Part shown: positions 1 to 64,000 of the stretch, in pieces | How positions within the stretch are numbered: the first letter of the stretch is position 1 | How the letters are laid out: the number at the start of each line of letters is the position of its first letter | NCBI GenBank assembly: GCA_964370145.1 | Contig: CAYJIE010000001.1 | Span: forward strand, 24,705 to 88,704 | Source: an uncultured Oscillospiraceae bacterium | Lineage (GTDB): Bacteria > Bacillota > Clostridia > Oscillospirales > Feifaniaceae | Length of the DNA: 64,000 bases | Reading direction: 5' to 3' | The notes under the pieces: model-generated | Database searches by the model: none | What the model was told of the DNA's origin: nothing | Seen by the model: the letters and a program-made list of their open reading frames with translations, nothing else | Translations under genes and position numbers: made by a program

Positions 1-961
1 AGCCCCTTTTGAATCTGTGATGAACAGCACCGAGTTCTTGCTCTAAAAAATCGGTAAGACCTGTGGAGGTCACAGAGTCCGTCACTATATATGGCTGGCT
101 GATGCCCTTTGCTACAATCGCCGCTGAGAGCGCAATCAACTTGTTCTTATTAATTAGCACGCCGCCCTTTCCGATGAATGCGGCACGGTCGCCATCTGTG
201 TCAAACACGACCGCAAGGTCGGCGTTAGTGTCAATAACATTCTTTGAAATCTCGATTAAAGCGTCGTCATCTTCGGGATTTGGAACATGCCCTGAAAAAT
301 GCCCATCGGGAGCAAGATATAAACTGCCAATGGTATCAGCGCCGAGCCTCTCAAGCACAGTCGCGAAAAACCCCGCAACACCGCCGCCTGCATCAACAAG
401 AATTTTTTGACCGACAAAGGGCAAATCACTTTCTGTCTTCTCTTTAATTTTGTCACAAAGCATATCAGCATATTCGCTCAAATATTGACGCTCTGTATAT
501 TTCGGTGTAGTTTCTACGTTTTCTTGGGAAGATTCCTGTGCTAACTCAAGCAAGTTCTTGATATCTGCTTTGGACAGTCCGCCCTCTTTTGTAAAAAATT
601 TCATCCCATTTCTGTCTTTGGGGAGATGGCTGGCGGTCAGCATAATGGCACCATCGGCGTTAAAGCTCTCGTCCTTACATGACATAAACATTGCAGGGGT
701 GCTCGATAGCGCAGTAAAGACGACTTTGCAACCTGCCGCATTAAGCCCTGATATCGTGCCCATAGCGAGTTCTGTCGCTGTCAGTCTTGAATCATGTCCC
801 ACCGCGACAAGTGGCTCTATATTGCTTGCATAGCTGTTTTGTTTAAGGAACTCTCCAAAGGCAAAGGCGATGTCTGCACAAATTTTCGCCGTGAGATTTT
901 TTTTCTCACCCATAGCGACACCACGCACATCACTGCCATTCTGTAATTTCATATAATTCAT
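1..961 (-). CDS. alpha-D-phosphohexomutase (phosphomannomutase/phosphoglucomutase family). Only the N-terminal ~320 aa are present; the 3' end lies beyond the window edge.
   Basis: I translated the reverse strand from the ATG at 961-959: MNYMKLQNGSDVRGVAMGEKKNLT... It carries the active-site serine loop TASHLPKDRNGMKF and the Mg loop DTDGDR, and stays open to position 1. It is absent from the ORF track because the window truncates it. Confidence 0.8.
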   Translation of the reverse strand, partial: MNYMKLQNGSDVRGVAMGEKKNLTAKICADIAFAFGEFLKQNSYASNIEPLVAVGHDSRLTATELAMGTISGLNAAGCKVVFTALSSTPAMFMSCKDESFNADGAIMLTASHLPKDRNGMKFFTKEGGLSKADIKNLLELAQESSQENVETTPKYTERQYLSEYADMLCDKIKEKTESDLPFVGQKILVDAGGGVAGFFATVLERLGADTIGSLYLAPDGHFSGHVPNPEDDDALIEISKNVIDTNADLAVVFDTDGDRAAFIGKGGVLINKNKLIALSAAIVAKGISQPYIVTDSVTSTGLTDFLEQELGAVHHRFKRG

Positions 962-969
962 ATGACACC

Positions 970-2523
970 TCAAATTTCAAATTCTGTCCGCTCGCCCCAA
1001 TATTTTCGATCAAGCGCACGATATTGCATCGCCTGCGCCACATGGGACAGCCCAATATTATCTTCGCCCTCAAGGTCGGCAATAGTCCTTGCGATTTTCA
1101 GCACCTTGTCATAGCTCCTTGCACTCATCGCAAGCTTGTCAAATCTATCTCTCAAATACATCTCTGTGTCATTGTCGAGTTTGCAAAATTCACGGACTTC
1201 ACGCCGCCCCATCTTGCTGTTGCTATATATTCCACGTCCGCTAAACCGAGCAGTTGCACGCTCTCTCGCCACTTGCACACGCATGCGAATATCTTCACTG
1301 CGCTCAGCCTTTGTGCCCTGTAATTCGTCAAAAGAAACAGCGCCCACCTCCACATGGATATCCATACGGTCGAGCATCGGGCCGGATATTTTGCTTAGAT
1401 ATCGGGAGATTTCAGTCGGCTTACAGCGACATTTTGCGCTCGAATGCCCATAGTAGCCGCAAGGACAGGGGTTCATCGCCGCAACTACCATGAGTTTGCA
1501 AGGATATGCGATGGTTGCCTGTGCTCTTGAAATCGTAATTTTGCCGTCCTCAATCGGTTGGCGCAGCACTTCAAGCACAGAGCGGTCGAACTCCGTAAAC
1601 TCATCTAAAAATAACACCCCGTTATGAGCAAGGGACACTTCACCCGGTTTTGGGATTCGTCCACCGCCCGACAGTCCCACTGCGGAGGTCGTGTGATGTG
1701 GGCTGCGAAACGGGCGCTCAGTTATGAGAGCACTTTCGGTTAGAAGACCTGCAACAGAGTGAATTTCCGTCACTTCAATTGCCTCTTCAATTAGCATCGG
1801 GGAGAGGATTGTGGGAAGTCTTTTGGCAAGCATTGATTTTCCTGTTCCAGGAGGCCCAATCATAAGAAGATTATGCCCACCAGCCGCCGCAATCTCAAAT
1901 GCATATTTTGCATTTTCCTGTCCGTGCACGTCGCAGAAATCGAGAAAGTTGTCGCAACTTGAATGTGCAAACAGTTCATCTAAATCCACCTTCACAGGCT
2001 CAATTACAGCCTCACCCTTAAGGTGGGCGACAAGGCTTTTCACATCGTCAACGGGGATGATGTTGATATCGCCGAGCACAGCCGCCTCCATAGCATTTTG
2101 AGTTGGTACAAAAAGATGAGTTATCCCTTTGTTTCTTGCCTCCTTCGCCATCACCAGCGCACCCTTAATCGGTCGCACTGCGCCACTGAGCGAGAGTTCA
2201 CCTACGAAAGCAAATGAGCGTGGCGGCTCGTTGATGATTTCTCTTGCCGAAAGAAGGGCAATCAAAATCGGCAAATCATAGACAGCGCCGTCTTTTGCCG
2301 TATCGGCAGGCGCAAGATTTACCGTTGTTTTTGAATATGTCGGTTCAAAGCCGCTGTTTTTGAATGCCGCACGCACACGGTCACGGCTCTCTTTGACGGC
2401 GGTGCCTGCAAGTCCGACAATGTCGAAAGTCGTCTGGCTATATGACGGAGCAATATCCATCTCAACCGTCACAAGATAAGCGCTCATGCCGAAAATACCC
2501 ATGCTCATTACCGAAGAAATCAT
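970..2523 (-). CDS. comM: YifB/ComM family Mg-chelatase-like AAA+ ATPase
   Basis: 517 aa with a Lon-protease-like N-domain, Walker A GPPGTGKSM, Walker B VLFLDEF, a Cys cluster CPCGYYGHSSAKCRC and a C-terminal ChlI-like region. Confidence 0.88.
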   Translation of the reverse strand: MISSVMSMGIFGMSAYLVTVEMDIAPSYSQTTFDIVGLAGTAVKESRDRVRAAFKNSGFEPTYSKTTVNLAPADTAKDGAVYDLPILIALLSAREIINEPPRSFAFVGELSLSGAVRPIKGALVMAKEARNKGITHLFVPTQNAMEAAVLGDINIIPVDDVKSLVAHLKGEAVIEPVKVDLDELFAHSSCDNFLDFCDVHGQENAKYAFEIAAAGGHNLLMIGPPGTGKSMLAKRLPTILSPMLIEEAIEVTEIHSVAGLLTESALITERPFRSPHHTTSAVGLSGGGRIPKPGEVSLAHNGVLFLDEFTEFDRSVLEVLRQPIEDGKITISRAQATIAYPCKLMVVAAMNPCPCGYYGHSSAKCRCKPTEISRYLSKISGPMLDRMDIHVEVGAVSFDELQGTKAERSEDIRMRVQVARERATARFSGRGIYSNSKMGRREVREFCKLDNDTEMYLRDRFDKLAMSARSYDKVLKIARTIADLEGEDNIGLSHVAQAMQYRALDRKYWGERTEFEI

Positions 2524-2546
2524 GATGTCTCTCCTGATTTATTGTA

Positions 2547-3248
2547 TTATTCCACCGTCTCAATCGGTGCTTCTACCGGTGCAACAGCAACTTCACCAAA
2601 GCAGAATTTTTGCACAGTAGGTCCGATTATTGCCTTGATTGGCGGGATTATTTTGCCGATAAGCAGTGCGGAGAGGATTGTGCCCTCGCGCACGCCATTA
2701 AGCTCACCGAGAAAGATGAGACAAAGTGCGGTTGCTGTAATAACAGAGGCACAATCTACCCAAACTTTCATCTTGCTAAATGGCTTTCCTAAAGTGTCGG
2801 CAATTGCCTGTGTCAGACCCTCTATCGGCATTGGCAAAATATTTGCGCTTATATATAAAAACACGCCGATTGCAATGAGAACCATGCTTATGGCTAGCAT
2901 TGCCAGTGAACCAAAATATGTAGGGATTACAAACCAGCCGATAACAAGTCGCATTGCATCGACCATATAGCCAAATACGGAGGATACGACGATTTGAAAC
3001 AGCATAATCGGTTTGTAATTTTTGCGCAATATTATAATTTGCAACAGCATGTAGAATGCAAAGACACCAATAACAGTCCATGAGAGAGGGAAATTGGTGA
3101 TGACACTTACGACATATGGTAGTGAGTTGACGGGGGATACACCCAAATTAGAATTAATTGATATAACAACACCTGTTGCGATTAAAAATTGCCCTAAAAA
3201 GTAGATTATAAGCCTTTTTGCAAAAAAGCCATTTTTGTTGTTCTCCAA
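2547..3248 (-). CDS. YczE/YitT-like polytopic membrane protein
   Basis: 233 aa and very hydrophobic. The N-terminus RLIIYFLGQFLIATGVVISINSNLGVSPVNSLPYV resembles the YczE/YyaS family signature. TTG start 5 nt after GAGGTG. Confidence 0.6.
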   Translation of the reverse strand: MENNKNGFFAKRLIIYFLGQFLIATGVVISINSNLGVSPVNSLPYVVSVITNFPLSWTVIGVFAFYMLLQIIILRKNYKPIMLFQIVVSSVFGYMVDAMRLVIGWFVIPTYFGSLAMLAISMVLIAIGVFLYISANILPMPIEGLTQAIADTLGKPFSKMKVWVDCASVITATALCLIFLGELNGVREGTILSALLIGKIIPPIKAIIGPTVQKFCFGEVAVAPVEAPIETVE

Positions 3249-3285
3249 AGTAGCACCTCATTTTCTAAGTTTTAAATCAAATTAT

Positions 3286-3314
3286 ATTATATCAAATTAT
3301 GAGAATACTGTCAA
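3286..3314 (-). promoter_or_regulatory. sigma-A type promoter for the yczE-like/comM/mutase transcription unit
   Basis: On the reverse strand: TTGACA (3314-3309), a 17-nt spacer, then TATAAT (3291-3286). This lies ~40 nt upstream of the TTG start. Confidence 0.5.
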
Positions 3315-3454
3315 TGCGAATATGATTTTATTGTAGGGTTTGTATGGGAAGAGTGGAAGGCAGTGTGGGGAGATTAGAGAAATGTAGTGTAGACAGGGGA
3401 TTGCGAGAATGGGAGGGGTGGAGGAAACACAGCACAGGCAGCCCCCGTGCTCCC

Positions 3455-3487
3455 GCAAAAAAATAAAAAGGGGCGATGCCCCTTTTT
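3455..3487 (-). terminator. intrinsic terminator after the secA-hydrolase operon
   Basis: The reverse strand reads AAAAAGGGGCATCGCCCCTTTTTATTTTTTT directly after the stop at 3489: a GC stem followed by a long U tract. Confidence 0.7.
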
Positions 3488-3488
3488 A

Positions 3489-4019
3489 TTAACGATTAAG
3501 AATTTTAACTTGCAGTCCCTCAAGAACATCTAATGTTTTTTCATGCAACGCATGGTCAAAACTCGCTGTTAGATTTGCGTCAACATAAATCTGCGCATCG
3601 GGATATTTCGTCTGAAACGCCACCGCATTGCTTATCACACAGATATTGGAGACAAGCCCCGAGAGTTCAATTTCGTCCACGACAATCGGGAGTGCTCTGG
3701 ACACTTCCTCTGTTATATTCAGCGCAAAAGCCTCCTTGTCAAAACCGACAGCACCAACTTCTTCAAGCGCTTTCTTAGTCTCGCCATACAGCTCATGCCC
3801 ATATGTGCCCTTTATGCAGTGTTCAACAGGGAGATTCTTGCCCTCTCTCGTCGAAAGATAAGAGCGGTCATGCGTGTCGCGAGTATAAAAAACCGCACTC
3901 TTGCCATATTCACGCACTCTGCTTGCGATTTTCTCGTCAAGGAGCTCTGCGCCGTCAAATCCGAGAGAGCCATCAACGAAATCATTTTGATAGTCAATTA
4001 CAACAAATATTTTTTTCAT
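3489..4019 (-). CDS. isochorismatase-family cysteine hydrolase (nicotinamidase/pyrazinamidase-like)
   Basis: 176 aa with N-terminal KIFVVIDYQNDFVDGSLG (catalytic Asp) and a Cys in GLVSNICVISNA. Starts 9 nt after the secA stop. Confidence 0.75.
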   Translation of the reverse strand: MKKIFVVIDYQNDFVDGSLGFDGAELLDEKIASRVREYGKSAVFYTRDTHDRSYLSTREGKNLPVEHCIKGTYGHELYGETKKALEEVGAVGFDKEAFALNITEEVSRALPIVVDEIELSGLVSNICVISNAVAFQTKYPDAQIYVDANLTASFDHALHEKTLDVLEGLQVKILNR

Positions 4020-4028
4020 ATAGCCTCA

Positions 4029-6740
4029 CTAAGCCCCACAGCATTTCTTGTATTTTTTGCCACTGCCGCATGGGCAAATATCATTTCTGCCAACCTTGTC
4101 ACTCGCACGTTTCACAGGTTCTTTTTTTGCATCTCCGCCACCGACAGCGTTGAGTTCTTCTTCACTTGCAATTCGTTGGCGCTTAACTTCAGTATTTGGT
4201 CTAAGCCTAGCCGCAAACAGCGCCTTGACCGTGTCTTCTTTGATGCTTTGGCTCATCGCCTCAAACATGTCAAACCCCTCGAATTTATACTCAAGGACAG
4301 GGTTTCTCTGTCCGATTGAGCGAAGTCCGATACCCTTGCGCAGTTCGTCCATAGCATCAATATGCTCTGTCCACTTCTTGTCAACTTGAGACAACATGAC
4401 AACACGCTCAAGCTCACGCATAATTTCGCCATATTCAGCCTCTTTCGCCTCATAGACCTTGACTGAGCGCTCTTTTAGGAAATTGTCAATATCATCTTTT
4501 GTCATCTCCGTCGTAAGCTCGTCGCCCCTTAAGAAATAGCCCTTGAATTCATTTATAAGCCCTTGCAGATTCCAGTTTGCTTTGTCGTCGCCGACAAGAT
4601 GCATTGCAATTTTCTCATCAATGACATCAGTAATCATTTTCATGACTGCGTCACGGAGATTTTCGCCGTCAAGCACTTTGCGTCTTTGCTCATATATAAC
4701 TTTTCTCTGTAAGTTCATGACATCATCATATTGCAAGACATGTTTTCTAACATCGAAGTTGCGATTCTCGACTTTTTGTTGAGAGCTCTCAATTGTGTTT
4801 GAAAGGATTTTCGCCTCAATCGGTGTATCTTCATCAAGCCCGAGACTACCCATAATATTTGTGAGGCGGTCACCGCCAAACAATCTCATCAAATCGTCTT
4901 CAAGAGAGATGTAAAATCTAGTTTCGCCGGGGTCGCCTTGACGTCCTGCACGTCCACGCAGCTGATTGTCAATACGTCTGCTTTCGTGGCGCTCTGTGCC
5001 CAAGATGAACAATCCGCCCACGCTCTTGACAAATTCAGCCTCTGGAGCAAACAGCCCCTTATATTTCTGCTCAAGCTCACCGAAAACTCGTCTCGCTTCA
5101 AGAATTGCCGCATCGTCTGTCTCATGATATGTTGTGGACGCCTCGATATCCTCTTCGCTCATTCCGAGCTTTCTCATCTCGGTTTTCGCCGCAAATTCTG
5201 CGTTTCCGCCGAGGCTGATATCAGTACCGCGCCCTGCCATATTAGTTGAGATTGTGACGACTCCGCGTTTACCTGCCTGCGCAACGATATGCGCCTCTTG
5301 CTCATGCAATTTTGCATTTAGGACATTATGAGGTATGCCTTTGCGCTTTAACATGGCGGAAAGAAGTTCACTCTTCTCGATGGAAACAGTGCCGACAAGG
5401 ACAGGTTGTTCCTTGGCAAAACATGCCTCGATATTCTCGATAATAGCACGGTATTTGCCCGCTTGTGTTTTGTAGACTACATCGCTGTAATCTTGTCTTT
5501 GCATTGGCTTATTTGTTGGGATTTCCACGACATCTAGGGAATATATCTCACGGAACTCGTTTTCCTCGGTCAACGCGGTACCTGTCATTCCCGACAGTTT
5601 GCCATATAGTCTAAAATAGTTTTGGAAAGTGATTGTAGCAAGGGTTCTGCTCTCCCTTTGCACTTTAACACGCTCTTTTGCCTCAATCGCCTGATGCAGT
5701 CCCTCGCTGAAACGGCGCCCGAACATAAGACGACCGGTGCTCTCGTCAACAATGACGATTTCGCCGTCACGATTGACATAGTCCACATCGAGTTTCATGA
5801 TGCCATGTGCCTTGAGTGCTTGATTGATATGGTGGAAAATTGCTGAATTTTCTGGGTCGGAAAGGCTCTCGATTCCAAAGTATCTCTCGGCTTTTTCCTG
5901 CCCCTTTGTTGTTATCGTTGTGCTCCTAGCCTTCTCATCAATGATGTAGTCAGCGTCAATGTCCTCTTGCTCCTCTTTGGCATCAACCTCAAGGAATTTA
6001 ATTGCACGCATTGTACGAACTAGCTTGTCAGCTTTTTCGTACATATCTGTCGACTTGTCGCCCTGACCACTTATAATAAGAGGCGTTCTAGCCTCGTCGA
6101 CGAGAATACTGTCCACCTCGTCTATGATTGCAAAAGCATGACCGCGCTGTGTCATCTCATGCTTATGAATAACCATGTTGTCACGAAGATAGTCAAAGCC
6201 ATATTCATTATTCGTGCCATATGTGATATCAGCCGCATAGGCAGCTTGCTTATCAGCCCCACGCACACCATGGACAACAAGCCCGACAGACATGCCAAGA
6301 TAGCGGTAGATTTTGCCCATCCACTCGCTGTCTCTTCGTGCTAGATAGTCATTGACTGTGACAATGTGCACACCGTTTCCGGTGAGGGCGTTGAGATAGG
6401 CAGGTAAAGTGGACATCAATGTCTTTCCTTCGCCTGTTTTCATCTCCGCAATACGTCCTTGATGGAGCACGATGCCGCCAAGAATTTGCACATCATAGTG
6501 ACGCAGACCAAGCACACGAGTGGTCGCCTCACGCACTGTCGCAAATGCGTCGGGCAGAATGTCATCGAGCGTTTCGCCATTTGCAAGGCGCTCTTTTAGT
6601 TTAGGGGTCATCGCCCGAAGCTCGCTACCGCAAAGTGCTTTGTAGCTGTCCGAAAGCGCGTTGACCTTATCAACGATTGGTTGAATTTTTTTTAGCTCTC
6701 TGTCGCTATGTGTTCCGAAAATTTTATCAAAAAGACCCAA
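4029..6740 (-). CDS. secA: preprotein translocase ATPase SecA
   Basis: 903 aa with DEAD-like motor motifs ([38 protein letters not shown]) and a C-terminal zinc finger [14 protein letters not shown]. Confidence 0.97.
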
Positions 6741-6884
6741 GAATATATCCTCCGCTTATAAATGCTTTTTGTGGCAATGCGACAAATTTAGCAATGCCAT
6801 TTTGTTATTATACCATATATTAGATAAATAATTTGAATAATTCATTAATTTTTGCAAAAAATTTTTGAAGTGATTGGAGGTATT

Positions 6885-7331
6885 ATGGAAAATATAAAAA
6901 TTTCAAACAGTGATTATAAAAAGCTTGTGGAAAAATCCTCGAAAAATTCACCCCTGATTAAGAATATGATTTGCGCCTTTTTTTACGGTGGGGCTTTTTG
7001 CGTGGTCGGTGAATTTTCAATGACATATTTCGAGGGGGTTTTCGAGGATGAAAAGCTCATAGCCGCCGCCAATGCAGTGTTTATGGTCGGTCTTGGCGTG
7101 CTACTCACAGCACTTGGGCTGTACGAGAAACTTGCGAAAAGAGCGGGGGCGGGCACGATTATCCCGATAACGGGATTTGCAAATTCTGTGGCAAGCTCTG
7201 CCATTGAATTTAAGAGCGAGGGCTTTATTTTAGGGATGGGAGCGAAGATGTTCGCCGTCGCCGCTCCCGTTATCGTGTATGGCACGGTCGCATCGGTTAT
7301 ATACGGCTTGATACTGTTTTTGTGGGGGTGA
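6885..7331 (+). CDS. spoVAC: stage V sporulation protein AC
   Basis: 148 aa from the ATG at 6885, 4 nt after GGAGG; the track's 6852 start looks like an upstream extension. A membrane protein ending ...GFANSVASSAIEFKSEGFILGMGAKMF, typical of SpoVAC. Confidence 0.85.
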   Translation: MENIKISNSDYKKLVEKSSKNSPLIKNMICAFFYGGAFCVVGEFSMTYFEGVFEDEKLIAAANAVFMVGLGVLLTALGLYEKLAKRAGAGTIIPITGFANSVASSAIEFKSEGFILGMGAKMFAVAAPVIVYGTVASVIYGLILFLWG

Positions 7332-7335
7332 ATTT

Positions 7336-8352
7336 GTGAAGAGAGTGGGGAAGACAATCGTGTTTGATTCGCCGCCTTATGTGCTTTCAAGCGCGGGCAT
7401 TGTTGGAAAAAAAGAGGGCGAAGGACCGCTAGGGCTCTTCTTTGACAAGATAATAAATGATGGGTATTTTGGCGAGAAGACATGGGAGAAAGCGGAGAGT
7501 AGATTTTTGCGTACGGCAATTGATGAGGCATTGAAAAAGGCGAGCTTGAAGTATCACGATATAGATGTGTTGTTGTCGGGGGATTTGCTCAATCAATGCT
7601 GTGCGAGCACCTTCGCCTGTGTGGATATGAGCATACCGTTTCTCGGGCTGTTTGGGGCTTGTTCAACAATGGCGGAAGGCTTGGTAATCGGCTCGGTGCT
7701 TGTGGAGAGTGGTGCTGTGGGTAAGGCGATCTGCTCTGCTTCTAGCCACTATTGCTCTGCGGAGCGTCAGTTTCGGTTTCCACTTGGATATGGCGCGCAA
7801 CGAGCACCGACTGCACAGTGGACAACGACGGCGGCAGGCGCATTTATACTGGGATATGACAGCACACAATCATCGAAAATCTGCATCACACATGCTTTAA
7901 TCGGCACGCCATGTGACTTAGGGATTAAGGACGCCGCCAATATGGGAGCGGCGATGGCGCCTTCAGCATACAACAGTTTGCGGCAGTTTTTCGCAGATAC
8001 AAATACGACTTTTGGCGACTATGACATTGTGGCGACAGGCGACCTTGGGCAAGTCGGATTTGATATGGTGACGGAGCTGTTTTTGCGTGATGGCGTGACG
8101 GAATTGGCGAATTATAATGACTGTGGTTTGCTCATTTTTGACATAGATAAGCAAGATGTGCATGCTGGTGGCTCGGGCTGTGGCTGTTCTGCTTCGGTCG
8201 GTGCGTCTTATATAATGCATCGGCTTAGAAATGGCGATTGGAAAAAGGCGGTGCTCGCAAGTACAGGTGCCTTGATGTCGCCAACGTCGGCGCAGCAGGG
8301 GAGCAATATTGTCGGGGTGACGCATATTGTTAGTTTTGAGGTGAGGGCATGA
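7336..8352 (+). CDS. spoVAD: stage V sporulation protein AD (thiolase-fold DPA-binding protein)
   Basis: 338 aa with GKKEGEGPLG and LSGDLLNQ motifs, positioned between spoVAC and spoVAEb. Confidence 0.9.
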   Translation: MKRVGKTIVFDSPPYVLSSAGIVGKKEGEGPLGLFFDKIINDGYFGEKTWEKAESRFLRTAIDEALKKASLKYHDIDVLLSGDLLNQCCASTFACVDMSIPFLGLFGACSTMAEGLVIGSVLVESGAVGKAICSASSHYCSAERQFRFPLGYGAQRAPTAQWTTTAAGAFILGYDSTQSSKICITHALIGTPCDLGIKDAANMGAAMAPSAYNSLRQFFADTNTTFGDYDIVATGDLGQVGFDMVTELFLRDGVTELANYNDCGLLIFDIDKQDVHAGGSGCGCSASVGASYIMHRLRNGDWKKAVLASTGALMSPTSAQQGSNIVGVTHIVSFEVRA

Positions 8353-8702
8353 ATTATGTATATGCATTTGTTGTCGGTGGGCTTATCTGTGCCTGTGCGC
8401 AAATTTTGATAGACAAGACGAAAATGACACCGGCTAGAGTGGTCGTTGGTTTTGTCGTGCTCGGAGTAATTCTTACAGGATTGGGGATTTATGAGGGTTT
8501 TGTTGAGTTTGCAGGGGCAGGGGCAACAGTGCCGATTATCGGCTTTGGTTACTCTTTGGCAAATGGCGTGAAACAGGCGGTGGAAAAAGACGGTTTTATC
8601 GGAATTTTCACAGGGGGGCTGTCAGCGACAGCGGCAGGAATTGCGGCGGCACTCGCCTTCTCTTTCTTAGCTGGAATAGCGACAAAATCGCGAGAAAAAT
8701 GA
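8349..8702 (+). CDS. spoVAE: stage V sporulation protein AE (SpoVAEb)
   Basis: 117-aa membrane protein whose start overlaps the spoVAD stop by 4 nt. The GAGATVPIIGFGYSLANGV motif is paralogous to SpoVAC. Confidence 0.85.
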   Translation: MNYVYAFVVGGLICACAQILIDKTKMTPARVVVGFVVLGVILTGLGIYEGFVEFAGAGATVPIIGFGYSLANGVKQAVEKDGFIGIFTGGLSATAAGIAAALAFSFLAGIATKSREK

Positions 8703-8814
8703 CAATAATTTATCAAAGAACTGTTATCCGAAACCGTAAAAAGATAAAACTGTACAACAGCGTGAATAAACTGGAAATATACTGTTCTTTCGCTAATATA
8801 TACCATTAATAATC

Positions 8815-8843
8815 TTGACAACAATGAATGTTTATAATATACT
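8815..8843 (+). promoter_or_regulatory. sigma-A type promoter upstream of desulfoferrodoxin
   Basis: TTGACA (8815-8820), a 17-nt spacer, then TATACT (8838-8843). Confidence 0.45.
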
Positions 8844-8893
8844 ACTATAAAGCATAATCGTGCTTTGTTAAAATTCAATATGTAGGAGGGACT

Positions 8894-9283
8894 ATGAGAA
8901 GTAATCAAAAATTTTTCGTATGTAAGCATTGTAAGAACATCATCGGTGTGATTGAAAACGCAGGCGTACCCCTATCGTGTTGCAATGAAAAAATGAGCGA
9001 GCTCGTGCCAAACACTGTTGAGGCGAGCCAAGAGAAACACTTGCCTCATGTAGCATATGATGAGAGTACAAAAACTCTTGAAGTTGCAGTGGGCAGCACG
9101 CATCATCCAATGGAAGATGCGCACAACATCTCATTTGTTTATGTAGAAACAGATTGCGGCGGACAGCGCAAGTCTCTAGCAGTAGGGCAAGCGCCGATTG
9201 TGAAATTCTGTTTTTGCGAGGACAAACCAATCGCAGTGTATGCATACTGCAATCTACACGGACTATGGAAGACAGATATTTAA
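8894..9283 (+). CDS. dfx: desulfoferrodoxin (2Fe superoxide reductase)
   Basis: 129 aa. The N-terminal desulforedoxin-like centre is CKHC...SCC. Centre II ligands are EKHLPH, THHP and YCNLHG. Confidence 0.9.
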   Translation: MRSNQKFFVCKHCKNIIGVIENAGVPLSCCNEKMSELVPNTVEASQEKHLPHVAYDESTKTLEVAVGSTHHPMEDAHNISFVYVETDCGGQRKSLAVGQAPIVKFCFCEDKPIAVYAYCNLHGLWKTDI

Positions 9284-9293
9284 TGTAGCGAAA

Positions 9294-9327
9294 GCTAAAA
9301 CGGTGGCCAAGCGGTCGCCGTTTTAGC
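9294..9327 (+). terminator. strong hairpin after dfx; a possible terminator that lacks a U tract
   Basis: GCTAAAACGG...CCGTTTTAGC forms a perfect 10-bp outer stem, with further inner pairing. It is followed by CTCGGTAC rather than a T run. Confidence 0.4.
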
Positions 9328-9380
9328 TCGGTACACCATAAATCGATTTATATAGAAGCGTTGAAGAACTGGAGGACATC

Positions 9381-10271
9381 TTGTACATAGCTGACATTGA
9401 TAATGAAAGACTTGATGTGTTTGTCGCAAGAACACTGGATATAAGTAGGACGCTTGCAGCGGCGAGCTGCGAGGAGGGACATGTCAGAGTTGATGGTGTC
9501 ACGAGGAATAAGAATTACAAATTAAAATTAGAGCAAAATGTAGAGATTGATGTGCAAGAGGCAGTGCCTTTGGATATAGAAGCACAGGATATTGAACTTG
9601 ACATCGCTTTTGAAGATGAGTATTTGCTTGTTGTTAACAAGGCAAGGGGGATGGTGACACATCCGGCACCGGGCAATTATAGCGGAACTTTGGTAAATGC
9701 ACTTATGCATCATTGCAAGGACAGCCTATCCGGAATTAATGGAGTTATGCGTCCTGGAATTGTTCACAGATTGGATAAGGACACGTCAGGCTTGTTAATT
9801 GTTGCGAAAAATGATTTAGCACATAGAGAGCTTGCCGCTCAAATTAAAGAGCACAGTTTTTTAAGGGAATATGAGGCTTTAGTTGTCGGCTCGTTTAAGG
9901 TTGACGAGGGGACTGTGGATAAGCCAATTGCAAGACATCCTGACAGGCGAAAAGAGATGGCGATTGTCGAAGGCGGAAGAGAGGCAATCACACATTACAA
10001 AGTGCTGTGTGATTTTGGCGGAGTCAGTCATTTGAGGTTGAAACTGGAAACAGGACGAACACATCAAATTCGTGTACATATGAAAAGTATCTCGCATCCT
10101 GTTTTGGGCGATGTGGTATATGGTGGAAAAAACGCCGACCGCAGTTTGGGTGGACAAATTCTTCATGCAAAAATGATCGAATTCACTCATCCTAAGACAA
10201 AAGAGAGATTGCGATTTGAAAGTGAATTACCGACGTATTTTACACAAATTTTGGATAAATATAAGCGATGA
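9381..10271 (+). CDS. rluD: RluA-family 23S rRNA pseudouridine synthase (RluD-like)
   Basis: 296 aa with an N-terminal S4 domain and the catalytic motif HRLDKDTSGLLIVAKN. TTG start after GGAGGA. Confidence 0.88.
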   Translation: MYIADIDNERLDVFVARTLDISRTLAAASCEEGHVRVDGVTRNKNYKLKLEQNVEIDVQEAVPLDIEAQDIELDIAFEDEYLLVVNKARGMVTHPAPGNYSGTLVNALMHHCKDSLSGINGVMRPGIVHRLDKDTSGLLIVAKNDLAHRELAAQIKEHSFLREYEALVVGSFKVDEGTVDKPIARHPDRRKEMAIVEGGREAITHYKVLCDFGGVSHLRLKLETGRTHQIRVHMKSISHPVLGDVVYGGKNADRSLGGQILHAKMIEFTHPKTKERLRFESELPTYFTQILDKYKR

Positions 10272-10279
10272 GCGCTTTA

Positions 10280-10303
10280 CACGCCATGCGTGTTAATATA
10301 GAT
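10280..10303 (+). promoter_or_regulatory. conserved 24-nt motif with an inverted repeat, copy 1: CACGCCATGCGTGTTAATATAGAT
   Basis: Matches 12822-12845 at 23 of 24 positions. It contains the palindrome CACGC-CAT-GCGTG followed by an extended -10-like TGTTAATAT. It sits 46 nt upstream of the 10349 start. Confidence 0.5.
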
Positions 10304-10348
10304 AAATAAATCCTAAAAAAAGAAAATAAAAATGCGAAAGGAACACAT

Positions 10349-12721
10349 ATGAAAAAAATACTCGTACTTATCCTCGTACTAGCAATGTTTGCACTTAATG
10401 CAGCACCATTTGCACAAGCTGCTTATATCGTGCAAAGCGGAGATGTTCTCTGGAGAATTGCTCAAAACAATGGCACAACATGGCAAGAGCTTGCTGATTA
10501 TAATGAGCTTGAAAATCCAAACTTAATTTACACAGGTCAAATCCTTGAAATTCCAGGTGATGTGACACCAGAACCAACACCAGAACCAACAGTTTCTGTT
10601 GAAGAATTCGAAGTTGAATATGAGATGTTTGGAACAACATCAGCAGGAGTTGCAAAAAATGACACATTCCTATGGTCTGGTGTGACAGAAGACGGCATCA
10701 TCACAGAGCTTGAATTTGATGTATGGCGCAATATGGGAACAGCTGATGGCTACTCAAAGAAAGACATCTATGGTTATGAGATGAATATCTCTGACGTTGA
10801 AATCGTTGAAACAGAAGACGGCACACTTGATCTTGTGAATATCACTGTTTACAGTGGTGGACTTCCTGGTCTTTCACAATATGGATATGGTGCATCATGC
10901 GAAGACATCACAGTTGACACAAAATTCGGTGATTTGACATTCTTTAATGACTTTAGCGGCGCAGCTGTTGAGGACGAAGAAAAGGTTCTTCTTGCGTACA
11001 GCTTACTAGCTGCTGAAGTTGGTGTTGACGAGCTTACAATGGAAACACCACTTGTTGAATTCCTAGATGACTATGGCGTATATGCAAATGGCGAAATCAC
11101 AACAGGTGAGAATCGCATCTCATTTGACGGTGCACGTGGCGGCAGAAGCTATGGCGAGCAACTTGATGCAGTTGTGGATTATATCCTTGCAGAAGGCATG
11201 ACACAAGAAGAAGTATATGAATTCTTCAAAGGCGGAAATCCAGTTGGGACTCCTGACGCAGTTGCAGGCGTTACAATTTCATTCGTAGGCGACTGGCAAA
11301 GAATGGTATACATTGCCATCCACGGTGAGCTATTCAATGGCGTTCTTTCAACATCTGAGAGAGATGAAGGTACAAGATATGAAGTTGTAACACAAGGCTA
11401 CGCAGGCGAGATTGAGACATATGTAACAATCGACGCTAATGGCGATGTTGTTTCAATTGAAGTAAGAGATGCTAATGAGACAGCAGGAATCGGTGCTGTT
11501 CTTACAGAAGACGATTCAGCATTTATCCAAGCACTTGTTGCAGGTGCTGACGATGTGACAGCGGTTGACGGCGTTGCTGGCGCGACAGTTACATCAAACG
11601 CACTTAAAGAGGCAGTTGTATATGCTCAAGAGGCATTTGCAGCTGACCCATTAGAGGCTGTTGAAGTTTCTGTTGAAGAATTTGAAGTTGAATATGAGAT
11701 GTTTGGAACAACATCAGCAGGAGTTGCAAAAAATGACACATTCCTATGGTCTGGTGTGACAGAAGACGGCATCATCACAGAGCTTGAATTTGATGTATGG
11801 CGCAATATGGGAACAGCTGATGGCTACTCAAAGAAAGACATCTATGGTTATGAGATGAATATCTCTGACGTTGAAATCGTTGAAACAGAAGACGGCACAC
11901 TTGATCTTGTGAATATCACTGTTTACAGTGGTGGACTTCCTGGTCTTTCACAATATGGATATGGTGCATCATGCGAAGACATCACAGTTGACACAAAATT
12001 CGGTGATTTGACATTCTTTAATGACTTTAGCGGCGCAGCTGTTGAGGACGAAGAAAAGGTTCTTCTTGCGTACAGCTTACTAGCTGCTGAAGTTGGTGTT
12101 GACGAGCTTACAATGGAAACACCACTTGTTGAATTCCTAGATGACTATGGCGTATATGCAAATGGCGAAATCACAACAGGTGAGAATCGCATCTCATTTG
12201 ACGGTGCACGTGGCGGCAGAAGCTATGGCGAGCAACTTGATGCAGTTGTGGATTATATCCTTGCAGAAGGCATGACACAAGAAGAAGTATATGAATTCTT
12301 CAAAGGCGGAAATCCAGTTGGGACTCCTGACGCAGTTGCAGGCGTTACAATTTCATTCGTAGGCGACTGGCAAAGAATGGTATACATTGCCATCCACGGT
12401 GAGCTATTCAATGGCGTTCTTTCAACATCTGAGAGAGATGAAGGTACAAGATATGAAGTTGTAACACAAGGCTACGCAGGCGAGATTGAGACATATGTAA
12501 CAATCGACGCTAATGGCGATGTTGTTTCAATTGAAGTAAGAGATGCTAATGAGACAGCAGGAATCGGTGCTGTTCTTACAGAAGACGATTCAGCATTTAT
12601 CCAAGCACTTATTGCAGGTGCTGACGATGTGACAGCAGTTGACGGCGTTGCTGGCGCGACAGTTACATCAAATGCGCTTAAAGAAGCAGTTGTATATGCT
12701 CAAGAGGCATTTGCAGAATAA
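10349..12721 (+). CDS. secreted LysM-domain protein carrying two tandem copies of a ~358-aa module, each ending in an FMN-binding (FMN_bind-like) domain
   Basis: 790 aa. It has a signal peptide (MKKILVLILVLAMFALNAAPFAQA), a LysM domain (YIVQSGDVLWRIAQNNGTTWQELADYNEL...GQILEIPG) and a PEPTPEPT linker. Two near-identical modules follow, each ending ...DGVAGATVTSNALKEAV, which resembles the NqrC/RnfG-type flavinylation motif. Confidence 0.8.
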   Translation: MKKILVLILVLAMFALNAAPFAQAAYIVQSGDVLWRIAQNNGTTWQELADYNELENPNLIYTGQILEIPGDVTPEPTPEPTVSVEEFEVEYEMFGTTSAGVAKNDTFLWSGVTEDGIITELEFDVWRNMGTADGYSKKDIYGYEMNISDVEIVETEDGTLDLVNITVYSGGLPGLSQYGYGASCEDITVDTKFGDLTFFNDFSGAAVEDEEKVLLAYSLLAAEVGVDELTMETPLVEFLDDYGVYANGEITTGENRISFDGARGGRSYGEQLDAVVDYILAEGMTQEEVYEFFKGGNPVGTPDAVAGVTISFVGDWQRMVYIAIHGELFNGVLSTSERDEGTRYEVVTQGYAGEIETYVTIDANGDVVSIEVRDANETAGIGAVLTEDDSAFIQALVAGADDVTAVDGVAGATVTSNALKEAVVYAQEAFAADPLEAVEVSVEEFEVEYEMFGTTSAGVAKNDTFLWSGVTEDGIITELEFDVWRNMGTADGYSKKDIYGYEMNISDVEIVETEDGTLDLVNITVYSGGLPGLSQYGYGASCEDITVDTKFGDLTFFNDFSGAAVEDEEKVLLAYSLLAAEVGVDELTMETPLVEFLDDYGVYANGEITTGENRISFDGARGGRSYGEQLDAVVDYILAEGMTQEEVYEFFKGGNPVGTPDAVAGVTISFVGDWQRMVYIAIHGELFNGVLSTSERDEGTRYEVVTQGYAGEIETYVTIDANGDVVSIEVRDANETAGIGAVLTEDDSAFIQALIAGADDVTAVDGVAGATVTSNALKEAVVYAQEAFAE
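10592..11665 (+). repeat. tandem direct repeat, unit 1 (1,074 bp, in frame, inside the CDS)
   Basis: Aligns base for base with 11666-12716. By eye I find only 6 substitutions. Confidence 0.9.
11666..12716 (+). repeat. tandem direct repeat, unit 2
   Basis: Offset exactly 1,074 nt from unit 1. Identity ends at the divergent C-terminus (unit 1 ...GCAGCTGACCCA, unit 2 ...GCAGAATAA). Confidence 0.9.
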
Positions 12722-12737
12722 TTTAACTTAATATTTG

Positions 12738-12776
12738 TGGCGCTAAAGCTTTTAACAGCTTTAGCGCCATTTTTTT
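12738..12776 (+). terminator. intrinsic terminator
   Basis: 13-bp stem TGGCGCTAAAGCT / AGCTTTAGCGCCA with a 6-nt loop, followed by a run of 7 T. Confidence 0.8.
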
Positions 12777-12821
12777 GTATAAAAAAAAGGAAATTGTCAA
12801 AAAATATAACAGTGGATATTT

Positions 12822-12845
12822 CACGCCATGCGTGTTGATATAGAT
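12822..12845 (+). promoter_or_regulatory. conserved 24-nt motif with an inverted repeat, copy 2: CACGCCATGCGTGTTGATATAGAT
   Basis: Same motif as 10280-10303, 36 nt upstream of the paralogous gene's start at 12881. Confidence 0.5.
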
Positions 12846-12880
12846 GCACACACAAACAATGGGGATATGAAAGGATTTAT

Positions 12881-14086
12881 ATGAAAAAATTACTGATTTT
12901 ATTACTGGCAATTTCAATGCTTATGATGACTGCTTGTACAAGTGGGGACAATGAGGGTGATACTGATGGCGGAATGGACACAGGTGACAGTGGCGATAAT
13001 GGCGGCACGGATGATGGACAGGGCATGGAGGAGAGTTTTTCAGCGGAATATGAAATGAAGGGGACTACATCGAGTGGTAATCCAAAAAATGATACATTCA
13101 TATTCAATGGGACGACAATGGACGGGGTGATAACAGAGCTTGAGTTTGATATCATCAGAAATAAAGGTACTGAAGATGAATATTCAAAAAAGGATATTTA
13201 CGGGTACTCGATGAATGTCACGGATGCTGATATTGAGGCGGCTGACGAGGGCTTTAACCTTGTCAACTTTTCCGCAATGGGATATTCAACGGAGTATGCC
13301 GAGGGGGCGTCAGCGCAATATCTTGTCTATGGCTCTGTTGATAATGTGACAGATGACACAGTGTTTTCTGACTTAGTTGTCGTTGACTTTATGGGTGAAG
13401 AAATTACACAGGAGCAAGCACTTGTTGCATATACGCCCGTTGCAAAAGAAGCTGGAATTGAGCTTACGTTAGATACGCCGATTAAAGATTTAATTGAGCA
13501 ACATGGATCATATGCAAATGGCACATTCGTTGAGGGCGAGAGGCGTATTTCTTTCGAGGGAATTGCCGGTGGGCGAAGCTATGGCGAGCAAATTGATGCA
13601 ATTAAACAATATATTCTAGACAATAAGATGACACTGGAAGAAGTGTATGAGATGTTCAAGACTGTCAATCAAGCTGATGAGCCAATTGAAGAGCGTGACA
13701 CGGTTGCCGGTGCGACAATCACTTTTGTCGGTGACTTCCAGCGCATGGTATATGTAGCGATGCATGGTGAACTCTTTAATGGTGTGGTCACAACCGGTGA
13801 GACTGAAAACGGGAAAGTCTACGAAGTTGTAACGCAGGGATATGGCGGTGAGATTGAGACGAATGTAACCATTGACGCTGAGGGTAAAGTAACGGCAATT
13901 GAGGTTCGTGATTCAAACGAAACAGCAGATATAGGCTCTGTCTTGACAGAGGACAATTCCGAATTTATTCAAGCTCTCATCGCAGGGCAAGACGATGTGA
14001 TGGCAGTTGAGGCGGTTGCCGGAGCAACAGTTACGTCAAACGCTTTGAAAGAGGCGGTTAAATATGCACAGGATGCGAATAAATAG
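12881..14086 (+). CDS. lipoprotein paralog carrying one copy of the same module with an FMN-binding domain
   Basis: 401 aa with a lipobox (LLAISMLMMTAC) followed by a Gly/Asp-rich linker. Blocks collinear with the repeat module include EYEM.GTTS, ITELEFD, YSKKDIYGY.MN, GGRSYGEQ.DA, FVGD.QRMVY and YEVVTQGY.GEIET. It has two AGAT motifs: DTVAGATITF and AVAGATVTSNALKEAV. Confidence 0.8.
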   Translation: MKKLLILLLAISMLMMTACTSGDNEGDTDGGMDTGDSGDNGGTDDGQGMEESFSAEYEMKGTTSSGNPKNDTFIFNGTTMDGVITELEFDIIRNKGTEDEYSKKDIYGYSMNVTDADIEAADEGFNLVNFSAMGYSTEYAEGASAQYLVYGSVDNVTDDTVFSDLVVVDFMGEEITQEQALVAYTPVAKEAGIELTLDTPIKDLIEQHGSYANGTFVEGERRISFEGIAGGRSYGEQIDAIKQYILDNKMTLEEVYEMFKTVNQADEPIEERDTVAGATITFVGDFQRMVYVAMHGELFNGVVTTGETENGKVYEVVTQGYGGEIETNVTIDAEGKVTAIEVRDSNETADIGSVLTEDNSEFIQALIAGQDDVMAVEAVAGATVTSNALKEAVKYAQDANK

Positions 14087-14104
14087 GAAGTAGACATACA
14101 ATGA

Positions 14105-14153
14105 CAAAAAAATCCCTGCGTTGTGCAAAGCACAATGCAGGGATTTGTGTTTG
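14105..14153. terminator. bidirectional terminator between convergent genes
   Basis: 17-bp stem AAATCCCTGCGTTGTGC / GCACAATGCAGGGATTT with a 3-nt loop. An A run lies upstream and a T-rich tract downstream. Confidence 0.7.
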
Positions 14154-14194
14154 TGGAGCTCGGCTTATAGCATAGCAAATAATTTAATTGCTGA

Positions 14195-16726
14195 TTAATA
14201 GACTACAATTTGATTTTTGCCACTTCTTTTTGCAGTGTATAATGCTTGGTCTGCGCGCTCAAGCAGTTCTGTATAGCTGACGAGCTCGCCCTCCGTGAAA
14301 GCGATGCCGATGCTACTTGAAATGGTGACTTTAATGCCATCTTTTTCATATGTTCGCTCAAGTTTTTCTGCAACCTCATTGGCTTTTTCAACGACTTTGT
14401 CACGGGAATAGTTGTTTTTCATAAGCACACAAAATTCATCTCCACCAATGCGCCCAACAATATCATTTGTCCTAAATGAGCTCTTAATGGCATCGGACAC
14501 ATCCACAAGTACTTGATCACCATATAGATGCCCGAAGTTGTCATTTATAGCTTTGAAATTATCCACATCTATGACAAAGAGTGCCTGCACTTTTTTTTGG
14601 GCCTCAAGTTTCCACAGATATGAGGAGATGATTTGCTCTGTCGCCGACTTATTATACAATGTGGTCATTTTGTCATGTTCTGCCTCGAAACGAAGTGCAA
14701 TTTCTTGACGTTTTTGCGAGTCGATATCTTCAACATAGGCAAAGGCGCAGATGTCGCCACTCACATGGTGCTCATACAGATTTGCGTTGCCGTTTAGCCA
14801 ACGGTATTCACCGTTTTGAGCAATACGTCTATATTGCGAAGAGAACTGCCTCGAGCCGCTTTCATAGGCATTCACAAGGCTTTGGACGGAAGTGATGGTC
14901 CTGAAAGAGTCCTTGTCGTCTGGGTGTACAAGTTTTTCGGTAAAGAGGCCAATCAAATCAGAATATTTCATGTTCGGGTCAAAATTAAAGAGTGTGCGCC
15001 ACTGCTCATGTCCGCTAATTAACTTATTTTTAGTCAAATTAACTTCATATGCCAAGACGGATTTATTAGCAAGCATTGTCTCATAAAATCTTCGATGTTC
15101 TTTTGTTTTTTGCTCAGCCTTGCGCTCCTCATCGATATCTCTTAAGTATATACGAGCCATATAGTCGCCCATATCATCTTTGATGACGGCAACAGAAATT
15201 TCAGTCCACAGTGGATTTCGATCATCGGAAGAGGTCTTAAAAGGAATTGAAATCGCTGACAGCAAATATCCGTCCTCATATTTTTTAATAAGCGCTGCTG
15301 GAGAAATTAGTTCAATGACATTTTTCTGAAATTCTTCAGCAGTATGTGTTCTTGGCATAATTGCTGAGAACATTTCATATGTCAACGGGGAAGAAGCCTT
15401 TATCCCAAGGTCAAGATTTTCACGAAGAAAACTGATTTCGTTTTTAGATAAATTAGCCTCGCAGAAAAGCTCCCTATCGCGTGAAGTAGCCCTTGCAAAT
15501 TCACTTTCTCTTTGCATTTTGCTTCTCTCACCGATATCGCGACAAACTCCGATTGCCTTAAATGGGCTGCCGTCCTCTGAATAAACAGTGGTTAGTGTAA
15601 GTTCAAAGCTATGTTTAACTCCGTTTTCACCGAGCCCCATAACAAAGCATTTTGCTGACGGAGCACCCTTGTCAACCTTGTCAAAAAAGTCATTATACGC
15701 TTGAAGAGAAGAATCAAGCACATTGCCCATGATAACGTCATGCTCTGCTTGGACCTTAGCATAAGCGGAGTGGTCATTACTGCTAACACTTGGCGTATAA
15801 ACAGTCTTCTCCTTTGAGCTGACAATATATTCAAACATTGTAATTTGTGTTAATGACATTGCAATTTCATAGCGCATTTCGCTAAGTTTAATTGACTGCT
15901 CCTGCGCCTTTTGCCTTGAAATGTCAACAACAATTGCCTGTAAAATTTTGTGACCATTGTCACCAACAAAAACACTGCCCTTTTCAAGCACCCAGAGGGG
16001 CTTGTTTTCTCTGGTTACCAACCTGTATTCAATAGAATAGGCTTTACCCTGTTCAATGCGATCTTGCGCCTCGGCGTTAACACGTTCCCAGTCAGCGGGA
16101 TAAATAAAATTTGAGGTTTTCTTACCAATGATTAAATCTCTTTCGTATGGATTGTATTGGAGCATGGAGAGAAAGCCCTCGCTCGCATATTTAATCGTGT
16201 ATCCCTCATCAATATCGCATTGCAAAATTCCACCATGAATATTATTTGTGAGTGATTCAAGTTCTCTTAGCTTTGTGTCAAGAAAGCCCGAGAAAGCCAC
16301 CTGGGAATCACCTTTATTTGTGGTCAAAACAAGCGGCTTTGACAAGTGCATTTGCACAAACTTCATCTGTGCATCATTCAGAAGGACAAAGGCGCTGACC
16401 TTAACGGTTGGATTATCTGCACATTTTTTGTCAGAATCAAGCAAATCAAATTCTCCGAGAACACTAAATGTCATCGGAGTGATTTCTTTTATTATTAAAT
16501 TAATCCTGTCAAGCGTGTAACTAATTTTCCACATTTCAAAATACTTTTTAAAAGCAGCTAATGTGTCGGCAGCATTTTCAGTTGTGCGTTCATTTCCACT
16601 GCCGATCATGGAAAAATTACCCGTAATACTATCTCTGATAAAATCAATGTCTTTGTTAACAAAGAAGTTGTTGAGAAACTGCGTTGCAAATTGCTCAACA
16701 TTTTTATGGTTATTGATATTTTTCAT
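14195..16726 (-). CDS. multi-PAS diguanylate cyclase (GGDEF domain)
   Basis: 843 aa. The C-terminal GGDEF domain has an intact active site (RIGGDEFCVLM) and an RxxD I-site (RTND) 5 residues upstream. Several PAS-like segments precede it, and the first ~130 aa form a domain of unclear type. Confidence 0.85.
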   Translation of the reverse strand: MKNINNHKNVEQFATQFLNNFFVNKDIDFIRDSITGNFSMIGSGNERTTENAADTLAAFKKYFEMWKISYTLDRINLIIKEITPMTFSVLGEFDLLDSDKKCADNPTVKVSAFVLLNDAQMKFVQMHLSKPLVLTTNKGDSQVAFSGFLDTKLRELESLTNNIHGGILQCDIDEGYTIKYASEGFLSMLQYNPYERDLIIGKKTSNFIYPADWERVNAEAQDRIEQGKAYSIEYRLVTRENKPLWVLEKGSVFVGDNGHKILQAIVVDISRQKAQEQSIKLSEMRYEIAMSLTQITMFEYIVSSKEKTVYTPSVSSNDHSAYAKVQAEHDVIMGNVLDSSLQAYNDFFDKVDKGAPSAKCFVMGLGENGVKHSFELTLTTVYSEDGSPFKAIGVCRDIGERSKMQRESEFARATSRDRELFCEANLSKNEISFLRENLDLGIKASSPLTYEMFSAIMPRTHTAEEFQKNVIELISPAALIKKYEDGYLLSAISIPFKTSSDDRNPLWTEISVAVIKDDMGDYMARIYLRDIDEERKAEQKTKEHRRFYETMLANKSVLAYEVNLTKNKLISGHEQWRTLFNFDPNMKYSDLIGLFTEKLVHPDDKDSFRTITSVQSLVNAYESGSRQFSSQYRRIAQNGEYRWLNGNANLYEHHVSGDICAFAYVEDIDSQKRQEIALRFEAEHDKMTTLYNKSATEQIISSYLWKLEAQKKVQALFVIDVDNFKAINDNFGHLYGDQVLVDVSDAIKSSFRTNDIVGRIGGDEFCVLMKNNYSRDKVVEKANEVAEKLERTYEKDGIKVTISSSIGIAFTEGELVSYTELLERADQALYTAKRSGKNQIVVY

Positions 16727-16852
16727 GATTCACTCCAAAAGTAATCTGTCTTTTTCTATCATATTCTACCATATAGTTTGACGAATTTCAATAGCAAACT
16801 TACATTTTTTATGAAAATTCCTCGACAAAATGTAACAAAATGCTTTTCTAGC

Positions 16853-17539
16853 CTAAATTAGGCCGAAAAGCATTAAGCCAATTGTATTAATAGCGAAGTT
16901 CGCCGCCATATGAAGCACCCACGACGCATATATATTCTTTGAGCGCTCAATGAGAAAGTTGAACACAAGCCCTGCAAGAACAAGCCCCATGATAGCGAGC
17001 AAAAGCAGGGATATATGCACCCAGCCGATCATCATCGCCACATGGTATAGAGAAAAGGCGGCGGCGGAAAATATATTTGCTAGGCGGGGCGAAATGTATT
17101 GACTGAGTGAAAAATAAGCGAAGGCACGGAAGAAAAATTCTTCTAGCAGTGAATTAATGAATGAGATATAAAAGGCGACGCCGATGAAATTGCTTCCCGT
17201 TATGCCGCTGTTTTCAGCGAGAGAGGGCACGATTTGCGACAAATCAAAAAAGGCGCCGAATAGCATATAAGCGGCGACTGCTATGGCATATAACAATATG
17301 CCAAGTCCAACTGCTTCTAGAATGAACTTTTTATCTGACCGCCAAACGGTGAGAAGTAATTTGTCCTTGTGATATATGGAATATATGGTGGGGAGCACGA
17401 GGAATAAACTCGCCTTTATGATGGATTTTATGAAATAACTTGGGGTTATTACATAATCAACCACTGCCATTATCACAAGAATGATAATGACAGTGGCAAT
17501 AAGTGAAACTGCCTCTTTTTTCTTTTGAATGATATTCAA
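16853..17539 (-). CDS. CPBP-family intramembrane glutamic endopeptidase (CAAX protease-like)
   Basis: 228 aa and polytopic, with motifs LLEEFFFRAF, FSLYHV and VLHMAANF. Confidence 0.8.
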   Translation of the reverse strand: MNIIQKKKEAVSLIATVIIILVIMAVVDYVITPSYFIKSIIKASLFLVLPTIYSIYHKDKLLLTVWRSDKKFILEAVGLGILLYAIAVAAYMLFGAFFDLSQIVPSLAENSGITGSNFIGVAFYISFINSLLEEFFFRAFAYFSLSQYISPRLANIFSAAAFSLYHVAMMIGWVHISLLLLAIMGLVLAGLVFNFLIERSKNIYASWVLHMAANFAINTIGLMLFGLI

Positions 17540-17562
17540 TAAAATCTCCTTGATTTTCGTGT

Positions 17563-18993
17563 CTAGTCGAGCTTTTGCAGCTCATCTGATAGAATTTTAT
17601 TTGTTACAAGTGGGTTTGCCTTACTCTTAGTTTTCGCCATGACTTGACCGACGAGAGCAGAAAATGCCGCATGTTTGCCTTTTTTATAATCTTGAACGGT
17701 TTTTTCGTTTGAACTGAGCACCTCGATGACAACGACTCTGATTTTTTCCTCATCATTGATTTGTGCAAGGTCATGCTCTTTTACATAGCGTTCGGGGTCA
17801 ATGTCATTGTCCCAAAGATTCTTTACAAGCTTTTTGGCAACACTTGATGTTATATATTGTGCGGCGCTCATATCGGCGATTACAGCCAAAGTTTCAGGGC
17901 TGATTTTTATATCAACATTGTCGGTGCTAATTAGCCTAAACACCTCGCCTGTCAATAAATTAGCCGCAGTTTTAGGGCTCTTTGAAATTTTTGCACAAAT
18001 ATCAAAATAGTCAGATATCGCCTTGTCGGAGATTATCATCTCTGCAACGGCATTTTCAAGGCCATATGCGTTGATATACTCTTCCTTGCGGCGATCCGGC
18101 ATTGCTTCAAGTGTGTCGCTTATCTGTGCGATTTTCTCAACAGAAAGTTCAATTAATGGCAAGTCGGGGTCGGGGAAATAGCGGTAGTCATTGGCGTTTT
18201 CTTTAGAGCGCATTGAAAATGTCTTGTTTTGATTTGCATCATAACGTCTGGTTTCTTGCACAATTTCACGCCCCTCAAGTGTCGCTTCGACTTGACGATT
18301 ATACTCATATTCAATCGCTTTTGCGATAAATGCGAAAGAGTTGAGATTTTTCATCTCTGTTCTGGTGCCAAAAACATCACTGCCATTTTTTCGAATAGAC
18401 AAATTGACATCACAACGCAGACTTCCTTCCTCCATTTTGCAGTCAGAAACCCCTGTGAACATTATTATTGCACGAAGCTTCCTTAGATATGCAACAGCTT
18501 CTTCGGCAGAGCGCATGTCGGGCTCTGAAACGATTTCAATGAGTGGAACTCCACAGCGATTGCAGTCAATCATTGTGCCATGGTCATCATCGTGAAGGAG
18601 TTTGCCTGCGTCCTCCTCGATGTGAATTCTTGTGATACCCACACGTTTTGCGCCATTTGAGGTTTCGATATCGACATATCCTCCCTCGCAGAGCGGCAGA
18701 TCAAATTGCGAGATTTGATATGCTTTTGGCAGGTCGGGATAGAAGTAGTTTTTTCTGTCTTGCTTAGACTTGTTTGCAATGTGACAATTTGTTGCAAGCC
18801 CTGCTTTAACAGCATATTCCACGACTTTCTCATTTAACACGGGAAGAGTTCCGGGCATCCCCATACAAATCGGGCAACACTGCGTATTAGGCTCCGCGCC
18901 GAACTCCGTTTTACAGTCACAAAAAATCTTAGAATTTGTTTTTAGCTCAACATGGACTTCAAGACCGATGACCATTTCATAGTTTTTAATCAT
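17563..18993 (-). CDS. gatB: Asp-tRNA(Asn)/Glu-tRNA(Gln) amidotransferase subunit B
   Basis: 476 aa with N-terminal YEMVIGLEVHVELKTNSKIFC and a C-terminal YqeY-like tail. The start overlaps the gatA stop by 4 nt. Confidence 0.95.
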   Translation of the reverse strand: MIKNYEMVIGLEVHVELKTNSKIFCDCKTEFGAEPNTQCCPICMGMPGTLPVLNEKVVEYAVKAGLATNCHIANKSKQDRKNYFYPDLPKAYQISQFDLPLCEGGYVDIETSNGAKRVGITRIHIEEDAGKLLHDDDHGTMIDCNRCGVPLIEIVSEPDMRSAEEAVAYLRKLRAIIMFTGVSDCKMEEGSLRCDVNLSIRKNGSDVFGTRTEMKNLNSFAFIAKAIEYEYNRQVEATLEGREIVQETRRYDANQNKTFSMRSKENANDYRYFPDPDLPLIELSVEKIAQISDTLEAMPDRRKEEYINAYGLENAVAEMIISDKAISDYFDICAKISKSPKTAANLLTGEVFRLISTDNVDIKISPETLAVIADMSAAQYITSSVAKKLVKNLWDNDIDPERYVKEHDLAQINDEEKIRVVVIEVLSSNEKTVQDYKKGKHAAFSALVGQVMAKTKSKANPLVTNKILSDELQKLD

Positions 18994-20438
18994 AGTGCAG
19001 TCCCTCCGATTTCCTGTTCAAGCGCATGTCCGACTCCATAGAGGAGTTGCTCGGACAGGGGCTTTCCGATTAGCTGTACGCCGATTGGTAGCTTTTCCTT
19101 CGTCATAGCGCAAGGCATGGCGAGTGAGGGCAGCCCTGCTATATTAATGGGCACGGTGTAGATGTCACCCATATACATCTCGACAGAGCTCATCGTCTTT
19201 TCGCCCAGTTTATAGGCGACGGTAGGCGCGACTGGTGAGAGAATGAAGTCGCATTTATCATGCGCTTTTTTGTAGTCCTCCATTATCAGTGTTCGCACTT
19301 GCAAAGCCTTTTTGTAATATGCGTCGTAGTAGCCGGAGGAAAGTGCAAATGTACCGAGCATAATCCTCCTTTGCACCTCTTTGCCAAAGCCCTCTGAACG
19401 TGAATTTATATAAACTTCGTCTAAAGTGCCTGCTTTTTCACTGCGATGACCATAGCGAATGCCGTCGAAGCGAGCGAGATTGCTCGACGCTTCAGCAGAA
19501 GATATGATGTAATATGCGGATAGGGCATGCTCTAAATTCGGCAGTTTAATCTCCTCGATTTTAGCACCCATGCTCTCGAATTTTTTCGCAGTTGCCATAA
19601 CGGCATCTTTGACTTCAGGGGAAATTCCATCTGCAAAAAATTCACTGGGAAGTCCGACAACAAGGCCCTTGACATCTCTGCCGATTTGCGACATATAGTT
19701 TGGGCGAATACCCTTATTTGATGTAGCATCAAGTTTGTCATGGCTCGCAATAGCTGACAGCACCAGTGCATTGTCGAGCACTGTTCTTGTCAGTGGACCG
19801 ACTTGATCGAGGGACGATGCGAACGCAACCACGCCATATCGTGACACGGTGCCATATGTCGGCTTCATTCCGACTACGCCGCAAAATGCTGCAGGCTGGC
19901 GAATTGAACCGCCGGTATCAGAGCCCAGCGAAAAAGCCGCCTCGTATGCCGCCACACTGGCAGCAGAGCCCCCTGACGAGCCTCCAGGGACACGCTCTAT
20001 GTCATGTGGATTTTTCGTTGGCTTAAAATGTGAATTTTCACAGGAAGAGCCCATGGCGAATTCGTCCATGTTAAGCTTTCCAAGCGGAATATATCCGCTG
20101 TCATCGAGATTTTTCGCAACAGTTGCACTGTAATTTGGGACGAAGTTTTCAAGCATTTTTGAAGCGCAAGTGGTTGAAATCCCACGAGTACAAATATTGT
20201 CTTTAAGCGCACCGCTTATGCCAAGGAGAAGCGCCTCATCTCCATTTGCAATACGTTTGTCTGCCTCGCTTGCACGCTTAAGTGCAAGTTCGCTGGTCAC
20301 ATTTAAATAAGCTCCGATGTCGCCATCTTTCTTTGCAATATTATCAAGATATGCCTGTGTGAGTTCGACGGAGGAAACTTCTTTATTCTTAAGCATTTTT
20401 CTTTGCTCGCTAATTGAAAATTTAGTTAAATCTTTCAT
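18990..20438 (-). CDS. gatA: Asp-tRNA(Asn)/Glu-tRNA(Gln) amidotransferase subunit A
   Basis: 482 aa with the amidase signature GGSSGGSAASVAA and the motif GSDTGGSIRQPA. Confidence 0.95.
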   Translation of the reverse strand: MKDLTKFSISEQRKMLKNKEVSSVELTQAYLDNIAKKDGDIGAYLNVTSELALKRASEADKRIANGDEALLLGISGALKDNICTRGISTTCASKMLENFVPNYSATVAKNLDDSGYIPLGKLNMDEFAMGSSCENSHFKPTKNPHDIERVPGGSSGGSAASVAAYEAAFSLGSDTGGSIRQPAAFCGVVGMKPTYGTVSRYGVVAFASSLDQVGPLTRTVLDNALVLSAIASHDKLDATSNKGIRPNYMSQIGRDVKGLVVGLPSEFFADGISPEVKDAVMATAKKFESMGAKIEEIKLPNLEHALSAYYIISSAEASSNLARFDGIRYGHRSEKAGTLDEVYINSRSEGFGKEVQRRIMLGTFALSSGYYDAYYKKALQVRTLIMEDYKKAHDKCDFILSPVAPTVAYKLGEKTMSSVEMYMGDIYTVPINIAGLPSLAMPCAMTKEKLPIGVQLIGKPLSEQLLYGVGHALEQEIGGTAL

Positions 20439-20568
20439 TTCATGACCTTCCTTTCTGTGTGTTTTGGGCGGTTTTGCAATTGAAAATACAAATCTGCAAA
20501 ATTTCGGTTGCCTTTAGACCGAAAAGCACAAAACACGGTTTGAAAAAATGTTTTTTCAAACTCCCCCT

Positions 20569-22662
20569 CTATTCAAATGACTTCGGAACATAAATATATT
20601 CCTCTGTCTTAGTTTTGGCATTGCTAAGGAGCTCTGCACGGTCACTCTTGTCTGTTGCAATGTCTTCTCTTAACACATTTGACATTGGGAGCACATGTGC
20701 AGTGATTGGAACACCCTCAGTGTCAACTTTTGAGAGGGCGTCAGCGAAGTCCACAATTGCCAACATATCCTCCTCCATGACAGTGATGTCTTTTTCTGAG
20801 AATCTCAGATGCGATAGCTCTGCAATACGCATAACATCAATTCTCTTATGCTCTTTTTGCTTAAGGAATCGCTCTCTCTCCTCGATGTCTGTGAAAGCGC
20901 CGACAAGTGCTAGCTCATGAAGTTGAGAGATGTCAACCTCTGTTGGAGCTCCTGTCATCGGGCAGGAGGCATCTTTATTTTTGGGGAATGCGATTACATC
21001 ACGCAGACTGTCAGCGCCGAGCAGTAGCATAACAAGCCTATCTAGCCCAAAGGCAAAACCTCCATGCGGCGGTGTGCCATAGCTAAACGCGCCGATCATA
21101 AATCCAAAACGCTCTGCGATTTCCTCATCACTAAAACCGAGCATTTCAAACATCTTATGCTGGAGCTCACTATCATTTATACGAATTGAACCGCTTCCAA
21201 GTTCCGTTCCATTGAGCACAACATCATATGAAAGGGCGCGCGCCTTGTCGGGCTCGGTGCTCATCTTCTCGATATCTTCGGGATGCGGCTTTGTGAATGG
21301 GTGATGCTTTGCAACATATCGCTTGTGGTCGTCGTCCCACTCAAACATCGGGAAATCATTGACGATTACAAATTTATAGTCGTCCTTTTTGCGCAAGCCA
21401 AGCATATCGCCGACCGCAAGGCGAAGTCCTGCAAGAACCTTGCAAACTATATCATATTTATCTGCGGAGAACAAAATGAAATCGCCCTTTTTAGCGCCAA
21501 CACGCTTGAGGAGCGCTTTCATCTCCCTATCCGTGAAATATTTTGTTAAGATGGAGTAGATTTCGCCGTCGGGACGATAGGAAATCCAAGCCATGCCCTT
21601 TGCGCCGAGTGCCTGCGCCTTATTCGTCAAATCCTCAATTTCCGTACGTGTGAAATCGGATTTGCAGTCAACATTGATAGCACGCACGACTCCTCCGCTA
21701 GTGACGGCATTTTTGAAAACGGAAAATGAGCATTTTGCGGCAATATCTGTTACATCGACGATGGGCAAGTCAAATCGCAAATCAGGTTTGTCACAACCAT
21801 ATGTCTCCATCGCCTCATGATAGCTCATGCGTGGAAATGGCTTTTTGAAATCAAGCCCCATCACTTCAAAGAGCACATGTTTAAACAGCTTTTCAAGATG
21901 TGTCAACACGTCCTCTTCAGTACAAAATGACATCTCCATATCCACTTGAGTGAACTCGGGTTGTCGGTCTGCTCGAAGATCTTCGTCCCTAAAGCAGCGT
22001 GCAACTTGATAGTATTTATCTACACCGCCCACCATGAGGAGTTGCTTGAAGATTTGCGGACTTTGTGGCAGCGCATAGAATTCGCCCGCATGAACACGGC
22101 TGGGAACAAGATAGTCTCTTGCGCCTTCGGGAGTTGATTTGCAGAGGATTGGAGTTTCAACAGAGATGAAACCATCGCTGTCGAGATAGTTTTCTATGGC
22201 TCTTTGCACTCTGTGTCGCAGTCTTAAATTGCCTAACATCTCAGGGCGTCGTATGTCTAAATAACGGTATTTAAGTCGCAGGTCTTCACGGACAGCATTG
22301 CCCTCCTCAAGGGGGAATGGCAGAGTTTTTGCCACTGACTGTACGATGAGATTTTTTGCTCGAAGCTCTATCGTTCCAGTTGGTATATTAGCATTATATG
22401 TGTCCTCGCTGCGAATTTCAATTACTCCTTGCACGGTGATTACAGATTGGATTTTCAAAGCATCGGCAAGTGCAAAGTCATGCGAATTCATATCAGAGCT
22501 GTCAAACACGACTTGAAGAACACCTTCCCTATCAAATAAGTCAACGAAAACGATGCCACCCATATCTCTTTTTGTGCGCACCCAACCGGAGACGGTAATA
22601 TTCTGTCCGACACTCTTTTCAGCAACCAAACCACAATAAACGGTTCTCATTAATTCACCCAC
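20569..22662 (-). CDS. aspS: aspartate--tRNA ligase (bacterial type) with a C-terminal GatC domain fused in frame
   Basis: 697 aa. Residues 1 to ~585 form a full AspRS (FRDEDLRADRQPEFTQVD, GGFAFGLDRLVMLL, GAD insertion). The last 92 aa, at about nt 20572-20847, align with GatC (IAELSHLRFSEKD, VDTEGVPITAHVLPMSNVLRED, YIYVPKSFE). Confidence 0.85.
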   Translation of the reverse strand: MGELMRTVYCGLVAEKSVGQNITVSGWVRTKRDMGGIVFVDLFDREGVLQVVFDSSDMNSHDFALADALKIQSVITVQGVIEIRSEDTYNANIPTGTIELRAKNLIVQSVAKTLPFPLEEGNAVREDLRLKYRYLDIRRPEMLGNLRLRHRVQRAIENYLDSDGFISVETPILCKSTPEGARDYLVPSRVHAGEFYALPQSPQIFKQLLMVGGVDKYYQVARCFRDEDLRADRQPEFTQVDMEMSFCTEEDVLTHLEKLFKHVLFEVMGLDFKKPFPRMSYHEAMETYGCDKPDLRFDLPIVDVTDIAAKCSFSVFKNAVTSGGVVRAINVDCKSDFTRTEIEDLTNKAQALGAKGMAWISYRPDGEIYSILTKYFTDREMKALLKRVGAKKGDFILFSADKYDIVCKVLAGLRLAVGDMLGLRKKDDYKFVIVNDFPMFEWDDDHKRYVAKHHPFTKPHPEDIEKMSTEPDKARALSYDVVLNGTELGSGSIRINDSELQHKMFEMLGFSDEEIAERFGFMIGAFSYGTPPHGGFAFGLDRLVMLLLGADSLRDVIAFPKNKDASCPMTGAPTEVDISQLHELALVGAFTDIEERERFLKQKEHKRIDVMRIAELSHLRFSEKDITVMEEDMLAIVDFADALSKVDTEGVPITAHVLPMSNVLREDIATDKSDRAELLSNAKTKTEEYIYVPKSFE

Positions 22663-22712
22663 GACACAGTCTCCTTTAATCGATTAATTTAATTATATGG
22701 TATATTCCATCT

Positions 22713-22741
22713 ATTATATAGCTAATTATGGATATTTGCAA
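22713..22741 (-). promoter_or_regulatory. sigma-A type promoter for aspS
   Basis: Reverse strand: TTGCAA (22741-22736), a 17-nt spacer, then TATAAT (22718-22713). This implies a ~45-nt leader, too short for a T-box. Confidence 0.5.
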
Positions 22742-22937
22742 GCGTATTCTGTAATTTCGGAAAAATTAATAATAAAAGCAAATAAAATGAATAAGCTTTT
22801 GTAAATATTTTTAAATTTTCTGATAATAATTATCACATTTTTTTGAGTGATTTTTGCACATATGTAAGCATTTATATATATTTGTCAAATTTATGTAAAA
22901 TAATCGTTAAATTATGAGGTTAATATTGGATATTATA

Positions 22938-22967
22938 TTGACAATGTTATCTTTGATATGGTACGAT
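22938..22967 (+). promoter_or_regulatory. candidate promoter for the glycogen operon
   Basis: TTGACA (22938-22943), an 18-nt spacer, then TACGAT (22962-22967) preceded by TGG, which resembles an extended -10. Confidence 0.35.
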
Positions 22968-23044
22968 ATTGGTAGTTATAAAAAATGGGAGCAGTGTGAC
23001 TTTTTTCACTTAGCGAAATCATTATTGAGCGGTGGGAGGTGTAT

Positions 23045-24961
23045 ATGAGCAAAGTTTTTCTATCTCAAGATGAGATATATCTATTTAACAATGGAGAATT
23101 CTTTGACAGTTATCTGCGCTTTGGCTCGCATGTAATTGAAGATGGACAGGGCGTCGAGGGCGTTCATTTTGCGTGCTGGGCACCAAATGCAAAGTCGGTA
23201 AGAGTGGTGGGTGACTTCAATTCATGGGATATAAATAAAGATATCATGGAGCGACACGAGGGCGGAGTTTTCACAACATTCATCCCATCCCTTGGCGAGG
23301 GAGAAAAATATAAATATCAGATTGAAACATATACGGGAGAGTATGTGTTTAAGAGCGACCCATATGCTTTTTGGTCAGAAGTGAGACCGCATACAGCGTC
23401 AATCGTACGAAGCCTTGAGAATAAGCATAAATGGGGCGACGCAAAATGGTATAGAGAGCAGAGGAAGTCTGCACCTCGCGAGAAAAAAATGCTTATATAC
23501 GAAGTGCATCTTTCCTCTTGGAAAGTGCATGAAAACGGCAATTGGCCGACATATAGAGAATATGCGGATATGCTAATTCCATATGTGAAAGATATGGGTT
23601 ATACACATATTGAGTTAATGCCTCTAACAGAGCATCCCTTTGACGGTTCGTGGGGATATCAAGCGACTGGCTATTACAGTGCCACAAGTCGCTATGGGAC
23701 ACCTGAAGATTTGATGTTTTTTGTAGATATGTGTCATCAAAACGGAATTGGTGTAATCATGGATTGGGTTCCAGGGCATTTTTGCAAAGACGCACATGGG
23801 CTTGGATTGTTTGACGGAACCCCTTGCTTTGAAGCTGAGGAGCATTTGCAATGGGGGACATATAAGTTTGATTTTTCCAAGAAGGAAGTTAGAAGTTTTC
23901 TAATTTCAAATGCGCTGTTTTGGATTGAGAAATTCCATTTTGACGGTTTGCGAGTGGATGGCGTGTCCTCCATGCTACATTTGGACTTTGATCGAGAGGA
24001 ATTTGAGCCCAATATATATGGGGGAAGAGAAAATCTCGAAGCAATTCAATTCTTAAAGGACTTAAATCGAATCGTTATAACAAAGCATCCTACGGCGATG
24101 ATGATTGCCGAGGAGTCCACCGATTGGCCAATGGTGACAAAGCCTGCGTTTGACGGGGGCTTGGGCTTTACTTTTAAGTGGAATATGGGTTGGATGAATG
24201 ACACCCTCAAATATATGGAGACTTGGTTTGAGGACAGGCGAAAGCACCATGATCTTGTGACTTTTTCCATGATGTATGCGTTTTCGGAGGAATTTATCCT
24301 GCCAATGTCACATGATGAGGTTGTGCATGGGAAGTGCTCGCTGGTGAATAAGATGCCGGGGGATAACTGGCAAAAGTTTGCAAATTATCGAGCAATGTAC
24401 ATGTATCAAATGGCACACCCCGGTAAAAAGCTCACATTCATGGGTTGTGAATTTGCACAGTATATCGAGTGGAAATATTACGAACCGCTTGAGTGGTTCA
24501 TGTTGGACTATCCATTGCACAGACAATTTATGCAGTTCACAAAGGAACTAAATCATCTCTATTTAAGCGAGGGTGCTCTTTGGCAGAATGAGAGCAGTTG
24601 GGATACTTTTGAGTGGCTGGACGCTGACAATAATGAGCAGGCGATTTTGTCATTTGTGCGACGTGCAAAAGGATGCGATGATTTAATTGTCGTTATAAAT
24701 TTCAGACCCGAGGCATATGATGAATTTCGTATTGGTGTTCCTTGTGAAGGGACATATGTCGAGTTGTTCAACACTGATAAGTCAGAGTATGGCGGAGCGG
24801 GATATCACAGAAATCTTGCGACACAAAGCGAAGCAAAGCTATTTCATAAATGCGAGCACTCAATAAAAATCAAGCTACCACCGCTTGGAGCGGTTGTTCT
24901 AAAAAGAGAAAAAAAGGTAAGGAAAGCGAGAGTTACAAAAAAGACTGCGTCAAAGCAGTGA
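23045..24961 (+). CDS. glgB: 1,4-alpha-glucan branching enzyme
   Basis: 638 aa from the ATG at 23045, 6 nt after GGGAGG. GH13 motifs are GVIMDWVPGHF, DGLRVDGV, IAEEST and SHDEVVHGK. Confidence 0.93.
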   Translation: MSKVFLSQDEIYLFNNGEFFDSYLRFGSHVIEDGQGVEGVHFACWAPNAKSVRVVGDFNSWDINKDIMERHEGGVFTTFIPSLGEGEKYKYQIETYTGEYVFKSDPYAFWSEVRPHTASIVRSLENKHKWGDAKWYREQRKSAPREKKMLIYEVHLSSWKVHENGNWPTYREYADMLIPYVKDMGYTHIELMPLTEHPFDGSWGYQATGYYSATSRYGTPEDLMFFVDMCHQNGIGVIMDWVPGHFCKDAHGLGLFDGTPCFEAEEHLQWGTYKFDFSKKEVRSFLISNALFWIEKFHFDGLRVDGVSSMLHLDFDREEFEPNIYGGRENLEAIQFLKDLNRIVITKHPTAMMIAEESTDWPMVTKPAFDGGLGFTFKWNMGWMNDTLKYMETWFEDRRKHHDLVTFSMMYAFSEEFILPMSHDEVVHGKCSLVNKMPGDNWQKFANYRAMYMYQMAHPGKKLTFMGCEFAQYIEWKYYEPLEWFMLDYPLHRQFMQFTKELNHLYLSEGALWQNESSWDTFEWLDADNNEQAILSFVRRAKGCDDLIVVINFRPEAYDEFRIGVPCEGTYVELFNTDKSEYGGAGYHRNLATQSEAKLFHKCEHSIKIKLPPLGAVVLKREKKVRKARVTKKTASKQ

Positions 24962-24986
24962 TTAAAGAAAGTGTAGGTAGATTGCA

Positions 24987-27455
24987 ATGAAGCATGTAAT
25001 GGATTTTCTATTTAAAGACAAAGAAGAATTCAAAAAACTCTATAAAGAAAAATTTGTTGAAACAGAGGGTAAGGCGTTTGAGCAAGGCTCAACTAGAGAG
25101 CATTACCATGCCCTTGTTAGCTTACTTAAAGACAGACTAAATTTGAACTGGACAAAGTCAATAAAGAGCTATTCGGAGAAGAATGAAAGACAAGTGTATT
25201 ATTTTTCAATGGAATTTCTAATCGGAAAGCTACTTGAGCACTATCTTGTAAATCTCGGGTTAGTTGATGTCATTCGTGATGGTTTAAATGACTTTGGAGT
25301 AAGCCTTGAGGATATATATCTTGAGGAGTCTGACGCAGGACTTGGCAATGGCGGTCTTGGTCGTCTTGCGGCTTGTTTCCTTGACAGCCTTGCTTTCTTG
25401 GGTATTCCAGGACATGGCAATGGTATGAGATATCAAATTGGACTTTTTGCACAGAAGTTTGTAGATGGCTATCAAGTTGAGATGCCTGATAACTGGCTGA
25501 AAAATCCATATCCTTGGGAGCAACGCAAAGCGGAGAAGGCCGTGGTTGTAAAGTTCAAGGGACGTGTTGAGCATGAAGTGGTGGGCGGAGTTGAGAAATT
25601 CGTACTCCGTGACTATGAGCCTGTGCTCGCAGTGCCATATGATGTGCCAATGGTGTCATATAACTCTATTGGAAATATCAACAACTTGCGTCTTTGGAAA
25701 GCAGAGCCAATGTCAGAGGAGCTTGACATGGCGATGTTTAATGCAGGTGACTTTGCAAGAGCGATGGGATATAGAAGTGAGGTCGAGGCGATTTCATATA
25801 TCCTCTATCCGGAGGATAGTGGCGCTTCAGGGCGTGAACTCCGTCTAAAACAAGAATATCTGATTGTTGCCGCAGGTATCGGTTCGATTATTCGACATCA
25901 CAAGAAAAACGGCAATGACATAAAAATCCTTGCGAAGAAAGTCGCAATACATATAAATGATACCCATCCTGCATTGGCGGTACCTGAACTCATGAGAGTG
26001 CTAATCGATGAAGAGGGAATGGGCTGGGAGCAAGCTTGGGCAATCACAGGCAATACGATTTCTTATACAAATCACACGATTTTGCCGGAGGCGTTGGAGA
26101 AATGGCCTGTTGACCTCATGCGATATCTGCTTCCAAGGCTGTATCAAATTACAGAGGAGATTGACAGAAGATACAAAGAGGTAATTTTGCGTCGCTTCCC
26201 AGGAAACCACAGACTTGTGGACGCAACATGCATCATCAAGGATGGCTATGTGAGAATGGCTAATCTTTCAGTAATCGGAAGCTACTCTGTAAATGGTGTT
26301 GCGGCGCTACACACTGATATCCTTAAGAGTTTTGTAATGGCGGATCACTACAAAGTGGCACCGTATAAATTCAACAACAAAACAAATGGTATCAGTCACA
26401 GACGATTCCTACTAACAGCAAACTACAATCTTTCAAAGCTAATTACAAAGACGATCGGATACACTTGGAAATTCAATGCATTTGAACTTGAAAAACTTAT
26501 GGATAAAGTAAATGATGACGGTTTCTTAATCGAGATGGCTGAGGCGAAATTTAAGAATAAGCAAAAACTTGCCGCATATATTAAGAAACATAACAATGTT
26601 GTCATTGATCCCAATTCAATTTTTGATGTACAAGTTAAGCGTATTCACGCATATAAGAGACAACTGATGAATGCACTTAAAATCATGGATTTGTACAATC
26701 GATTAAAAGAGGATCCAAAACTTGATATCACCCCTGTAACTTTCATATTCGCAGGCAAGGCGGCACCGGGATATCACTACGCAAAAATGGTAATCAAGTT
26801 AATAAATTCAATTGCTGACATTGTTAACAATGACAAGGCGATTAAGGGCAAGATTAAGGTCGTGTTCCTTGAGAACTTCAATGTTACACTTGGGCAATTG
26901 ATTTACACTGCTGCTGATATCAGTGAGCAAATTTCAACAGCTAGCCAAGAAGCGAGCGGCACAGGAAACATGAAGTTCATGATGAATGGTGCAATCACTC
27001 TTGGAACAATGGATGGAGCGAATGTTGAGATTTACGAGAGCGTTGGTGAGGAAAATATTAAAATCTTCGGGCTTTCTGCGGATAAAGTAATTGAGTATCA
27101 AAGAGCGGGCGGATATCGCTCATGGGACGAGTATATGGGCAATGCCTCAATTAAAAAAGTGCTCGATCAACTTGTAAACGGATACTTCAAGGGTCTTGAG
27201 GGTGAGTTTAGAGAGATATTTGATTCGCTGACAATTGACAATGATTCCTTCTTTGTACTAAAAGACTTTATTGCATACAGAGACGCATTCACAGAGCTTT
27301 GCGGACAGTATAAAGATAAGAAAAAATGGAGTCAAATGGCATTAAATAATATCGCTAAGAGTGGCGTATTTAGCGCTGACCGCACAATTAAAGATTATGC
27401 GGCAGACATTTGGAAAGTTAGATTTATAGACAATGAGAGCACATATAATGACTAG
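24987..27455 (+). CDS. glgP: glycogen/maltodextrin phosphorylase
   Basis: 822 aa with the GT35 PLP-lysine motif EASGTGNMKFMMNGA and the motif DAGLGNGGLGRLAACFLDS. Confidence 0.95.
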   Translation: MKHVMDFLFKDKEEFKKLYKEKFVETEGKAFEQGSTREHYHALVSLLKDRLNLNWTKSIKSYSEKNERQVYYFSMEFLIGKLLEHYLVNLGLVDVIRDGLNDFGVSLEDIYLEESDAGLGNGGLGRLAACFLDSLAFLGIPGHGNGMRYQIGLFAQKFVDGYQVEMPDNWLKNPYPWEQRKAEKAVVVKFKGRVEHEVVGGVEKFVLRDYEPVLAVPYDVPMVSYNSIGNINNLRLWKAEPMSEELDMAMFNAGDFARAMGYRSEVEAISYILYPEDSGASGRELRLKQEYLIVAAGIGSIIRHHKKNGNDIKILAKKVAIHINDTHPALAVPELMRVLIDEEGMGWEQAWAITGNTISYTNHTILPEALEKWPVDLMRYLLPRLYQITEEIDRRYKEVILRRFPGNHRLVDATCIIKDGYVRMANLSVIGSYSVNGVAALHTDILKSFVMADHYKVAPYKFNNKTNGISHRRFLLTANYNLSKLITKTIGYTWKFNAFELEKLMDKVNDDGFLIEMAEAKFKNKQKLAAYIKKHNNVVIDPNSIFDVQVKRIHAYKRQLMNALKIMDLYNRLKEDPKLDITPVTFIFAGKAAPGYHYAKMVIKLINSIADIVNNDKAIKGKIKVVFLENFNVTLGQLIYTAADISEQISTASQEASGTGNMKFMMNGAITLGTMDGANVEIYESVGEENIKIFGLSADKVIEYQRAGGYRSWDEYMGNASIKKVLDQLVNGYFKGLEGEFREIFDSLTIDNDSFFVLKDFIAYRDAFTELCGQYKDKKKWSQMALNNIAKSGVFSADRTIKDYAADIWKVRFIDNESTYND

Positions 27456-27514
27456 GCTCATATATTAATAAAGTGCTATAATCTAACCAGATAAAAATTT
27501 ATAGGAGGTAACTT

Positions 27515-28714
27515 ATGGAGCGCAATGAATGTATCGCAATGTTGCTTGCCGGCGGGCAGGGAAGTAGACTTGGTGCGATGACGCAAGATATCGCAAAACC
27601 CGGTCTATCATTTGGCGGCAAATACAGAATAATAGATTTTAGTTTATCCAATTGTACTAATTCGGGCATTGAGACAGTCGGCGTACTCACGCAATATAAA
27701 CCGTTTTTGCTTAATACATATGTTGGTATTGGTTCGGCGTGGGATCTTGACCGTGATCAAGGCGGAATGCATGTGCTTCCACCGTATATGAGTGCGAGTG
27801 GCGGCGCGTGGTACAAGGGAACTGCAAATGCGATTTATCAAAACATGGAATTTATTGATAATTACGATCCTGAATATGTGCTTATTTTATCAGGTGACCA
27901 TATATATAAAATGGATTATTCAAAGATGCTCGAAGTCCACAAGGACAATGAAGCTGATTTGACAATTGCAGTGCTTGAAGTGCCTGATGAAGAGACAAGT
28001 CGCTTTGGGATAATGACAGTTGACGACAGTGATCAAATCATAAAATTTACTGAAAAGCCAAAGAATGCAGATAGTAATCTCGCATCAATGGGTATTTATA
28101 TATTCACTTGGGATGTGCTTAAGAAAGCACTCATTGCAGATGAAGCTGATGAGGATTCTGACAATGATTTCGGTAAGAATATCATTCCAAAATTGCTAGA
28201 GCAAAAATGCAAGCTCATGGCACATCGCTTTGTTGGTTATTGGAAAGATGTCGGAACGGTTACAAGTTACTACGAGACAAATATGGAGTTGCTTGAAGTT
28301 GAAAACGGGCTTGACATTTTTGATACGAATTTTAGAATAGCTTCAAATGCGGATATATTACCGCCGCAATTTATTGGAGTGGATGCAAAAGTTGATGATA
28401 GCTTAATTAGCAATGGTTGCACCGTGCTCGGAACAGTAAAACGCTCGATTCTTGGACCGGGGGTATATGTTGCTGAGGGAGCAGAGGTGGTGGATTCAAT
28501 CTTGCTACCATACTCCAAAGTGGGAAGTTCAAGCACAGTTGTTAAGACAATTCTTGGTGAGAAGTCGAGCGTTGGCGAGAGATGCATGCTGGGTGCAAAA
28601 CGCGAAGATGAAGAGCAAGCTAAGAACAATGGAATTTGTGTTGTTGGAAACAGCTGCATTCTAAACGAGAACATGACAATTTTCGAGGGCGATGAGCTTA
28701 GAAGACATCAATAA
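27515..28714 (+). CDS. glgC: glucose-1-phosphate adenylyltransferase, catalytic subunit
   Basis: 399 aa with [14 protein letters not shown] and [15 protein letters not shown], plus a C-terminal left-handed beta-helix region. Confidence 0.95.
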
Positions 28715-28756
28715 AGCGGAATAAAAAACAAGCTATGAAAGCGAAGGATTAATCAC

Positions 28757-29884
28757 ATGATAAATGCAATTGGAATAATAAGCTCAAATTATCGTTCTGA
28801 CTTGCTCGACTCACTTAGCAAGATAAGGCCTGTGGGAGCTATACCATTTGGCGGGAGGTATAGGTTGATAGACTTTGCTCTGTCAAACATGGTGAACGCA
28901 GGAATAAGAACAGTTGGAATAATCGTGCCATATAGATATCGACCGATTTCAGACCATTTGGGAGCGGGCAAAGATTGGGGACTTGATAGAAGAACGGGCG
29001 GAATGTTTGTGTTGCCAAGTGCAATACCTGACTTGCACTTTAGAATATATAAATTCTGCCTTAAAGATTTTGCCGCAAACTTGGAGTATATGACAAACAC
29101 TGACGCGGATTATGTGGTGATTAGCTCCTGCAACTATATTTACAATATAAATTACAATGACATCATAGAAAAACATAAAAAAGAAGGCGCAAATGTGACT
29201 TTGGTGTACAAGAATTTACCGAGCGAGGACTCGGCGACTACGTCCATTATTGAAACGGATAGCGAGTCAAATGTTGTAGACATCATCAAACCAGGGCAAA
29301 AGAGCGACAGCGATGAAAAACATGAGATGTATAAGCATTTTGCGGATATATTTGTGTTTAATCGTCTGGAATTTGTAAGAATGGTTCAAGCTTGTGTAGA
29401 CCTGGAGTTTACAGATTTAGTGGATTTGATTAAGGCTAATTTACAATTGCTTAAAGTGACTACATATGAAATTGAAGGTTATTTTGAGCAAATTTATTCG
29501 GTGTCAGACTATTACAGAGCAAGCATGGATATGTTAAATCACTCAATTCGACATGAACTGTTTATGAGCAAGAGGAGAATTTTGACAAAAGTCAAGGACA
29601 ATCCTCCAACAAGATATAGCGGGGATATTGAGGTGCATAATTCACTCATTTCAAGCGGTTGTGTGATAAAGGGTGAAATTACGGACAGCATTATATTTAG
29701 AGGTTGCGAAATTGAAGAAGGTGCGGTCATAAAAAATAGTATTATAATGCAAAATTGCAAAATTGGAAGAGACTGCATAATTGAAAATGTGATCATGGAT
29801 AAGGCAGTGGAAATAAACAACAGCGTCGTTTTGAAGGGATTCAAATATCGCCCAATGGTAATTCCCAAGGGCAGTAAATTATAA
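28757..29884 (+). CDS. glgD: glucose-1-phosphate adenylyltransferase, GlgD subunit
   Basis: 375-aa GlgC paralog lacking the GGxGxRL loop (it has FGGRYRLIDFALSNM). Its position after glgC is the usual Firmicute arrangement. Confidence 0.85.
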   Translation: MINAIGIISSNYRSDLLDSLSKIRPVGAIPFGGRYRLIDFALSNMVNAGIRTVGIIVPYRYRPISDHLGAGKDWGLDRRTGGMFVLPSAIPDLHFRIYKFCLKDFAANLEYMTNTDADYVVISSCNYIYNINYNDIIEKHKKEGANVTLVYKNLPSEDSATTSIIETDSESNVVDIIKPGQKSDSDEKHEMYKHFADIFVFNRLEFVRMVQACVDLEFTDLVDLIKANLQLLKVTTYEIEGYFEQIYSVSDYYRASMDMLNHSIRHELFMSKRRILTKVKDNPPTRYSGDIEVHNSLISSGCVIKGEITDSIIFRGCEIEEGAVIKNSIIMQNCKIGRDCIIENVIMDKAVEINNSVVLKGFKYRPMVIPKGSKL

Positions 29885-29899
29885 TTGGAGGAAATTTTG

Positions 29900-31351
29900 A
29901 TGTTAGAAGTTTTATTTGTAGCTTGTGAATGTGCTCCATTTGCAAAAAGCGGAGGGCTTGCAGATATTATGTCTTCCTTGCCAAAGGAAATGTATAGTCA
30001 AGGCTATGATGTAAGGGTAATAATGCCGAAATATGGTATGATTGCGCAGGAGTACAAAGATAAAATGACAAAGACAGCGGAAATTAATGTTCCGCTTGGC
30101 TGGCGCGACCTATACTGCGGTATATGGGAAATGGTACATGAAAATATCACATATTACTTCATTGACAATGAGTTATATTTTAACCGCGAGGGGATTTATG
30201 GATATGATGATGACGGCGAGAGATTTGCATATTTCTCAAGAGCGGTTCTTGAGACAATTGCATCACTTGAAAAGCTAAAACCCGACGTCATCCATTGCAA
30301 TGACTGGCATACAGCACTTGTTCCACTGTTTTTCAAAGAGATGTACAAAGCAATTCCGTATTTTTCTGAGATGAAAACGGTGTTTACAATACACAATCTT
30401 AAGCATCAAGGCAATTTTGACAAGGCAATTTTTGATGATTTGCTTGGGCTTGCTGGAAGAACAGAAGCGTGGAAAGCGCTTGAATATTATGATAGGCTCA
30501 ATTTCATGAAGGCAGGCATTGTTATGGCGGACAAAGTGACAACCGTCAGTCCGACATATGCGGAGGAGATCAAAGGTGGATTTTACGGCGAGGGTCTTGA
30601 CTTTGTGATTGCTTCTAGGGAGGAAGACTTTGTCGGTATATTAAATGGTATTCCGAAGAGAAAACAACCATTTTATAAAGGTGGTAACAGAAATCAAATC
30701 ATGCCAAAGAAGCTTGCGGACTTCAAAGCGGAGAATAAAGCAGAACTTCAAGAGTGGATGGGACTTGATGTGCGCAAAGATGTGCCTGTGGTCGGTCTTG
30801 TAACTCGATTTGTTGAGCAAAAAGGCATTGATTTAATCACATATATATTAAATGACTTATTGCAAGGCGACACACAATTCGCTTTCCTTGGAGCGGGCGA
30901 TGCGAAATATGAAGATGCTTTTAGGCATTTCCAAGCAGTGGCTCCGGGTAGATTTGCGGTTAGAACAGAGTATGATGAAAATGTAGCTGAGAAGATATTC
31001 CAAGGGGCAGATTTTCTACTCGTGCCTTCACTATTCGAGCCATGCGGCCTAACTCAAATGATGGCGATGGAATATGGCACATTACCGATTGTTCGTGAGA
31101 CTGGCGGGCTTAAGGACACCGTTGTGCCATATAATCAGTTTACTGGCGAGGGTAATGGCTTTAGCTTTGCAAACTTCAATGCGCATGAACTACTTGAAGT
31201 GGTAAATGTTGCACTCACAATGTATTGGGAGGATAATAAAGCATTGAAAAAACTTTCAAATGAAGCAGCCAAGACGAATTTTGAATGGGGTAACTCAGCA
31301 AAGGCATATGCTGACATATACGAAAGTTTCGATTTCCACAAAGATATGTAA
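29900..31351 (+). CDS. glgA: glycogen synthase (ADP-glucose type, GT5)
   Basis: 483 aa from the ATG at 29900, after GGAGGA. N-terminal motif ECAPFAKSGGLADI, plus PSLFEPCGLTQM. Confidence 0.93.
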   Translation: MLEVLFVACECAPFAKSGGLADIMSSLPKEMYSQGYDVRVIMPKYGMIAQEYKDKMTKTAEINVPLGWRDLYCGIWEMVHENITYYFIDNELYFNREGIYGYDDDGERFAYFSRAVLETIASLEKLKPDVIHCNDWHTALVPLFFKEMYKAIPYFSEMKTVFTIHNLKHQGNFDKAIFDDLLGLAGRTEAWKALEYYDRLNFMKAGIVMADKVTTVSPTYAEEIKGGFYGEGLDFVIASREEDFVGILNGIPKRKQPFYKGGNRNQIMPKKLADFKAENKAELQEWMGLDVRKDVPVVGLVTRFVEQKGIDLITYILNDLLQGDTQFAFLGAGDAKYEDAFRHFQAVAPGRFAVRTEYDENVAEKIFQGADFLLVPSLFEPCGLTQMMAMEYGTLPIVRETGGLKDTVVPYNQFTGEGNGFSFANFNAHELLEVVNVALTMYWEDNKALKKLSNEAAKTNFEWGNSAKAYADIYESFDFHKDM

Positions 31352-31387
31352 TAATAATTATTTTGTAGGGAGTTGTAATATTGTTTA

Positions 31388-31425
31388 ACTTTGCTCTTTG
31401 CGTGTGTTCATGCAAAGAGCAAAGT
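31388..31425 (+). other. intercistronic stem-loop with a perfect 14-bp stem
   Basis: ACTTTGCTCTTTGC, a 10-nt loop, then GCAAAGAGCAAAGT. No U tract follows. It lies between the glgA stop and the next start. Confidence 0.6.
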
Positions 31426-31446
31426 AGTATAAGACAAGGAGCGAGA

Positions 31447-34400
31447 ATGTATAGAGATGTTTATCACAATTCGTATCTTGAAGAATATAGAAGTCCTTTT
31501 GGCGCCGTAAAATGTGGCGAAAAAGTCACATTAAGGTTGCGTGCATCGGTGGGATATTATGGTGACTGCGTATTAAGGCTGTGGGCAAATGACAGAGAGC
31601 AACTGGTTTCAATGAACAGGGTTGAGGTTGAGGGCGCACAGGAGAAATATATTTGGTTTGAGGGCACATTTAATATGCCGAAAAAACCAGGGTTAGTCTG
31701 GTATTATTTTTGTTTACAAAATGACCATGAAACCTATTACTTAGGTAATTCATATTCAATGACCGGCGGAGAAGGCGCTATATATGAGCACGCTCCGATG
31801 GCATATCAAATTACATGCTACAATGAAACTAAATCCCCAGCATGGTTTAAGCATGGGCGCATGTATCAGATTTTCCCTGATCGCTTTTGCAATGGAAATG
31901 ATGATATGCGCATAAATTCCCCCAAAAAGGGCAGCTTGTTACAGGCAACTTGGGATGATGCACCCTCCTATCAAAAGGATAGAGATGGGAAGATCATGTC
32001 GTGGATTTTTGCGGGCGGAAATCTTAAAGGCATAATAAAAAAGCTCGATTACTTACAAAGTTTGGGGATAACTGTTGTTTATCTAAATCCAATTTTTGAA
32101 GCCGCAAGCAATCATAGATATGATACGGCGGACTATTTGAATGTCGATCCGGTACTTGGGACAAATGAAGACTTTGCCGAAATGGTGGCAGAGGGGAAAA
32201 AGCGTGGAATTAATTTTATCTTGGATGGCGTTTTCAGCCACACTGGACAAGATAGCATATATTTTAATAAGTCAGGTAATTACGGCGAGGGTGGAGCATA
32301 TAATGATGTGAACAGCCCTTACCATAAATGGTATAAATTTAAGAATTTTCCCACGGAATATGAGTGTTGGTGGGATTTTGACGAGCTTCCGAATGTAAAT
32401 GAGTTGGAGGAGAGTTATCTTGATTTCATTTGCAGAAATGAAGATAGTGTGGTGCGCACATGGATTAGGCGTGGAGCAATGGGCTTTAGATTTGATGTTG
32501 CGGACGAATTGCCAGATGAATTCATAAAGGAGCTTAGGAAGGCGATTAAAGAGGAGAATTCAGAGGCTGTTTTAATAGGAGAAGTCTGGGAGGACGCATC
32601 TAATAAGCAGGCATATGGCATACAGAGAGAATACTTTTATGGTGAAGAGTTAGATGGTGTCATGAACTACCCGTTCCGTGATGCGCTACTCGGCTTTGGG
32701 TTAGGAAAAATATCATCATTTGATGCGGCGAAGCAAATAATGAGCATCATGGAGAACTATCCTAAGGAGAACTTGCTCGCATCAATGAATATGCTTAGTA
32801 CACATGACCGTCCACGCTCGCTGACGGTGCTTGGCGGCGTATGCTCTGATAAGGGCGAGGATTATATTGAGCTTACAGACTTACAAAAAATTAAGTTCAA
32901 ATTGACCAAAGAGCAAGAACTAAAAGGATTGCGCAAGCTAAAAATGCTCTCAGCATTGCTATATGCTCTGCCCGGTATTCCATCGATTTACTATGGCGAA
33001 GAAGTTGGGATGCAGGGATTCATGGATCCATATAATCGGGGAACTTTTCCATGGGGAAAAGAACGAGGTGAGCTGACAGATTGGTATAGGTCGCTAAATG
33101 ATGCCCGTGAGAACTATATGGGAAAATTCATTGAGTCAAAATACTATCCAATTTTGACTGACAATGATTTACTTGGATTTAAGTCTGAAAAAGATGGAGA
33201 ATGGCTCTATGTTCTTGCTAACAGGCATGAGGAGGAGAGCCGAAATTTCAAATTTGAAGTCGACGTGGAGCTTACATATTGTATGGAGCTTACAGAGGGG
33301 AAAATTATCGAGCCACAGTATTTGCGTGGAGAAATTGCAAGTTTCGATGTGGATATTGCTCCCCTATCAACGAGAATTTTTTTGCTGAGAAAGAAGTTCG
33401 CCGTTCAGCGGCTCGAGAGAGGTGCTGGAGTGCTCATGCATATAACTTCGCTTAATGGGGACTTTTTTGTCGGAGATATGGGGAAATGTGCATATGATTT
33501 TGTTGACTTTCTTGAAAGAGCAAAGCAAAAACTCTGGCAAGTTCTCCCCCTTGCACCGACTGGATGCACAAATTCGCCATATTACTCATCTTGTGCACTT
33601 GCAGGAAACCCAATAATGATTTCACTTGAAAAAATTGCGGAGCTTGGTTTGATAAAACAGTCGGAAATTGACAGTGAATTAGCTAAATTCACTGCAAAGC
33701 ATCCAAAGATAAAGGAAAATCGTGTTCCATGTGCCCAAGTGACTAAAATAAAAATGAACATGATTTCTAAGGCTTATGAGGTGTTTTTGACGCAAAACGG
33801 TGCAAAAATTGCAGAAGAATTTGAGAAATATATCGCAGAAAACAACTATTGGGTGAGAGATTATGCGCTGTATCAAGTCATTAAGCAAAAAAGTAATGAC
33901 TTACCGTGGTACGAGTGGACTGATTTGGATTTGAGATTCAGAGAAAAGGCAGCGATTGAAGCTGCATATAAAAAATATGAAAAAGAAGTCAACTACTTCA
34001 TTTTTGAGCAATTTTTGTTTGACAAGCAGTGGGCAGAACTTAGCAAATATGCAAACTCCAAAGGTGTTTCAATAATTGGCGATGCCCCGATATATGTAGC
34101 TGGCGATTCACTGGATGTGTGGGCAAATCAAGAGCTTTTCAAGCTAGACGAAAGCGGTGAACCGCTTAAGGTTGGTGGTTGTCCTCCTGATTTCTTCTCC
34201 GACGATGGGCAGTTTTGGGGAAATCCCGTGTTTGATTGGGAAGCTCATAAAAAAGAGAAATACAATTGGTGGAAACAGAGACTAAGACGTGACTTTTCAC
34301 ATGCTGACTTTATCAGACTCGACCATTTTAGAGGATTTAGTGCTTATTATGAGATTTCAGCAAAAGAAGAGACTGCGCGAAATGGCAGTTGGGTGCGTGG

Positions 34401-34908
34401 CGGCGGCGTTGATTTTTTTGCAAGCCTCACAAATGACATGGGAGCGCTGGGGATTATTGCAGAGGACTTAGGACATATAACTGCTGATGTCAACAATCTC
34501 AAGAACTATTTTGGATATAAGGGAATGGAAATTTTCCAATTTTCAGAGTCCTTGAAAGCCGGATTTATTGAGCTTGAGCATCTAAAAAATTCGATTTTGT
34601 ACACAGGAACGCATGATAACAAAACTTTGCTGGAATTCATTCAAGAGACCACAGATTTAGAAGGCGAGGAACAAGTTGAAGAAATTTATAGCATAATAGA
34701 GAGCTTGTATAAATCTGATGCACCATGGGTAATTGTGCCGATACAAGACATTTTGGGGCTTGGGGCTGACAGCAAAATGAATGTGCCTGGGACAGTTTCA
34801 GAGGACAATTGGAGCTGGAAAATGACGGCGCAGGATGATAGAATAATGAATTCCGCAGATATATTGGATTGGCTAGAAAAACTCGTTGTGGATAGTGACA
34901 GAGATTGA
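31447..34908 (+). CDS. fusion protein: GH13 alpha-glucosidase/neopullulanase-like domain plus GH77 4-alpha-glucanotransferase (MalQ) domain
   Basis: 1153 aa from the ATG at 31447, after AAGGAG. The GH13 regions are DGVFSHTG, GFRFDVADELP, GEVWED and LSTHDRPR, up to about nt 33400. The GH77 part begins at RGAGVLMHITSL and has IGDAPIYVAGDSLDVW, RLDHFRGF, IAEDLG and YTGTHDN. Confidence 0.85.
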   Translation: MYRDVYHNSYLEEYRSPFGAVKCGEKVTLRLRASVGYYGDCVLRLWANDREQLVSMNRVEVEGAQEKYIWFEGTFNMPKKPGLVWYYFCLQNDHETYYLGNSYSMTGGEGAIYEHAPMAYQITCYNETKSPAWFKHGRMYQIFPDRFCNGNDDMRINSPKKGSLLQATWDDAPSYQKDRDGKIMSWIFAGGNLKGIIKKLDYLQSLGITVVYLNPIFEAASNHRYDTADYLNVDPVLGTNEDFAEMVAEGKKRGINFILDGVFSHTGQDSIYFNKSGNYGEGGAYNDVNSPYHKWYKFKNFPTEYECWWDFDELPNVNELEESYLDFICRNEDSVVRTWIRRGAMGFRFDVADELPDEFIKELRKAIKEENSEAVLIGEVWEDASNKQAYGIQREYFYGEELDGVMNYPFRDALLGFGLGKISSFDAAKQIMSIMENYPKENLLASMNMLSTHDRPRSLTVLGGVCSDKGEDYIELTDLQKIKFKLTKEQELKGLRKLKMLSALLYALPGIPSIYYGEEVGMQGFMDPYNRGTFPWGKERGELTDWYRSLNDARENYMGKFIESKYYPILTDNDLLGFKSEKDGEWLYVLANRHEEESRNFKFEVDVELTYCMELTEGKIIEPQYLRGEIASFDVDIAPLSTRIFLLRKKFAVQRLERGAGVLMHITSLNGDFFVGDMGKCAYDFVDFLERAKQKLWQVLPLAPTGCTNSPYYSSCALAGNPIMISLEKIAELGLIKQSEIDSELAKFTAKHPKIKENRVPCAQVTKIKMNMISKAYEVFLTQNGAKIAEEFEKYIAENNYWVRDYALYQVIKQKSNDLPWYEWTDLDLRFREKAAIEAAYKKYEKEVNYFIFEQFLFDKQWAELSKYANSKGVSIIGDAPIYVAGDSLDVWANQELFKLDESGEPLKVGGCPPDFFSDDGQFWGNPVFDWEAHKKEKYNWWKQRLRRDFSHADFIRLDHFRGFSAYYEISAKEETARNGSWVRGGGVDFFASLTNDMGALGIIAEDLGHITADVNNLKNYFGYKGMEIFQFSESLKAGFIELEHLKNSILYTGTHDNKTLLEFIQETTDLEGEEQVEEIYSIIESLYKSDAPWVIVPIQDILGLGADSKMNVPGTVSEDNWSWKMTAQDDRIMNSADILDWLEKLVVDSDRD

Positions 34909-34971
34909 CAAGCAGTGACAAAATGCAATTGATATTAAAATATGCCGCATATGCGGCGGAATGGAGCTTTT

Positions 34972-36525
34972 ATGGGACAATTTATGGAGAATTTCTACAA
35001 TTTCAGCAGTATTGATATGCAACTTGATATCAGCAAAATGGACATTCCGAGTAGCTATTTCAAGAGCATTGGAGCAAAACTTGAAGCGGCATACGAAGGC
35101 ATCAAAAAAATTGAGTCGGGCGAAATCATGAATGTGGACGAGAAGAGAATGGTTGGACACTATTGGCTGAGGAATCATGAAATTGCACCGACGGCAGATA
35201 TAAAAAATGAGATTTTTGGCACTGTGGAGAAAATTAAAAATTTTGTTAGAGATGTTCACAATGGCAAAATTACGTCCCCGACAGGTGTGAAATTTGAAAA
35301 TGTCCTGCTTATTGGAATAGGCGGATCATGCCTTGGACCTCAATTTGTAAGTCGTGCACTATCTACAAAAAGTGACAAAATGAGTACATATTTTATGGAT
35401 AACACGGATCCGGATGGAATTGATATGGTTTTGTCTAGCCTTGAGAGTGAGCTTGATAAGACTTTGGTAATCGTAATCAGCAAAAGTGGCGGGACTGTTG
35501 AGACGAGAAATGGCATGGTGGAAACAAAGCATTTTTACACCTCAAGGGGCAAGGATTTTGCCTCACATGCCATTGCGGTGACTGGAGTAGGTAGCCTCTT
35601 GTATAACACATGCATATCAGAAAATTGGTTGGATTTCTTCCCAATGTGGGACTTTGTAGGCGGACGCACATCGGTTATGTCAGCTGTTGGGCTCTTACCA
35701 CTAGCATTGCAAGGAATTGATATTGATGAGCTTATGCGTGGAGCTAGGATGTGTGACAATCAAACAAGAATAGCTGATTTTAACAAAAATCCGGCTGCAA
35801 TTCTTGCTTCAACATGGCTGTACATGGGCGATAAAGCAAAAGGAACAAGTATGGTAATGCTACCATATAAAGACAGATTAGAGCTTTTCTCGAAATACTT
35901 GCAACAGCTTGTGATGGAAAGTCTTGGTAAAACGTTTGACCTAGATGGTAAGGCGGTGTACGAAGGTCTGCCTGTATATGGAAATAAAGGTGCGACAGAT
36001 CAGCATAGCTATGTGCAACAGCTGCTCGAAGGTCCTGACAATTACTTTGCTGTTTTTATTGAAGTTCTAAAAGATAGAGAGGGAGCGAGTGAGATTGTGT
36101 TGGAGAACTCAACTTCAGGCGACTATCTCAGCGCGTTTTATATGGGCACAAGAGCGGCGATGGAGGAAAAAGGGCGCAAAAATGTGACAATAACAGTGCC
36201 AAAAGTGTCTGAATTTACAGTTGGCTTGTTAATTGCACTTTTTGAGCGCGCGGTCAGCATATATGCATTAGCAGTTAACATTAATGCATATCATCAACCG
36301 GGTGTTGAGAGTGGAAAAAAAGCTGCAAACAAGATAATCGCCGTAAAAAATCAAGCGGTGGAAGAGCTGGCAAAAGGTGGAGACTTTACGGCAAAAGAGC
36401 TGTCCGAGAAAATCGGCTGTGATTTTGAAATGTTGTTTAAGATTTTGAGGCATTTAGGAGCCAATGGAATTGTAAGTGAGAGCGACAGCGACGATATATT
36501 CTCAAGAAAATATAAATTGAAGTAG
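34972..36525 (+). CDS. pgi: glucose-6-phosphate isomerase
   Basis: 517 aa from the ATG at 34972, 5 nt after GGAG. Motifs are GIGGSCLGPQF and ISKSGGTVET. The exact start is uncertain; the alternatives are 34942 and 34984. Confidence 0.88.
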   Translation: MGQFMENFYNFSSIDMQLDISKMDIPSSYFKSIGAKLEAAYEGIKKIESGEIMNVDEKRMVGHYWLRNHEIAPTADIKNEIFGTVEKIKNFVRDVHNGKITSPTGVKFENVLLIGIGGSCLGPQFVSRALSTKSDKMSTYFMDNTDPDGIDMVLSSLESELDKTLVIVISKSGGTVETRNGMVETKHFYTSRGKDFASHAIAVTGVGSLLYNTCISENWLDFFPMWDFVGGRTSVMSAVGLLPLALQGIDIDELMRGARMCDNQTRIADFNKNPAAILASTWLYMGDKAKGTSMVMLPYKDRLELFSKYLQQLVMESLGKTFDLDGKAVYEGLPVYGNKGATDQHSYVQQLLEGPDNYFAVFIEVLKDREGASEIVLENSTSGDYLSAFYMGTRAAMEEKGRKNVTITVPKVSEFTVGLLIALFERAVSIYALAVNINAYHQPGVESGKKAANKIIAVKNQAVEELAKGGDFTAKELSEKIGCDFEMLFKILRHLGANGIVSESDSDDIFSRKYKLK

Positions 36526-36535
36526 GAGTTAATTT

Positions 36536-38275
36536 ATGAATAATGTGCAAGAGCAATATAAAATTTGGACAACAGATGAGTACTTTGACAAGGCTGATAG
36601 AGACGAACTGCTAGCACTAACTGATGAGAAGGAAATCAGCGATAGATTTTATACGGATTTGAGTTTTGGAACAGCAGGAATGCGTGGCGTGCTTGGAATT
36701 GGAACAAACCGCATGAATAAATATATGGTGCGGCTTGCGGCTAAAGGATTGGCTATTTCAATTGAAAAAGCCGGTAAAGCGGCGTTGGATAGAGGTGTTG
36801 CGATTGCCTATGACTCAAGGATCATGTCTCCTGAATTTGCGCTAGAGACAGCGCTGGTACTTGCAAAATGCGGCATTAAGAGCTATATGTTTGACAGCTT
36901 GCGCCCGACGCCTGAACTCAGTTTTGCAATTCGCCACTACAATTGTATTGCAGGGGTTAATGTCACTGCATCGCACAATCCGCAACAGTACAATGGATAT
37001 AAGGTGTACTGGGAGGATGGTAGTCAAATTTCAAAGGATCTTGCAGACGAAATTGTCGCAAATATAGCGAGTTTAGGCGGATATGCAGTTGAAGTTGCAA
37101 CCGAAGAAGAGGCGAGGAATAAAGGTCTCTTAGTGACCATTAATGAAGAATGCGACGCCGCATTTATTGCCGAAATCAAAAAATCCATGTTTTATCCGGA
37201 GCTTTGCAAAGACAATGGAAAAAATCTAAGCATAGTATATACAGCATTGCATGGCGCAGGAACGATGCTAATTGAGCGACTTTTTAGGGAAACTGGATTT
37301 GCGAACATGTTCACAGTTCCTGAACAAGCAGAAGCTGATGGCAGATTTCCGACGGTAAAGTCACCGAATCCTGAGAGCAAGGACGCATTTGAGCTCTGTA
37401 TTAAATATGGTAAAGAGAAGGGGGCAGAGCTGCTCCTCGCAACTGATCCTGATGCTGACAGAATTGGTGTATATGTGCTCAATGAAAATGGCGAATATGT
37501 TGGTTTTAATGGAAATCAAATTGGGGCGATGCTCCTTAATTATATTTGCACAGCTAGAGCATCAAAAGGAATACTTCCAAAAAAGGCAGTGGCGGTAAAA
37601 AGTCTTGCGACGGGTGACCTTGCCAACGCTGTTGCTAAACTATTCGATGTGAGTCTGCGAATTACACCTGTCGGATTTAAGTATATCGGCGAGCAGATGG
37701 AGGAGATGAAGGACAATAACTCTGGCGAGTTTATCCTTGGATTTGAAGAGAGCTATGGCTATCTTGCAGGCACATATGCAAGGGATAAGGACGCTGTTGG
37801 AACAGCAGTGCTTATTGCTGAGGCGGCGCTTTACTACAAAGAAAAAGAGGGCAAAAATCTCGCAATGGTAATGGAAGAGCTCTACAAGAAAGTTGGATAT
37901 TTTAGAGATGAGCAGATTTCATACACTCTATATGGGCAAGAGGGCTTGGGGAAAATCGCGTCAATCATGAGCACATATGCGTCTCACAATTTCAAGAGTA
38001 TTGGCGGCGCTGAGATTGCAAGCATTGAGGATTTTAACAAGCGCACAAAGCTCTTTGTGAAGAATGGACTCATTGAGGCGCTACCCTATGAAAAACTCAA
38101 CATTTACAAACTAAACCTTGAAGGCGGTGGATTTGTGATTGCAAGGCCTTCGGGAACAGAGCCGAAAATTAAGTTTTATTTTAGCTTAAGGGGCGACACA
38201 ATGGAGGCACTTGAGCATGCGTGTGATATTGCAAAAAAAGAATTCCTCGAACCAGTTAAAGAGTTTTTAGAGTAG
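36536..38275 (+). CDS. pgcA: phosphoglucomutase (phospho-sugar mutase, PgcA-like)
   Basis: 579 aa with TASHNPQQYNGYKVY, DPDADRIG and GFEESYGY. Confidence 0.9.
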   Translation: MNNVQEQYKIWTTDEYFDKADRDELLALTDEKEISDRFYTDLSFGTAGMRGVLGIGTNRMNKYMVRLAAKGLAISIEKAGKAALDRGVAIAYDSRIMSPEFALETALVLAKCGIKSYMFDSLRPTPELSFAIRHYNCIAGVNVTASHNPQQYNGYKVYWEDGSQISKDLADEIVANIASLGGYAVEVATEEEARNKGLLVTINEECDAAFIAEIKKSMFYPELCKDNGKNLSIVYTALHGAGTMLIERLFRETGFANMFTVPEQAEADGRFPTVKSPNPESKDAFELCIKYGKEKGAELLLATDPDADRIGVYVLNENGEYVGFNGNQIGAMLLNYICTARASKGILPKKAVAVKSLATGDLANAVAKLFDVSLRITPVGFKYIGEQMEEMKDNNSGEFILGFEESYGYLAGTYARDKDAVGTAVLIAEAALYYKEKEGKNLAMVMEELYKKVGYFRDEQISYTLYGQEGLGKIASIMSTYASHNFKSIGGAEIASIEDFNKRTKLFVKNGLIEALPYEKLNIYKLNLEGGGFVIARPSGTEPKIKFYFSLRGDTMEALEHACDIAKKEFLEPVKEFLE

Positions 38276-38376
38276 ATTTTCTAAATTTAGCGAAGATTGT
38301 AGCGTAAAAAAACCTGCTATTAACTGACTTTTTTGTCATTCAAAAAAGAATTTTCCAAAAAATGGTAAAAAAACGC

Positions 38377-38405
38377 TTGCAATATTTGGGAAATTGTGGT
38401 AATAT
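38377..38405 (+). promoter_or_regulatory. sigma-A type promoter for spo0A
   Basis: TTGCAA (38377-38382), a 17-nt spacer, then TAATAT (38400-38405) preceded by TGG, which resembles an extended -10. Confidence 0.45.
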
Positions 38406-38483
38406 ATCACCAAGGGGTATTTGCGGAGGATTTCAGTAAGTTTTAGAGGCAATATGTCCAAAATCAGAGGAGAAGGTGAAAAT

Positions 38484-39299
38484 ATGGAAAACAACATGAA
38501 TGAGAAAATTAAAATTGTGATAGCGGATGACAACCAAGATTTCGCATATTTAACACAGGCGCAGCTAAGCGCAGAGGGCATCGAGACACTTGGGATTGCA
38601 AGCACAGGAGAGCAGGCGATTGAACTCATCGTGCGTACCAAACCTGATGTGTTGTTACTAGATTTGTGTATGCCACGAATTGACGGAATTGGTGTGCTGG
38701 AGGCGATTAAGAATCGGAATTTGGAGAAAAGACCGAAAATTATTGTATATACATGCATTGGGAGTGAGGAAGTCACGAGAGAGGCATTTTCACTGGGCGC
38801 ATCATATTTCATTTTCAAGGACAATGAACCAAGTGTGCTTGTCAGCCGAATTAGGAGTTTTACTAAAGCAACACAAAAGCCGAGTGAGGGCTATGGATAC
38901 ATAAGCAATGAATTAATGATGCCAGAAAGTGCAGCGCAGTCAACAAATTTGGAGCTAGTTGTAACGAATATTATCCATGAAATCGGAGTGCCTGCGCATA
39001 TCAAAGGATACTCATATCTCAGGGAGGCGATTTGCATTGCGGTCAACGAGCCCGCAACACTCGACTCTATGACAAAAATTTTATACCCGATGGTGGCGAA
39101 ACGATTTGACACTTCGCCACCAAGGGTAGAGCGTGCCATCAGGCATGCAGTAGAGGTCGCATGGGACAGGGGAAATGTATCGACCCTTGACAGCTATTTT
39201 GGCTATACGATTGATACGAATAAAGGTAAGCCAACAAATTCAGAATTTATCGCAATGATTGCGGATAAGCTGACTCTAGGCATGAAGAAAATAAAATAG
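38484..39299 (+). CDS. spo0A: sporulation master response regulator Spo0A
   Basis: 271 aa from the ATG at 38484, after AGGAGAAGG. The receiver domain has IVIADDN and [12 protein letters not shown]. The Spo0A-specific DNA-binding domain has [18 protein letters not shown]. Confidence 0.95.
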
Positions 39300-39313
39300 A
39301 GAGGAGATGCCAC

Positions 39314-39445
39314 ATGAACGGAGTAAACAAAGACTGTGTATGTAAGAATGTGACCTGCAACAGACATGGAAAATGCGAAGAATGCAGAGAATTCCACAAG
39401 GAGAACAAAACAGCCTGTCAGAGGGCAGAAGAGGCTCAAAAATAA
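39314..39445 (+). CDS. 43-codon Cys/His-rich small ORF (hypothetical), below the ORF-track size cutoff
   Basis: My translation: MNGVNKDCVCKNVTCNRHGKCEECREFHKENKTACQRAEEAQK. GAGGAG lies 7 nt upstream of the ATG. The ORF starts 15 nt after the spo0A stop and is followed by a 12-bp hairpin. Confidence 0.5.
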   Translation: MNGVNKDCVCKNVTCNRHGKCEECREFHKENKTACQRAEEAQK

Positions 39446-39456
39446 TGAGCTTTGTG

Positions 39457-39484
39457 CAAGCGACCGATATTAATCGGTCGCTTG
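39457..39484 (+). terminator. hairpin after spo0A and the small ORF
   Basis: CAAGCGACCGAT, the loop ATTA, then ATCGGTCGCTTG (12 bp). The downstream U tract is weak. Confidence 0.5.
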
Positions 39485-39530
39485 TCTGTCCATAAAATTG
39501 CTTATGTAAGAATTGATTGTATTATATGTA

Positions 39531-39559
39531 TTGACAAATGTGGTGACATTTGTTATAAT
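39531..39559 (+). promoter_or_regulatory. consensus sigma-A promoter for tRNA-Leu
   Basis: TTGACA (39531-39536), a 17-nt spacer, then TATAAT (39554-39559). This is 24 nt before the mature tRNA 5' end. Confidence 0.65.
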
Positions 39560-39582
39560 AAATGAGCACTGCCAAGAAATAT

Positions 39583-39669
39583 GCCGCTGTGGTGGAATCG
39601 GCAGACACAAGGGACTTAAAATCCCTCGATAGCAATATCGTACCGGTTCAAGTCCGGTCAGCGGCACCA
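39583..39669 (+). tRNA. tRNA-Leu (anticodon UAA), class II with a long variable arm and an encoded CCA
   Basis: I folded it by hand. The acceptor stem is GCCGCTG/CAGCGGC, and the D arm is GTGGAATCGGCAGACAC. The anticodon stem is AGGGA/TCCCT with loop CTTAAAA. The variable arm is CGATAGCAATATCG, the T arm is ACCGGTTCAAGTCCGGT, and the discriminator A is followed by CCA. Confidence 0.93.
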
Positions 39670-39672
39670 ACC

Positions 39673-39700
39673 AAAACAGACACCATACGGTGTCTGTTTT
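39673..39700 (+). terminator. intrinsic terminator after the tRNA
   Basis: CAGACACC, the loop ATAC, then GGTGTCTG followed by TTTT. Confidence 0.7.
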
Positions 39701-39809
39701 GGCGTATAGATACAAGATAGACGTGGGGCTAAAATATAGCGATTTCAAATATGAACGCGTTCATAGATATAAACGATTTGATGCAACAGGGGGGAGGTTT
39801 TGGAGGAAA

Positions 39810-41003
39810 ATGCTACTATCATTTGGATTGCTGTTTCTAGTGGGGCTTTTTGCGGCTAGCATTTGCCAAAAACTTGGATTGCCACGAATAATAGGTATGC
39901 TTGCGAGCGGAATCGCGCTCGGGCCATATGTGCTCGATTTATTTGATTCAAGTATTTTAGGGATTTCAGCCGATTTGCGGCAAATGGCATTGATAATAAT
40001 ATTGATAAAAGCCGGGCTGACATTGAATATAAGCGACTTAAAACAGGTGGGCAGACCTGCTGTGCTGATGTCATTTCTACCTGCTTGTTTTGAAATCGCC
40101 GCATATTTTCTGTTTGCACCATTCATTTTTGACATTACGCACACGGAGGCATTGGTCATGGGCTCAGTGCTTGCGGCTGTGTCCCCAGCAATTGTCGTTC
40201 CTCGCATGGTAAACTTGATTGAGGCGAAATATGGAACAAAAAAGGGCGTTCCGCAGATGATTTTAGCAGGTGCATCCTGTGACGACGTTTTTGTAATTGT
40301 GATTTTTACGACATTTACGGCAATGGCATCAGGGGAGAATTTGGCGGTGAGCTCGTTGACACATGCGCCAATTGCAATTTTACTGGGAGTTTTTGTGGGT
40401 GGAGTGGCAGGGATTTTGCTAAATGCATTCTTTGAAAGTTGTCACAAACGTGAGAAAGCTGTTAGAAACAGCGTGAAAGTAATAATTATATTAGCGATTT
40501 CATTTGTGTTGATTTCAACTGAACATCAAGTAAATATCCCGTTTTCGGGATTAATTTCCATAGTTATCATGGCATGTATGTACAAATTCAAGGGCTCACA
40601 ACAGGTGATTGAGTCGCTGTCAAAGAAGTTTGGGCGCTTGTGGATTGCCGCTGAAATCGTCCTATTTGTGCTCGTTGGCGCAGTGGTTGACATAGGCTAT
40701 ATGTTGCAAGCAGGCGCACCTGCTATATTGATGATTGCGCTTGGGTTAGCCATTCGCACAATCGGCGTCTTCCTAAGCCTTCTTGGCACAAAACTCAACT
40801 TCAAAGAACGCATATTTTGCATTTTCGCCTATTTGCCAAAGGCGACTGTTCAGGCGGCGATCGGAGCGGTACCTCTTGCAATGGGGCTTTCCTGCGGAGA
40901 TATTGTTCTGTCAGTTGCGATTTGGTCAATCATAATCACAGCACCGCTTGGGGCAATTGCAATTGATTATAGTTATAAAAAACTCTTAAGCAATGATGCG
41001 TGA
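39810..41003 (+). CDS. cation:proton antiporter (Na+/H+ exchanger family, CPA1-like)
   Basis: 397 aa from the ATG at 39810, after GGAGG. It is polytopic and begins MLLSFGLLFLVGLFAASICQKLGLPRIIGMLASGIALGP. The track start at 39690 overlaps the tRNA terminator and is rejected. Confidence 0.8.
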   Translation: MLLSFGLLFLVGLFAASICQKLGLPRIIGMLASGIALGPYVLDLFDSSILGISADLRQMALIIILIKAGLTLNISDLKQVGRPAVLMSFLPACFEIAAYFLFAPFIFDITHTEALVMGSVLAAVSPAIVVPRMVNLIEAKYGTKKGVPQMILAGASCDDVFVIVIFTTFTAMASGENLAVSSLTHAPIAILLGVFVGGVAGILLNAFFESCHKREKAVRNSVKVIIILAISFVLISTEHQVNIPFSGLISIVIMACMYKFKGSQQVIESLSKKFGRLWIAAEIVLFVLVGAVVDIGYMLQAGAPAILMIALGLAIRTIGVFLSLLGTKLNFKERIFCIFAYLPKATVQAAIGAVPLAMGLSCGDIVLSVAIWSIIITAPLGAIAIDYSYKKLLSNDA

Positions 41004-41161
41004 AATGTAAGATAGCAAGTGGGTGCAAAATTACTGTATGAGCGAGTGATTAATTCTTACAAGTCATAAAGAATGCGTGAAGATGAGCCTGGGAAGGCTT
41101 AAACAAAACGGCGCACAGAGATACACCAGCCATGAGAAGACGCAAACATGAAAATAGCGAT

Positions 41162-41197
41162 AAAAAAAGAAGATGTCACTTGTGACATCTTCTTTTT
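41162..41197. terminator. bidirectional terminator between convergent antiporter genes
   Basis: AAAAAAAGAAGATGTCAC, the loop TT, then GTGACATCTTCTTTTT. Confidence 0.7.
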
Positions 41198-41242
41198 CGC
41201 AAGTTAGTTCTCCTACACGGTAATGCAACTAATATCCACAGT

Positions 41243-43168
41243 CTAATTCGTTCCGACAATCAGCAAATAGAGGAGAACGAACAGCAGACCAATTCCAAAC
41301 AGTAGCAAGCTATAAGCCAGCGAATATGTGATGTGGATGGTTTGTTTATGTGTGTCGGAGAACTTTCTCTCTCCGACAAAGAACGATGAGGGGATTTTCA
41401 CTGATTTGTACATCGACCTATTTAATATGACAAACAGCAAATCCATGCTTATATCCACAGCACGAAGCAAAACAGAAAAAACAAAACTAATAATGGCAAG
41501 CAGTGGTTTATAGATGAGATTTTCCACAGTGATATTCGCTGTGCCAAAATCGCGATACCCCATCGTTTTGCTTGCAACGGTGCGCCTTGCGACACCAAAA
41601 TATAAGAACAAACCGATTGCAATTGAGATAAGACTACCTCTTAAGTTAATCCAGATGAAGTAATGAATATCGTCATTTGCGTGGGTATTCATGAAATGCG
41701 AGAGGAAATTCCCAAGGTAGCCGAAGGTGATATTCGGTGTGGTGCCAAGCAAAACAAGTGTTGCGGCAACAAGACTTAGAAGTGCTTTTGTCTTCGTAGA
41801 TGCATATTGCTTTACTACTTTCTCGCCTTCGCCACGCTCGACAAACAGGCAGATGAACAGCTTTAGCATATATGCAAAGGTGAAACCGCCTGCAAGTAAG
41901 AACAGCCACTCAAACACAGTGAATATAGGAAGATACTCGAAATGGATAAGCTCGACCATTGCCTCATGCAGAAGGGTCTTGCTGACATATCCGCTGAAAA
42001 GGGGCACGCCCATAATTGAAAGTGCACCGATGGCAAAACAAATTTTAAGCCAAAGCTTATCTCGCCCAAAGCCACGAAGTTTATTGAGATCAAGTGTATG
42101 CATATTTTGATATACAATACCGGCGAGGCTAAAGAGCAATATTTTTATCAAGCTGTGATTAATCATGTGAAACACAGTGCCATAAGCCGCATAGGTATTA
42201 TGACTGCCAAGCAAATTCGTGAGTGAGACACCCCAGAGAATAAAACCGATTTGCGACACTGAGGAATATGCTAGAGTGCGTTTCAAATCTGTGCTCATGA
42301 ATGCATAGACAGCACCGACTAGCATGTTTAGCAAAGAAATTGCAAGCACTGCATATGAGAACACTTCGCTGTGTGACATCACACGGAGCACAACCAAAAT
42401 TATACCATAGACACCTGTTTTTGTGAGTAGTCCCGAAAGCAGTCCGCTTGCAGGCGCGGGAGACGCTGTGTGTGCAAGGGCGAGCCAATCATGAACCATG
42501 AAGGCACCTGCCTTTGCGCCAAAGCCAATGAACATTAGAATTGCAGCATACAAAAGTCTTGGGTTTTCAGCATGAACTGCAAATGTTTCGCTGAGATTTG
42601 CAATGCTAAGGTCTGGGTTTAGTGAATATAGCAAGAAGATGCCGAACAGGAGTGAGAGTCCGCCGAACACGGCGTAAGCAAGATAACTCTTGCCTGCGAC
42701 AACGGATTTTTCATCGGCATTGTGCACCACCCAGAGATAGCTTGCAAAGGACATGATTTCAAAGAAAACGAAGAGCGTGAACAAGTCACTTGCGTAGAAC
42801 ACGCCCAAAGCACCTGCGAAAGTGACGAGTAGTGAGCTGTAATATCTTGAGAGATTGTCTGCATGATGTGAGAAGTACTCTTTAGTTTCAACTGCGCTTA
42901 TCAGCCAGAGCACGCTCGCAATCACAGCGAAAACCACGCTAAACTCATTTGCGGCAAACGAAATCCCAAAGCCCGAGAAAAGAGGGAGGGAGAACGTAGG
43001 CATATGCGCGTCGAAATTAACAAAAGCAAGTAAATTTACAGCGAGCACAAGCGTGATTGTTGTGCAACTTAGCCCCCATAGGGTATTTTCTTTTTTAATT
43101 ATTGCCAGAGCGAAGCCGAAAATCAGAACCGCAAAGACGGAAAAAGCAAGTATCATATTTATATCCAT
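41243..43168 (-). CDS. NuoL/MrpA-like proton-conducting membrane subunit with a C-terminal extension
   Basis: 641 aa with FFEIMSFASYLWVV (TM5 Glu), GFGAKAGAFMVHDWL (TM7 Lys) and NHSLIKILLF (TM12 Lys). About 170 additional C-terminal residues contain more TM helices. Confidence 0.8.
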   Translation of the reverse strand: MDINMILAFSVFAVLIFGFALAIIKKENTLWGLSCTTITLVLAVNLLAFVNFDAHMPTFSLPLFSGFGISFAANEFSVVFAVIASVLWLISAVETKEYFSHHADNLSRYYSSLLVTFAGALGVFYASDLFTLFVFFEIMSFASYLWVVHNADEKSVVAGKSYLAYAVFGGLSLLFGIFLLYSLNPDLSIANLSETFAVHAENPRLLYAAILMFIGFGAKAGAFMVHDWLALAHTASPAPASGLLSGLLTKTGVYGIILVVLRVMSHSEVFSYAVLAISLLNMLVGAVYAFMSTDLKRTLAYSSVSQIGFILWGVSLTNLLGSHNTYAAYGTVFHMINHSLIKILLFSLAGIVYQNMHTLDLNKLRGFGRDKLWLKICFAIGALSIMGVPLFSGYVSKTLLHEAMVELIHFEYLPIFTVFEWLFLLAGGFTFAYMLKLFICLFVERGEGEKVVKQYASTKTKALLSLVAATLVLLGTTPNITFGYLGNFLSHFMNTHANDDIHYFIWINLRGSLISIAIGLFLYFGVARRTVASKTMGYRDFGTANITVENLIYKPLLAIISFVFSVLLRAVDISMDLLFVILNRSMYKSVKIPSSFFVGERKFSDTHKQTIHITYSLAYSLLLFGIGLLFVLLYLLIVGTN

Positions 43169-43169
43169 T

Positions 43170-44621
43170 TTACTGCCCTCCTAAAATCTTCAGCATAAAT
43201 GTATAGATTTGACTTGAAAACAGCGACGCAACCACCATGACAGAGGTTATTGCAGTGACTGCAAAGGTCATCTCTTTTGGAGCCTCTTGCACTTTAGCGA
43301 GATGCTCCTCTCCTAAATCATTATGTGGCACGAAGGCGAGGACTACAAGTTGCAGAAGATACATCGCTGTTAGCAGAGCCGACACCATGAGTGCGAGCAC
43401 TCCAGCAAATCCAATATTGTCCTCAACGGCGATAACAGCGCTTGCAATTTGGAATTTCGATGAAAACCCACCGAAAGGCGGAATGCCAATGAGCGCTAAT
43501 GAACTAAGAGTAAACGCAATAAAAGTGAGTTGCATTTTTTTGCCATATCCCTCAATGTCACGAACATATTCCGCATGATTGACATACATCACATTACCTG
43601 CTGTGTAGAAAATGACGATTTTAACGAGCGCATGGAACACGATGTGAAACAGTGCCGCAATCAGCCCTGCCGTGGACATCGCAGTCACTGCAAGCATGAT
43701 ATAGGAGAGTTGGCTGACGGTTGAATAGGCAAAGCGGCGCTTAAGATGTTTGTTTTTTAGCGCCATAGACGAGCCATAGATGATGGTGATGATACACATA
43801 ACCATGACAAAACTCTGTGCAATTGTGCCATAGAGATATTCTTCATCAAAGAGATAATATGTCACACGAAGTGTGGCAAAGGCGCCAGATTTAACCACCG
43901 CAACGGCGTGCAGTAGAGCGGTTACAGGCGTTGGCGCAACACCTGCAGATATTAGCCAGTTGTGGAAGGGGAAGATGCCGGCTTTTACGCCAAATCCCAT
44001 AAACATAAAAATATAGGCGAGATAAAGATATGTATTCGGCGGCATATTTGCAAAAACGCCCGAGTTAAACTCCCAAGTACCAGCGAAATTTAGAAAGAGC
44101 ATCATGCCCATGAACGAGAGAGCGGCACCGCCGACAGAATAGTAGATATATCGTTTTGCAGCGAACAAATCCTTTTCTTTTCCGCCGTGTACGACGAGTG
44201 GTAAGGTGACAAAGGTAAGTAGCTCAAAGCAAAGATACATTGTGAGCAAATTTGCGGCACATGCAAAGGCGATTACAACCCCAAATGTCATTATGTAAAA
44301 GGCGAAAAACTTTGATTCGCCCCCCTCATGGGTCATATACTTCGTCGCATATAGTGACGCAAGTGGCCACAAAAAGCTTATTAAAGCAACGAAAATCAGT
44401 GCGGCACCATCGATGCGGAATGAAAAACTCATGACATCGGTGTGACGCAAAAGAATGATATGCTCATCGTACAGCAGTGCAAGCATTATAAAAGTTGCAA
44501 GTGAAACTATGCAAGTGAAGATAAAGCCCTTTTTCATAACTACAGCTTGCGAGTCTTTTTTGAACATCATGATGCCCAGAATTACAGAGAGTAAAGAAGG
44601 GAGTAAAATTATATAATTCAT
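43170..44621 (-). CDS. MrpD/NuoM/N-like antiporter subunit (third tandem copy)
   Basis: 483 aa with CFELLTFVTLPLVV, GFGVKAGIFPFHNWL and FHALVKIVIF. Confidence 0.8.
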   Translation of the reverse strand: MNYIILLPSLLSVILGIMMFKKDSQAVVMKKGFIFTCIVSLATFIMLALLYDEHIILLRHTDVMSFSFRIDGAALIFVALISFLWPLASLYATKYMTHEGGESKFFAFYIMTFGVVIAFACAANLLTMYLCFELLTFVTLPLVVHGGKEKDLFAAKRYIYYSVGGAALSFMGMMLFLNFAGTWEFNSGVFANMPPNTYLYLAYIFMFMGFGVKAGIFPFHNWLISAGVAPTPVTALLHAVAVVKSGAFATLRVTYYLFDEEYLYGTIAQSFVMVMCIITIIYGSSMALKNKHLKRRFAYSTVSQLSYIMLAVTAMSTAGLIAALFHIVFHALVKIVIFYTAGNVMYVNHAEYVRDIEGYGKKMQLTFIAFTLSSLALIGIPPFGGFSSKFQIASAVIAVEDNIGFAGVLALMVSALLTAMYLLQLVVLAFVPHNDLGEEHLAKVQEAPKEMTFAVTAITSVMVVASLFSSQIYTFMLKILGGQ

Positions 44622-46081
44622 ACGGCACCCCCTAAGCTAAGAAGTTCGGCGATTGAGCTGATGAAATTTATCACAGGCATCGGATAAACACCAATTGCGA
44701 TTATGCCAAAGGCGAGAACAAGCATGGGAACTAGCATATTCTTCTCAATGGGTTCTTTGCCGAAAACCATCTCTTCTTTTTTTGCAAAAAAAGCTTTTGC
44801 GACAGGAGTGAAGAGATATTGTGCTGTGAGCAGTGCGGAGAGCATGATAATTAGTACGCCGAAAATGCCAATCATGTCATAGCTTAAAGCGCCTTCTGCA
44901 AGATACCATTTCGAGACAAAGCCACCTGTGAGCGGAATTCCAACGAGTGATAGCCCACCAATTGCAAGCATTATGAAAACGGGTTTTAGCTTGTTTCCAA
45001 GTCCATAAATTTCATCAACTCGACTAAAATGAGTTTTGAAGATTATTGTGCCTGCCACGATGAACAACAGGCATTTTGCCATTGCGTGGAAAAGCACTTG
45101 AAGCAGTGCGCCTGTAAATCCTGCTGTATTCATGAGAAAAAGTCCGAACAACACATATGATACTTGGCTGACGGAGGAGTAGGCGAGGCGTTTTTTTATA
45201 ATCACCTCTCTTGTTGCAAGCATGGAGCCCATGATTATTGTAAGCAAGGCGATTATTATAAGTGCTGTTTGCACCCATGTGCCACCAAGGATATCCACGC
45301 CTACAAAATAGTATATCATTCTTAGGATTGCGACGACCCCTGCTTTTGTGACAAGTCCTGAGAGGACTGCGGAGGCAGGCGCCGGTGCGACGGGATGGGC
45401 GGCGGCAAGCCAGCTGTGCAGTGGATATAGCCCTGCTTTGCAGCCAAAGCCGAGTATTGCAAAAAATGTTATAAGCAGAACGCCGTCGCGATCTCGTATC
45501 GCCGCAATTTCTACTAGTCCACCGGCGATAAAATCGGGGTTTGGCACCTGCGCATATAGATAGATGATGGCGACTAGCCCAAGGGACGCGCCGAAAATTG
45601 AGTAGTAGATGAATTTTCTGCCAGCTAAAAGGCTCTCATTGCTTTTCTCATGGATAACCATGACGAAAGCTGACATTGAAAGTATTTCAAAGAAGCTGTA
45701 CATAGTGGCAGGATTATTTGCATAAAACACGCCTAAAAGTGCGCCCAGTGACATGAGATAAAAGCCGAAAAAACGTCTATGCTCATATGAATGTGACATG
45801 TAGCCTGTGGCGTATTTACCAATAATAAGCCAGATTATCGAGGCGATGCTTGTGAAAAACACGGCGATTTCATCAATCTTAAAGCTATATGTTATATTCA
45901 AAACAAGTTTTAAGAATGTGACTTGCTCCCCAAAAAACATTAAGTTTCCACCGATTGTGCACAGTGCAGTAATTGCAAGGGTGACGAGGGACACTCTGTA
46001 TACCTCTTTGCTTTCAAATTTTGAAAACAACATAAAGATACCCGCGGCGAAGGGGAAAAATACTGATATTAAGCTGGTCAT
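44618..46081 (-). CDS. MrpD/NuoM/N-like antiporter subunit (second tandem copy)
   Basis: 487 aa with FFEILSMSAFVMVI, GFGCKAGLYPLHSWLAAAHPVAPAPASAVLSG and FHAMAKCLLF. Confidence 0.8.
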   Translation of the reverse strand: MTSLISVFFPFAAGIFMLFSKFESKEVYRVSLVTLAITALCTIGGNLMFFGEQVTFLKLVLNITYSFKIDEIAVFFTSIASIIWLIIGKYATGYMSHSYEHRRFFGFYLMSLGALLGVFYANNPATMYSFFEILSMSAFVMVIHEKSNESLLAGRKFIYYSIFGASLGLVAIIYLYAQVPNPDFIAGGLVEIAAIRDRDGVLLITFFAILGFGCKAGLYPLHSWLAAAHPVAPAPASAVLSGLVTKAGVVAILRMIYYFVGVDILGGTWVQTALIIIALLTIIMGSMLATREVIIKKRLAYSSVSQVSYVLFGLFLMNTAGFTGALLQVLFHAMAKCLLFIVAGTIIFKTHFSRVDEIYGLGNKLKPVFIMLAIGGLSLVGIPLTGGFVSKWYLAEGALSYDMIGIFGVLIIMLSALLTAQYLFTPVAKAFFAKKEEMVFGKEPIEKNMLVPMLVLAFGIIAIGVYPMPVINFISSIAELLSLGGAV

Positions 46082-46093
46082 AAATCCCCCTTC

Positions 46094-47575
46094 CTAAAGC
46101 ACATCAAGACCATGTGCAATTATAGTTATTATCGGCTCGTAGAAAAGACCGAGAGCGACATTGAGTGCAATGAAGGCAGTCATTGCCATATTATAGTTAA
46201 TGTGATTTTTGTGGCGCTCTTGTCTACTTTCATCTTTTGTATATATTGTAATAAGAACTCGTGAGAAATACACAGCATTTAAGACAGTGCTAATTGCAAG
46301 GGCAAGCATGACCGGCCACATGGCGGAGCCGTCGCGAATTGCGGCGAGTGAGAGCGAATATTTACCGACAAAGCCCGAAAAGAGCGGAATTCCGATCATT
46401 GAGAGCGCCCCGATGGTAAAACCAAGGGCGGCAATCGGATTTCTATACGCAGAGCCTCTTAAGTCTTTTATGATTTTGCTGTTGTCCGATGTGATCATCA
46501 GCCCTTCAAGGGAGCAAAACAACATGGATTTTGTAAGGGCATGGGACACGATTACAAAGCATGAGGCGAGTATGCCCTCATTTGTGGCGAGACCGATTCC
46601 TGCGTAAATATAGCCCATTTGTCCGACGGAGGAATACGCAAGCATACGCTTGATATTTGGCTCACGCACAGCATCCACCGAGCCGATAATGATGGCAAGA
46701 CAGCCTAAGATGAGAAAGACACTTCCGACTTGAAGTTCATTCGTATAGCTAATTCCAAATACCCTATATATAATTTTTATCAGCAAGATGACATAGCCCT
46801 TTACGACTAGCCCTGAGGAAATCGCATTTGACATATTCATCGCATTATTATAGGTATGGCTCATCCAAGTGTGGAAAGGATACAGCGCTGATTTGATTGC
46901 AATACCGACGCATAGCAGACCTGCGATAATTGTAATCGGCAGTGTATATGCGCCTGTGTCAATCAAAACTTGCAGTGAATCCTTGATGTTGGGCATTAGA
47001 AGATGCCCTGTAAGGTCATAGAGCAAGATAATTGCTACGAGATAAAGACCAGAGCCCAAGAGGCTATTAAGCAGATACTTAATCGTTGCGCCAATTGTCT
47101 TGCCATTCTCTTTCGCCATGACAAGCCCGCAAGCGCAGAGTGTGTTAATCTCAATAAAGACATATGCCGTAAAGAGGTCATTTGTGTAAGTCAGTGCATA
47201 TAAACTTGAGAGCATGAGGCTCATCATAAGATAGAGCAAGTTAATTTTGTTTGGCTTTACATTGAGAAAAATTCGCTCTCTCTCGCCAACGACGATGAGA
47301 AGCATAACAATGCTTATGACGGTGCCGATAAGCACTTCAAGTGGGCCAAAGCGAATTTCATTTCCCCAAGGAGCAGGAAAATGCCCCATTAGATATGTTA
47401 TTGACTGTGGATTTTGCATCATGTATATGAGCAGTGACAATGACATTATTGTACACATCGTTGCGATGAATAGCATGAAACGATATGCATTTTTACCATT
47501 TAAGACCGAGCACACAACACCACCCACCATGGTCAGCAATATACAGAAAAAAGGGAAGTTTGCAACAAAAGGCAT
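46094..47575 (-). CDS. MrpD/NuoN-like antiporter subunit (first and most divergent tandem copy)
   Basis: 493 aa with FIEINTLCACGLV, GIAIKSALYPFHTWM and SHALTKSMLF. Confidence 0.75.
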   Translation of the reverse strand: MPFVANFPFFCILLTMVGGVVCSVLNGKNAYRFMLFIATMCTIMSLSLLIYMMQNPQSITYLMGHFPAPWGNEIRFGPLEVLIGTVISIVMLLIVVGERERIFLNVKPNKINLLYLMMSLMLSSLYALTYTNDLFTAYVFIEINTLCACGLVMAKENGKTIGATIKYLLNSLLGSGLYLVAIILLYDLTGHLLMPNIKDSLQVLIDTGAYTLPITIIAGLLCVGIAIKSALYPFHTWMSHTYNNAMNMSNAISSGLVVKGYVILLIKIIYRVFGISYTNELQVGSVFLILGCLAIIIGSVDAVREPNIKRMLAYSSVGQMGYIYAGIGLATNEGILASCFVIVSHALTKSMLFCSLEGLMITSDNSKIIKDLRGSAYRNPIAALGFTIGALSMIGIPLFSGFVGKYSLSLAAIRDGSAMWPVMLALAISTVLNAVYFSRVLITIYTKDESRQERHKNHINYNMAMTAFIALNVALGLFYEPIITIIAHGLDVL

Positions 47576-47949
47576 CAGTGCACCTCCTTGCCGACTCTAA
47601 CGATGATTTCGTCAAGGTCGAGCGTGTGGTAATCCCTGTATAGCTTTGTAATTAGGGAAAGTGAGACGGCGGTGATGGACACCGATACGACAATACCTGT
47701 TAGAACCAGTCCACTCGGGATCGGGTTTATATATGTCTCGAAGTCTGTCACACCATCGACGACAATCGGTGCAAGTCGCCCCTCGATATAGCCTTTTGCG
47801 GCAAGGAAAAGATAGACAGCGCCGTCCATGATGTTTAGTCCGATGACTTTTTTGATAAGATTTTTTTGCAGCAACAAATTTGTAAATCCAATTCCAAAGA
47901 GGATCATTGCAATTGTCTCATAATAGTTGCTAAGCAGATTTGGGCCCAT
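47575..47949 (-). CDS. MrpC/MnhC (NuoK-like) subunit
   Basis: 124 aa from the ATG at 47949, which overlaps the upstream stop in a TAATG arrangement. It has three TM helices and the motif NLIKKVIGLNIMDGAVYLF. Confidence 0.75.
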   Translation of the reverse strand: MGPNLLSNYYETIAMILFGIGFTNLLLQKNLIKKVIGLNIMDGAVYLFLAAKGYIEGRLAPIVVDGVTDFETYINPIPSGLVLTGIVVSVSITAVSLSLITKLYRDYHTLDLDEIIVRVGKEVH

Positions 47950-48854
47950 TACACTTCCCCCTTTGTAAACAGTGAATAAAAGCTGTAAATTGTGCAAGTT
48001 ACGATTAATCCCACACAGATATTAAGTGGCAGAATTAGACCTGCAGATAAAATATCTCCCGCTTCGCCAAGTGGGAACCCCGTTGGAATATGGTTTGCAC
48101 CGGTGAAAAAGGAATATCCCTTAGCCACAGCATAAAAAGAGAGCGAGACAAAGGTGACGGTTTTGACAAACTTCTCTGTAATCACCTTGCTTATAGTCTT
48201 ATAGCCATATGCCGAGGAGTACAAAATTAAGCTAGCCCCCATAAGAGCGCCACCGCTAAAGCCGCCGCCTGGTGAAATGTGCCCGTTTAGGACGAGATAT
48301 ATACCGAAAATCAATACAAAGGGGATTACATATTTAGCGACATTTTTTACAATGGGGTCACGAGGAATGGGCTTATAATTTTTTGGTGAAACTGTTTTTT
48401 TCTCCTCTTTTTCACGGTCACTGCGCATGAGAAACATCACGCATGCTGACGAAGTGAACAACACAGCAGATTCGCCAAATGTGTCAAAAGCACGATAATC
48501 CAAAATCATACCCGCAACGATGTTGACAGCACCAGTTTCCTCAAGCCCCTTTTCTATATAACGTCTGCTGACTTCATTGTTAACAGGGTTGTCGGGATTT
48601 CCGTATTCAGGGAGGAAGGAGACAGTGACAAGTAGCACGATGATGACAGCGGCACAAATAAGTCCGCTGGCAACACGATAAATCGCATTGAAAAAGGCGG
48701 TTGCCTTTGTGTCGTGCCACACTTGATATCGCTCTTGAATGGTATCTTCATGATGTGTCGTATCTCGGCGTGGTGCCTTGGGTTTTCGCTTTGTAACAAT
48801 GTTGAGGTCGCCATTGGCAAAGTGCTCAAGACTCGCTAAAATCTTAGATTTCAT
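47949..48854 (-). CDS. MrpB/MnhB-domain subunit with a ~60-aa hydrophilic N-terminal extension
   Basis: 301 aa with the MnhB hallmark GAVNIVAGMILDYRAFDTFGE. Confidence 0.75.
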   Translation of the reverse strand: MKSKILASLEHFANGDLNIVTKRKPKAPRRDTTHHEDTIQERYQVWHDTKATAFFNAIYRVASGLICAAVIIVLLVTVSFLPEYGNPDNPVNNEVSRRYIEKGLEETGAVNIVAGMILDYRAFDTFGESAVLFTSSACVMFLMRSDREKEEKKTVSPKNYKPIPRDPIVKNVAKYVIPFVLIFGIYLVLNGHISPGGGFSGGALMGASLILYSSAYGYKTISKVITEKFVKTVTFVSLSFYAVAKGYSFFTGANHIPTGFPLGEAGDILSAGLILPLNICVGLIVTCTIYSFYSLFTKGEV

Positions 48855-49110
48855 CGTCGAAATTTTCCCCCTCTTCTTTTAGTCTGTTTATGTTCTGCAA
48901 AGTCACGAAAAACAGCGTACTCGTGACACCTGCGCCGACAGCCGCTTCTGTGATTGCAAGGTCAGGCGAGCGAAGAAGGAGCCAAAGCACGCTGACTACA
49001 AGGCTGTATGACATGAAGATGACGACAGTGGATAATAAATTTTTTGTCAGTGACACTGCAATTGCGCAAACAAGCAAAAAAGTGAGTAGGATTGTCTCAA
49101 AGGTAATCAT
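48844..49110 (-). CDS. small MbhD/DUF4040-like subunit, equivalent to the MrpA C-terminal segment
   Basis: 88 aa with three TM helices and the motif SPDLAITEAAVGAGVT. Confidence 0.65.
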   Translation of the reverse strand: MITFETILLTFLLVCAIAVSLTKNLLSTVVIFMSYSLVVSVLWLLLRSPDLAITEAAVGAGVTSTLFFVTLQNINRLKEEGENFDDEI

Positions 49111-49420
49111 TGTCTATAACCTCCACCTTATCTGTAATTTCGTCGTCAGACACGATTTCTGTCCTTGCAAGGAAGTGTGATGCCACAGGATTTGCAAACC
49201 ACAAAAATGCGATGACTAAAATTAGCTTTATACCGAGAATATCAAGTCCTGTGTAAAGCAGTAGGGAGAGAATGATGAACATCGCCCCAAGCGTATCTGA
49301 AATGGAGGCGACTTGCATACGATTTAATATATAGCTATATTTGAAGTTGCCATATACTGAAATTGTGATTACTATCAAGCCAATTAGCATAAAAATTGCG
49401 CTTAAAACAAATCTAATCAT
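49097..49420 (-). CDS. MrpG/MnhG subunit
   Basis: 107 aa with ASISDTLGA and NPVASHFLAR. Confidence 0.75.
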   Translation of the reverse strand: MIRFVLSAIFMLIGLIVITISVYGNFKYSYILNRMQVASISDTLGAMFIILSLLLYTGLDILGIKLILVIAFLWFANPVASHFLARTEIVSDDEITDKVEVIDNDYL

Positions 49421-49739
49421 GTTTTTTTGCCTCCCTTAGATTGTCAAAATCATGCTCGCGATCTCGCTTATGATTTCTAAGATATGCCTTGCAGACGATG
49501 ACAACTGTGACGAAGCCCAAAATCGCATATATCAAAGCGACATCGACGATATATTGCTCAAGTTGCATGACGGCGATGATGCAAATGAGAAGAATGACAA
49601 GGGTGCTTATGCTGTTGATACCGACAATTCGGTCGAAGAAGTTCGGCCCGATTACAGCGCGAAATAAATAGGCGAATAAGAGGAGTGACAGATATATTGC
49701 TCCGCCTATGAACAGATAGTTATATAAAATATCAACCAT
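49413..49739 (-). CDS. MrpF/MnhF subunit
   Basis: 108 aa with RAVIGPNFFDRIVGINSIST and VDVALIYAILGFV. Confidence 0.75.
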   Translation of the reverse strand: MVDILYNYLFIGGAIYLSLLLFAYLFRAVIGPNFFDRIVGINSISTLVILLICIIAVMQLEQYIVDVALIYAILGFVTVVIVCKAYLRNHKRDREHDFDNLREAKKHD

Positions 49740-50198
49740 TTATTTCCCCTCCATTTTAAGTAGTAGCTTGATGAAAATTGACTCTTCAAAATTTTCCGCT
49801 AATGTGTAGTCAAGAGCATGTACACAAAAAATATCGTCCTCGACATTAATTGTGATTGTGCCTGGTGTCAATGTGATTGAATTTGCCAGCACCGTTTTTG
49901 CCATCTCGGTTTTAAGGGGCACTTTGAAAAAGACAATCTGTGGTTGAATGTCGATCTCTTTGTTTAGGACAAATTTAATTACTTGGAAATTTGACACTAC
50001 AATCTCCTTAGCTAGCACAACTATATATATAAGTATCCTAAAAAAATTGCGTAACATTTTTGCGTCATTCGGCTCATATTCAAGAAATTTAATCATGAAA
50101 TAGTAAACCGCAGCTGAAATGGCAAGCCCGAAAAGGCAAATCTCCAGAGTTATCTTTCCGTTTAGCACAATCCAGAGTAAAAAAAGCAAGATGAACAT
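49740..50198 (-). CDS. MrpE/MnhE subunit
   Basis: 152 aa from the ATG at 50198, after GGAGGG. Motif VLANSITLTPGTITINV. The track's 50285 start is an unsupported extension. Confidence 0.75.
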   Translation of the reverse strand: MFILLFLLWIVLNGKITLEICLFGLAISAAVYYFMIKFLEYEPNDAKMLRNFFRILIYIVVLAKEIVVSNFQVIKFVLNKEIDIQPQIVFFKVPLKTEMAKTVLANSITLTPGTITINVEDDIFCVHALDYTLAENFEESIFIKLLLKMEGK

Positions 50199-50304
50199 GT
50201 AATCCCTCCATTTTAACGTAAAAAAACCGCATAGGCAGAAGTATCTACATACACGGCATAACCGAAAAACTGTCTTTTTGAACAATAAATATTAAAGTAA
50301 TTTT

Positions 50305-50333
50305 AGTATATTCCTATTTATTGTAATTGTCAA
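50305..50333 (-). promoter_or_regulatory. sigma-A type promoter for the mrp-like operon
   Basis: Reverse strand: TTGACA (50333-50328), a 17-nt spacer, then TATACT (50310-50305). This implies a ~100-nt leader. Confidence 0.45.
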
Positions 50334-50363
50334 GGTTTTTTATGTATTTTTTACAATTATCTA

Positions 50364-50392
50364 TTGAAATTAGATGGAATATTTGCTATTAT
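50364..50392 (+). promoter_or_regulatory. sigma-A type promoter for serC-serA-DUF1015
   Basis: TTGAAA (50364-50369), a 17-nt spacer, then TATTAT (50387-50392). Confidence 0.45.
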
Positions 50393-50431
50393 ATACGAGG
50401 ACTATAAAAATCATTTATTTTCGGAGGGTTT

Positions 50432-51514
50432 ATGGACAGAATTTTCAATTTTTCAGCGGGTCCGGCAATGATGCCAGTATCAGTGCTTGAGCAAGCGGCA
50501 AAAGACATGGTGAACTACAAAGGTTGTGGTATGTCAGTCATGGAGATGAGCCACCGTTCACCTCAATATCAAGCGATTATCGACGAGGCTAACAGCGATT
50601 TGCGTAAGCTTATGGGAATTAGCGATGAATATGAAGTGTTGTTCCTACAAGGTGGTGCGACAACTCAGTTTTCGTCAATTCCAATGAATTTAGGCGCAAG
50701 AGGCGCAACAGCGTCATATGCTGTGACAGGCTCATTTGCTAAAAAAGCGATGCAAGAAGCACAAAAATGGGGAGATGTTGACATTGTGGGCGACTCTTCA
50801 GACAAGAACTTCTCATATATCCCTAAAATCGATGCAGCGAGCATCAATCCGGAGTCAAAATATCTCCATATTACAATCAACAATACAATCTTTGGCACAA
50901 TGTTTAACGAAATCCCTAAAGTTAATATACCTTTGGTGGCGGATTTGTCATCAATAATCCTCGGAAAACACTATGATGTAAATGATTTTGATCTAATATA
51001 TGCGGGCGCTCAAAAGAATATGGGACCTTCAGGTGTCACAGTTGTTATAATTAAGAAAAACCTAATCACGCCAGCGGCTGGTGATATCCCAACAATGCTA
51101 AGATATGACCTTGCGGCAAAATCAGGCTCAATGTATAACACACCACCATGTTATGGTATATATGTAGCAGGTCTTGTGTACAAATGGATGCTAGAGCAAG
51201 GCGGCGTTGCGGCTGTGCAAAAGCAAAATGAGCACAAGGCAGGTCTTTTATATGATGCAATTGAAGAGCTTTCAACATTTGCTCCAACAGCTAGAAAAGA
51301 AGACCGCTCACTCATGAATGTGACATTCACTTTGAATAGCGATGAAGCGACAGCAGACTTCATTAAACTTGCTTCTTCAAGAGGGCTTGCTAATCTTAAA
51401 GGACATAGAGATGTCGGCGGCGTGCGTGCAAGTCTTTATAATGCAGTGCCACTAGAGGGCGTGGAAGCTCTTGTAAACTGCATGAAAGATTTTGAAAGAG
51501 GAGTAAGAGCATGA
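50432..51514 (+). CDS. serC: phosphoserine aminotransferase
   Basis: 360 aa with N-terminal FNFSAGPAMMP, plus YAGAQKNMGPSGVTVVI containing the PLP lysine. Confidence 0.93.
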   Translation: MDRIFNFSAGPAMMPVSVLEQAAKDMVNYKGCGMSVMEMSHRSPQYQAIIDEANSDLRKLMGISDEYEVLFLQGGATTQFSSIPMNLGARGATASYAVTGSFAKKAMQEAQKWGDVDIVGDSSDKNFSYIPKIDAASINPESKYLHITINNTIFGTMFNEIPKVNIPLVADLSSIILGKHYDVNDFDLIYAGAQKNMGPSGVTVVIIKKNLITPAAGDIPTMLRYDLAAKSGSMYNTPPCYGIYVAGLVYKWMLEQGGVAAVQKQNEHKAGLLYDAIEELSTFAPTARKEDRSLMNVTFTLNSDEATADFIKLASSRGLANLKGHRDVGGVRASLYNAVPLEGVEALVNCMKDFERGVRA

Positions 51515-52680
51515 TTGGAATAAAGCTATATAACAATATCTCAGATATTATTTATAAGTTTTTGCCGAACAATCAATACAGTGTCGGTGAAGATGTCACA
51601 GATGCTAAGGGGATTTTGGTGCGCTCGGCAAAGCTCCATGATGTGGAGTTTGAGGACAGCCTCCTTGCGATTGCAAGAGCTGGGGCTGGCACGAATAATA
51701 TTCCAATTGACAGATGCACAGACCTAGGAATTGCAGTGTTTAACACTCCCGGTGCAAATGCAAATGCGGTTAAAGAGCTCGTTCTTTGCAGCATGCTACT
51801 TACAGGGCGTAAAATCGTGACCGGTATTGAGTGGATGAAAGAGCAAGCAAAACTTGGCACTCCAGACATCGAAAATGTGGTAGAAAAGCAAAAAAGCAAA
51901 TTTGCAGGTCCTGAAGTAAAAGGCAAGCGCCTTGCGGTTATCGGGCTTGGAGCAATCGGTGTTATGGTTGCAAATGGCGCGAAAAACGGTCTTGGTTGCG
52001 AAGTTGCAGGATATGACCCATTTCTATCAGTTGGGGCTGCTTGGAACTTGACAAGCTCAATTGAAAATGCAAAAACAATCACTGCTGTGCTAACAGACAG
52101 CGATTTTGTAACTTTGCATGTGCCACTAAATAAAAACACTGAGAACTTGATTAGCAAAAAAGAAATTGAATTGCTTAAAACAGGTGCTGTGGTAATGAAT
52201 TTCTCAAGGGGCGGACTTGTTGATGATGACGCTGTGCTTGAAGCACTTGACAGCGGAAAACTCCGTTACTATGTAACAGATTTCCCAAGTGAGAAACTCC
52301 TTGCAAATGAAAAAGTGATTTGCATTCCTCATCTTGGAGCCTCGACTCCGGAGTCAGAGGAGAATTGTGCGTCAATGGCAGCAGAACAAATCAAAGATTT
52401 CATTGAGAATGGAAATGTTGTTAACAGCATCAACTTCCCACCATGCGAACTTATGCGTAGCTCGGAGAATAGAATTACAGTGCTTAGCCGTATAGACAAT
52501 TCAATTCTTGGAGAGATAACATCAGCGATTTCATCTTTTGGATACAGCGTTGATAATATGATTAATAAGAGCAACAGCAAAGTTGCATATACCATTATTG
52601 ATTTGCCTGAGGGGCCATGCGATGACTGCGTGAAAAAACTCGAGGCGATTGAAGGCGTTGTGAAAGTGAGGATGATTTAA
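51511..52680 (+). CDS. serA: D-3-phosphoglycerate dehydrogenase (short form with a C-terminal ACT domain)
   Basis: 389 aa with the NAD fold VIGLGAIGVMVA and motifs NFSRGGLVD and HLGAST. The start overlaps the serC stop by 4 nt. Confidence 0.9.
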   Translation: MIGIKLYNNISDIIYKFLPNNQYSVGEDVTDAKGILVRSAKLHDVEFEDSLLAIARAGAGTNNIPIDRCTDLGIAVFNTPGANANAVKELVLCSMLLTGRKIVTGIEWMKEQAKLGTPDIENVVEKQKSKFAGPEVKGKRLAVIGLGAIGVMVANGAKNGLGCEVAGYDPFLSVGAAWNLTSSIENAKTITAVLTDSDFVTLHVPLNKNTENLISKKEIELLKTGAVVMNFSRGGLVDDDAVLEALDSGKLRYYVTDFPSEKLLANEKVICIPHLGASTPESEENCASMAAEQIKDFIENGNVVNSINFPPCELMRSSENRITVLSRIDNSILGEITSAISSFGYSVDNMINKSNSKVAYTIIDLPEGPCDDCVKKLEAIEGVVKVRMI

Positions 52681-53849
52681 TGAACACGAGAGAGAAATTA
52701 GCGAAATATGCGGTTGGTATTCCGAATATTCTCTTGCCCAAAAAAGGGCTTGACTACAATAAATTTTCAGCAGTGGCTTGTGACCAATTCACTTCCGACG
52801 AGGCATATTGGGAGAGAGTTGAAAAACATGTTGGTGATGCACCTTCAGCGCTTGGGCTTATGCTCCCTGAAGTATATCTTGAAAACGGCAGTGATGTGAG
52901 CACGAAAATGGCAGCGATTGGCGAGAACATGAAAAAATATGTAGCCAATGGCACATTAGAAGATATCGGCGAATGCTTTGTATATGTTGAGAGAGGTACG
53001 ACAACAGGCATGAGAAAAGGCTTAGTTGTTGCACTTGACCTTGATTGCTATGATTATACAGGCAAGTCAAACGCATTAATTCGCTCAACTGAGAAAACAG
53101 TTGTGGACAGACTTCCACCGAGAATTGACATCAGAAAAAAGGCGTCACTTGAAATGCCGCATATCCTTGTGTTAGTCGACGATGAAAACGATGTTTTGCT
53201 CGGCAAAACACAGGCATATTGCAAAGACAGCACACCTTTATATGACTTTGATTTGATGGAAGACGGCGGACATATTACTGGATACAGAGTTGACGGTAAA
53301 GGTTTTGACATCGTTGCGGACAGCCTTGAGGGGCTTGCGAACAACACGAATATTCTGTTTGCTATGGGTGATGGAAATCACTCATTTGCGGCGGCTAAAG
53401 AGTGCTGGGAGCAAATCAAGGCGACACTCTCACCAGAGGAGAGAGAAAACCATGTTGCGAGATATGCGATTGCGGAAATTATCAATTTGCGTGACGAGGC
53501 TTGCATGGTTGAGCCAATCCACAGAATTGTGTTCGGTGTAACAAAGGAGAAACTTGAGGCTGAACTCAATATCGATACGGATAACTTGCCACCATTACAA
53601 GAACTCCAACCAAAACTTGACGAGTGGATTAAAAATAACCCAGGCACAAAACTTGATTATATCCACGGCGAGAAAGAGACAAGAGAGCTTGCAAAAGATG
53701 GCAATGCGGTTGCGATTGTATATAAAGAATTTGACAAGAGCACATTGTTTGAAACAGTTGAGCGTGACGGCGTTCTTGTGAGAAAAACATTTTCAATGGG
53801 CGAAGCGAGAGATAAGCGTTATTATCTCGAGTGCCGCACTATTGTGTAA
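52680..53849 (+). CDS. DUF1015-family protein (function unknown)
   Basis: 389 aa. Its ATG overlaps the serA stop in a TAATG arrangement. The blocks LPEVYLE, AMGDGNHS and PIHRIVFG are as I remember them for DUF1015. Confidence 0.7.
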   Translation: MNTREKLAKYAVGIPNILLPKKGLDYNKFSAVACDQFTSDEAYWERVEKHVGDAPSALGLMLPEVYLENGSDVSTKMAAIGENMKKYVANGTLEDIGECFVYVERGTTTGMRKGLVVALDLDCYDYTGKSNALIRSTEKTVVDRLPPRIDIRKKASLEMPHILVLVDDENDVLLGKTQAYCKDSTPLYDFDLMEDGGHITGYRVDGKGFDIVADSLEGLANNTNILFAMGDGNHSFAAAKECWEQIKATLSPEERENHVARYAIAEIINLRDEACMVEPIHRIVFGVTKEKLEAELNIDTDNLPPLQELQPKLDEWIKNNPGTKLDYIHGEKETRELAKDGNAVAIVYKEFDKSTLFETVERDGVLVRKTFSMGEARDKRYYLECRTIV

Positions 53850-53877
53850 AAAAAACAACATTATAGTAACATAAAGT

Positions 53878-53911
53878 TAAAACAGTGTGGGTAACCCCCA
53901 CACTGTTTTTT
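53878..53911. terminator. bidirectional terminator
   Basis: AAAACAGTGTGGG, the loop TAACC, then CCCACACTGTTTTTT, between convergent genes. Confidence 0.75.
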
Positions 53912-53944
53912 GTTAGTATTAAAATGTTAGTACAAAATAAGAAC

Positions 53945-54517
53945 TCATAAATCAATACGCTCGCTCGCTTGGAGAAGTTCCGCCTCTTCGTCGCTGTGCG
54001 AGACCAAGATGACTGTTTTTCCTCTAGTTCGCTCCCTAATAACATTTGCGAGCTTGTCGCGCATTTTTTCGTCAATACCCTTAAATGGCTCATCAAGGAG
54101 GAGGACATCAAAATCAACGGAAAGTGCTCTTGCAATTGCCACGCGTCGGCGCATACCGCCTGAAAGTGTGTTGCAAGCCGCTTTTGTAAAGTTTTCAAGC
54201 CCCATATCGCACAAAATTGCTTCAATCTCATCAAGGCTTATGTCAGAGACAATGCGAATATTAGTTACGGCGCTTAAGTTTTCAACCAGCCTATCCTCTT
54301 GAAATACCGTGCTGATCTTACAATCAGCAAGTCCTTTAATTTCACCGCTGTCGGTAGGCAAGAGCCCCATTAAGATTCGGAGCAAGGTAGTTTTACCTGT
54401 GCCTGAGGGCGCTTTTATATAAGTGACTGTGCCGCCTTTTATAACTGCGTTGAAATTTTCAAAAACAACATTCTCACCAAAGCTCTTTGAAAGCGCGTTA
54501 ATTGTTATATCCATCAT
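53945..54517 (-). CDS. ABC transporter ATP-binding protein (compact, NitT/TauT-like)
   Basis: 190 aa with Walker A APSGTGKTT, Q-loop FQEDRL, signature LSGGMRRR, Walker B LLLDEP and H-loop LVSHS. Confidence 0.85.
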   Translation of the reverse strand: MMDITINALSKSFGENVVFENFNAVIKGGTVTYIKAPSGTGKTTLLRILMGLLPTDSGEIKGLADCKISTVFQEDRLVENLSAVTNIRIVSDISLDEIEAILCDMGLENFTKAACNTLSGGMRRRVAIARALSVDFDVLLLDEPFKGIDEKMRDKLANVIRERTRGKTVILVSHSDEEAELLQASERIDL

Positions 54518-55281
54518 GTGCTCCTCCCCGCATAAACTGTAATTTTATCAAGGCAGAGTATAAACAGCTTTTCAAAGAAAATGCTTAGAATGACCACAGT
54601 TAAAGTCCATGCAAAAATCCCTGCTGTATCGAAATATATCTTCGCATTGAGGAGATTGCCACCGATTGTATTAGTAGAAATCCCAATGACTTCCGCCGCG
54701 ACGCCGGATTTCCAACTAAGCCCGATGGTAACTGAAGTTGCCGCACGGAAATATGGTAAAACTTCAAAAAAATAGATATATCGAAGTCGCTTGGAAAAAG
54801 GGACTTGAAAGAGTTTTGACATCTCCAAAAGCTCTTTGTCAATGTTTTCAATACCAGTTAACATGTTCGTATAGACCACGGGGAAGACAATTAAAAAGCT
54901 GATGAAAATTGCGAGAGACTGCACTGAAAACCAAATCAGTGCTAAAATTACAAATGAGGCAACAGGTACCGCTTTGATCGTCTGCATCAACGGAAAAAGC
55001 AGATGACGGACAGGCTTGAAGTTCCAAGCGAGCACAGCGAACAAGGTGCCTGTTATGACGCCGATTATAAATCCGCTTGTAATTCTTACGGTTGTGCTTA
55101 TTACGGAAAGCCAAAAGCTGCTTTCCCAAAAGAGGGAAAGCAGTCTTTCAAGAACAGCGATAGGCGACACTAAGATAATGCTATTGCCGATTGCAGAGCT
55201 CGTGAGAGCCCACACGACCAACCAAAACAGCACCGCCTGCCATTTAATTTTGTCTTTGCTATTTTGCATAGTAGAAGGCAT
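54514..55281 (-). CDS. ABC transporter permease (NitT/TauT family)
   Basis: 255 aa and polytopic, with a BPD-type EAA-like loop. The start may be the Met at 55269. Confidence 0.8.
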   Translation of the reverse strand: MPSTMQNSKDKIKWQAVLFWLVVWALTSSAIGNSIILVSPIAVLERLLSLFWESSFWLSVISTTVRITSGFIIGVITGTLFAVLAWNFKPVRHLLFPLMQTIKAVPVASFVILALIWFSVQSLAIFISFLIVFPVVYTNMLTGIENIDKELLEMSKLFQVPFSKRLRYIYFFEVLPYFRAATSVTIGLSWKSGVAAEVIGISTNTIGGNLLNAKIYFDTAGIFAWTLTVVILSIFFEKLFILCLDKITVYAGRST

Positions 55282-56335
55282 CGTCAGGAATAGCGCCGCC
55301 TACGGACGCAGGATTTGCATCAAATAGCACTTCGAGATATCCGTTTAGTGATGTCTTCATCTCATCACCTACAATAAATACGATATTTGCATTTGGGATA
55401 GCATTTACTGCCACTGTCTCGGGAACGATTCCATAGGAGCCAATGATTGTAGCCGCCTCTGTTGGGTTTTCATTTGTATATACAATTGACTTCTCATAAT
55501 GAGATAGGAATGCTTCAACGGCCTGTGGATTTTCTTCAGCAAATGCAGTCCTAACGATTAGGACACCCGTTACAAGTGCCGCTGGGTTTTCAGGGTCTTG
55601 AACGCTGTTCCACTCATCTTCTAGGCTAAGTGCAACTTTAAGATTTTCATTTTGAGTTGTCGCAGTTGTCACAAATGGCTCAGGAAGCATACCAATTGCG
55701 TTTGGAGTTGATGCAAGTGCTGCTACAACTTCCGCATGTTCTGTTTTCCATTCGATTGTCACATCTGTTATGCCATGCTTCTCAAGTAGGTAGTTAAGAG
55801 AATATTCAGGAGTTGCACCCAGTCCAGAAGCATAAATAGTTTTGCCTGAGAGGTCAGCCATTGAGTTGATTGTCTCGCCATTCTCAACGATATAGAGAAC
55901 GCCGAGTGTATGGATTGCCGCAACTTGGATATCAAGATCAGGATTGTTGTAAAGCACTGCCGCAAGATTTGCAGGCACTGCCGCAAAGTCGACTTCACCT
56001 TTAACAATCATTGGTGCAACTTGATCAACCGCACCTGCGAGAGTGAAAGTATAGTCATTGTCGGTGAGTGTGCCAGCATCAGCATCACTCATGAATTTTG
56101 CCATGCCCATACCTGTCGGGCCGTTAAGTGCAACTGCGCGTACTGGGACTGGGAGAGCCGCCACAGGATTTTCACCTGTGTCAGCAGGGTCCATCTCGCC
56201 CTCTGTATCCGGTGTTTCTGCCTCAACATTTGGTGTTGGCTCAACACTGTCACCGCTTCCTGTGTCGCTTGAAGATGAACAGCTCGCGAACAGCACCGCC
56301 ATAATAATTAGCAGTAAGGGTAGTAGTTTTTTCAT
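55259..56335 (-). CDS. ABC transporter substrate-binding lipoprotein (NMT1/THI5-like fold)
   Basis: 358 aa with the lipobox LFASC, then a long acidic Ser/Thr/Pro linker, then a periplasmic-binding-protein-like body. Confidence 0.7.
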   Translation of the reverse strand: MKKLLPLLLIIMAVLFASCSSSSDTGSGDSVEPTPNVEAETPDTEGEMDPADTGENPVAALPVPVRAVALNGPTGMGMAKFMSDADAGTLTDNDYTFTLAGAVDQVAPMIVKGEVDFAAVPANLAAVLYNNPDLDIQVAAIHTLGVLYIVENGETINSMADLSGKTIYASGLGATPEYSLNYLLEKHGITDVTIEWKTEHAEVVAALASTPNAIGMLPEPFVTTATTQNENLKVALSLEDEWNSVQDPENPAALVTGVLIVRTAFAEENPQAVEAFLSHYEKSIVYTNENPTEAATIIGSYGIVPETVAVNAIPNANIVFIVGDEMKTSLNGYLEVLFDANPASVGGAIPDDAFYYAK

Positions 56336-56344
56336 ATTGTTCTC

Positions 56345-56995
56345 CTATCTTTTTACATTGTTCTTGTATAATAAACTTGAGAGTTCCTCAAGTTTTATTA
56401 TCTTGATCGTGCTTTGCGCCATCTCAATATAGCCTTCGTTTTGCAAGAAAGCAAGCTCGCGAAACAGCGCCGCTCTGCTTATACCGAGTACAGTCGCAAG
56501 TCTCTCCTTTGAGCAGTCCAACTGAACATTTCCGTCAGCACCTCTTGCTTGCAAGAAATATGCGATTAGCTTGTTTTTTGCAGATTCTGTCGTCAAAAGC
56601 TCAATCCTGCGCAAAAGAAAATTGATTTTGTCATTACAGTATTTCGCATAGATAAGAGCGAAATTCGGATTGCTTGCAATATGCTCAATGACATCGCTTT
56701 TCTTAATATAGAGGATTTCGACATCGCTTTTGCATTTTAGCACGGTTGGAAGCTCATTTTTTGAAAAAAGATTGCTAATGCCAAAGCAGTCACCTTGTCG
56801 AAGTTGACTCAAGCGGACACCTTTGCCATCATGGGCTACGGAAAACACTTCGATAACACCACTGCATATAATCCCAACGCAAGGGATGCCGCAAAAATCT
56901 TCCGTCACGAGCTCTCTTTTTTTGAACTTTCTACTGGTGAATAGCTCTTCACTCATCATGGAGTTTGCGAAAAGTGGGGACAATGAAATAGACAT
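56345..56995 (-). CDS. Crp/Fnr-family transcriptional regulator
   Basis: 216 aa with an N-terminal cNMP-binding beta-barrel and a C-terminal HTH (RLATVLGISRAALFRELAFLQNEGYI). It ends 9 nt before the binding-protein gene. Confidence 0.8.
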   Translation of the reverse strand: MSISLSPLFANSMMSEELFTSRKFKKRELVTEDFCGIPCVGIICSGVIEVFSVAHDGKGVRLSQLRQGDCFGISNLFSKNELPTVLKCKSDVEILYIKKSDVIEHIASNPNFALIYAKYCNDKINFLLRRIELLTTESAKNKLIAYFLQARGADGNVQLDCSKERLATVLGISRAALFRELAFLQNEGYIEMAQSTIKIIKLEELSSLLYKNNVKR

Positions 56996-57092
56996 AACAT
57001 CACTCCTCGTAGATAGTCTAGCATATTGTCAACAAAATGTCAAGAATAATCGTATCATATGAGACGGTTTTGCTCAGAATTGTTGATTTTGC

Positions 57093-57122
57093 TTGACTTA
57101 TTGATTTTCGTCATAGTATAAT
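57093..57122 (+). promoter_or_regulatory. sigma-A type promoter
   Basis: TTGACT (57093-57098), an 18-nt spacer, then TATAAT (57117-57122). Confidence 0.45.
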
Positions 57123-57155
57123 ATAATTTAGTTTAATGAGTTTGGAGGATTTGCC

Positions 57156-57947
57156 GTGGAGTGGAGTAAGGCAAAAAATATATTAATCCTCGTGTTGGTT
57201 TTCGCAAATATTGTCCTGCTGGCAAATCTTTTGAAAATGAATGATGATAAAACGCTTTTAGACGAGGATTACCAAGAAGATGCTGTCTCAATTCTTGAGC
57301 TTAGCAATGTCTATGTCGATGTTGAAACAATCCCCGATAGAATAAGCTCTTTGCCGGTGGTGCAAATTGATGCGACAGAGAATTTGCACTCATTTGCTAG
57401 GGCAGTTCTTGGCGATGTGGAATTGCTGCCAAATTCTGTTGAAGGTGCGACCATGTTTGAGAATGACAGTGGACGATTTTTAATTTCCGACAACTTTTCA
57501 TTCGAGTTTACGAGTACAGGCGAAATTGTGGAAATTGATGCTTTCATGACGACTGTGGGTTATGAGAGTGCGGATTTTGAGTTGCACACAGATGAAAATG
57601 GTGCAAATCTATTGTTGAACGGCGTGAGGGTGTTGGGCTTTGGCGCAAGATACAGTGACGAGGATATGGCTAGAATCAGCGGACAACTCTTTGGGATAGA
57701 AAATGTGGTCGAAGAGGATGTGCCGCTTAGAAATGCTGTGGATGCGCTTTTTGTACTCGCTGATTATTTTAGTATAGAGCAGGATTATAGCGGGGAGTTT
57801 ACAGTTAAAAGCATAGACTTTGTATACAGATACACATATAGTTCGCTGCAGGGTATGATTGTGTTAAACCCCACCTATTATATTGTTGGTGACAGTGGGA
57901 GTTATGGAGTGGACATGACCAGTCTTGAAGTAATAGCGTTAAATTAA
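57156..57947 (+). CDS. YycI/YycH-like membrane-anchored extracytoplasmic protein
   Basis: 263 aa with a GTG start after GGAGGA. The N-terminus MEWSKAKNILILVLVFANIVLLANL matches the characteristic YycI-type start (MDWSKxKxIFI...) followed by a single TM helix. Confidence 0.5.
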   Translation: MEWSKAKNILILVLVFANIVLLANLLKMNDDKTLLDEDYQEDAVSILELSNVYVDVETIPDRISSLPVVQIDATENLHSFARAVLGDVELLPNSVEGATMFENDSGRFLISDNFSFEFTSTGEIVEIDAFMTTVGYESADFELHTDENGANLLLNGVRVLGFGARYSDEDMARISGQLFGIENVVEEDVPLRNAVDALFVLADYFSIEQDYSGEFTVKSIDFVYRYTYSSLQGMIVLNPTYYIVGDSGSYGVDMTSLEVIALN

Positions 57948-57974
57948 ATTGTTAATAGATAGGACGGAGTTAAA

Positions 57975-59303
57975 ATGAGTTATACAGTGCTTAAACCAAA
58001 ATTTATTGAGGATTTTTCCTGCAAAGGCGGTGCTTGCAGGAACACTTGTTGTTTTGGTTGGAGAATTGACATAAGTAAGGCGGCATATTCACATATTAAG
58101 AGCGTAAAGCTTAGTCCGGAGTTAAGCGAGAAGATTGGATGCATTGAGAGGCTAAAAGAAGATGCGACCAATGATATATACGCTAGAATTAAGCTAAATG
58201 AGCACAACAAATGTGACTTGCAAACAGAAGATGGGCTGTGTATGATACAGCTTGAATGTGGCTATAAAGCACTGCCACCCGTATGTAAGATATACCCAAG
58301 AATGCACTCGCAAGTGGGTGCGCAATATTTGAGTTCATTGCAACTTACCTGTGAAGTGACATTGGAAATGCTCGCAGAAATCAAAGAGCCTCTTGTATTT
58401 GTGGTGGAGAAAAACAAGGGGAATAATCCCAACAAAGTAAATGCGGAATTCATCGGAAATGAAGATACAAAAAAACGCCCGATACTTAAGCAGTTCCAGA
58501 AAATTCAATCACTTTGTATCGATATTTTGCAAGCGAGAATTTATGATATTGAAGATAGGCTTGTCCTGCTTGGGATTATTGTAAATCGCCTAACAGAGCT
58601 TGAAAACGAAGGGGATATGAAGGCGGTTGAAGAGTATATTGCGATGATGGAAAAAGCGATATATATGCCTGAAATTTTTGCTGACTTATTTAAGGATAAA
58701 GTGCAAAATGTGAGCTATAAGTTTAATTTTTATAAAGCGCTTTTTGATAATATTGATCCGGAACAGGCAAAAATGAGTGAACTATTGGAAAAAGTGTATA
58801 ATATTTTTGATGTGAAAATTGAGAAAAAAGTTGAAATGATGAGCAGTAAAGTTGCAATTTCGATGACGAATAGCAAGGATACGGATAAGTTAAAAAATGC
58901 GCTTAAAGGGGTTTCTGAAGTCGGCGTGAACAAAACCACCTATACATATGATGTGAAAAAGCATGAAAAAGCGAATGAGGCATTTAATAAATTCGCAAAA
59001 GAGAATCCCCATTTTATTGAGAATATTCTAGTAACTGCCTTTTTTGGAAAGCTCTATCCATTTGGGCGACATGGCAATTTGATGGCGAGTTATATATATT
59101 TTGCAAATGTATATGCGCAGTGGAAGATGCTTATGGGTGCATTGATGCTCGAAGATGACAGCTTTGTAAATATTATCGACAAAACGACAGTGTTGTTTAG
59201 GCCGATGCTTAATTCGGCAGCATATGAGCAGAGATTTTCAGAACATCTGCAAAAACTCGAGAATTTTGGGCTTGCTAATTTAGTTGCGTTAATTCGCTCG
59301 TAA
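57975..59303 (+). CDS. FliB-like protein (flagellin lysine-N-methylase family; N-terminal Cys-rich metal-binding motif)
   Basis: 442 aa. The N-terminus FIEDFSCKGGACRNTCCFGWRIDISKAAY matches the pattern F.C.G..C...CC.GW.I.I that I recall for FliB. Confidence 0.55.
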   Translation: MSYTVLKPKFIEDFSCKGGACRNTCCFGWRIDISKAAYSHIKSVKLSPELSEKIGCIERLKEDATNDIYARIKLNEHNKCDLQTEDGLCMIQLECGYKALPPVCKIYPRMHSQVGAQYLSSLQLTCEVTLEMLAEIKEPLVFVVEKNKGNNPNKVNAEFIGNEDTKKRPILKQFQKIQSLCIDILQARIYDIEDRLVLLGIIVNRLTELENEGDMKAVEEYIAMMEKAIYMPEIFADLFKDKVQNVSYKFNFYKALFDNIDPEQAKMSELLEKVYNIFDVKIEKKVEMMSSKVAISMTNSKDTDKLKNALKGVSEVGVNKTTYTYDVKKHEKANEAFNKFAKENPHFIENILVTAFFGKLYPFGRHGNLMASYIYFANVYAQWKMLMGALMLEDDSFVNIIDKTTVLFRPMLNSAAYEQRFSEHLQKLENFGLANLVALIRS

Positions 59304-59455
59304 AAATTAACAATTAATTAAATTTATAAAAAAATATATTAATTATATTAATATTGTGTTATACTATATCGTGGATTAGTAAAAATTAAAATGTAAAAAT
59401 CATTTTAGTCAAAACTTCTTGTCAAGTTTGACTGTGAAAATACGGAGTGTATAAT

Positions 59456-60763
59456 TTGAGTAAGTATAAAATTATCGGTGGAAAAGAACTTAAAGGGAAA
59501 ATTGCGGTTTCTGGGGCGAAGAATGCTGCCCTTGCGATATTGCCTGCGACATTTTTGTGTAATGGTGTGTGTAGAATTGAGAATTTACCTGAGATAAGTG
59601 ATGTTGCGACTATGCTTGAAATCATTTCAGAGACAGGCGCATCAGTAAAACATATAGAAAAAAATGTGGTGGAAATCGACACCACGACAGCGAGAAATGC
59701 GCCTACTTCATATGATAAAGTGCGTAAATTACGTGCGTCATATTATTTAATCGGAGCGCTACTCGGACGTTTTGGCAATGCACAAGTTGCGATGCCTGGC
59801 GGCTGTGATTTTGGCGTTCGCCCAATTGATCAACATATTAAGGGTTTTACTGCACTTGGAGCGCAAGTGTCAATTGAAGCAGGCGGTACGGTACGAGCAA
59901 GCGCTGAAAAGGGGCTTGTTGGTGCAGTGGTATATCTTGACGTGGTTTCAGTCGGCGCAACAATGAATATCATGCTTGCAGCGGCACTTGCTGACGGTAT
60001 GACAGTGATTGAGAATGCGGCGAGAGAACCGCATATTGTTGACCTTGCCAACTTCTTAAATACGATGGGAGCGGAAGTTTCAGGTGCAGGTACAGATGTC
60101 ATTAAAATCCGAGGTGTGAAAAACATGCACGGTGGGACATATTCAATTATTCCTGACCAAATTGAAGCAGGGACATATATGGCGATGGTTGCAGCCACCG
60201 GCGGAGAGCTTGAAATTACAGGTGTCATTCCTAAGCATCTAGAGTCAATTACAGCAAAACTTGCGGAAATGGGAGTTGATGTCATTGAAAATGACGAAAG
60301 TGTCATTGTGAAAAGAGACAGAAGCAAGGTGTTGACTAAAGCAAATGTAAAGACTTTGCCATACCCTGGATTTCCAACGGATATGCAACCTCAAATGGGT
60401 GTGCTACTCACGCTTGCAAAGGGCACTAGCATATTAAATGAGTCTGTTTGGGAAAACAGGTTTAAGTATATTGATGAACTAAAGCGAATGGGCGCAAAAG
60501 CAACTGTTGACCAAAGAATTGCGGTCTTTGAAGGTGTTGATAACCTAACAGGTGCAATTGTTAGAGCGTCAGATCTTCGCGCAGGTGCGGCAATGCTTAT
60601 TGCAGGACTGTGTGCAAAGGGTGTGACAATTGTCGAAGAGATTAAATATATCGAGCGAGGTTATGAAAATCTCATTGAGAAGCTAAGGGCAATCGGTGCG
60701 GATATCATCAAGACAAATGACGCAGACAGCGCAATTGAAAAAGAACTGAAAGAAGCTAAATAA
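59456..60763 (+). CDS. murA: UDP-N-acetylglucosamine 1-carboxyvinyltransferase
   Basis: About 435 aa. The start is TTG at 59456 or GTG at 59447. Motifs are GAKNAALAILPA, the active-site Cys loop MPGGCDFGVRPIDQH, and GFPTDMQPQ. Confidence 0.93.
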   Translation: MSKYKIIGGKELKGKIAVSGAKNAALAILPATFLCNGVCRIENLPEISDVATMLEIISETGASVKHIEKNVVEIDTTTARNAPTSYDKVRKLRASYYLIGALLGRFGNAQVAMPGGCDFGVRPIDQHIKGFTALGAQVSIEAGGTVRASAEKGLVGAVVYLDVVSVGATMNIMLAAALADGMTVIENAAREPHIVDLANFLNTMGAEVSGAGTDVIKIRGVKNMHGGTYSIIPDQIEAGTYMAMVAATGGELEITGVIPKHLESITAKLAEMGVDVIENDESVIVKRDRSKVLTKANVKTLPYPGFPTDMQPQMGVLLTLAKGTSILNESVWENRFKYIDELKRMGAKATVDQRIAVFEGVDNLTGAIVRASDLRAGAAMLIAGLCAKGVTIVEEIKYIERGYENLIEKLRAIGADIIKTNDADSAIEKELKEAK

Positions 60764-61555
60764 ATGAAAATCTGCTCAATAGTATCGGGCAGTCAAGGCA
60801 ACTGCATTTTGATACAATATAAAGAGTCCAACATATTAGTAGATGTTGGACTTTCGTTTACACGGCTTAGAAAAGAGCTTAAGGAATTACATATTGACAT
60901 AGCAAAGGTCGATGCAATTTTATTGACACATGAGCACAATGACCATGTAAAGGGAGTTAAAACCCTTGCAGAGCGATGCGCGGTGCCGATATACGGACAG
61001 GCAAGAACGCTCTCGGCGATGGTCAGACGATATAATATAATGCCTGACCGATTTACAGCTTTTGTCGGCGAGGGTGAATTTGGAATTGCAGGCCTTAAGA
61101 TAAAACCGTTTGCAGTTCCTCATGATGTGCCATGCCTTGCATTTTCCATCAGGGCAGAATCTGGGGAGAGGGCTGTGTTCATGACAGATCTCGGCTGTGT
61201 AAACGATGATATATACAGGGAAATCCGAGGCGCAAAATTTGTGTACATCGAATCAAATTATGATAATAATATGCTGGATTACGGCAGATATCCCTATCAT
61301 CTTAAGGCGAGAATTCGCTCTGAATACGGGCATCTGTCCAATATGGATTGCGCTGAAGTTGTGACAGAGCTTGCAAGGACTGGGACAAAACATTTTTTGC
61401 TCGGACATCTTAGCCAGAATAACAATAGGCCGGAAATTGCAATGATGCAGTCAATTGATGCCTTGACGAAAGCTGGGATAAAGGCAGGTGAAGTGACCCT
61501 TGATATCTCGCCCTATGACAGACGCAGCCAGATTATCGTGATTGAGGATATGTGA
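60764..61555 (+). CDS. MBL-fold metallo-hydrolase (YycJ/WalJ-like)
   Basis: 263 aa with the motif LTHEHNDH (HxHxDH). Starts 1 nt after the murA stop. Confidence 0.8.
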   Translation: MKICSIVSGSQGNCILIQYKESNILVDVGLSFTRLRKELKELHIDIAKVDAILLTHEHNDHVKGVKTLAERCAVPIYGQARTLSAMVRRYNIMPDRFTAFVGEGEFGIAGLKIKPFAVPHDVPCLAFSIRAESGERAVFMTDLGCVNDDIYREIRGAKFVYIESNYDNNMLDYGRYPYHLKARIRSEYGHLSNMDCAEVVTELARTGTKHFLLGHLSQNNNRPEIAMMQSIDALTKAGIKAGEVTLDISPYDRRSQIIVIEDM

Positions 61556-62031
61556 TGAAGATTACTTTTATTTGCGTGGGCACGCTAAAAGATGCCCATT
61601 TTCGCAGTGCATATGCAGAGTATGAAAAACGCCTATCGGCATATGCTAAGGTGACACTTTTTGAGATTGCGGAACATAAATTGCCGAAAAATCCGAGTGA
61701 TGCGGACATTGAGATGGGAATCAAAAAGGAAAGCGAGCGAATTGTTGAGAAGATACCGACAAATGCATATGTGACGGGACTGTTCATCGAGGGTGAACAA
61801 AAAAGCTCCGTGGAACTGTCAGAGCTTATTGAAAAGAAAATGGCGACACATAGCGAATTTGTATTTATAATCGGTGGCTCGCATGGGATGTCAAAAGCGG
61901 TGAGCGATGTCTGTGATTTCAAGCTATCACTGTCAAAAATGACATTTGCGCATACATTGGCAAGGGTTGTCTTAGCAGAACAGACATATCGTGCGTTATC
62001 CATTATAAACGGTTCAAAATATCATAAATAG
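61552..62031 (+). CDS. rlmH: 23S rRNA (pseudouridine1915-N3)-methyltransferase
   Basis: 159-aa SPOUT fold with FIIGGSHG and LAEQTYRA. Confidence 0.9.
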   Translation: MMKITFICVGTLKDAHFRSAYAEYEKRLSAYAKVTLFEIAEHKLPKNPSDADIEMGIKKESERIVEKIPTNAYVTGLFIEGEQKSSVELSELIEKKMATHSEFVFIIGGSHGMSKAVSDVCDFKLSLSKMTFAHTLARVVLAEQTYRALSIINGSKYHK

Positions 62032-62039
62032 AGGTGCTT

Positions 62040-63185
62040 ATGAAGAATTATCTATCAGAGTGTTACAAGAGTAAAGAGGTTGCGCAAGCTGCGGCAGTTG
62101 AGCGGTTTGCTGACACAATTGACCTGTCTGTGGGTGATTTCTCTGTGACGACAGACAAAACTATTATGGAGAAGGCATTTGCTGATGGATATGCCGGTTA
62201 CACGAAATACGGAAATCCAAGAGGAGATGAGGAACTTAGAGCGGAAATCGCAAAATTCTACAAAAGTGAGTATGATTTTGACACAACTACTGACGAAGTT
62301 TTGATTACTGCAGGCGGCTGCGTTGCGATGTATCTCTCGCTTAAAGCGATTCTAAATGAAGGTGATGAAGTGATCATTCTCGAGCCCTATTTTGGGATAT
62401 ATCCTGAACAAATCAGACTGGCTGGCGGTGTTCCAATCCCTGTAAAAACTAAGCTTGATGAAAATTTTGCTGTTGATTTTGACGCATTGAAAAATGCATT
62501 GACAGAGAAAACGAAGGCGATTATTATAAATACGCCAAGTAATCCGAGCGGTGTCTGTTTTGATAGAATAACGCTTGAAAAGCTTGCAGATTTTGCAAAA
62601 GAAGCGGACATTGTGGTCATCGCCGATGATATTTATATTGATTATAGTTTTGACAATGAATTTATAGCGATTGCGACCCTCCCTGATATGCGCAATCGTA
62701 CAATCACAATTAACAGTTTTTCGAAAAGCTATGCGATGACTGGCTTTAGAGTAGCTAATATAGTCGCTCCTAGTTATATTATAGATGTGTGCAATCAGAT
62801 CAACGGAGCCTTGGTTTACACTTCGACCGCTGTGTCGCAAAGAGCGGCGTTATATGCATTGCGTGATAGAGAGCGAGTAGTGCCAAAACTAGTTGAGGAG
62901 CATAAAGCTATTTTAGAATATGTACGACGCCGACTTAGCGAGATGAAAAATGTCAAAGTTGCATCAAGCGGCGGCACCTTCTATCTGTTTGTAGATATAA
63001 GTCAGACGGGGCTTGATGGTGCGGCGCTTTGTGATTTAGTGTACAAAGAGGCTCATGTGATTTTTATGGGCGGTAGTTGGTTTGGTGATTCATGCAAAAA
63101 TTACATAAGAATTTCATGCACAAAGTCCATGGATATAATGAAAGAGGCATTTGACAGACTTCAAAAATTAAGTATTTTTAATTAG
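62040..63185 (+). CDS. class I/II PLP-dependent aminotransferase
   Basis: 381 aa with the PLP-lysine motif SFSKSYAMTGFRV and the motif NTPSNPSG. Confidence 0.85.
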   Translation: MKNYLSECYKSKEVAQAAAVERFADTIDLSVGDFSVTTDKTIMEKAFADGYAGYTKYGNPRGDEELRAEIAKFYKSEYDFDTTTDEVLITAGGCVAMYLSLKAILNEGDEVIILEPYFGIYPEQIRLAGGVPIPVKTKLDENFAVDFDALKNALTEKTKAIIINTPSNPSGVCFDRITLEKLADFAKEADIVVIADDIYIDYSFDNEFIAIATLPDMRNRTITINSFSKSYAMTGFRVANIVAPSYIIDVCNQINGALVYTSTAVSQRAALYALRDRERVVPKLVEEHKAILEYVRRRLSEMKNVKVASSGGTFYLFVDISQTGLDGAALCDLVYKEAHVIFMGGSWFGDSCKNYIRISCTKSMDIMKEAFDRLQKLSIFN

Positions 63186-63200
63186 ACGGAGGATTTTGAA

Positions 63201-64000
63201 ATGGGTTATTTGAGTGATATTGAAATTGCGAGAGCGGCAACGCTACTGGACATTAGAAAAATTGCTGAAAAAATTGACATATCGGAGGACGAGCTTGAAT
63301 TATACGGAAAGTATAAGGCGAAGATACTGCCATCCGTATATGAGAGCCGTAAAGATAGCAAAAAAGGCAAACTAATTCTTGTGACTGCCATCAACCCAAC
63401 ACCTGCTGGCGAGGGAAAGAGCACGACGTCTGTCGGGCTTGGCGAGGGGCTGTGCAAAATCGGAAAGAATGCAATTGTTGTGTTGCGTGAGCCGTCACTG
63501 GGGCCTGTTTTTGGTGTAAAAGGCGGCGCCGCCGGCGGTGGATATGCACAGGTGGTTCCAATGGAGGACATCAATTTGCATTTCACTGGGGATTTCCATG
63601 CGATAAGCTCGGCTAACAATCTGCTTTCAGCGGCAATTGATAATCATATAACACAGGGCAATTCTCTTGATATAGACATCAGACAAATCGTGTTCAAGCG
63701 AGTGGTGGATATGAATGACCGTGCGCTAAGGGATATTGTAATCGGGCTTGGCGGCAAGACGAATGGATATCCTAGGGAAGAGGGCTTTACAATCACTGTC
63801 GCAAGTGAAATCATGGCAATCCTATGCCTTGCAGAGGGGCTTGCAGACTTGAAAGCAAGACTGTCGAAAATCATTGTTGCATATAACTCTAAAGGCGATG
63901 CGGTGAGCGCAGGTCAGCTTAATGTGGTGGGTGCTATGGCGGCACTGCTTAAAGATGCGATAAAACCAAATCTTGTACAGACAGTTGAGAATACGCCGGC
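63201..64000 (+). CDS. fhs: formate--tetrahydrofolate ligase (5' part; continues beyond the window)
   Basis: My translation: [25 protein letters not shown]...[14 protein letters not shown]...[27 protein letters not shown]. It stays open to position 64000. Confidence 0.93.

Follow-up and report, generated by a model that had tools for sequence, protein, structure and literature searches.

A composite module with one FMN_bind domain and a second predicted flavinylation site in a lipoprotein and a neighbouring LysM protein

PplA, a surface lipoprotein of the extracellular electron transfer (EET) system of Listeria monocytogenes, carries two covalent FMNs attached by the ApbE-type enzyme FmnB and passes electrons to extracellular acceptors and to flavin reductases; FmnB also acts on reductases whose genes lie apart from the EET cluster (PMC9973259). 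Several FMN_bind domains are present in the multi-flavinylated proteins (Meheust et al. 2021; SaFMN3 and CbFMN4 of Tong et al. 2023), which are extracytosolic and common in Gram-positives. Some of their clusters include LysM-bearing proteins and some include extra FMN_bind proteins, and a wall-spanning model has already been proposed for multi-flavinylated LysM, SLH, Rib or FIVAR proteins and for clusters encoding multiple FMN_bind proteins (Meheust et al. 2021, PMC8238504). The FMN-bind2 domain, which was found by BLAST and not by Pfam, occurs in Firmicutes, has insertions between beta1/beta2 and beta3/alpha1 and forms two-flavin units (Huang et al. 2024, mSystems; NTW96865.1, Erysipelotrichaceae bacterium). 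DUF2271 and DUF3570 were discovered as ApbE substrates via their conserved [S/T]GA[S/T] motifs, and rarer ApbE substrates are said to remain to be identified (PMC8238504).

Two adjacent genes of the window, the 64 kb stretch of DNA analysed here, encode a common module of about 358 aa in three copies, in tandem in ORF A and once in ORF B, as a preliminary description had proposed. All features given below with coordinates lie on the forward strand. ORF A (10349-12721, 790 aa) begins with a signal peptide ending AQA-A, followed by a LysM domain (10424-10555, aa 26-69; PF01476, E 1.9e-14, 53.7 bits against a cut-off of 20.9), a Pro-rich Pro/Thr/Glu linker and two tandem 358-aa modules. Module 1, comprising an N-terminal part (N-part) and FMN_bind, spans 10595-11668 (aa 83-440; 1074-nt tandem period), and module 2 spans 11669-12718 (aa 441-790; best Pfam FMN_bind stretch at aa 708-784). 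ORF B (12881-14086, 401 aa) starts with MKKLLILLLAISMLMMTAC, whose lipobox Cys19 is followed by an acidic Gly/Asp linker of about 30 aa (aa 20-49) and one module. The lipoprotein and signal peptide plus LysM assignments of that description thus hold, and an extracytosolic location is predicted for both proteins, with ORF B lipid-anchored and ORF A secreted and peptidoglycan-bound through its LysM. The host of the pair is a spore-forming Firmicute. As in PplA, with which ORF B is compared here by published description, a Firmicute surface lipoprotein combines a lipobox and flexible linker with two predicted flavin sites. However, both PplA sites are located in FMN-binding domains, whereas ORF B has one Pfam FMN_bind and an unrecognised domain of 250 aa. 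In addition, the PplA locus comprises eight EET genes with fmnB, ndh2, eetA/B and dmkA/B, to which ORF B and its relatives are unlinked.

The repeat period in ORF A is exactly 1074 nt (358 aa), and the two modules are 99% identical in DNA, with an identical core of 927 nt. The module bodies differ at 6 positions, 5 of them synonymous and one a Val to Ile change, and the junction codon differs too. Such a pattern of differences is expected of real selected duplicates and not of assembly noise. Between modules of ORF A and ORF B, identity is 60.5% in amino acids and 63% in nucleotides; ORF A is best explained as a diverged paralogue of the ORF B module, duplicated recently in tandem. Among the relatives of the N-part, searched in 1.84e9 representatives, ORF A is the only two-module protein, and it is a singleton at 90% identity, present on one NCBI contig; the LysM tandem version is unique. 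Both this singleton status and the 927-nt identical stretch would be expected if a repeat had been mis-expanded during assembly and the true gene had one module. We regard such an artefact as highly improbable, as the usual behaviour of assemblers is to collapse a repeat and not to expand it, the two copies are distinguished by the body differences named above, and the module junction is exactly in frame with a linker sequence of its own.

A 24-nt element precedes both genes. Copy 1 (10280-10303, CACGCCATGCGTGTTAATATAGAT) is located 46 nt 5' of the ORF A start codon and copy 2 (12822-12845, CACGCCATGCGTGTTGATATAGAT) 36 nt 5' of that of ORF B. The copies are identical at 23 of 24 positions; the DNA around them is unrelated, and the coding DNA is just 63% identical. 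With up to 3 mismatches allowed, the element has only these two matches in 64 kb, with 0 expected from 100 shuffles. Copy 1 contains an inverted repeat, CACGC-CAT-GCGTG, abutting a -10-like box. ORF A and ORF B are apparently co-regulated. Each gene is separately terminated, as had been described, by a strong intrinsic terminator: that of ORF A (12737-12770) has a 14-bp stem that includes 7 G-C pairs and precedes TTTTTTT, and that of ORF B (14110-14146) is a bidirectional hairpin with a 17-bp stem, common to the convergent GGDEF gene.

The C-terminal end of each module matched Pfam PF04205 well over the gathering score of 22. ORF A contains two FMN_bind stretches (E 2.2e-25, 89.6 bits) and ORF B one (13838-14068, aa 320-396; E 6.6e-16, 59.2 bits); on these profile matches, all three ends are bona fide Pfam FMN_bind domains. 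The solved chains closest to the ORF B domain are 8p2b_A (CbFMN4 domain 1, E 5.8e-9), a crystallised, covalently flavinylated domain of a multi-flavin protein and the nearest solved relative, and RnfG 7zc6_G. RnfG was also retrieved by Foldseek with the whole ORF B model and is the best structural match of the C-terminal part. The NCBIfam models of RnfG and NqrC match the same segments below their own cut-offs. The C-terminal part thus has the fold and covalent-FMN site of RnfG and NqrC but falls far under the family cut-offs (73.7 vs 102 bits), and in contrast to these proteins ORF A and ORF B lack a membrane anchor helix and are not near any rnf or nqr genes. The canonical motif (motif 2) reads DGVAGATVTS in both ORF A modules, from aa 407 and aa 765, and EAVAGATVTS in ORF B, from aa 377. 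Its seven-residue part is DGVAGAT at 11567-11587 in module 1 (aa 407-413, within FMN_bind) and lies at 12641-12661 in module 2 (aa 765-771); in ORF B it is EAVAGAT at 14009-14029 (aa 377-383, within FMN_bind). Of the reading D-G/A-V-A-G-A-T-V-T-S given earlier for all modules, the G-A-T core stands, but the first residue in ORF B is Glu, not Asp.

The N-part of ORF B (13028-13780, aa 50-300) is an orphan domain of about 250 aa. Pfam gave no match on the native N-part, a PDB profile search was empty, and Foldseek of the N-part model against the PDB gave no match (best E 0.28). The earlier statement that it corresponds to no known domain therefore stands, but a second flavinylation-type motif inside it had been overlooked. 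This motif (motif 1) reads DTVAGAT in ORF B (13697-13717, aa 273-279), with Thr279 as the predicted second flavinylation site, and DAVAGVT, an Ala to Val variant of the predicted site, in ORF A module 1 (11255-11275, aa 303-309); in module 2 it lies at 12329-12349 (aa 661-667). Motif 1 agrees with the core of the ApbE motif and is followed by a helix in the model, as in FMN_bind. We aligned 56 relatives down to about 25% identity, in which G277 and T/S279 are conserved in all 56, D273 in 54, and the flanking R272 and F282 in 52 and 55, respectively; motif 1 is better conserved than motif 2. Across 205 members, motif 1 reads [ST]GAT in 64% and AGAT in 33%. Stand-alone N-part lipoproteins without any Pfam domain also keep it; two of these stand-alone versions, P0144 and P0180, are encoded by complete genes. 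No Cys or His is conserved, and the lipobox Cys is the sole Cys of ORF B, which leaves flavin as the one plausible redox cofactor. Given a second and better conserved motif in the N-part, the module is most likely a two-flavin unit, with two predicted sites in ORF B and four in ORF A.

The window motifs deviate from the strict ApbE consensus given in a review, D-x-x-[S/T]-G-A-[S/T]: all have Ala for Ser/Thr at -3, ORF B motif 2 has Glu for Asp, and ORF A motif 1 has Val for Ala, a change reported to cut flavinylation to roughly half. These deviations, together with an N-part that neither Pfam FMN_bind nor the fold search recognises, would suit a module flavinylated only at the C-terminal FMN_bind, with motif 1 either left over as a structural relic or binding a flavin or other ligand non-covalently and the N-part a spacer, docking or oligomerisation domain. 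We consider this quite unlikely in view of the conservation of motif 1, its fully canonical form in most members and its retention by stand-alone proteins; the seven-residue motif alone is also enough for ApbE according to the review. DUF2271 and DUF3570 offer a precedent for domains of unknown function in which such motifs mark real flavinylation substrates; however, they lie beside orphan apbE genes and are biochemically validated, whereas the N-part has no apbE linkage and its site is predicted from sequence.

The AF2 model of the N-part has a pLDDT of 86.4 and a pTM of 0.77; in the two-domain model of ORF B (pTM 0.58), relative domain placement is uncertain. When the insertion was deleted, 3 of 8 N-part constructs gave Pfam FMN_bind scores of 13-17 bits, under the cut-off of 22 and on the motif segment only. 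Profile-profile alignment placed ORF B 217-300 on FMN_bind motif-to-motif (P 4e-4) and, co-linear with it, ORF B 50-97 on the beta-sheet half (P 0.017); the middle 120 aa were unaligned. These alignments hint, weakly, that the N-part may be an FMN_bind domain split by an insertion of about 120 aa. It would be either such a very derived FMN_bind or a separate flavinylated fold. In the former case, the insertion would be at beta3/alpha1, the same position as in FMN-bind2. However, FMN-bind2 is a domain of about 160 aa, two of which make up a pseudo-symmetric unit, whereas the module here is asymmetric (250 aa plus a compact, Pfam-positive domain of 100 aa), with its motifs just 104 residues apart. 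The FMN-bind2 example has no InterPro entry listed, whereas the family here always scores PF04205; compared by published description, NTW96865.1 and the family look distinct but may be the same. Its two Pfam FMN_bind domains formally place ORF A in the multi-flavinylated class, but the described examples are beads-on-a-string of compact FMN_bind1 and each 358-aa repeat here combines FMN_bind with an orphan domain that has a motif of its own. An ApbE-type flavinylation motif within a domain absent from current libraries is probably new here.

The insertion in the N-part is large, alpha/beta and confidently folded (pLDDT >90), and invariant polar residues are found outside the motif (Y109, M111, N112, Q146, T199 and N263-Q264), as is an invariant stretch G230-G231-R-S-Y-x-x-Q237. 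It is possible that the module is an enzyme and not a relay. FMN_bind serves as the electron-entry site in flavinylated fumarate and urocanate reductases; it could do so here, with the N-part, its own flavin and the insertion forming a pocket for an extracellular acceptor (a small organic molecule, metal chelate or oxygen) and ORF A a wall-immobilised double dose. A closed family of one architecture, mostly found alone, is what would be expected of a self-sufficient enzyme, and O2 is reducible by reduced multi-flavin proteins (PMC10339131). We nevertheless judge this unlikely: the N-part has no likeness to any known catalytic fold, genomic context yields no candidate substrate, the invariant residues could merely line a flavin pocket, and the complete fumarate-reductase-like enzymes adjacent in several relatives better fit a donor role.

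The single-module lipoprotein forms a closed uncharacterised family of about 370-390 clusters in gut Clostridia and Erysipelotrichaceae. A signal peptide is present in all members and a lipobox in at least two thirds. In most genomes the gene stands alone among unrelated housekeeping genes, without a wall-tethered partner, and genomic context therefore gives little functional support. In four relatives, the gene immediately upstream, in the same orientation and 69-340 nt away, encodes a secreted fumarate-reductase-like flavoenzyme; at L050 two such genes follow one another, and at four further loci one lies within 2.5-6.6 kb. The FMN_bind sites of these neighbours read D-x-V-A-G-A-T, which indicates that Ala at -3 is normal in the clade. 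A scan of 40 window genes gave no ApbE, FAD exporter, NDH-2, EetA/B or quinone genes, in agreement with the preliminary description, and no ApbE, FAD exporter, NDH-2 or quinone genes recur near relatives.

A desulfoferrodoxin gene is located two genes upstream of the pair, with an rluD-type pseudouridine synthase gene between. The pair might instead act outside energy metabolism and serve a strict anaerobe in redox protection of its surface or in the handling of flavin (scavenging of O2 or oxidants at the wall, flavin storage or capture). The nearby desulfoferrodoxin gene, a neighbourhood without any respiratory gene and the reaction of reduced SaFMN3 with O2 would agree with such a role, but the intervening rluD-type gene separates desulfoferrodoxin from the pair, the desulfoferrodoxin gene has no 24-nt upstream element and the linkage is absent in relatives. 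We find this role very unlikely.

We give about an even chance to a reading in which ORF B is a membrane-anchored extracytosolic two-FMN flavoprotein, ORF A its wall-held paralogue with up to four flavins, and electrons pass from flavin to flavin. Once the proteins are exported by Sec, FMN would be placed on the motif threonines by an ApbE/FmnB-type transferase whose gene lies elsewhere, in ORF B on Thr383 of the canonical FMN_bind and on Thr279 of the preceding domain of about 250 aa. The ORF B lipoprotein would receive electrons from a donor at the membrane surface and pass them flavin to flavin and then directly to soluble or enzymatic acceptors, in some relatives probably the secreted fumarate-reductase-like enzymes. 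Alternatively, ORF B may hand electrons to ORF A, whose flavins would be held in the peptidoglycan layer by the LysM fusion, extending the reach outward. Since the lipoprotein family almost always lacks a wall-tethered partner, such a relay would be at best a lineage-specific elaboration and not the general role. The flavin relay across the wall suggested in the preliminary description is in essence the wall-spanning model published in 2021. Pfam-based counting would capture just half of the predicted flavin sites in these composite modules. The pair fits the published idea of flavin-based electron transfer across the Gram-positive wall and would add to it an undescribed domain with a predicted flavin site.

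ORF A (10349-12721, + strand) encodes a protein of 790 aa in which a signal peptide of the SPase-I type precedes LysM, a Pro/Thr/Glu linker and two 358-aa modules. ORF B (12881-14086, + strand) encodes a protein of 401 aa, which starts with a lipobox (lipoprotein signal, Cys19) and continues through an acidic linker of 30 aa into a single module. Both export signals were predicted from sequence. The LysM domain (PF01476) was located at aa 26-69 of ORF A with an E-value of 1.9e-14 and 53.7 bits against a Pfam gathering threshold of 20.9. Open reading frames, Pfam matches and the repeat structure confirmed the two-gene architecture of the preliminary description, with one module on a lipoprotein and two behind a signal peptide and LysM. 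The separate termination proposed there agreed with the strong intrinsic terminators found 3' of ORF A and ORF B alike.

In ORF A the module DNA is repeated in tandem at an interval of exactly 1074 nt, and a core of 927 nt is identical between the two copies. The repeat bodies show six differences, five synonymous and one Val to Ile. Such a pattern speaks for a genuine duplication or gene conversion that took place very recently, and not for an assembly error. Modules of ORF A and ORF B are 60.5% identical in residues and 63% in bases. Among 1.84e9 representative proteins, ORF A was the only relative found with two modules and the only one bearing LysM, and it was a singleton at 90% identity. 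Its module lies on a long branch, with ORF B as the closest relative (58%). Judged from these sequences, ORF A is a paralogue that either is old or evolves fast, and its internal duplication is recent.

The FMN_bind domain expected at the end of each module was borne out by the HMM check, in which PF04205 exceeded the Pfam gathering threshold of 22 bits in the C-terminal ~80 aa of every module. The match comprised two stretches in ORF A (89.6 bits) and aa 320-396 in ORF B (59.2 bits, profile positions 1-75 of 77). The flavinylation-type motif of this domain (motif 2) reads DGVAGAT twice in ORF A and EAVAGAT in ORF B. The closest solved chain to this C-terminal part was CbFMN4 domain 1 (8p2b, E 5.8e-9), which carries covalent flavin, has been crystallised and is part of a multi-flavin protein (PMC10339131). 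RnfG chains were second-closest by sequence, and in Foldseek the whole-protein model matched RnfG only, through the C-terminal part. The RnfG and NqrC family models matched proteins of the window only below their cut-offs. On these profile scores, ORF A and ORF B are classed as FMN_bind proteins, not as Rnf or Nqr subunits. ORF A, with its two Pfam FMN_bind domains and its export signal, falls in the multi-flavinylated class sensu Meheust 2021, which requires an export signal and two or more such domains; ORF B, with one Pfam FMN_bind domain only, lies outside this class.

The N-terminal ~250 aa of the module (N-part) had been described as matching no known domain. This stood as far as Pfam and the PDB are concerned, but a second ApbE-type motif inside the N-part (motif 1) had been overlooked. 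In the alignment of relatives, the N-part ends in R-D-x-[VI]-[SA]-G-A-T-I-x-F followed by a helix. Motif 1 is DTVAGAT in ORF B (D273-T279) and DAVAGVT in ORF A. Among 56 sequences reaching down to ~25% identity, the Gly and the acceptor Thr/Ser were conserved in all 56 and the Asp in 54. Modification of the C-terminal site alone is one of the main rival explanations; of the two sites, motif 2 is the less conserved, with Gly in 51 of the same 56 sequences. The family alignment contained no conserved Cys or His, and the sole Cys of ORF B is that of the lipobox. Since no such residue is conserved, flavin would be the only plausible redox cofactor of the module. Another main rival holds that the N-part is catalytic and the module an enzyme.

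The ApbE consensus is D-x-x-[S/T]-G-A-[S/T], and seven residues are enough for ApbE (PMC12052999). Positions -3 to 0 of motif 1 were [ST]GAT in 64% and AGAT in 33% of 205 full-length members. The G-A-T core is present in both motifs of ORF B and in motif 2 of ORF A; motif 1 of ORF A has G-V-T. In published substitutions, D to A had a minor effect and A to V cut flavinylation to ~50% (PMC12052999), and the latter bears on the G-V-T variant. All four motifs in the window carry Ala at -3, in contrast to [S/T] in the consensus, and we found no published effect of Ala at this position in the ApbE-motif literature. Ala at -3 also occurs in FMN_bind domains of reductases neighbouring relatives, whose motifs, where the C-terminal domain is present, are DAVAGAT, DIVAGAT, DGITGAT or DTVSGAT. 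The occurrence of Ala at these neighbouring reductase sites indicates that it is an ordinary variant in these clades.

Two complete relative genes, P0144 and P0180, code for lipoproteins that consist of the N-part only and have zero Pfam matches. Because they retain the motif, the N-part is, by gene structure, an autonomous motif-bearing unit. DUF2271 and DUF3570 were found through conserved [S/T]GA[S/T] motifs (PMC8238504), and on this precedent we treated the N-part as a candidate ApbE substrate. Stand-alone N-part lipoproteins with the motif, without FMN_bind and without any Pfam match lie at two loci from one metagenome sample (L078, 1255-2058, 267 aa; L079, 1070-1882, 270 aa), one of them immediately 3' of a gene for an [FeFe]-hydrogenase-like protein. 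No ApbE lay beside the stand-alone N-part genes; the neighbours of ~350 aa were an InlB-repeat protein and an [FeFe]-hydrogenase.

The order of secondary structure in the N-part is three long strands, an alpha/beta insertion of ~120 aa, a helix, the motif and a second helix, which suggests an FMN_bind domain split by the insertion. In hhalign comparisons with the family's own C-terminal part, aa 217-300 of ORF B aligned motif-to-motif (P 4e-4) and aa 50-97 aligned on the beta-sheet half (P 0.017), in co-linear order. With these weak, co-linear profile-profile signals, a split domain survives as a tentative idea only. The insertion was also considered as a degenerate third FMN_bind repeat and rejected, as its middle part gave no alignment (P 0.32). 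The native N-part (ORF B aa 50-300) did not match Pfam FMN_bind. With the insertion deleted, three of eight constructs matched, but solely at profile positions 35-67 and with 13.4-16.6 bits (threshold 22), and neither a distant subfamily nor a shuffled control matched. Structure prediction and fold search, as proposed earlier, were consistent with an unknown domain: Foldseek of the N-part-only model (pLDDT 86.4, pTM 0.77) returned no neighbour in the PDB (best E 0.28), and a PDB profile search with the N-part was empty. Inter-domain geometry in the whole-protein model was uncertain (pTM 0.58). Filing the N-part under FMN_bind was rejected on the sub-threshold Pfam scores and the lack of a fold or PDB profile match. 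The N-part is either a strongly derived FMN_bind domain or a separate fold predicted to be flavinylated.

The whole ORF B query found 371 proteins. The N-part profile gave 389 matches in 5.8e9 proteins, and a single-sequence search gave 37 clusters at 50% identity in 1.84e9 representatives. Both N-part searches returned the same family only, so that other architectures or annotated families containing the N-part were rejected. Two multi-stretch matches (P0141 and P0153) were discarded as unrelated or low-complexity repeat proteins. Nearly all members are 340-420 aa with one module, and the sole name given to them is 'FMN-binding protein'. A signal sequence was predicted at the start of all 205 members inspected. 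By these searches, the single-module lipoprotein form is a closed family. Species-representative genomes contained 71 loci of the family, from Oscillospiraceae, Christensenellales (Limiplasma, Egerieenecus and Onthenecus), Erysipelotrichaceae (Holdemania, Dielma, Traorella and Anaerorhabdus), Clostridium disporicum and C. hominis, Lachnospiraceae and Epulonipiscium.

Neighbourhoods of 63 relatives showed neither a conserved gene order nor a recurring ApbE. A conserved operon partner was sought among 759 neighbouring ORFs of the 63 loci and rejected, since only generic two-component and ABC proteins and fumarate-reductase-like enzymes were returned; cluster 1 and several representatives of the neighbour clustering were false ORFs on the antisense strand of high-GC genomes. 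The sole recurrent functional neighbour was a fumarate-reductase-like flavoenzyme that is secreted. At four loci it is encoded in the same orientation just upstream of the family gene, with gaps of 69-340 nt, and the family gene closes a co-oriented array with one or two such enzymes (arrays at L001 8004-11191, L020 65-2491, L046 1524-4801 and L050 3881-9131). At L050 two of the enzymes stand in tandem. In four further loci a fumarate-reductase-like enzyme is 2.5-6.6 kb from the family gene. Erysipelotrichaceae such as Holdemania have very large secreted flavin reductase sets (bioRxiv 10.1101/2022.12.26.521950).

Upstream of both genes of the window we found a 24-nt element, CACGCCATGCGTGTT[A/G]ATATAGAT, identical at 23 of 24 positions. 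It is located at 10280-10303, 46 nt before the start of ORF A, and at 12822-12845, 36 nt before that of ORF B. The element contains an inverted repeat, CACGC-CAT-GCGTG (5 bp), beside a -10-like box. Within 64 kb it matched at these two sites alone, where 0 matches were expected, and the flanking intergenic DNA was unrelated. The element is probably a common operator or promoter, and ORF A and ORF B, though separately transcribed, are therefore probably co-regulated. It was absent upstream of distant relatives. An Rfam scan of the window detected one tRNA only and no riboswitch or known RNA near the genes.

The remainder of the window is housekeeping: secA, spoVA, desulfoferrodoxin, rluD, PAS-GGDEF, gatCAB, a glycogen operon, spo0A and an Mrp antiporter. 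The desulfoferrodoxin (129 aa, two-domain, superoxide reductase type; 8894-9283, +) is encoded two genes upstream of the ORF A/B pair; its gene is without the 24-nt element, and its linkage to the flavoproteins is not kept in relatives. A diguanylate cyclase of 843 aa (PAS-GGDEF; 14195-16726, -) is convergent with ORF B and shares a terminator hairpin with it. An ORF of 697 aa (20569-22662, -) combines aspartyl-tRNA synthetase domains (tRNA-synt_2, GAD and anticodon OB) with GatC at the C-terminus (PF02686, aa 621-692, E 2.6e-15), and gatA and gatB (18990-20438 and 17563-18993) follow directly downstream. This is an apparent AspRS-GatC fusion with transamidosome components in one chain. The glycogen operon (23039-31351; branching enzyme, phosphorylase, GlgC, GlgD and GlgA) ends in a 1175-aa fusion of the catalytic domain of an alpha-amylase and a GH77 4-alpha-glucanotransferase (31381-34908, +). 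The Mrp-type cation/proton antiporter cluster (41243-50285, -) has four Proton_antipo_M subunits of 641, 483, 487 and 493 aa with NuoK-like, MnhB/MbhE and MnhE subunits, and a separate Na_H_Exchanger gene (39690-41003) adjoins it. Two adjoining ORFs at 57156-57947 and 57975-59303 (+; 263 and 442 aa) had no Pfam match at E 1e-5.

As the preliminary description had noted, ApbE, NDH-2, EetA/B and quinone genes are missing among the scanned genes of the 64 kb. The Listeria-type EET locus encodes its lipoprotein together with fmnB, ndh2, eetA/B and dmkA/B; ORF B, in contrast, is not so linked, and these genes were absent both from the window and from the neighbourhoods of the 63 relatives. The lipoprotein PplA of Listeria carries two FMN attached by FmnB, which acts on the unlinked reductase FrdA as well (PMC9973259). 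By analogy, ORF B may follow the same logic, with two FMN attached by an ApbE-type enzyme. We propose that an unlinked ApbE would attach FMN to both motif Thr residues of each module. The lipoprotein ORF B would take electrons at the membrane surface and pass them from one flavin to the next and on to acceptors or reductases outside the cell, and the LysM-anchored ORF A, with up to four flavins, would extend the transfer into the wall. We give this scheme as a whole an even chance of being right. A protective or flavin-handling role of ORF A and ORF B is the third main rival.

The idea of a wall relay is not new: Meheust et al. 2021 (PMC8238504) reported multi-flavinylated proteins, clusters that include LysM-bearing proteins and others in which several FMN_bind proteins occur, and covalent multi-flavinylation was shown in vitro by Tong et al. 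2023 (PMC10339131). Huang et al. 2024 described the FMN-bind2 subtype, with beta1/beta2 and beta3/alpha1 insertions and pseudo-symmetric two-flavin units (PMC11334425). Compared with that description, in which FMN-bind2 is ~160 aa and forms pseudo-symmetric pairs, the module differs in size and symmetry, with parts of 250 and 100 aa and motifs 104 aa apart, and, unlike FMN-bind2 as described, has a Pfam-positive C-terminal part; the two may nevertheless be related. An accession check of 10 NCBI-sourced family clusters did not turn up the FMN-bind2 example NTW96865.1.

Taken together, the module is a predicted composite flavoprotein with two motifs, and domain libraries recognise only half of it. 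It occurs here in lipid-anchored form and in a unique LysM tandem form, under a probable shared control element. The interpretation in the preliminary description is partly supported. It is possible, though we rather doubt it, that the N-part is an unrecognised class of ApbE-flavinylated domain which forms a compact two-flavin unit with FMN_bind, and that ORF A and ORF B make up a six-flavin, cytochrome-free conduit from membrane to peptidoglycan.

Flavin-based extracytosolic electron transfer is thought to be the route of many cytochrome-poor gut Firmicutes to extracellular acceptors and to power their large secreted reductase sets. Parts lists for it rest on Pfam FMN_bind matches, and the family is an example of a conserved domain with a predicted flavin site that such a census misses. 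Should the second site prove real, the predicted number of flavins would double in each of the ~390 clusters, which come from Oscillospiraceae, Christensenellales, Erysipelotrichaceae and some Clostridium. With one module in two anchoring formats under a seemingly common control element, the window could serve as a simple natural model in which to examine the proposed wall-spanning flavin relay.

Follow-up and report, generated by a model that had tools for sequence, protein, structure and literature searches.

Substrate channelling that protects the genetic code has its textbook example in the transamidosomes. The small subunit GatC serves as the scaffold that joins the GatA glutaminase to the GatB transamidase; AspRS, the aspartyl-tRNA synthetase, is a homodimer. 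The transamidosomes known so far lack covalent links between their enzymes, depend on tRNA and differ in stability. The closest described relatives of the locus reported here, the Asn-transamidosomes of Pseudomonas aeruginosa (4WJ3), Mycobacterium tuberculosis and Helicobacter pylori, are made of the same parts, a GAD-containing AspRS with GatC, GatA and GatB, and presumably share one purpose, namely that Asp-tRNA(Asn) is kept from the ribosome (PMC8406222, PMC3367201). GatC is regarded as a stabilising scaffold (PMC8406222). The mycobacterial transamidosome assembles only with tRNA, the AspRS and GatCAB of M. tuberculosis not associating by themselves, and stabilising the complex raises translational fidelity (PMC8406222); the bacterial-type complex of H. 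pylori is dynamic (PMC3367201). These assemblies are non-covalent and held by tRNA(Asn), whereas the linker of the fusion described below would give a tRNA-independent and obligatory 1:1 association.

Three further systems come near to it. The Hp0100-dependent transamidosome of H. pylori, as cited in PMC8406222, also joins a non-discriminating AspRS (ND-AspRS) to GatCAB without tRNA, but it uses a separate bridging protein where the fusion uses a covalent link. In mutants of M. smegmatis, GatC became joined to its partner GatA via loss of a stop codon, as is likely for the present fusion; there, however, it is the C-terminus of GatC that is joined, the mutants were laboratory-selected, function is partly lost and mistranslation goes up (PMC7541841), whereas in AspRS-GatC the N-terminus of GatC is joined and the arrangement is natural and conserved. 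The C-terminal GatC-GatA fusion impairs function because the C-terminal hairpin of GatC pairs with GatB (PMC7541841). Finally, the GlnRS of Deinococcus radiodurans is also a synthetase whose C-terminus bears a module akin to part of an amidotransferase (YqeY/GatB-like; PMC1865053), but this module is related to the tRNA-binding tail of GatB, serves the direct pathway and recruits no amidotransferase.

The window, by which we mean the whole 64-kb stretch of DNA analysed, contains in its ORF listing a single unbroken frame of 697 aa with the following parts.

20569..22662, minus strand: aspS::gatC fusion gene, GTG start, stop TAG at 20569-20571
20905..22653, minus strand: AspRS module, residues 4-586 (TIGR00459, NF001750, Pfam domains)
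22348-22599, minus strand: OB anticodon-binding domain PF01336, residues 22-105 (Pfam)
20974-22287, minus strand: class II catalytic core PF00152, residues 126-563 (Pfam, 405 bits)
21433-21717, minus strand: GAD insertion PF02938, residues 316-410 (Pfam)
20845..20904, minus strand: charged linker AFTDIEERERFLKQKEHKRI, residues ~587-606 (the gap between the AspRS and GatC model matches)
20572..20844, minus strand: GatC module, residues 607-697 (PF02686, TIGR00135, structure alignments)

A Shine-Dalgarno sequence, AAAGGAG at 22671-22677, lies 8 nt before the GTG, and an alternative in-frame ATG at 22650, four codons past it, would give 693 aa. Both halves exceed the cutoffs of curated families, which confirms the first-pass annotation in reading AspRS and GatC in one 697-aa ORF: the ORF is a complete bacterial-type AspRS joined to a full-length GatC. 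In NCBIfam, the AspRS part scores 754.6 bits against aspS_bact TIGR00459 (equivalog cutoff 373.85, residues 4-586) and 810.3 bits against NF001750 (equivalog cutoff 443). The synthetase had been taken as complete from residue 1 to about 585, and indeed the AspRS models cover residues 4-586 with the OB, class II and GAD parts present. Class II motifs 2 and 3, FRDEDLRADRQPEFTQVD and GGFAFGLDRLVMLL, are found in the translation, as are all other motifs that had been quoted. About 590 columns match solved bacterial AspRS structures (E ~1e-63), and the fold corresponds to 1c0a, 4wj3_M and 6sjc.

As for the tail, PF02686 matches residues 621-692 over the whole model (E=2.6e-15, 56.8 bits, cutoff 23, positions 1-66 of 66), TIGR00135 (gatC) matches residues 607-694 with 74 bits (cutoff 47.1, positions 3-90 of 93), and the tail scored alone reaches 78.6 bits. 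The GatC and AspRS profile searches that had been proposed as a check are thus significant for both halves, and the earlier placing of the GatC part at about 20572-20847 was right to within one codon. The tail can be aligned over its full length with Staphylococcus aureus GatC (2df4_C residues 6-92, E=4.7e-10) and also with the GatC chains 3h0l_C and 4wj3_C, the latter from the P. aeruginosa transamidosome. The closest stand-alone GatCs, at ~40% identity, belong to ordinary gatC-gatA-gatB operons; one of them (96 aa, directly before gatA-gatB) is 41% identical over 91 aa and has the same motifs, but lacks an N-terminal partner.

The surroundings of the fusion gene are as follows.

17563..18993, minus strand: gatB, 476 aa (NF004012, 640.8 bits, cutoff 338; PF02934, PF02637)
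18990..20438, minus strand: gatA, 482 aa (TIGR00132, 612 bits, cutoff 481; PF01425)
20439..20568, minus strand: spacer of 130 nt separating the fusion gene from gatA; contains a perfect, AT-rich hairpin and AAGGAAGG, the ribosome-binding site of gatA
20538-20561, minus strand: spacer hairpin GTTTGAAAAAA-CA-TTTTTTCAAAC, directly after the stop of the fusion gene
22713..22741, minus strand: promoter-like site TTGCAA-17-TATAAT, ~50 nt upstream of the start codon (consensus scan)

Both gatA and gatB exceed their equivalog cutoffs, and gatB overlaps the gatA stop by 4 nt. The coordinates agree with the earlier statement that gatA-gatB lie 130 nt downstream on the same strand, and the gap is, as had been said, devoid of a gatC-sized ORF, there being none of 40 aa or more on the gene strand in 20439..20568. 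Neither tblastn nor a GatC-tail HMM run on the six-frame translation found a second GatC-like coding potential in the 64-kb window, which also holds no asnS, glnS, asnA/asnB or tRNA(Asn). Rfam and a consensus scan gave no T-box or other leader upstream of the fusion gene; the only Rfam match in the whole window is a tRNA-Leu. The spacer was considered as an attenuator or terminator and rejected as such: its hairpin is AT-rich, its folding is unexceptional (z=-1.0) and no terminator is predicted on the minus strand. Spacers of 10-60 nt are usual in relatives, so that of the window exceeds most of them, and with its hairpin it might uncouple the expression of the fusion and gatA.

How far is this gene spread? 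Among the 120 best homologues (clusters at 90% identity), PF02686 occurs together with the AspRS domains in 119, the lone exception being on a 2.2-kb contig. Genome scanning, in the best 80 loci, found the fused gene in at least 27 GTDB species representatives of Clostridia, annotated as Oscillospiraceae, Ruminococcaceae, Christensenellales, Feifaniaceae, Tissierellia, Clostridiaceae, Ca. Limiplasma and Ca. Fimadaptatus. In the same 80 loci gatA follows directly in 27/27 fused cases and in 0/53 of the non-fused aspS loci; gatB is also found downstream of the fused genes wherever the contig is long enough. A missed stop or an indel might in principle have merged separate aspS and gatC in assembly or sequencing, and in favour of this, fragmentary metagenome contigs can break the fused gene (in one, L081, a frameshift has left the tail called as a 106-aa 'GatC'). 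However, the same in-frame junction in these clusters and species comes from independent projects, and it is found in a complete chromosome (OY776489) and in the cultured isolates Ligaoa zhengdingensis NSJ-31 and Tissierellaceae HCP3S3_D8. Further, with the AspRS parts of fused relatives only 58-71% identical and the tails 27-55%, the junction has been kept through long divergence. In our opinion an artefact is already refuted in practice, and its chance is negligible. The covalent attachment of GatC to AspRS, claimed at first pass from one ORF, is upheld by the homologues, by the species and by the adjoining gatA.

In the sampled AspRS sequences the fused enzymes are monophyletic in 100/100 NJ bootstraps. 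Comparison of these genomes demonstrates a genuine and anciently fixed bifunctional gene, belonging to a single clade and strictly linked to gatA-gatB. A HMMER search with the tail returned mostly ~95-aa stand-alone GatCs plus fragments and no full-length fusions, and so does not tell how many fusions there are; among its top short 'GatC' matches, at least P0133 comes from a fused gene broken by a frameshift. No database record holds a protein identical to that of the window.

It could be asked whether the tail still does the work of GatC, or whether it is a docking or vestigial domain derived from GatC that at most competes for or transiently binds GatAB, with a separate gatC supplying GatCAB. 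Such erosion would not be without example, since the GatC motifs, NV-RED among them, are degenerate in a few members of the clade (L021-L025), and NCBIfam has other 'GatC-like' fusion proteins (NF009461, a weak match). Against this, the conserved GatC positions L616, L619, F639, A640, N662, D667 and P693 are kept across 41 sequences by purifying selection, a constraint that the linker does not show, and the GatC equivalog cutoff is exceeded. In 27/27 loci gatA-gatB come directly after the fusion with no gatC in between, nor is there one within ~6 kb where the contig reaches so far, whereas the nearest stand-alone GatCs looked up (L083 and L084) directly precede gatA. We consider a tail of this vestigial kind improbable.

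The linker raises another question, namely whether the fusion works as two proteins, by internal initiation or by cleavage of the linker, in which case fusing would only enforce co-expression and stoichiometry. The linker is charged, of low complexity and predicted to be disordered, and in the window protein a Met at residue 612 stands near the GatC start. The predicted structure has a mean pLDDT of 72, a moderate value with no bearing on docking to GatAB; values fall below 50 at residues 558-588 and 599-606, and in this single-chain model most of the GatC tail has low confidence, as is expected for GatC without partners. Across the 28 fused proteins the linker is ~20-35 aa long, rich in K/A/E/G and variable in both length and sequence; it has no conserved column, the conserved L586 being the last residue of AspRS. 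No conserved cleavage motif is visible in it, Met 612 is not conserved either, and an SD-like motif with an in-frame start, looked for from codon -25 to codon +12 relative to where GatC begins, occurs in 5/28 genes, the window gene not being one of these. Production as two proteins is a reading to which we give little credit.

A further reading takes the fused enzyme for a second AspRS paralogue that serves solely tRNA-dependent Asn synthesis, with a housekeeping hisS-aspS elsewhere. Non-discriminating AspRS of P. aeruginosa reportedly has His31 and Gly82 where that of E. coli has Leu and Lys. The window AspRS differs from both, with Met and Asp at these positions. The Met equivalent to P. aeruginosa H31 is invariant in all 28 fused proteins, whose second position is E, D, S or T; in non-fused relatives the H31 site is occupied by K, L or H. 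In the PDB the anticodon-binding domain of the fusion is matched best by the P. aeruginosa ND-AspRS; identity to solved discriminating and non-discriminating AspRSs is equal, at 45-48%. An assignment of discrimination type from sequence was accordingly given up: the markers match neither type, and PDB ranking and identity fail to separate them.

A Met that is invariant and specific to the clade at an anticodon-reading position would suit a dedicated paralogue. So would the gene order, with hisS upstream in 5/5 non-fused loci tested and in 0/5 fused ones, as well as the extra copies of AspRS and GatCAB in some Clostridiaceae, C. acetobutylicum having three AspRSs (PMC4206432). Yet the AspRS part is far above the housekeeping equivalog cutoff (810 vs 443 bits), the clade covers several orders of Clostridia, divergence from other Firmicutes AspRSs is ~50-55%, as is typical of orthologues, and among the best 80 loci there is no second AspRS from the same assemblies. 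A dedicated paralogue seems to us rather unlikely, though it deserves to be kept in mind. It is a variant of the explanation that we prefer and is compatible with tethering.

The first-pass annotation had weighed whether this might be a well-annotated common family, and in part it is one. NCBIfam NF009460 (PRK12820) is named 'bifunctional aspartyl-tRNA synthetase/aspartyl/glutamyl-tRNA amidotransferase subunit C' and has the same domain order end to end, residues 7-691 aligning to model positions 23-717 of 723 (E=9e-195). UniProt/UniRef calls one relative 'Multifunctional fusion protein', and across the genomes compared the AspRS-GatC architecture is common in (gut) Clostridia. The window protein scores below the NF009460 cutoff, however (648.9 bits vs 1379), as do eight other divergent members of the fused clade (578-673 bits); therefore NF009460 represents a different, narrow lineage. 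Other names in the clade are 'aspartate--tRNA ligase' or 'aspartyl-tRNA synthetase', and none mentions GatC. In the searchable literature we found no description of a natural AspRS-GatC fusion and no mention of PRK12820 or NF009460. The interpretation as a covalent fusion stands; the novelty that had been implied is much lower, because the architecture is already curated and common. For the same reason we do not present it as the discovery of a new kind of system.

What would such a fusion do? The explanation that we favour, to which we give a probability of about 0.72, is that it is a genuine tethering fusion, with GatC as a working subunit in a particle of AspRS and GatAB. The GatC tail would act as the C subunit for the products of the downstream gatA and gatB. 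Since AspRS is a homodimer, the fusion would nucleate a tRNA-independent (AspRS-GatC)2:GatA2:GatB2 particle of 1:1 stoichiometry, the tether keeping GatAB on the AspRS dimer without need for tRNA. A non-discriminating AspRS would then pass its Asp-tRNA(Asn) straight to GatB for amidation to Asn-tRNA(Asn), a direct hand-over that may limit release of the mischarged intermediate. With GatC joined through its N-terminus, its C-terminal beta-hairpin would remain available for pairing with GatB. PDB entry 4wj3 has 4 GatC chains, and the matching AspRS sequence has 5 chains over 4wj3 and 4wj4, which is compatible with 1:1. As for origin, it is likely that aspS left the hisS-aspS operon and was placed before gatCAB, whereupon its stop codon was lost. 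The fusion probably tethers the two enzymes that make Asn-tRNA, and from the covalent link together with the operon context we reasonably infer a 'hard-wired transamidosome', as the first-pass annotation had called it.

A stronger statement would be that these genomes have no GatC besides the tail, and that every GatCAB is permanently bolted to an AspRS dimer in an obligate, tRNA-independent (AspRS-GatC)2:GatA2:GatB2 assembly. This we put forward tentatively, as something that may be so but is somewhat less likely than not. If true, a tethered enzyme serving Glu-tRNA(Gln) too, in organisms without GlnRS, would be unusual. There is also a derived 225-aa protein (L082) with only the anticodon-binding OB domain of AspRS fused to GatC, whose homologue search found only L082 itself; if the stronger statement is true, it suggests that the synthetase half is also a tRNA-recruiting arm for the amidotransferase.

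Because the names in use omit GatC, surveys based on names or on pathway completeness may wrongly call gatC missing in many gut Clostridia. If the tail is the only GatC, nature would have set up in these bacteria a test of whether fidelity depends on channelling in the indirect pathway, and a lineage that is hard-wired by nature lends itself to simple genetics on the benefit of tethering.

The gene at 20569..22662 was read in the first-pass annotation as an AspRS carrying GatC at its C-terminus, and the profile searches bear this out: both proteins are found by Pfam and by NCBIfam in one uninterrupted frame. NCBIfam aspS_bact matches residues 4-586 at 754.6 bits, and NCBIfam gatC TIGR00135 matches residues 607-694 at 74 bits against a cutoff of 47.1. 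The tail had been described as GatC from end to end, and indeed the significant Pfam match covers the whole model, while the GatC chains of solved S. aureus and Aquifex GatCAB, and likewise that of the P. aeruginosa transamidosome, align with it throughout. The start codon is GTG, with an AAAGGAG ribosome-binding site 8 nt before it; an in-frame ATG four codons downstream is a second possible start. A promoter-like site lies ~50 nt upstream of the gene, and no T-box leader was found there.

Features of the fusion locus (nucleotide positions in the window; residues of the fusion protein)
17563..18993, minus strand: gatB, passes equivalog cutoff
18990..20438, minus strand: gatA, passes equivalog cutoff
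20538-20561, minus strand: AT-rich perfect hairpin, GTTTGAAAAAA-CA-TTTTTTCAAAC, directly 3' of the fusion stop codon
20569..22662, minus strand: aspS::gatC fusion gene, single open frame, 697 aa (ORF listing)
Residues 22-105: OB anticodon-binding domain (Pfam)
Residues 126-563: class II D/K/N core (Pfam, 405 bits)
Residues 316-410: bacterial GAD insertion (Pfam)
Residues about 587-606: linker, AFTDIEERERFLKQKEHKRI
Residues 621-692: complete GatC domain (Pfam, model 1-66 of 66, E=2.6e-15, 56.8 bits, cutoff 23)

The downstream gatA-gatB pair on the same strand is likewise as first described, and the ORF listing gives no gatC-sized ORF in the 130-nt spacer before gatA. In the 64 kb, neither tblastn with 30 GatC sequences nor a GatC-tail HMM applied to all six translated frames gave any other GatC-like sequence. 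The spacer is unusually long, since relatives mostly have 10-60 nt. Its hairpin does not look like a terminator and its folding energy is unexceptional; it might still shift the balance of expression between the fusion and GatAB. On its downstream side the operon is followed by genes for a CPBP-family protease and a PAS-GGDEF protein. Upstream, on the opposite strand, is a glycogen operon (23039-38275); judging from their Pfam domains, its genes include glgB, glgP, glgC, glgD, glgA, pgi and pgm. Within it, at 31381-34908 (+), a 1175-aa protein joins an alpha-amylase/GlgX-like domain to a 4-alpha-glucanotransferase (MalQ) and scores 1145 bits against NF011083, under the cutoff of 1322. At 57156-57947 and 57975-59303 (+), two neighbouring ORFs (263 and 442 aa) lack any Pfam match at E<=1e-5. 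The window, of ~43% GC, has no further aminoacyl-tRNA synthetase or asparagine synthetase genes within its 64 kb; the genes for SecA, SpoVA, Spo0A and an Mrp antiporter that it does carry suggest an endospore-forming Firmicute.

Could a missed stop codon or an indel have merged two genes? The in-frame junction recurs in relatives, and an assembly artefact is ruled out by the presence of the architecture in 119 of the best 120 database clusters (60-70% identity) and in 27 species loci. Those 119 clusters are proteins of 680-738 aa with PF02686 together with AspRS domains; the sole exception is on a 2.2-kb contig. When a single genome was scanned for each species, 80 loci were listed among the matches; in 27 of these the match reaches at least residue 692 (694-697 in 26 of them). 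By annotation the 27 come from Oscillospiraceae, Ruminococcaceae UBA1448, Christensenellales, Feifaniaceae, Tissierellia, Clostridiaceae, Ca. Limiplasma (a complete chromosome) and Ca. Fimadaptatus, and cultured carriers include Ligaoa zhengdingensis and Tissierellaceae HCP3S3_D8. The junction is kept despite divergence, the AspRS parts being 58-71% identical and the tails 27-55%. On one low-coverage metagenome contig (L081:1-1868) the same fused gene has a frameshift between its AspRS and GatC parts, and the gene caller recorded its tail as a GatC of 106 aa standing alone (database protein P0133), a warning that short 'GatC' entries in large collections may in some cases be fragments of fused proteins.

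Is the tail a working GatC? The sequence evidence is indirect but consistent with this. Across 41 aligned fused proteins the GatC part has invariant L616, L619, F639, A640, N662, D667 and P693 and ~20 more nearly invariant positions, and the motifs DTxGV…TAHV.P..NV.RED … LL.NAP…gY..VP are recognisable throughout 28 species. The linker, ~20 to 35 residues long and rich in K/A/E/G, conserves only L586, the last AspRS residue. A separate GatC made through internal initiation is unlikely, because the Met near the GatC start of the window fusion is not conserved in relatives and a Shine-Dalgarno-like motif with an in-frame start occurs there in only 5 of 28 genes. In the AlphaFold model (mean pLDDT 72) the AspRS body is normal and matches solved bacterial AspRSs over ~590 columns; the linker is of low confidence, and the GatC part opens with two confident helices and is disordered after them. 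Such a modelled tail is what would be expected of a belt-like subunit without its partners; it is silent on docking.

Fused AspRSs form one clade in 100/100 NJ bootstraps. In every one of the 27 fused loci among the 80 listed, gatA is the next gene downstream, followed by gatB if the contig is long enough; at the 53 non-fused aspS loci neither gene occurs within 6 kb. The non-fused loci examined have hisS directly before aspS (5/5: L027, L029, L039, L070, L076), and the fused loci examined have unrelated upstream genes (5/5: L009, L018, L019, L023, L028). The closest stand-alone GatCs, ~40% identical to the tail, head ordinary gatC-gatA-gatB operons. Most simply, the fusion arose once, when aspS left hisS-aspS for a site before gatCAB and lost its stop codon. 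In two Tissierellia loci (L019:4560-9430 and L016:6561-7874) a short divergent GatA of 437-438 aa, 36% identical to that of the window, stands between aspS::gatC and gatB and scores 376-381 bits against TIGR00132, under the cutoff of 481. L019 also has, immediately upstream of the fusion, an asparaginase-family gene whose weak matches include archaeal GatD.

The clade also carries a mark in its anticodon-binding domain: the Met of the RDMGG motif (residue 34, nt 22561-22563) is present in 28/28 fused AspRSs. Solved non-discriminating enzymes have His instead (His31 in the P. aeruginosa ND-AspRS), E. coli AspRS has Leu30, and in non-fused relatives the residue is Lys, Leu or His, or in one case Ala. 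This Met is a signature specific to the fused clade.

A different arrangement occurs at L082:8001-8678, on a 37-kb MAG contig (GCA_964370445.1, CAYJJK010000012.1). Here the gene directly before gatA-gatB encodes a protein of 225 aa in which an AspRS-type OB anticodon-binding domain (PF01336, 36 bits) is joined by a linker to GatC (PF02686, 62 bits), without any of the AspRS catalytic core. Its OB domain is 31% identical to that of the window and has lost the fused-clade invariant residues; no homologue with this architecture turned up in the searchable database. The protein appears to have arisen by an old in-frame deletion that removed the catalytic core, not by an assembly error; it may be an arm that brings tRNA to GatCAB, or a remnant in decay.

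The first-pass annotation allowed that the architecture might already be well annotated, and in part it is. The window fusion aligns over its whole length with NCBIfam NF009460 (PRK12820), a model that bears the name 'bifunctional aspartyl-tRNA synthetase/aspartyl/glutamyl-tRNA amidotransferase subunit C', and UniProt labels the Ligaoa orthologue 'Multifunctional fusion protein'. The design is thus catalogued, and ours adds another instance. However, the window fusion and eight other divergent clade members score 578-673 bits, far under the NF009460 cutoff of 1379, and they therefore belong to a different lineage with the same design. Named proteins of the clade are called merely 'aspartate--tRNA ligase' or similar. 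A natural AspRS-GatC fusion is not described in any paper found in the searchable literature, the coverage of which is partial, so that an earlier mention is possible.

AspRS is a dimer. A tether at the GatC N-terminus would leave the functional GatC C-terminus free and would fix GatAB to each AspRS protomer 1:1; because of the dimer, the product would be a tRNA-independent (AspRS-GatC)2:GatA2:GatB2 particle. Chain counts in 4wj3 and 4wj4 are compatible with a 1:1 ratio in the P. aeruginosa crystal. GatC is a small scaffold that stabilises GatA-GatB (PMC8406222), and the beta-hairpin at its C-terminus pairs with a hairpin of GatB close to the CCA end of the tRNA; mistranslation results from a fusion, obtained by selection in M. 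smegmatis, that joins the GatC C-terminus to GatA (PMC7541841). Assembly of bacterial Asn-transamidosomes requires tRNA(Asn), and their stability varies (PMC8406222, PMC3367201): in M. tuberculosis, AspRS and GatCAB stay apart unless tRNA is present (PMC8406222), and the H. pylori complex is dynamic (PMC3367201), with tRNA-independent assembly given by an extra protein, Hp0100, as cited in PMC8406222. Stabilising the complex improves fidelity (PMC8406222).

Among gut-associated Clostridia the AspRS-GatC fusion is common and, it appears, uncharacterised. For annotation it is a pitfall, in that gatC appears 'missing' in its carriers; it is also a ready-made test of transamidosome tethering.
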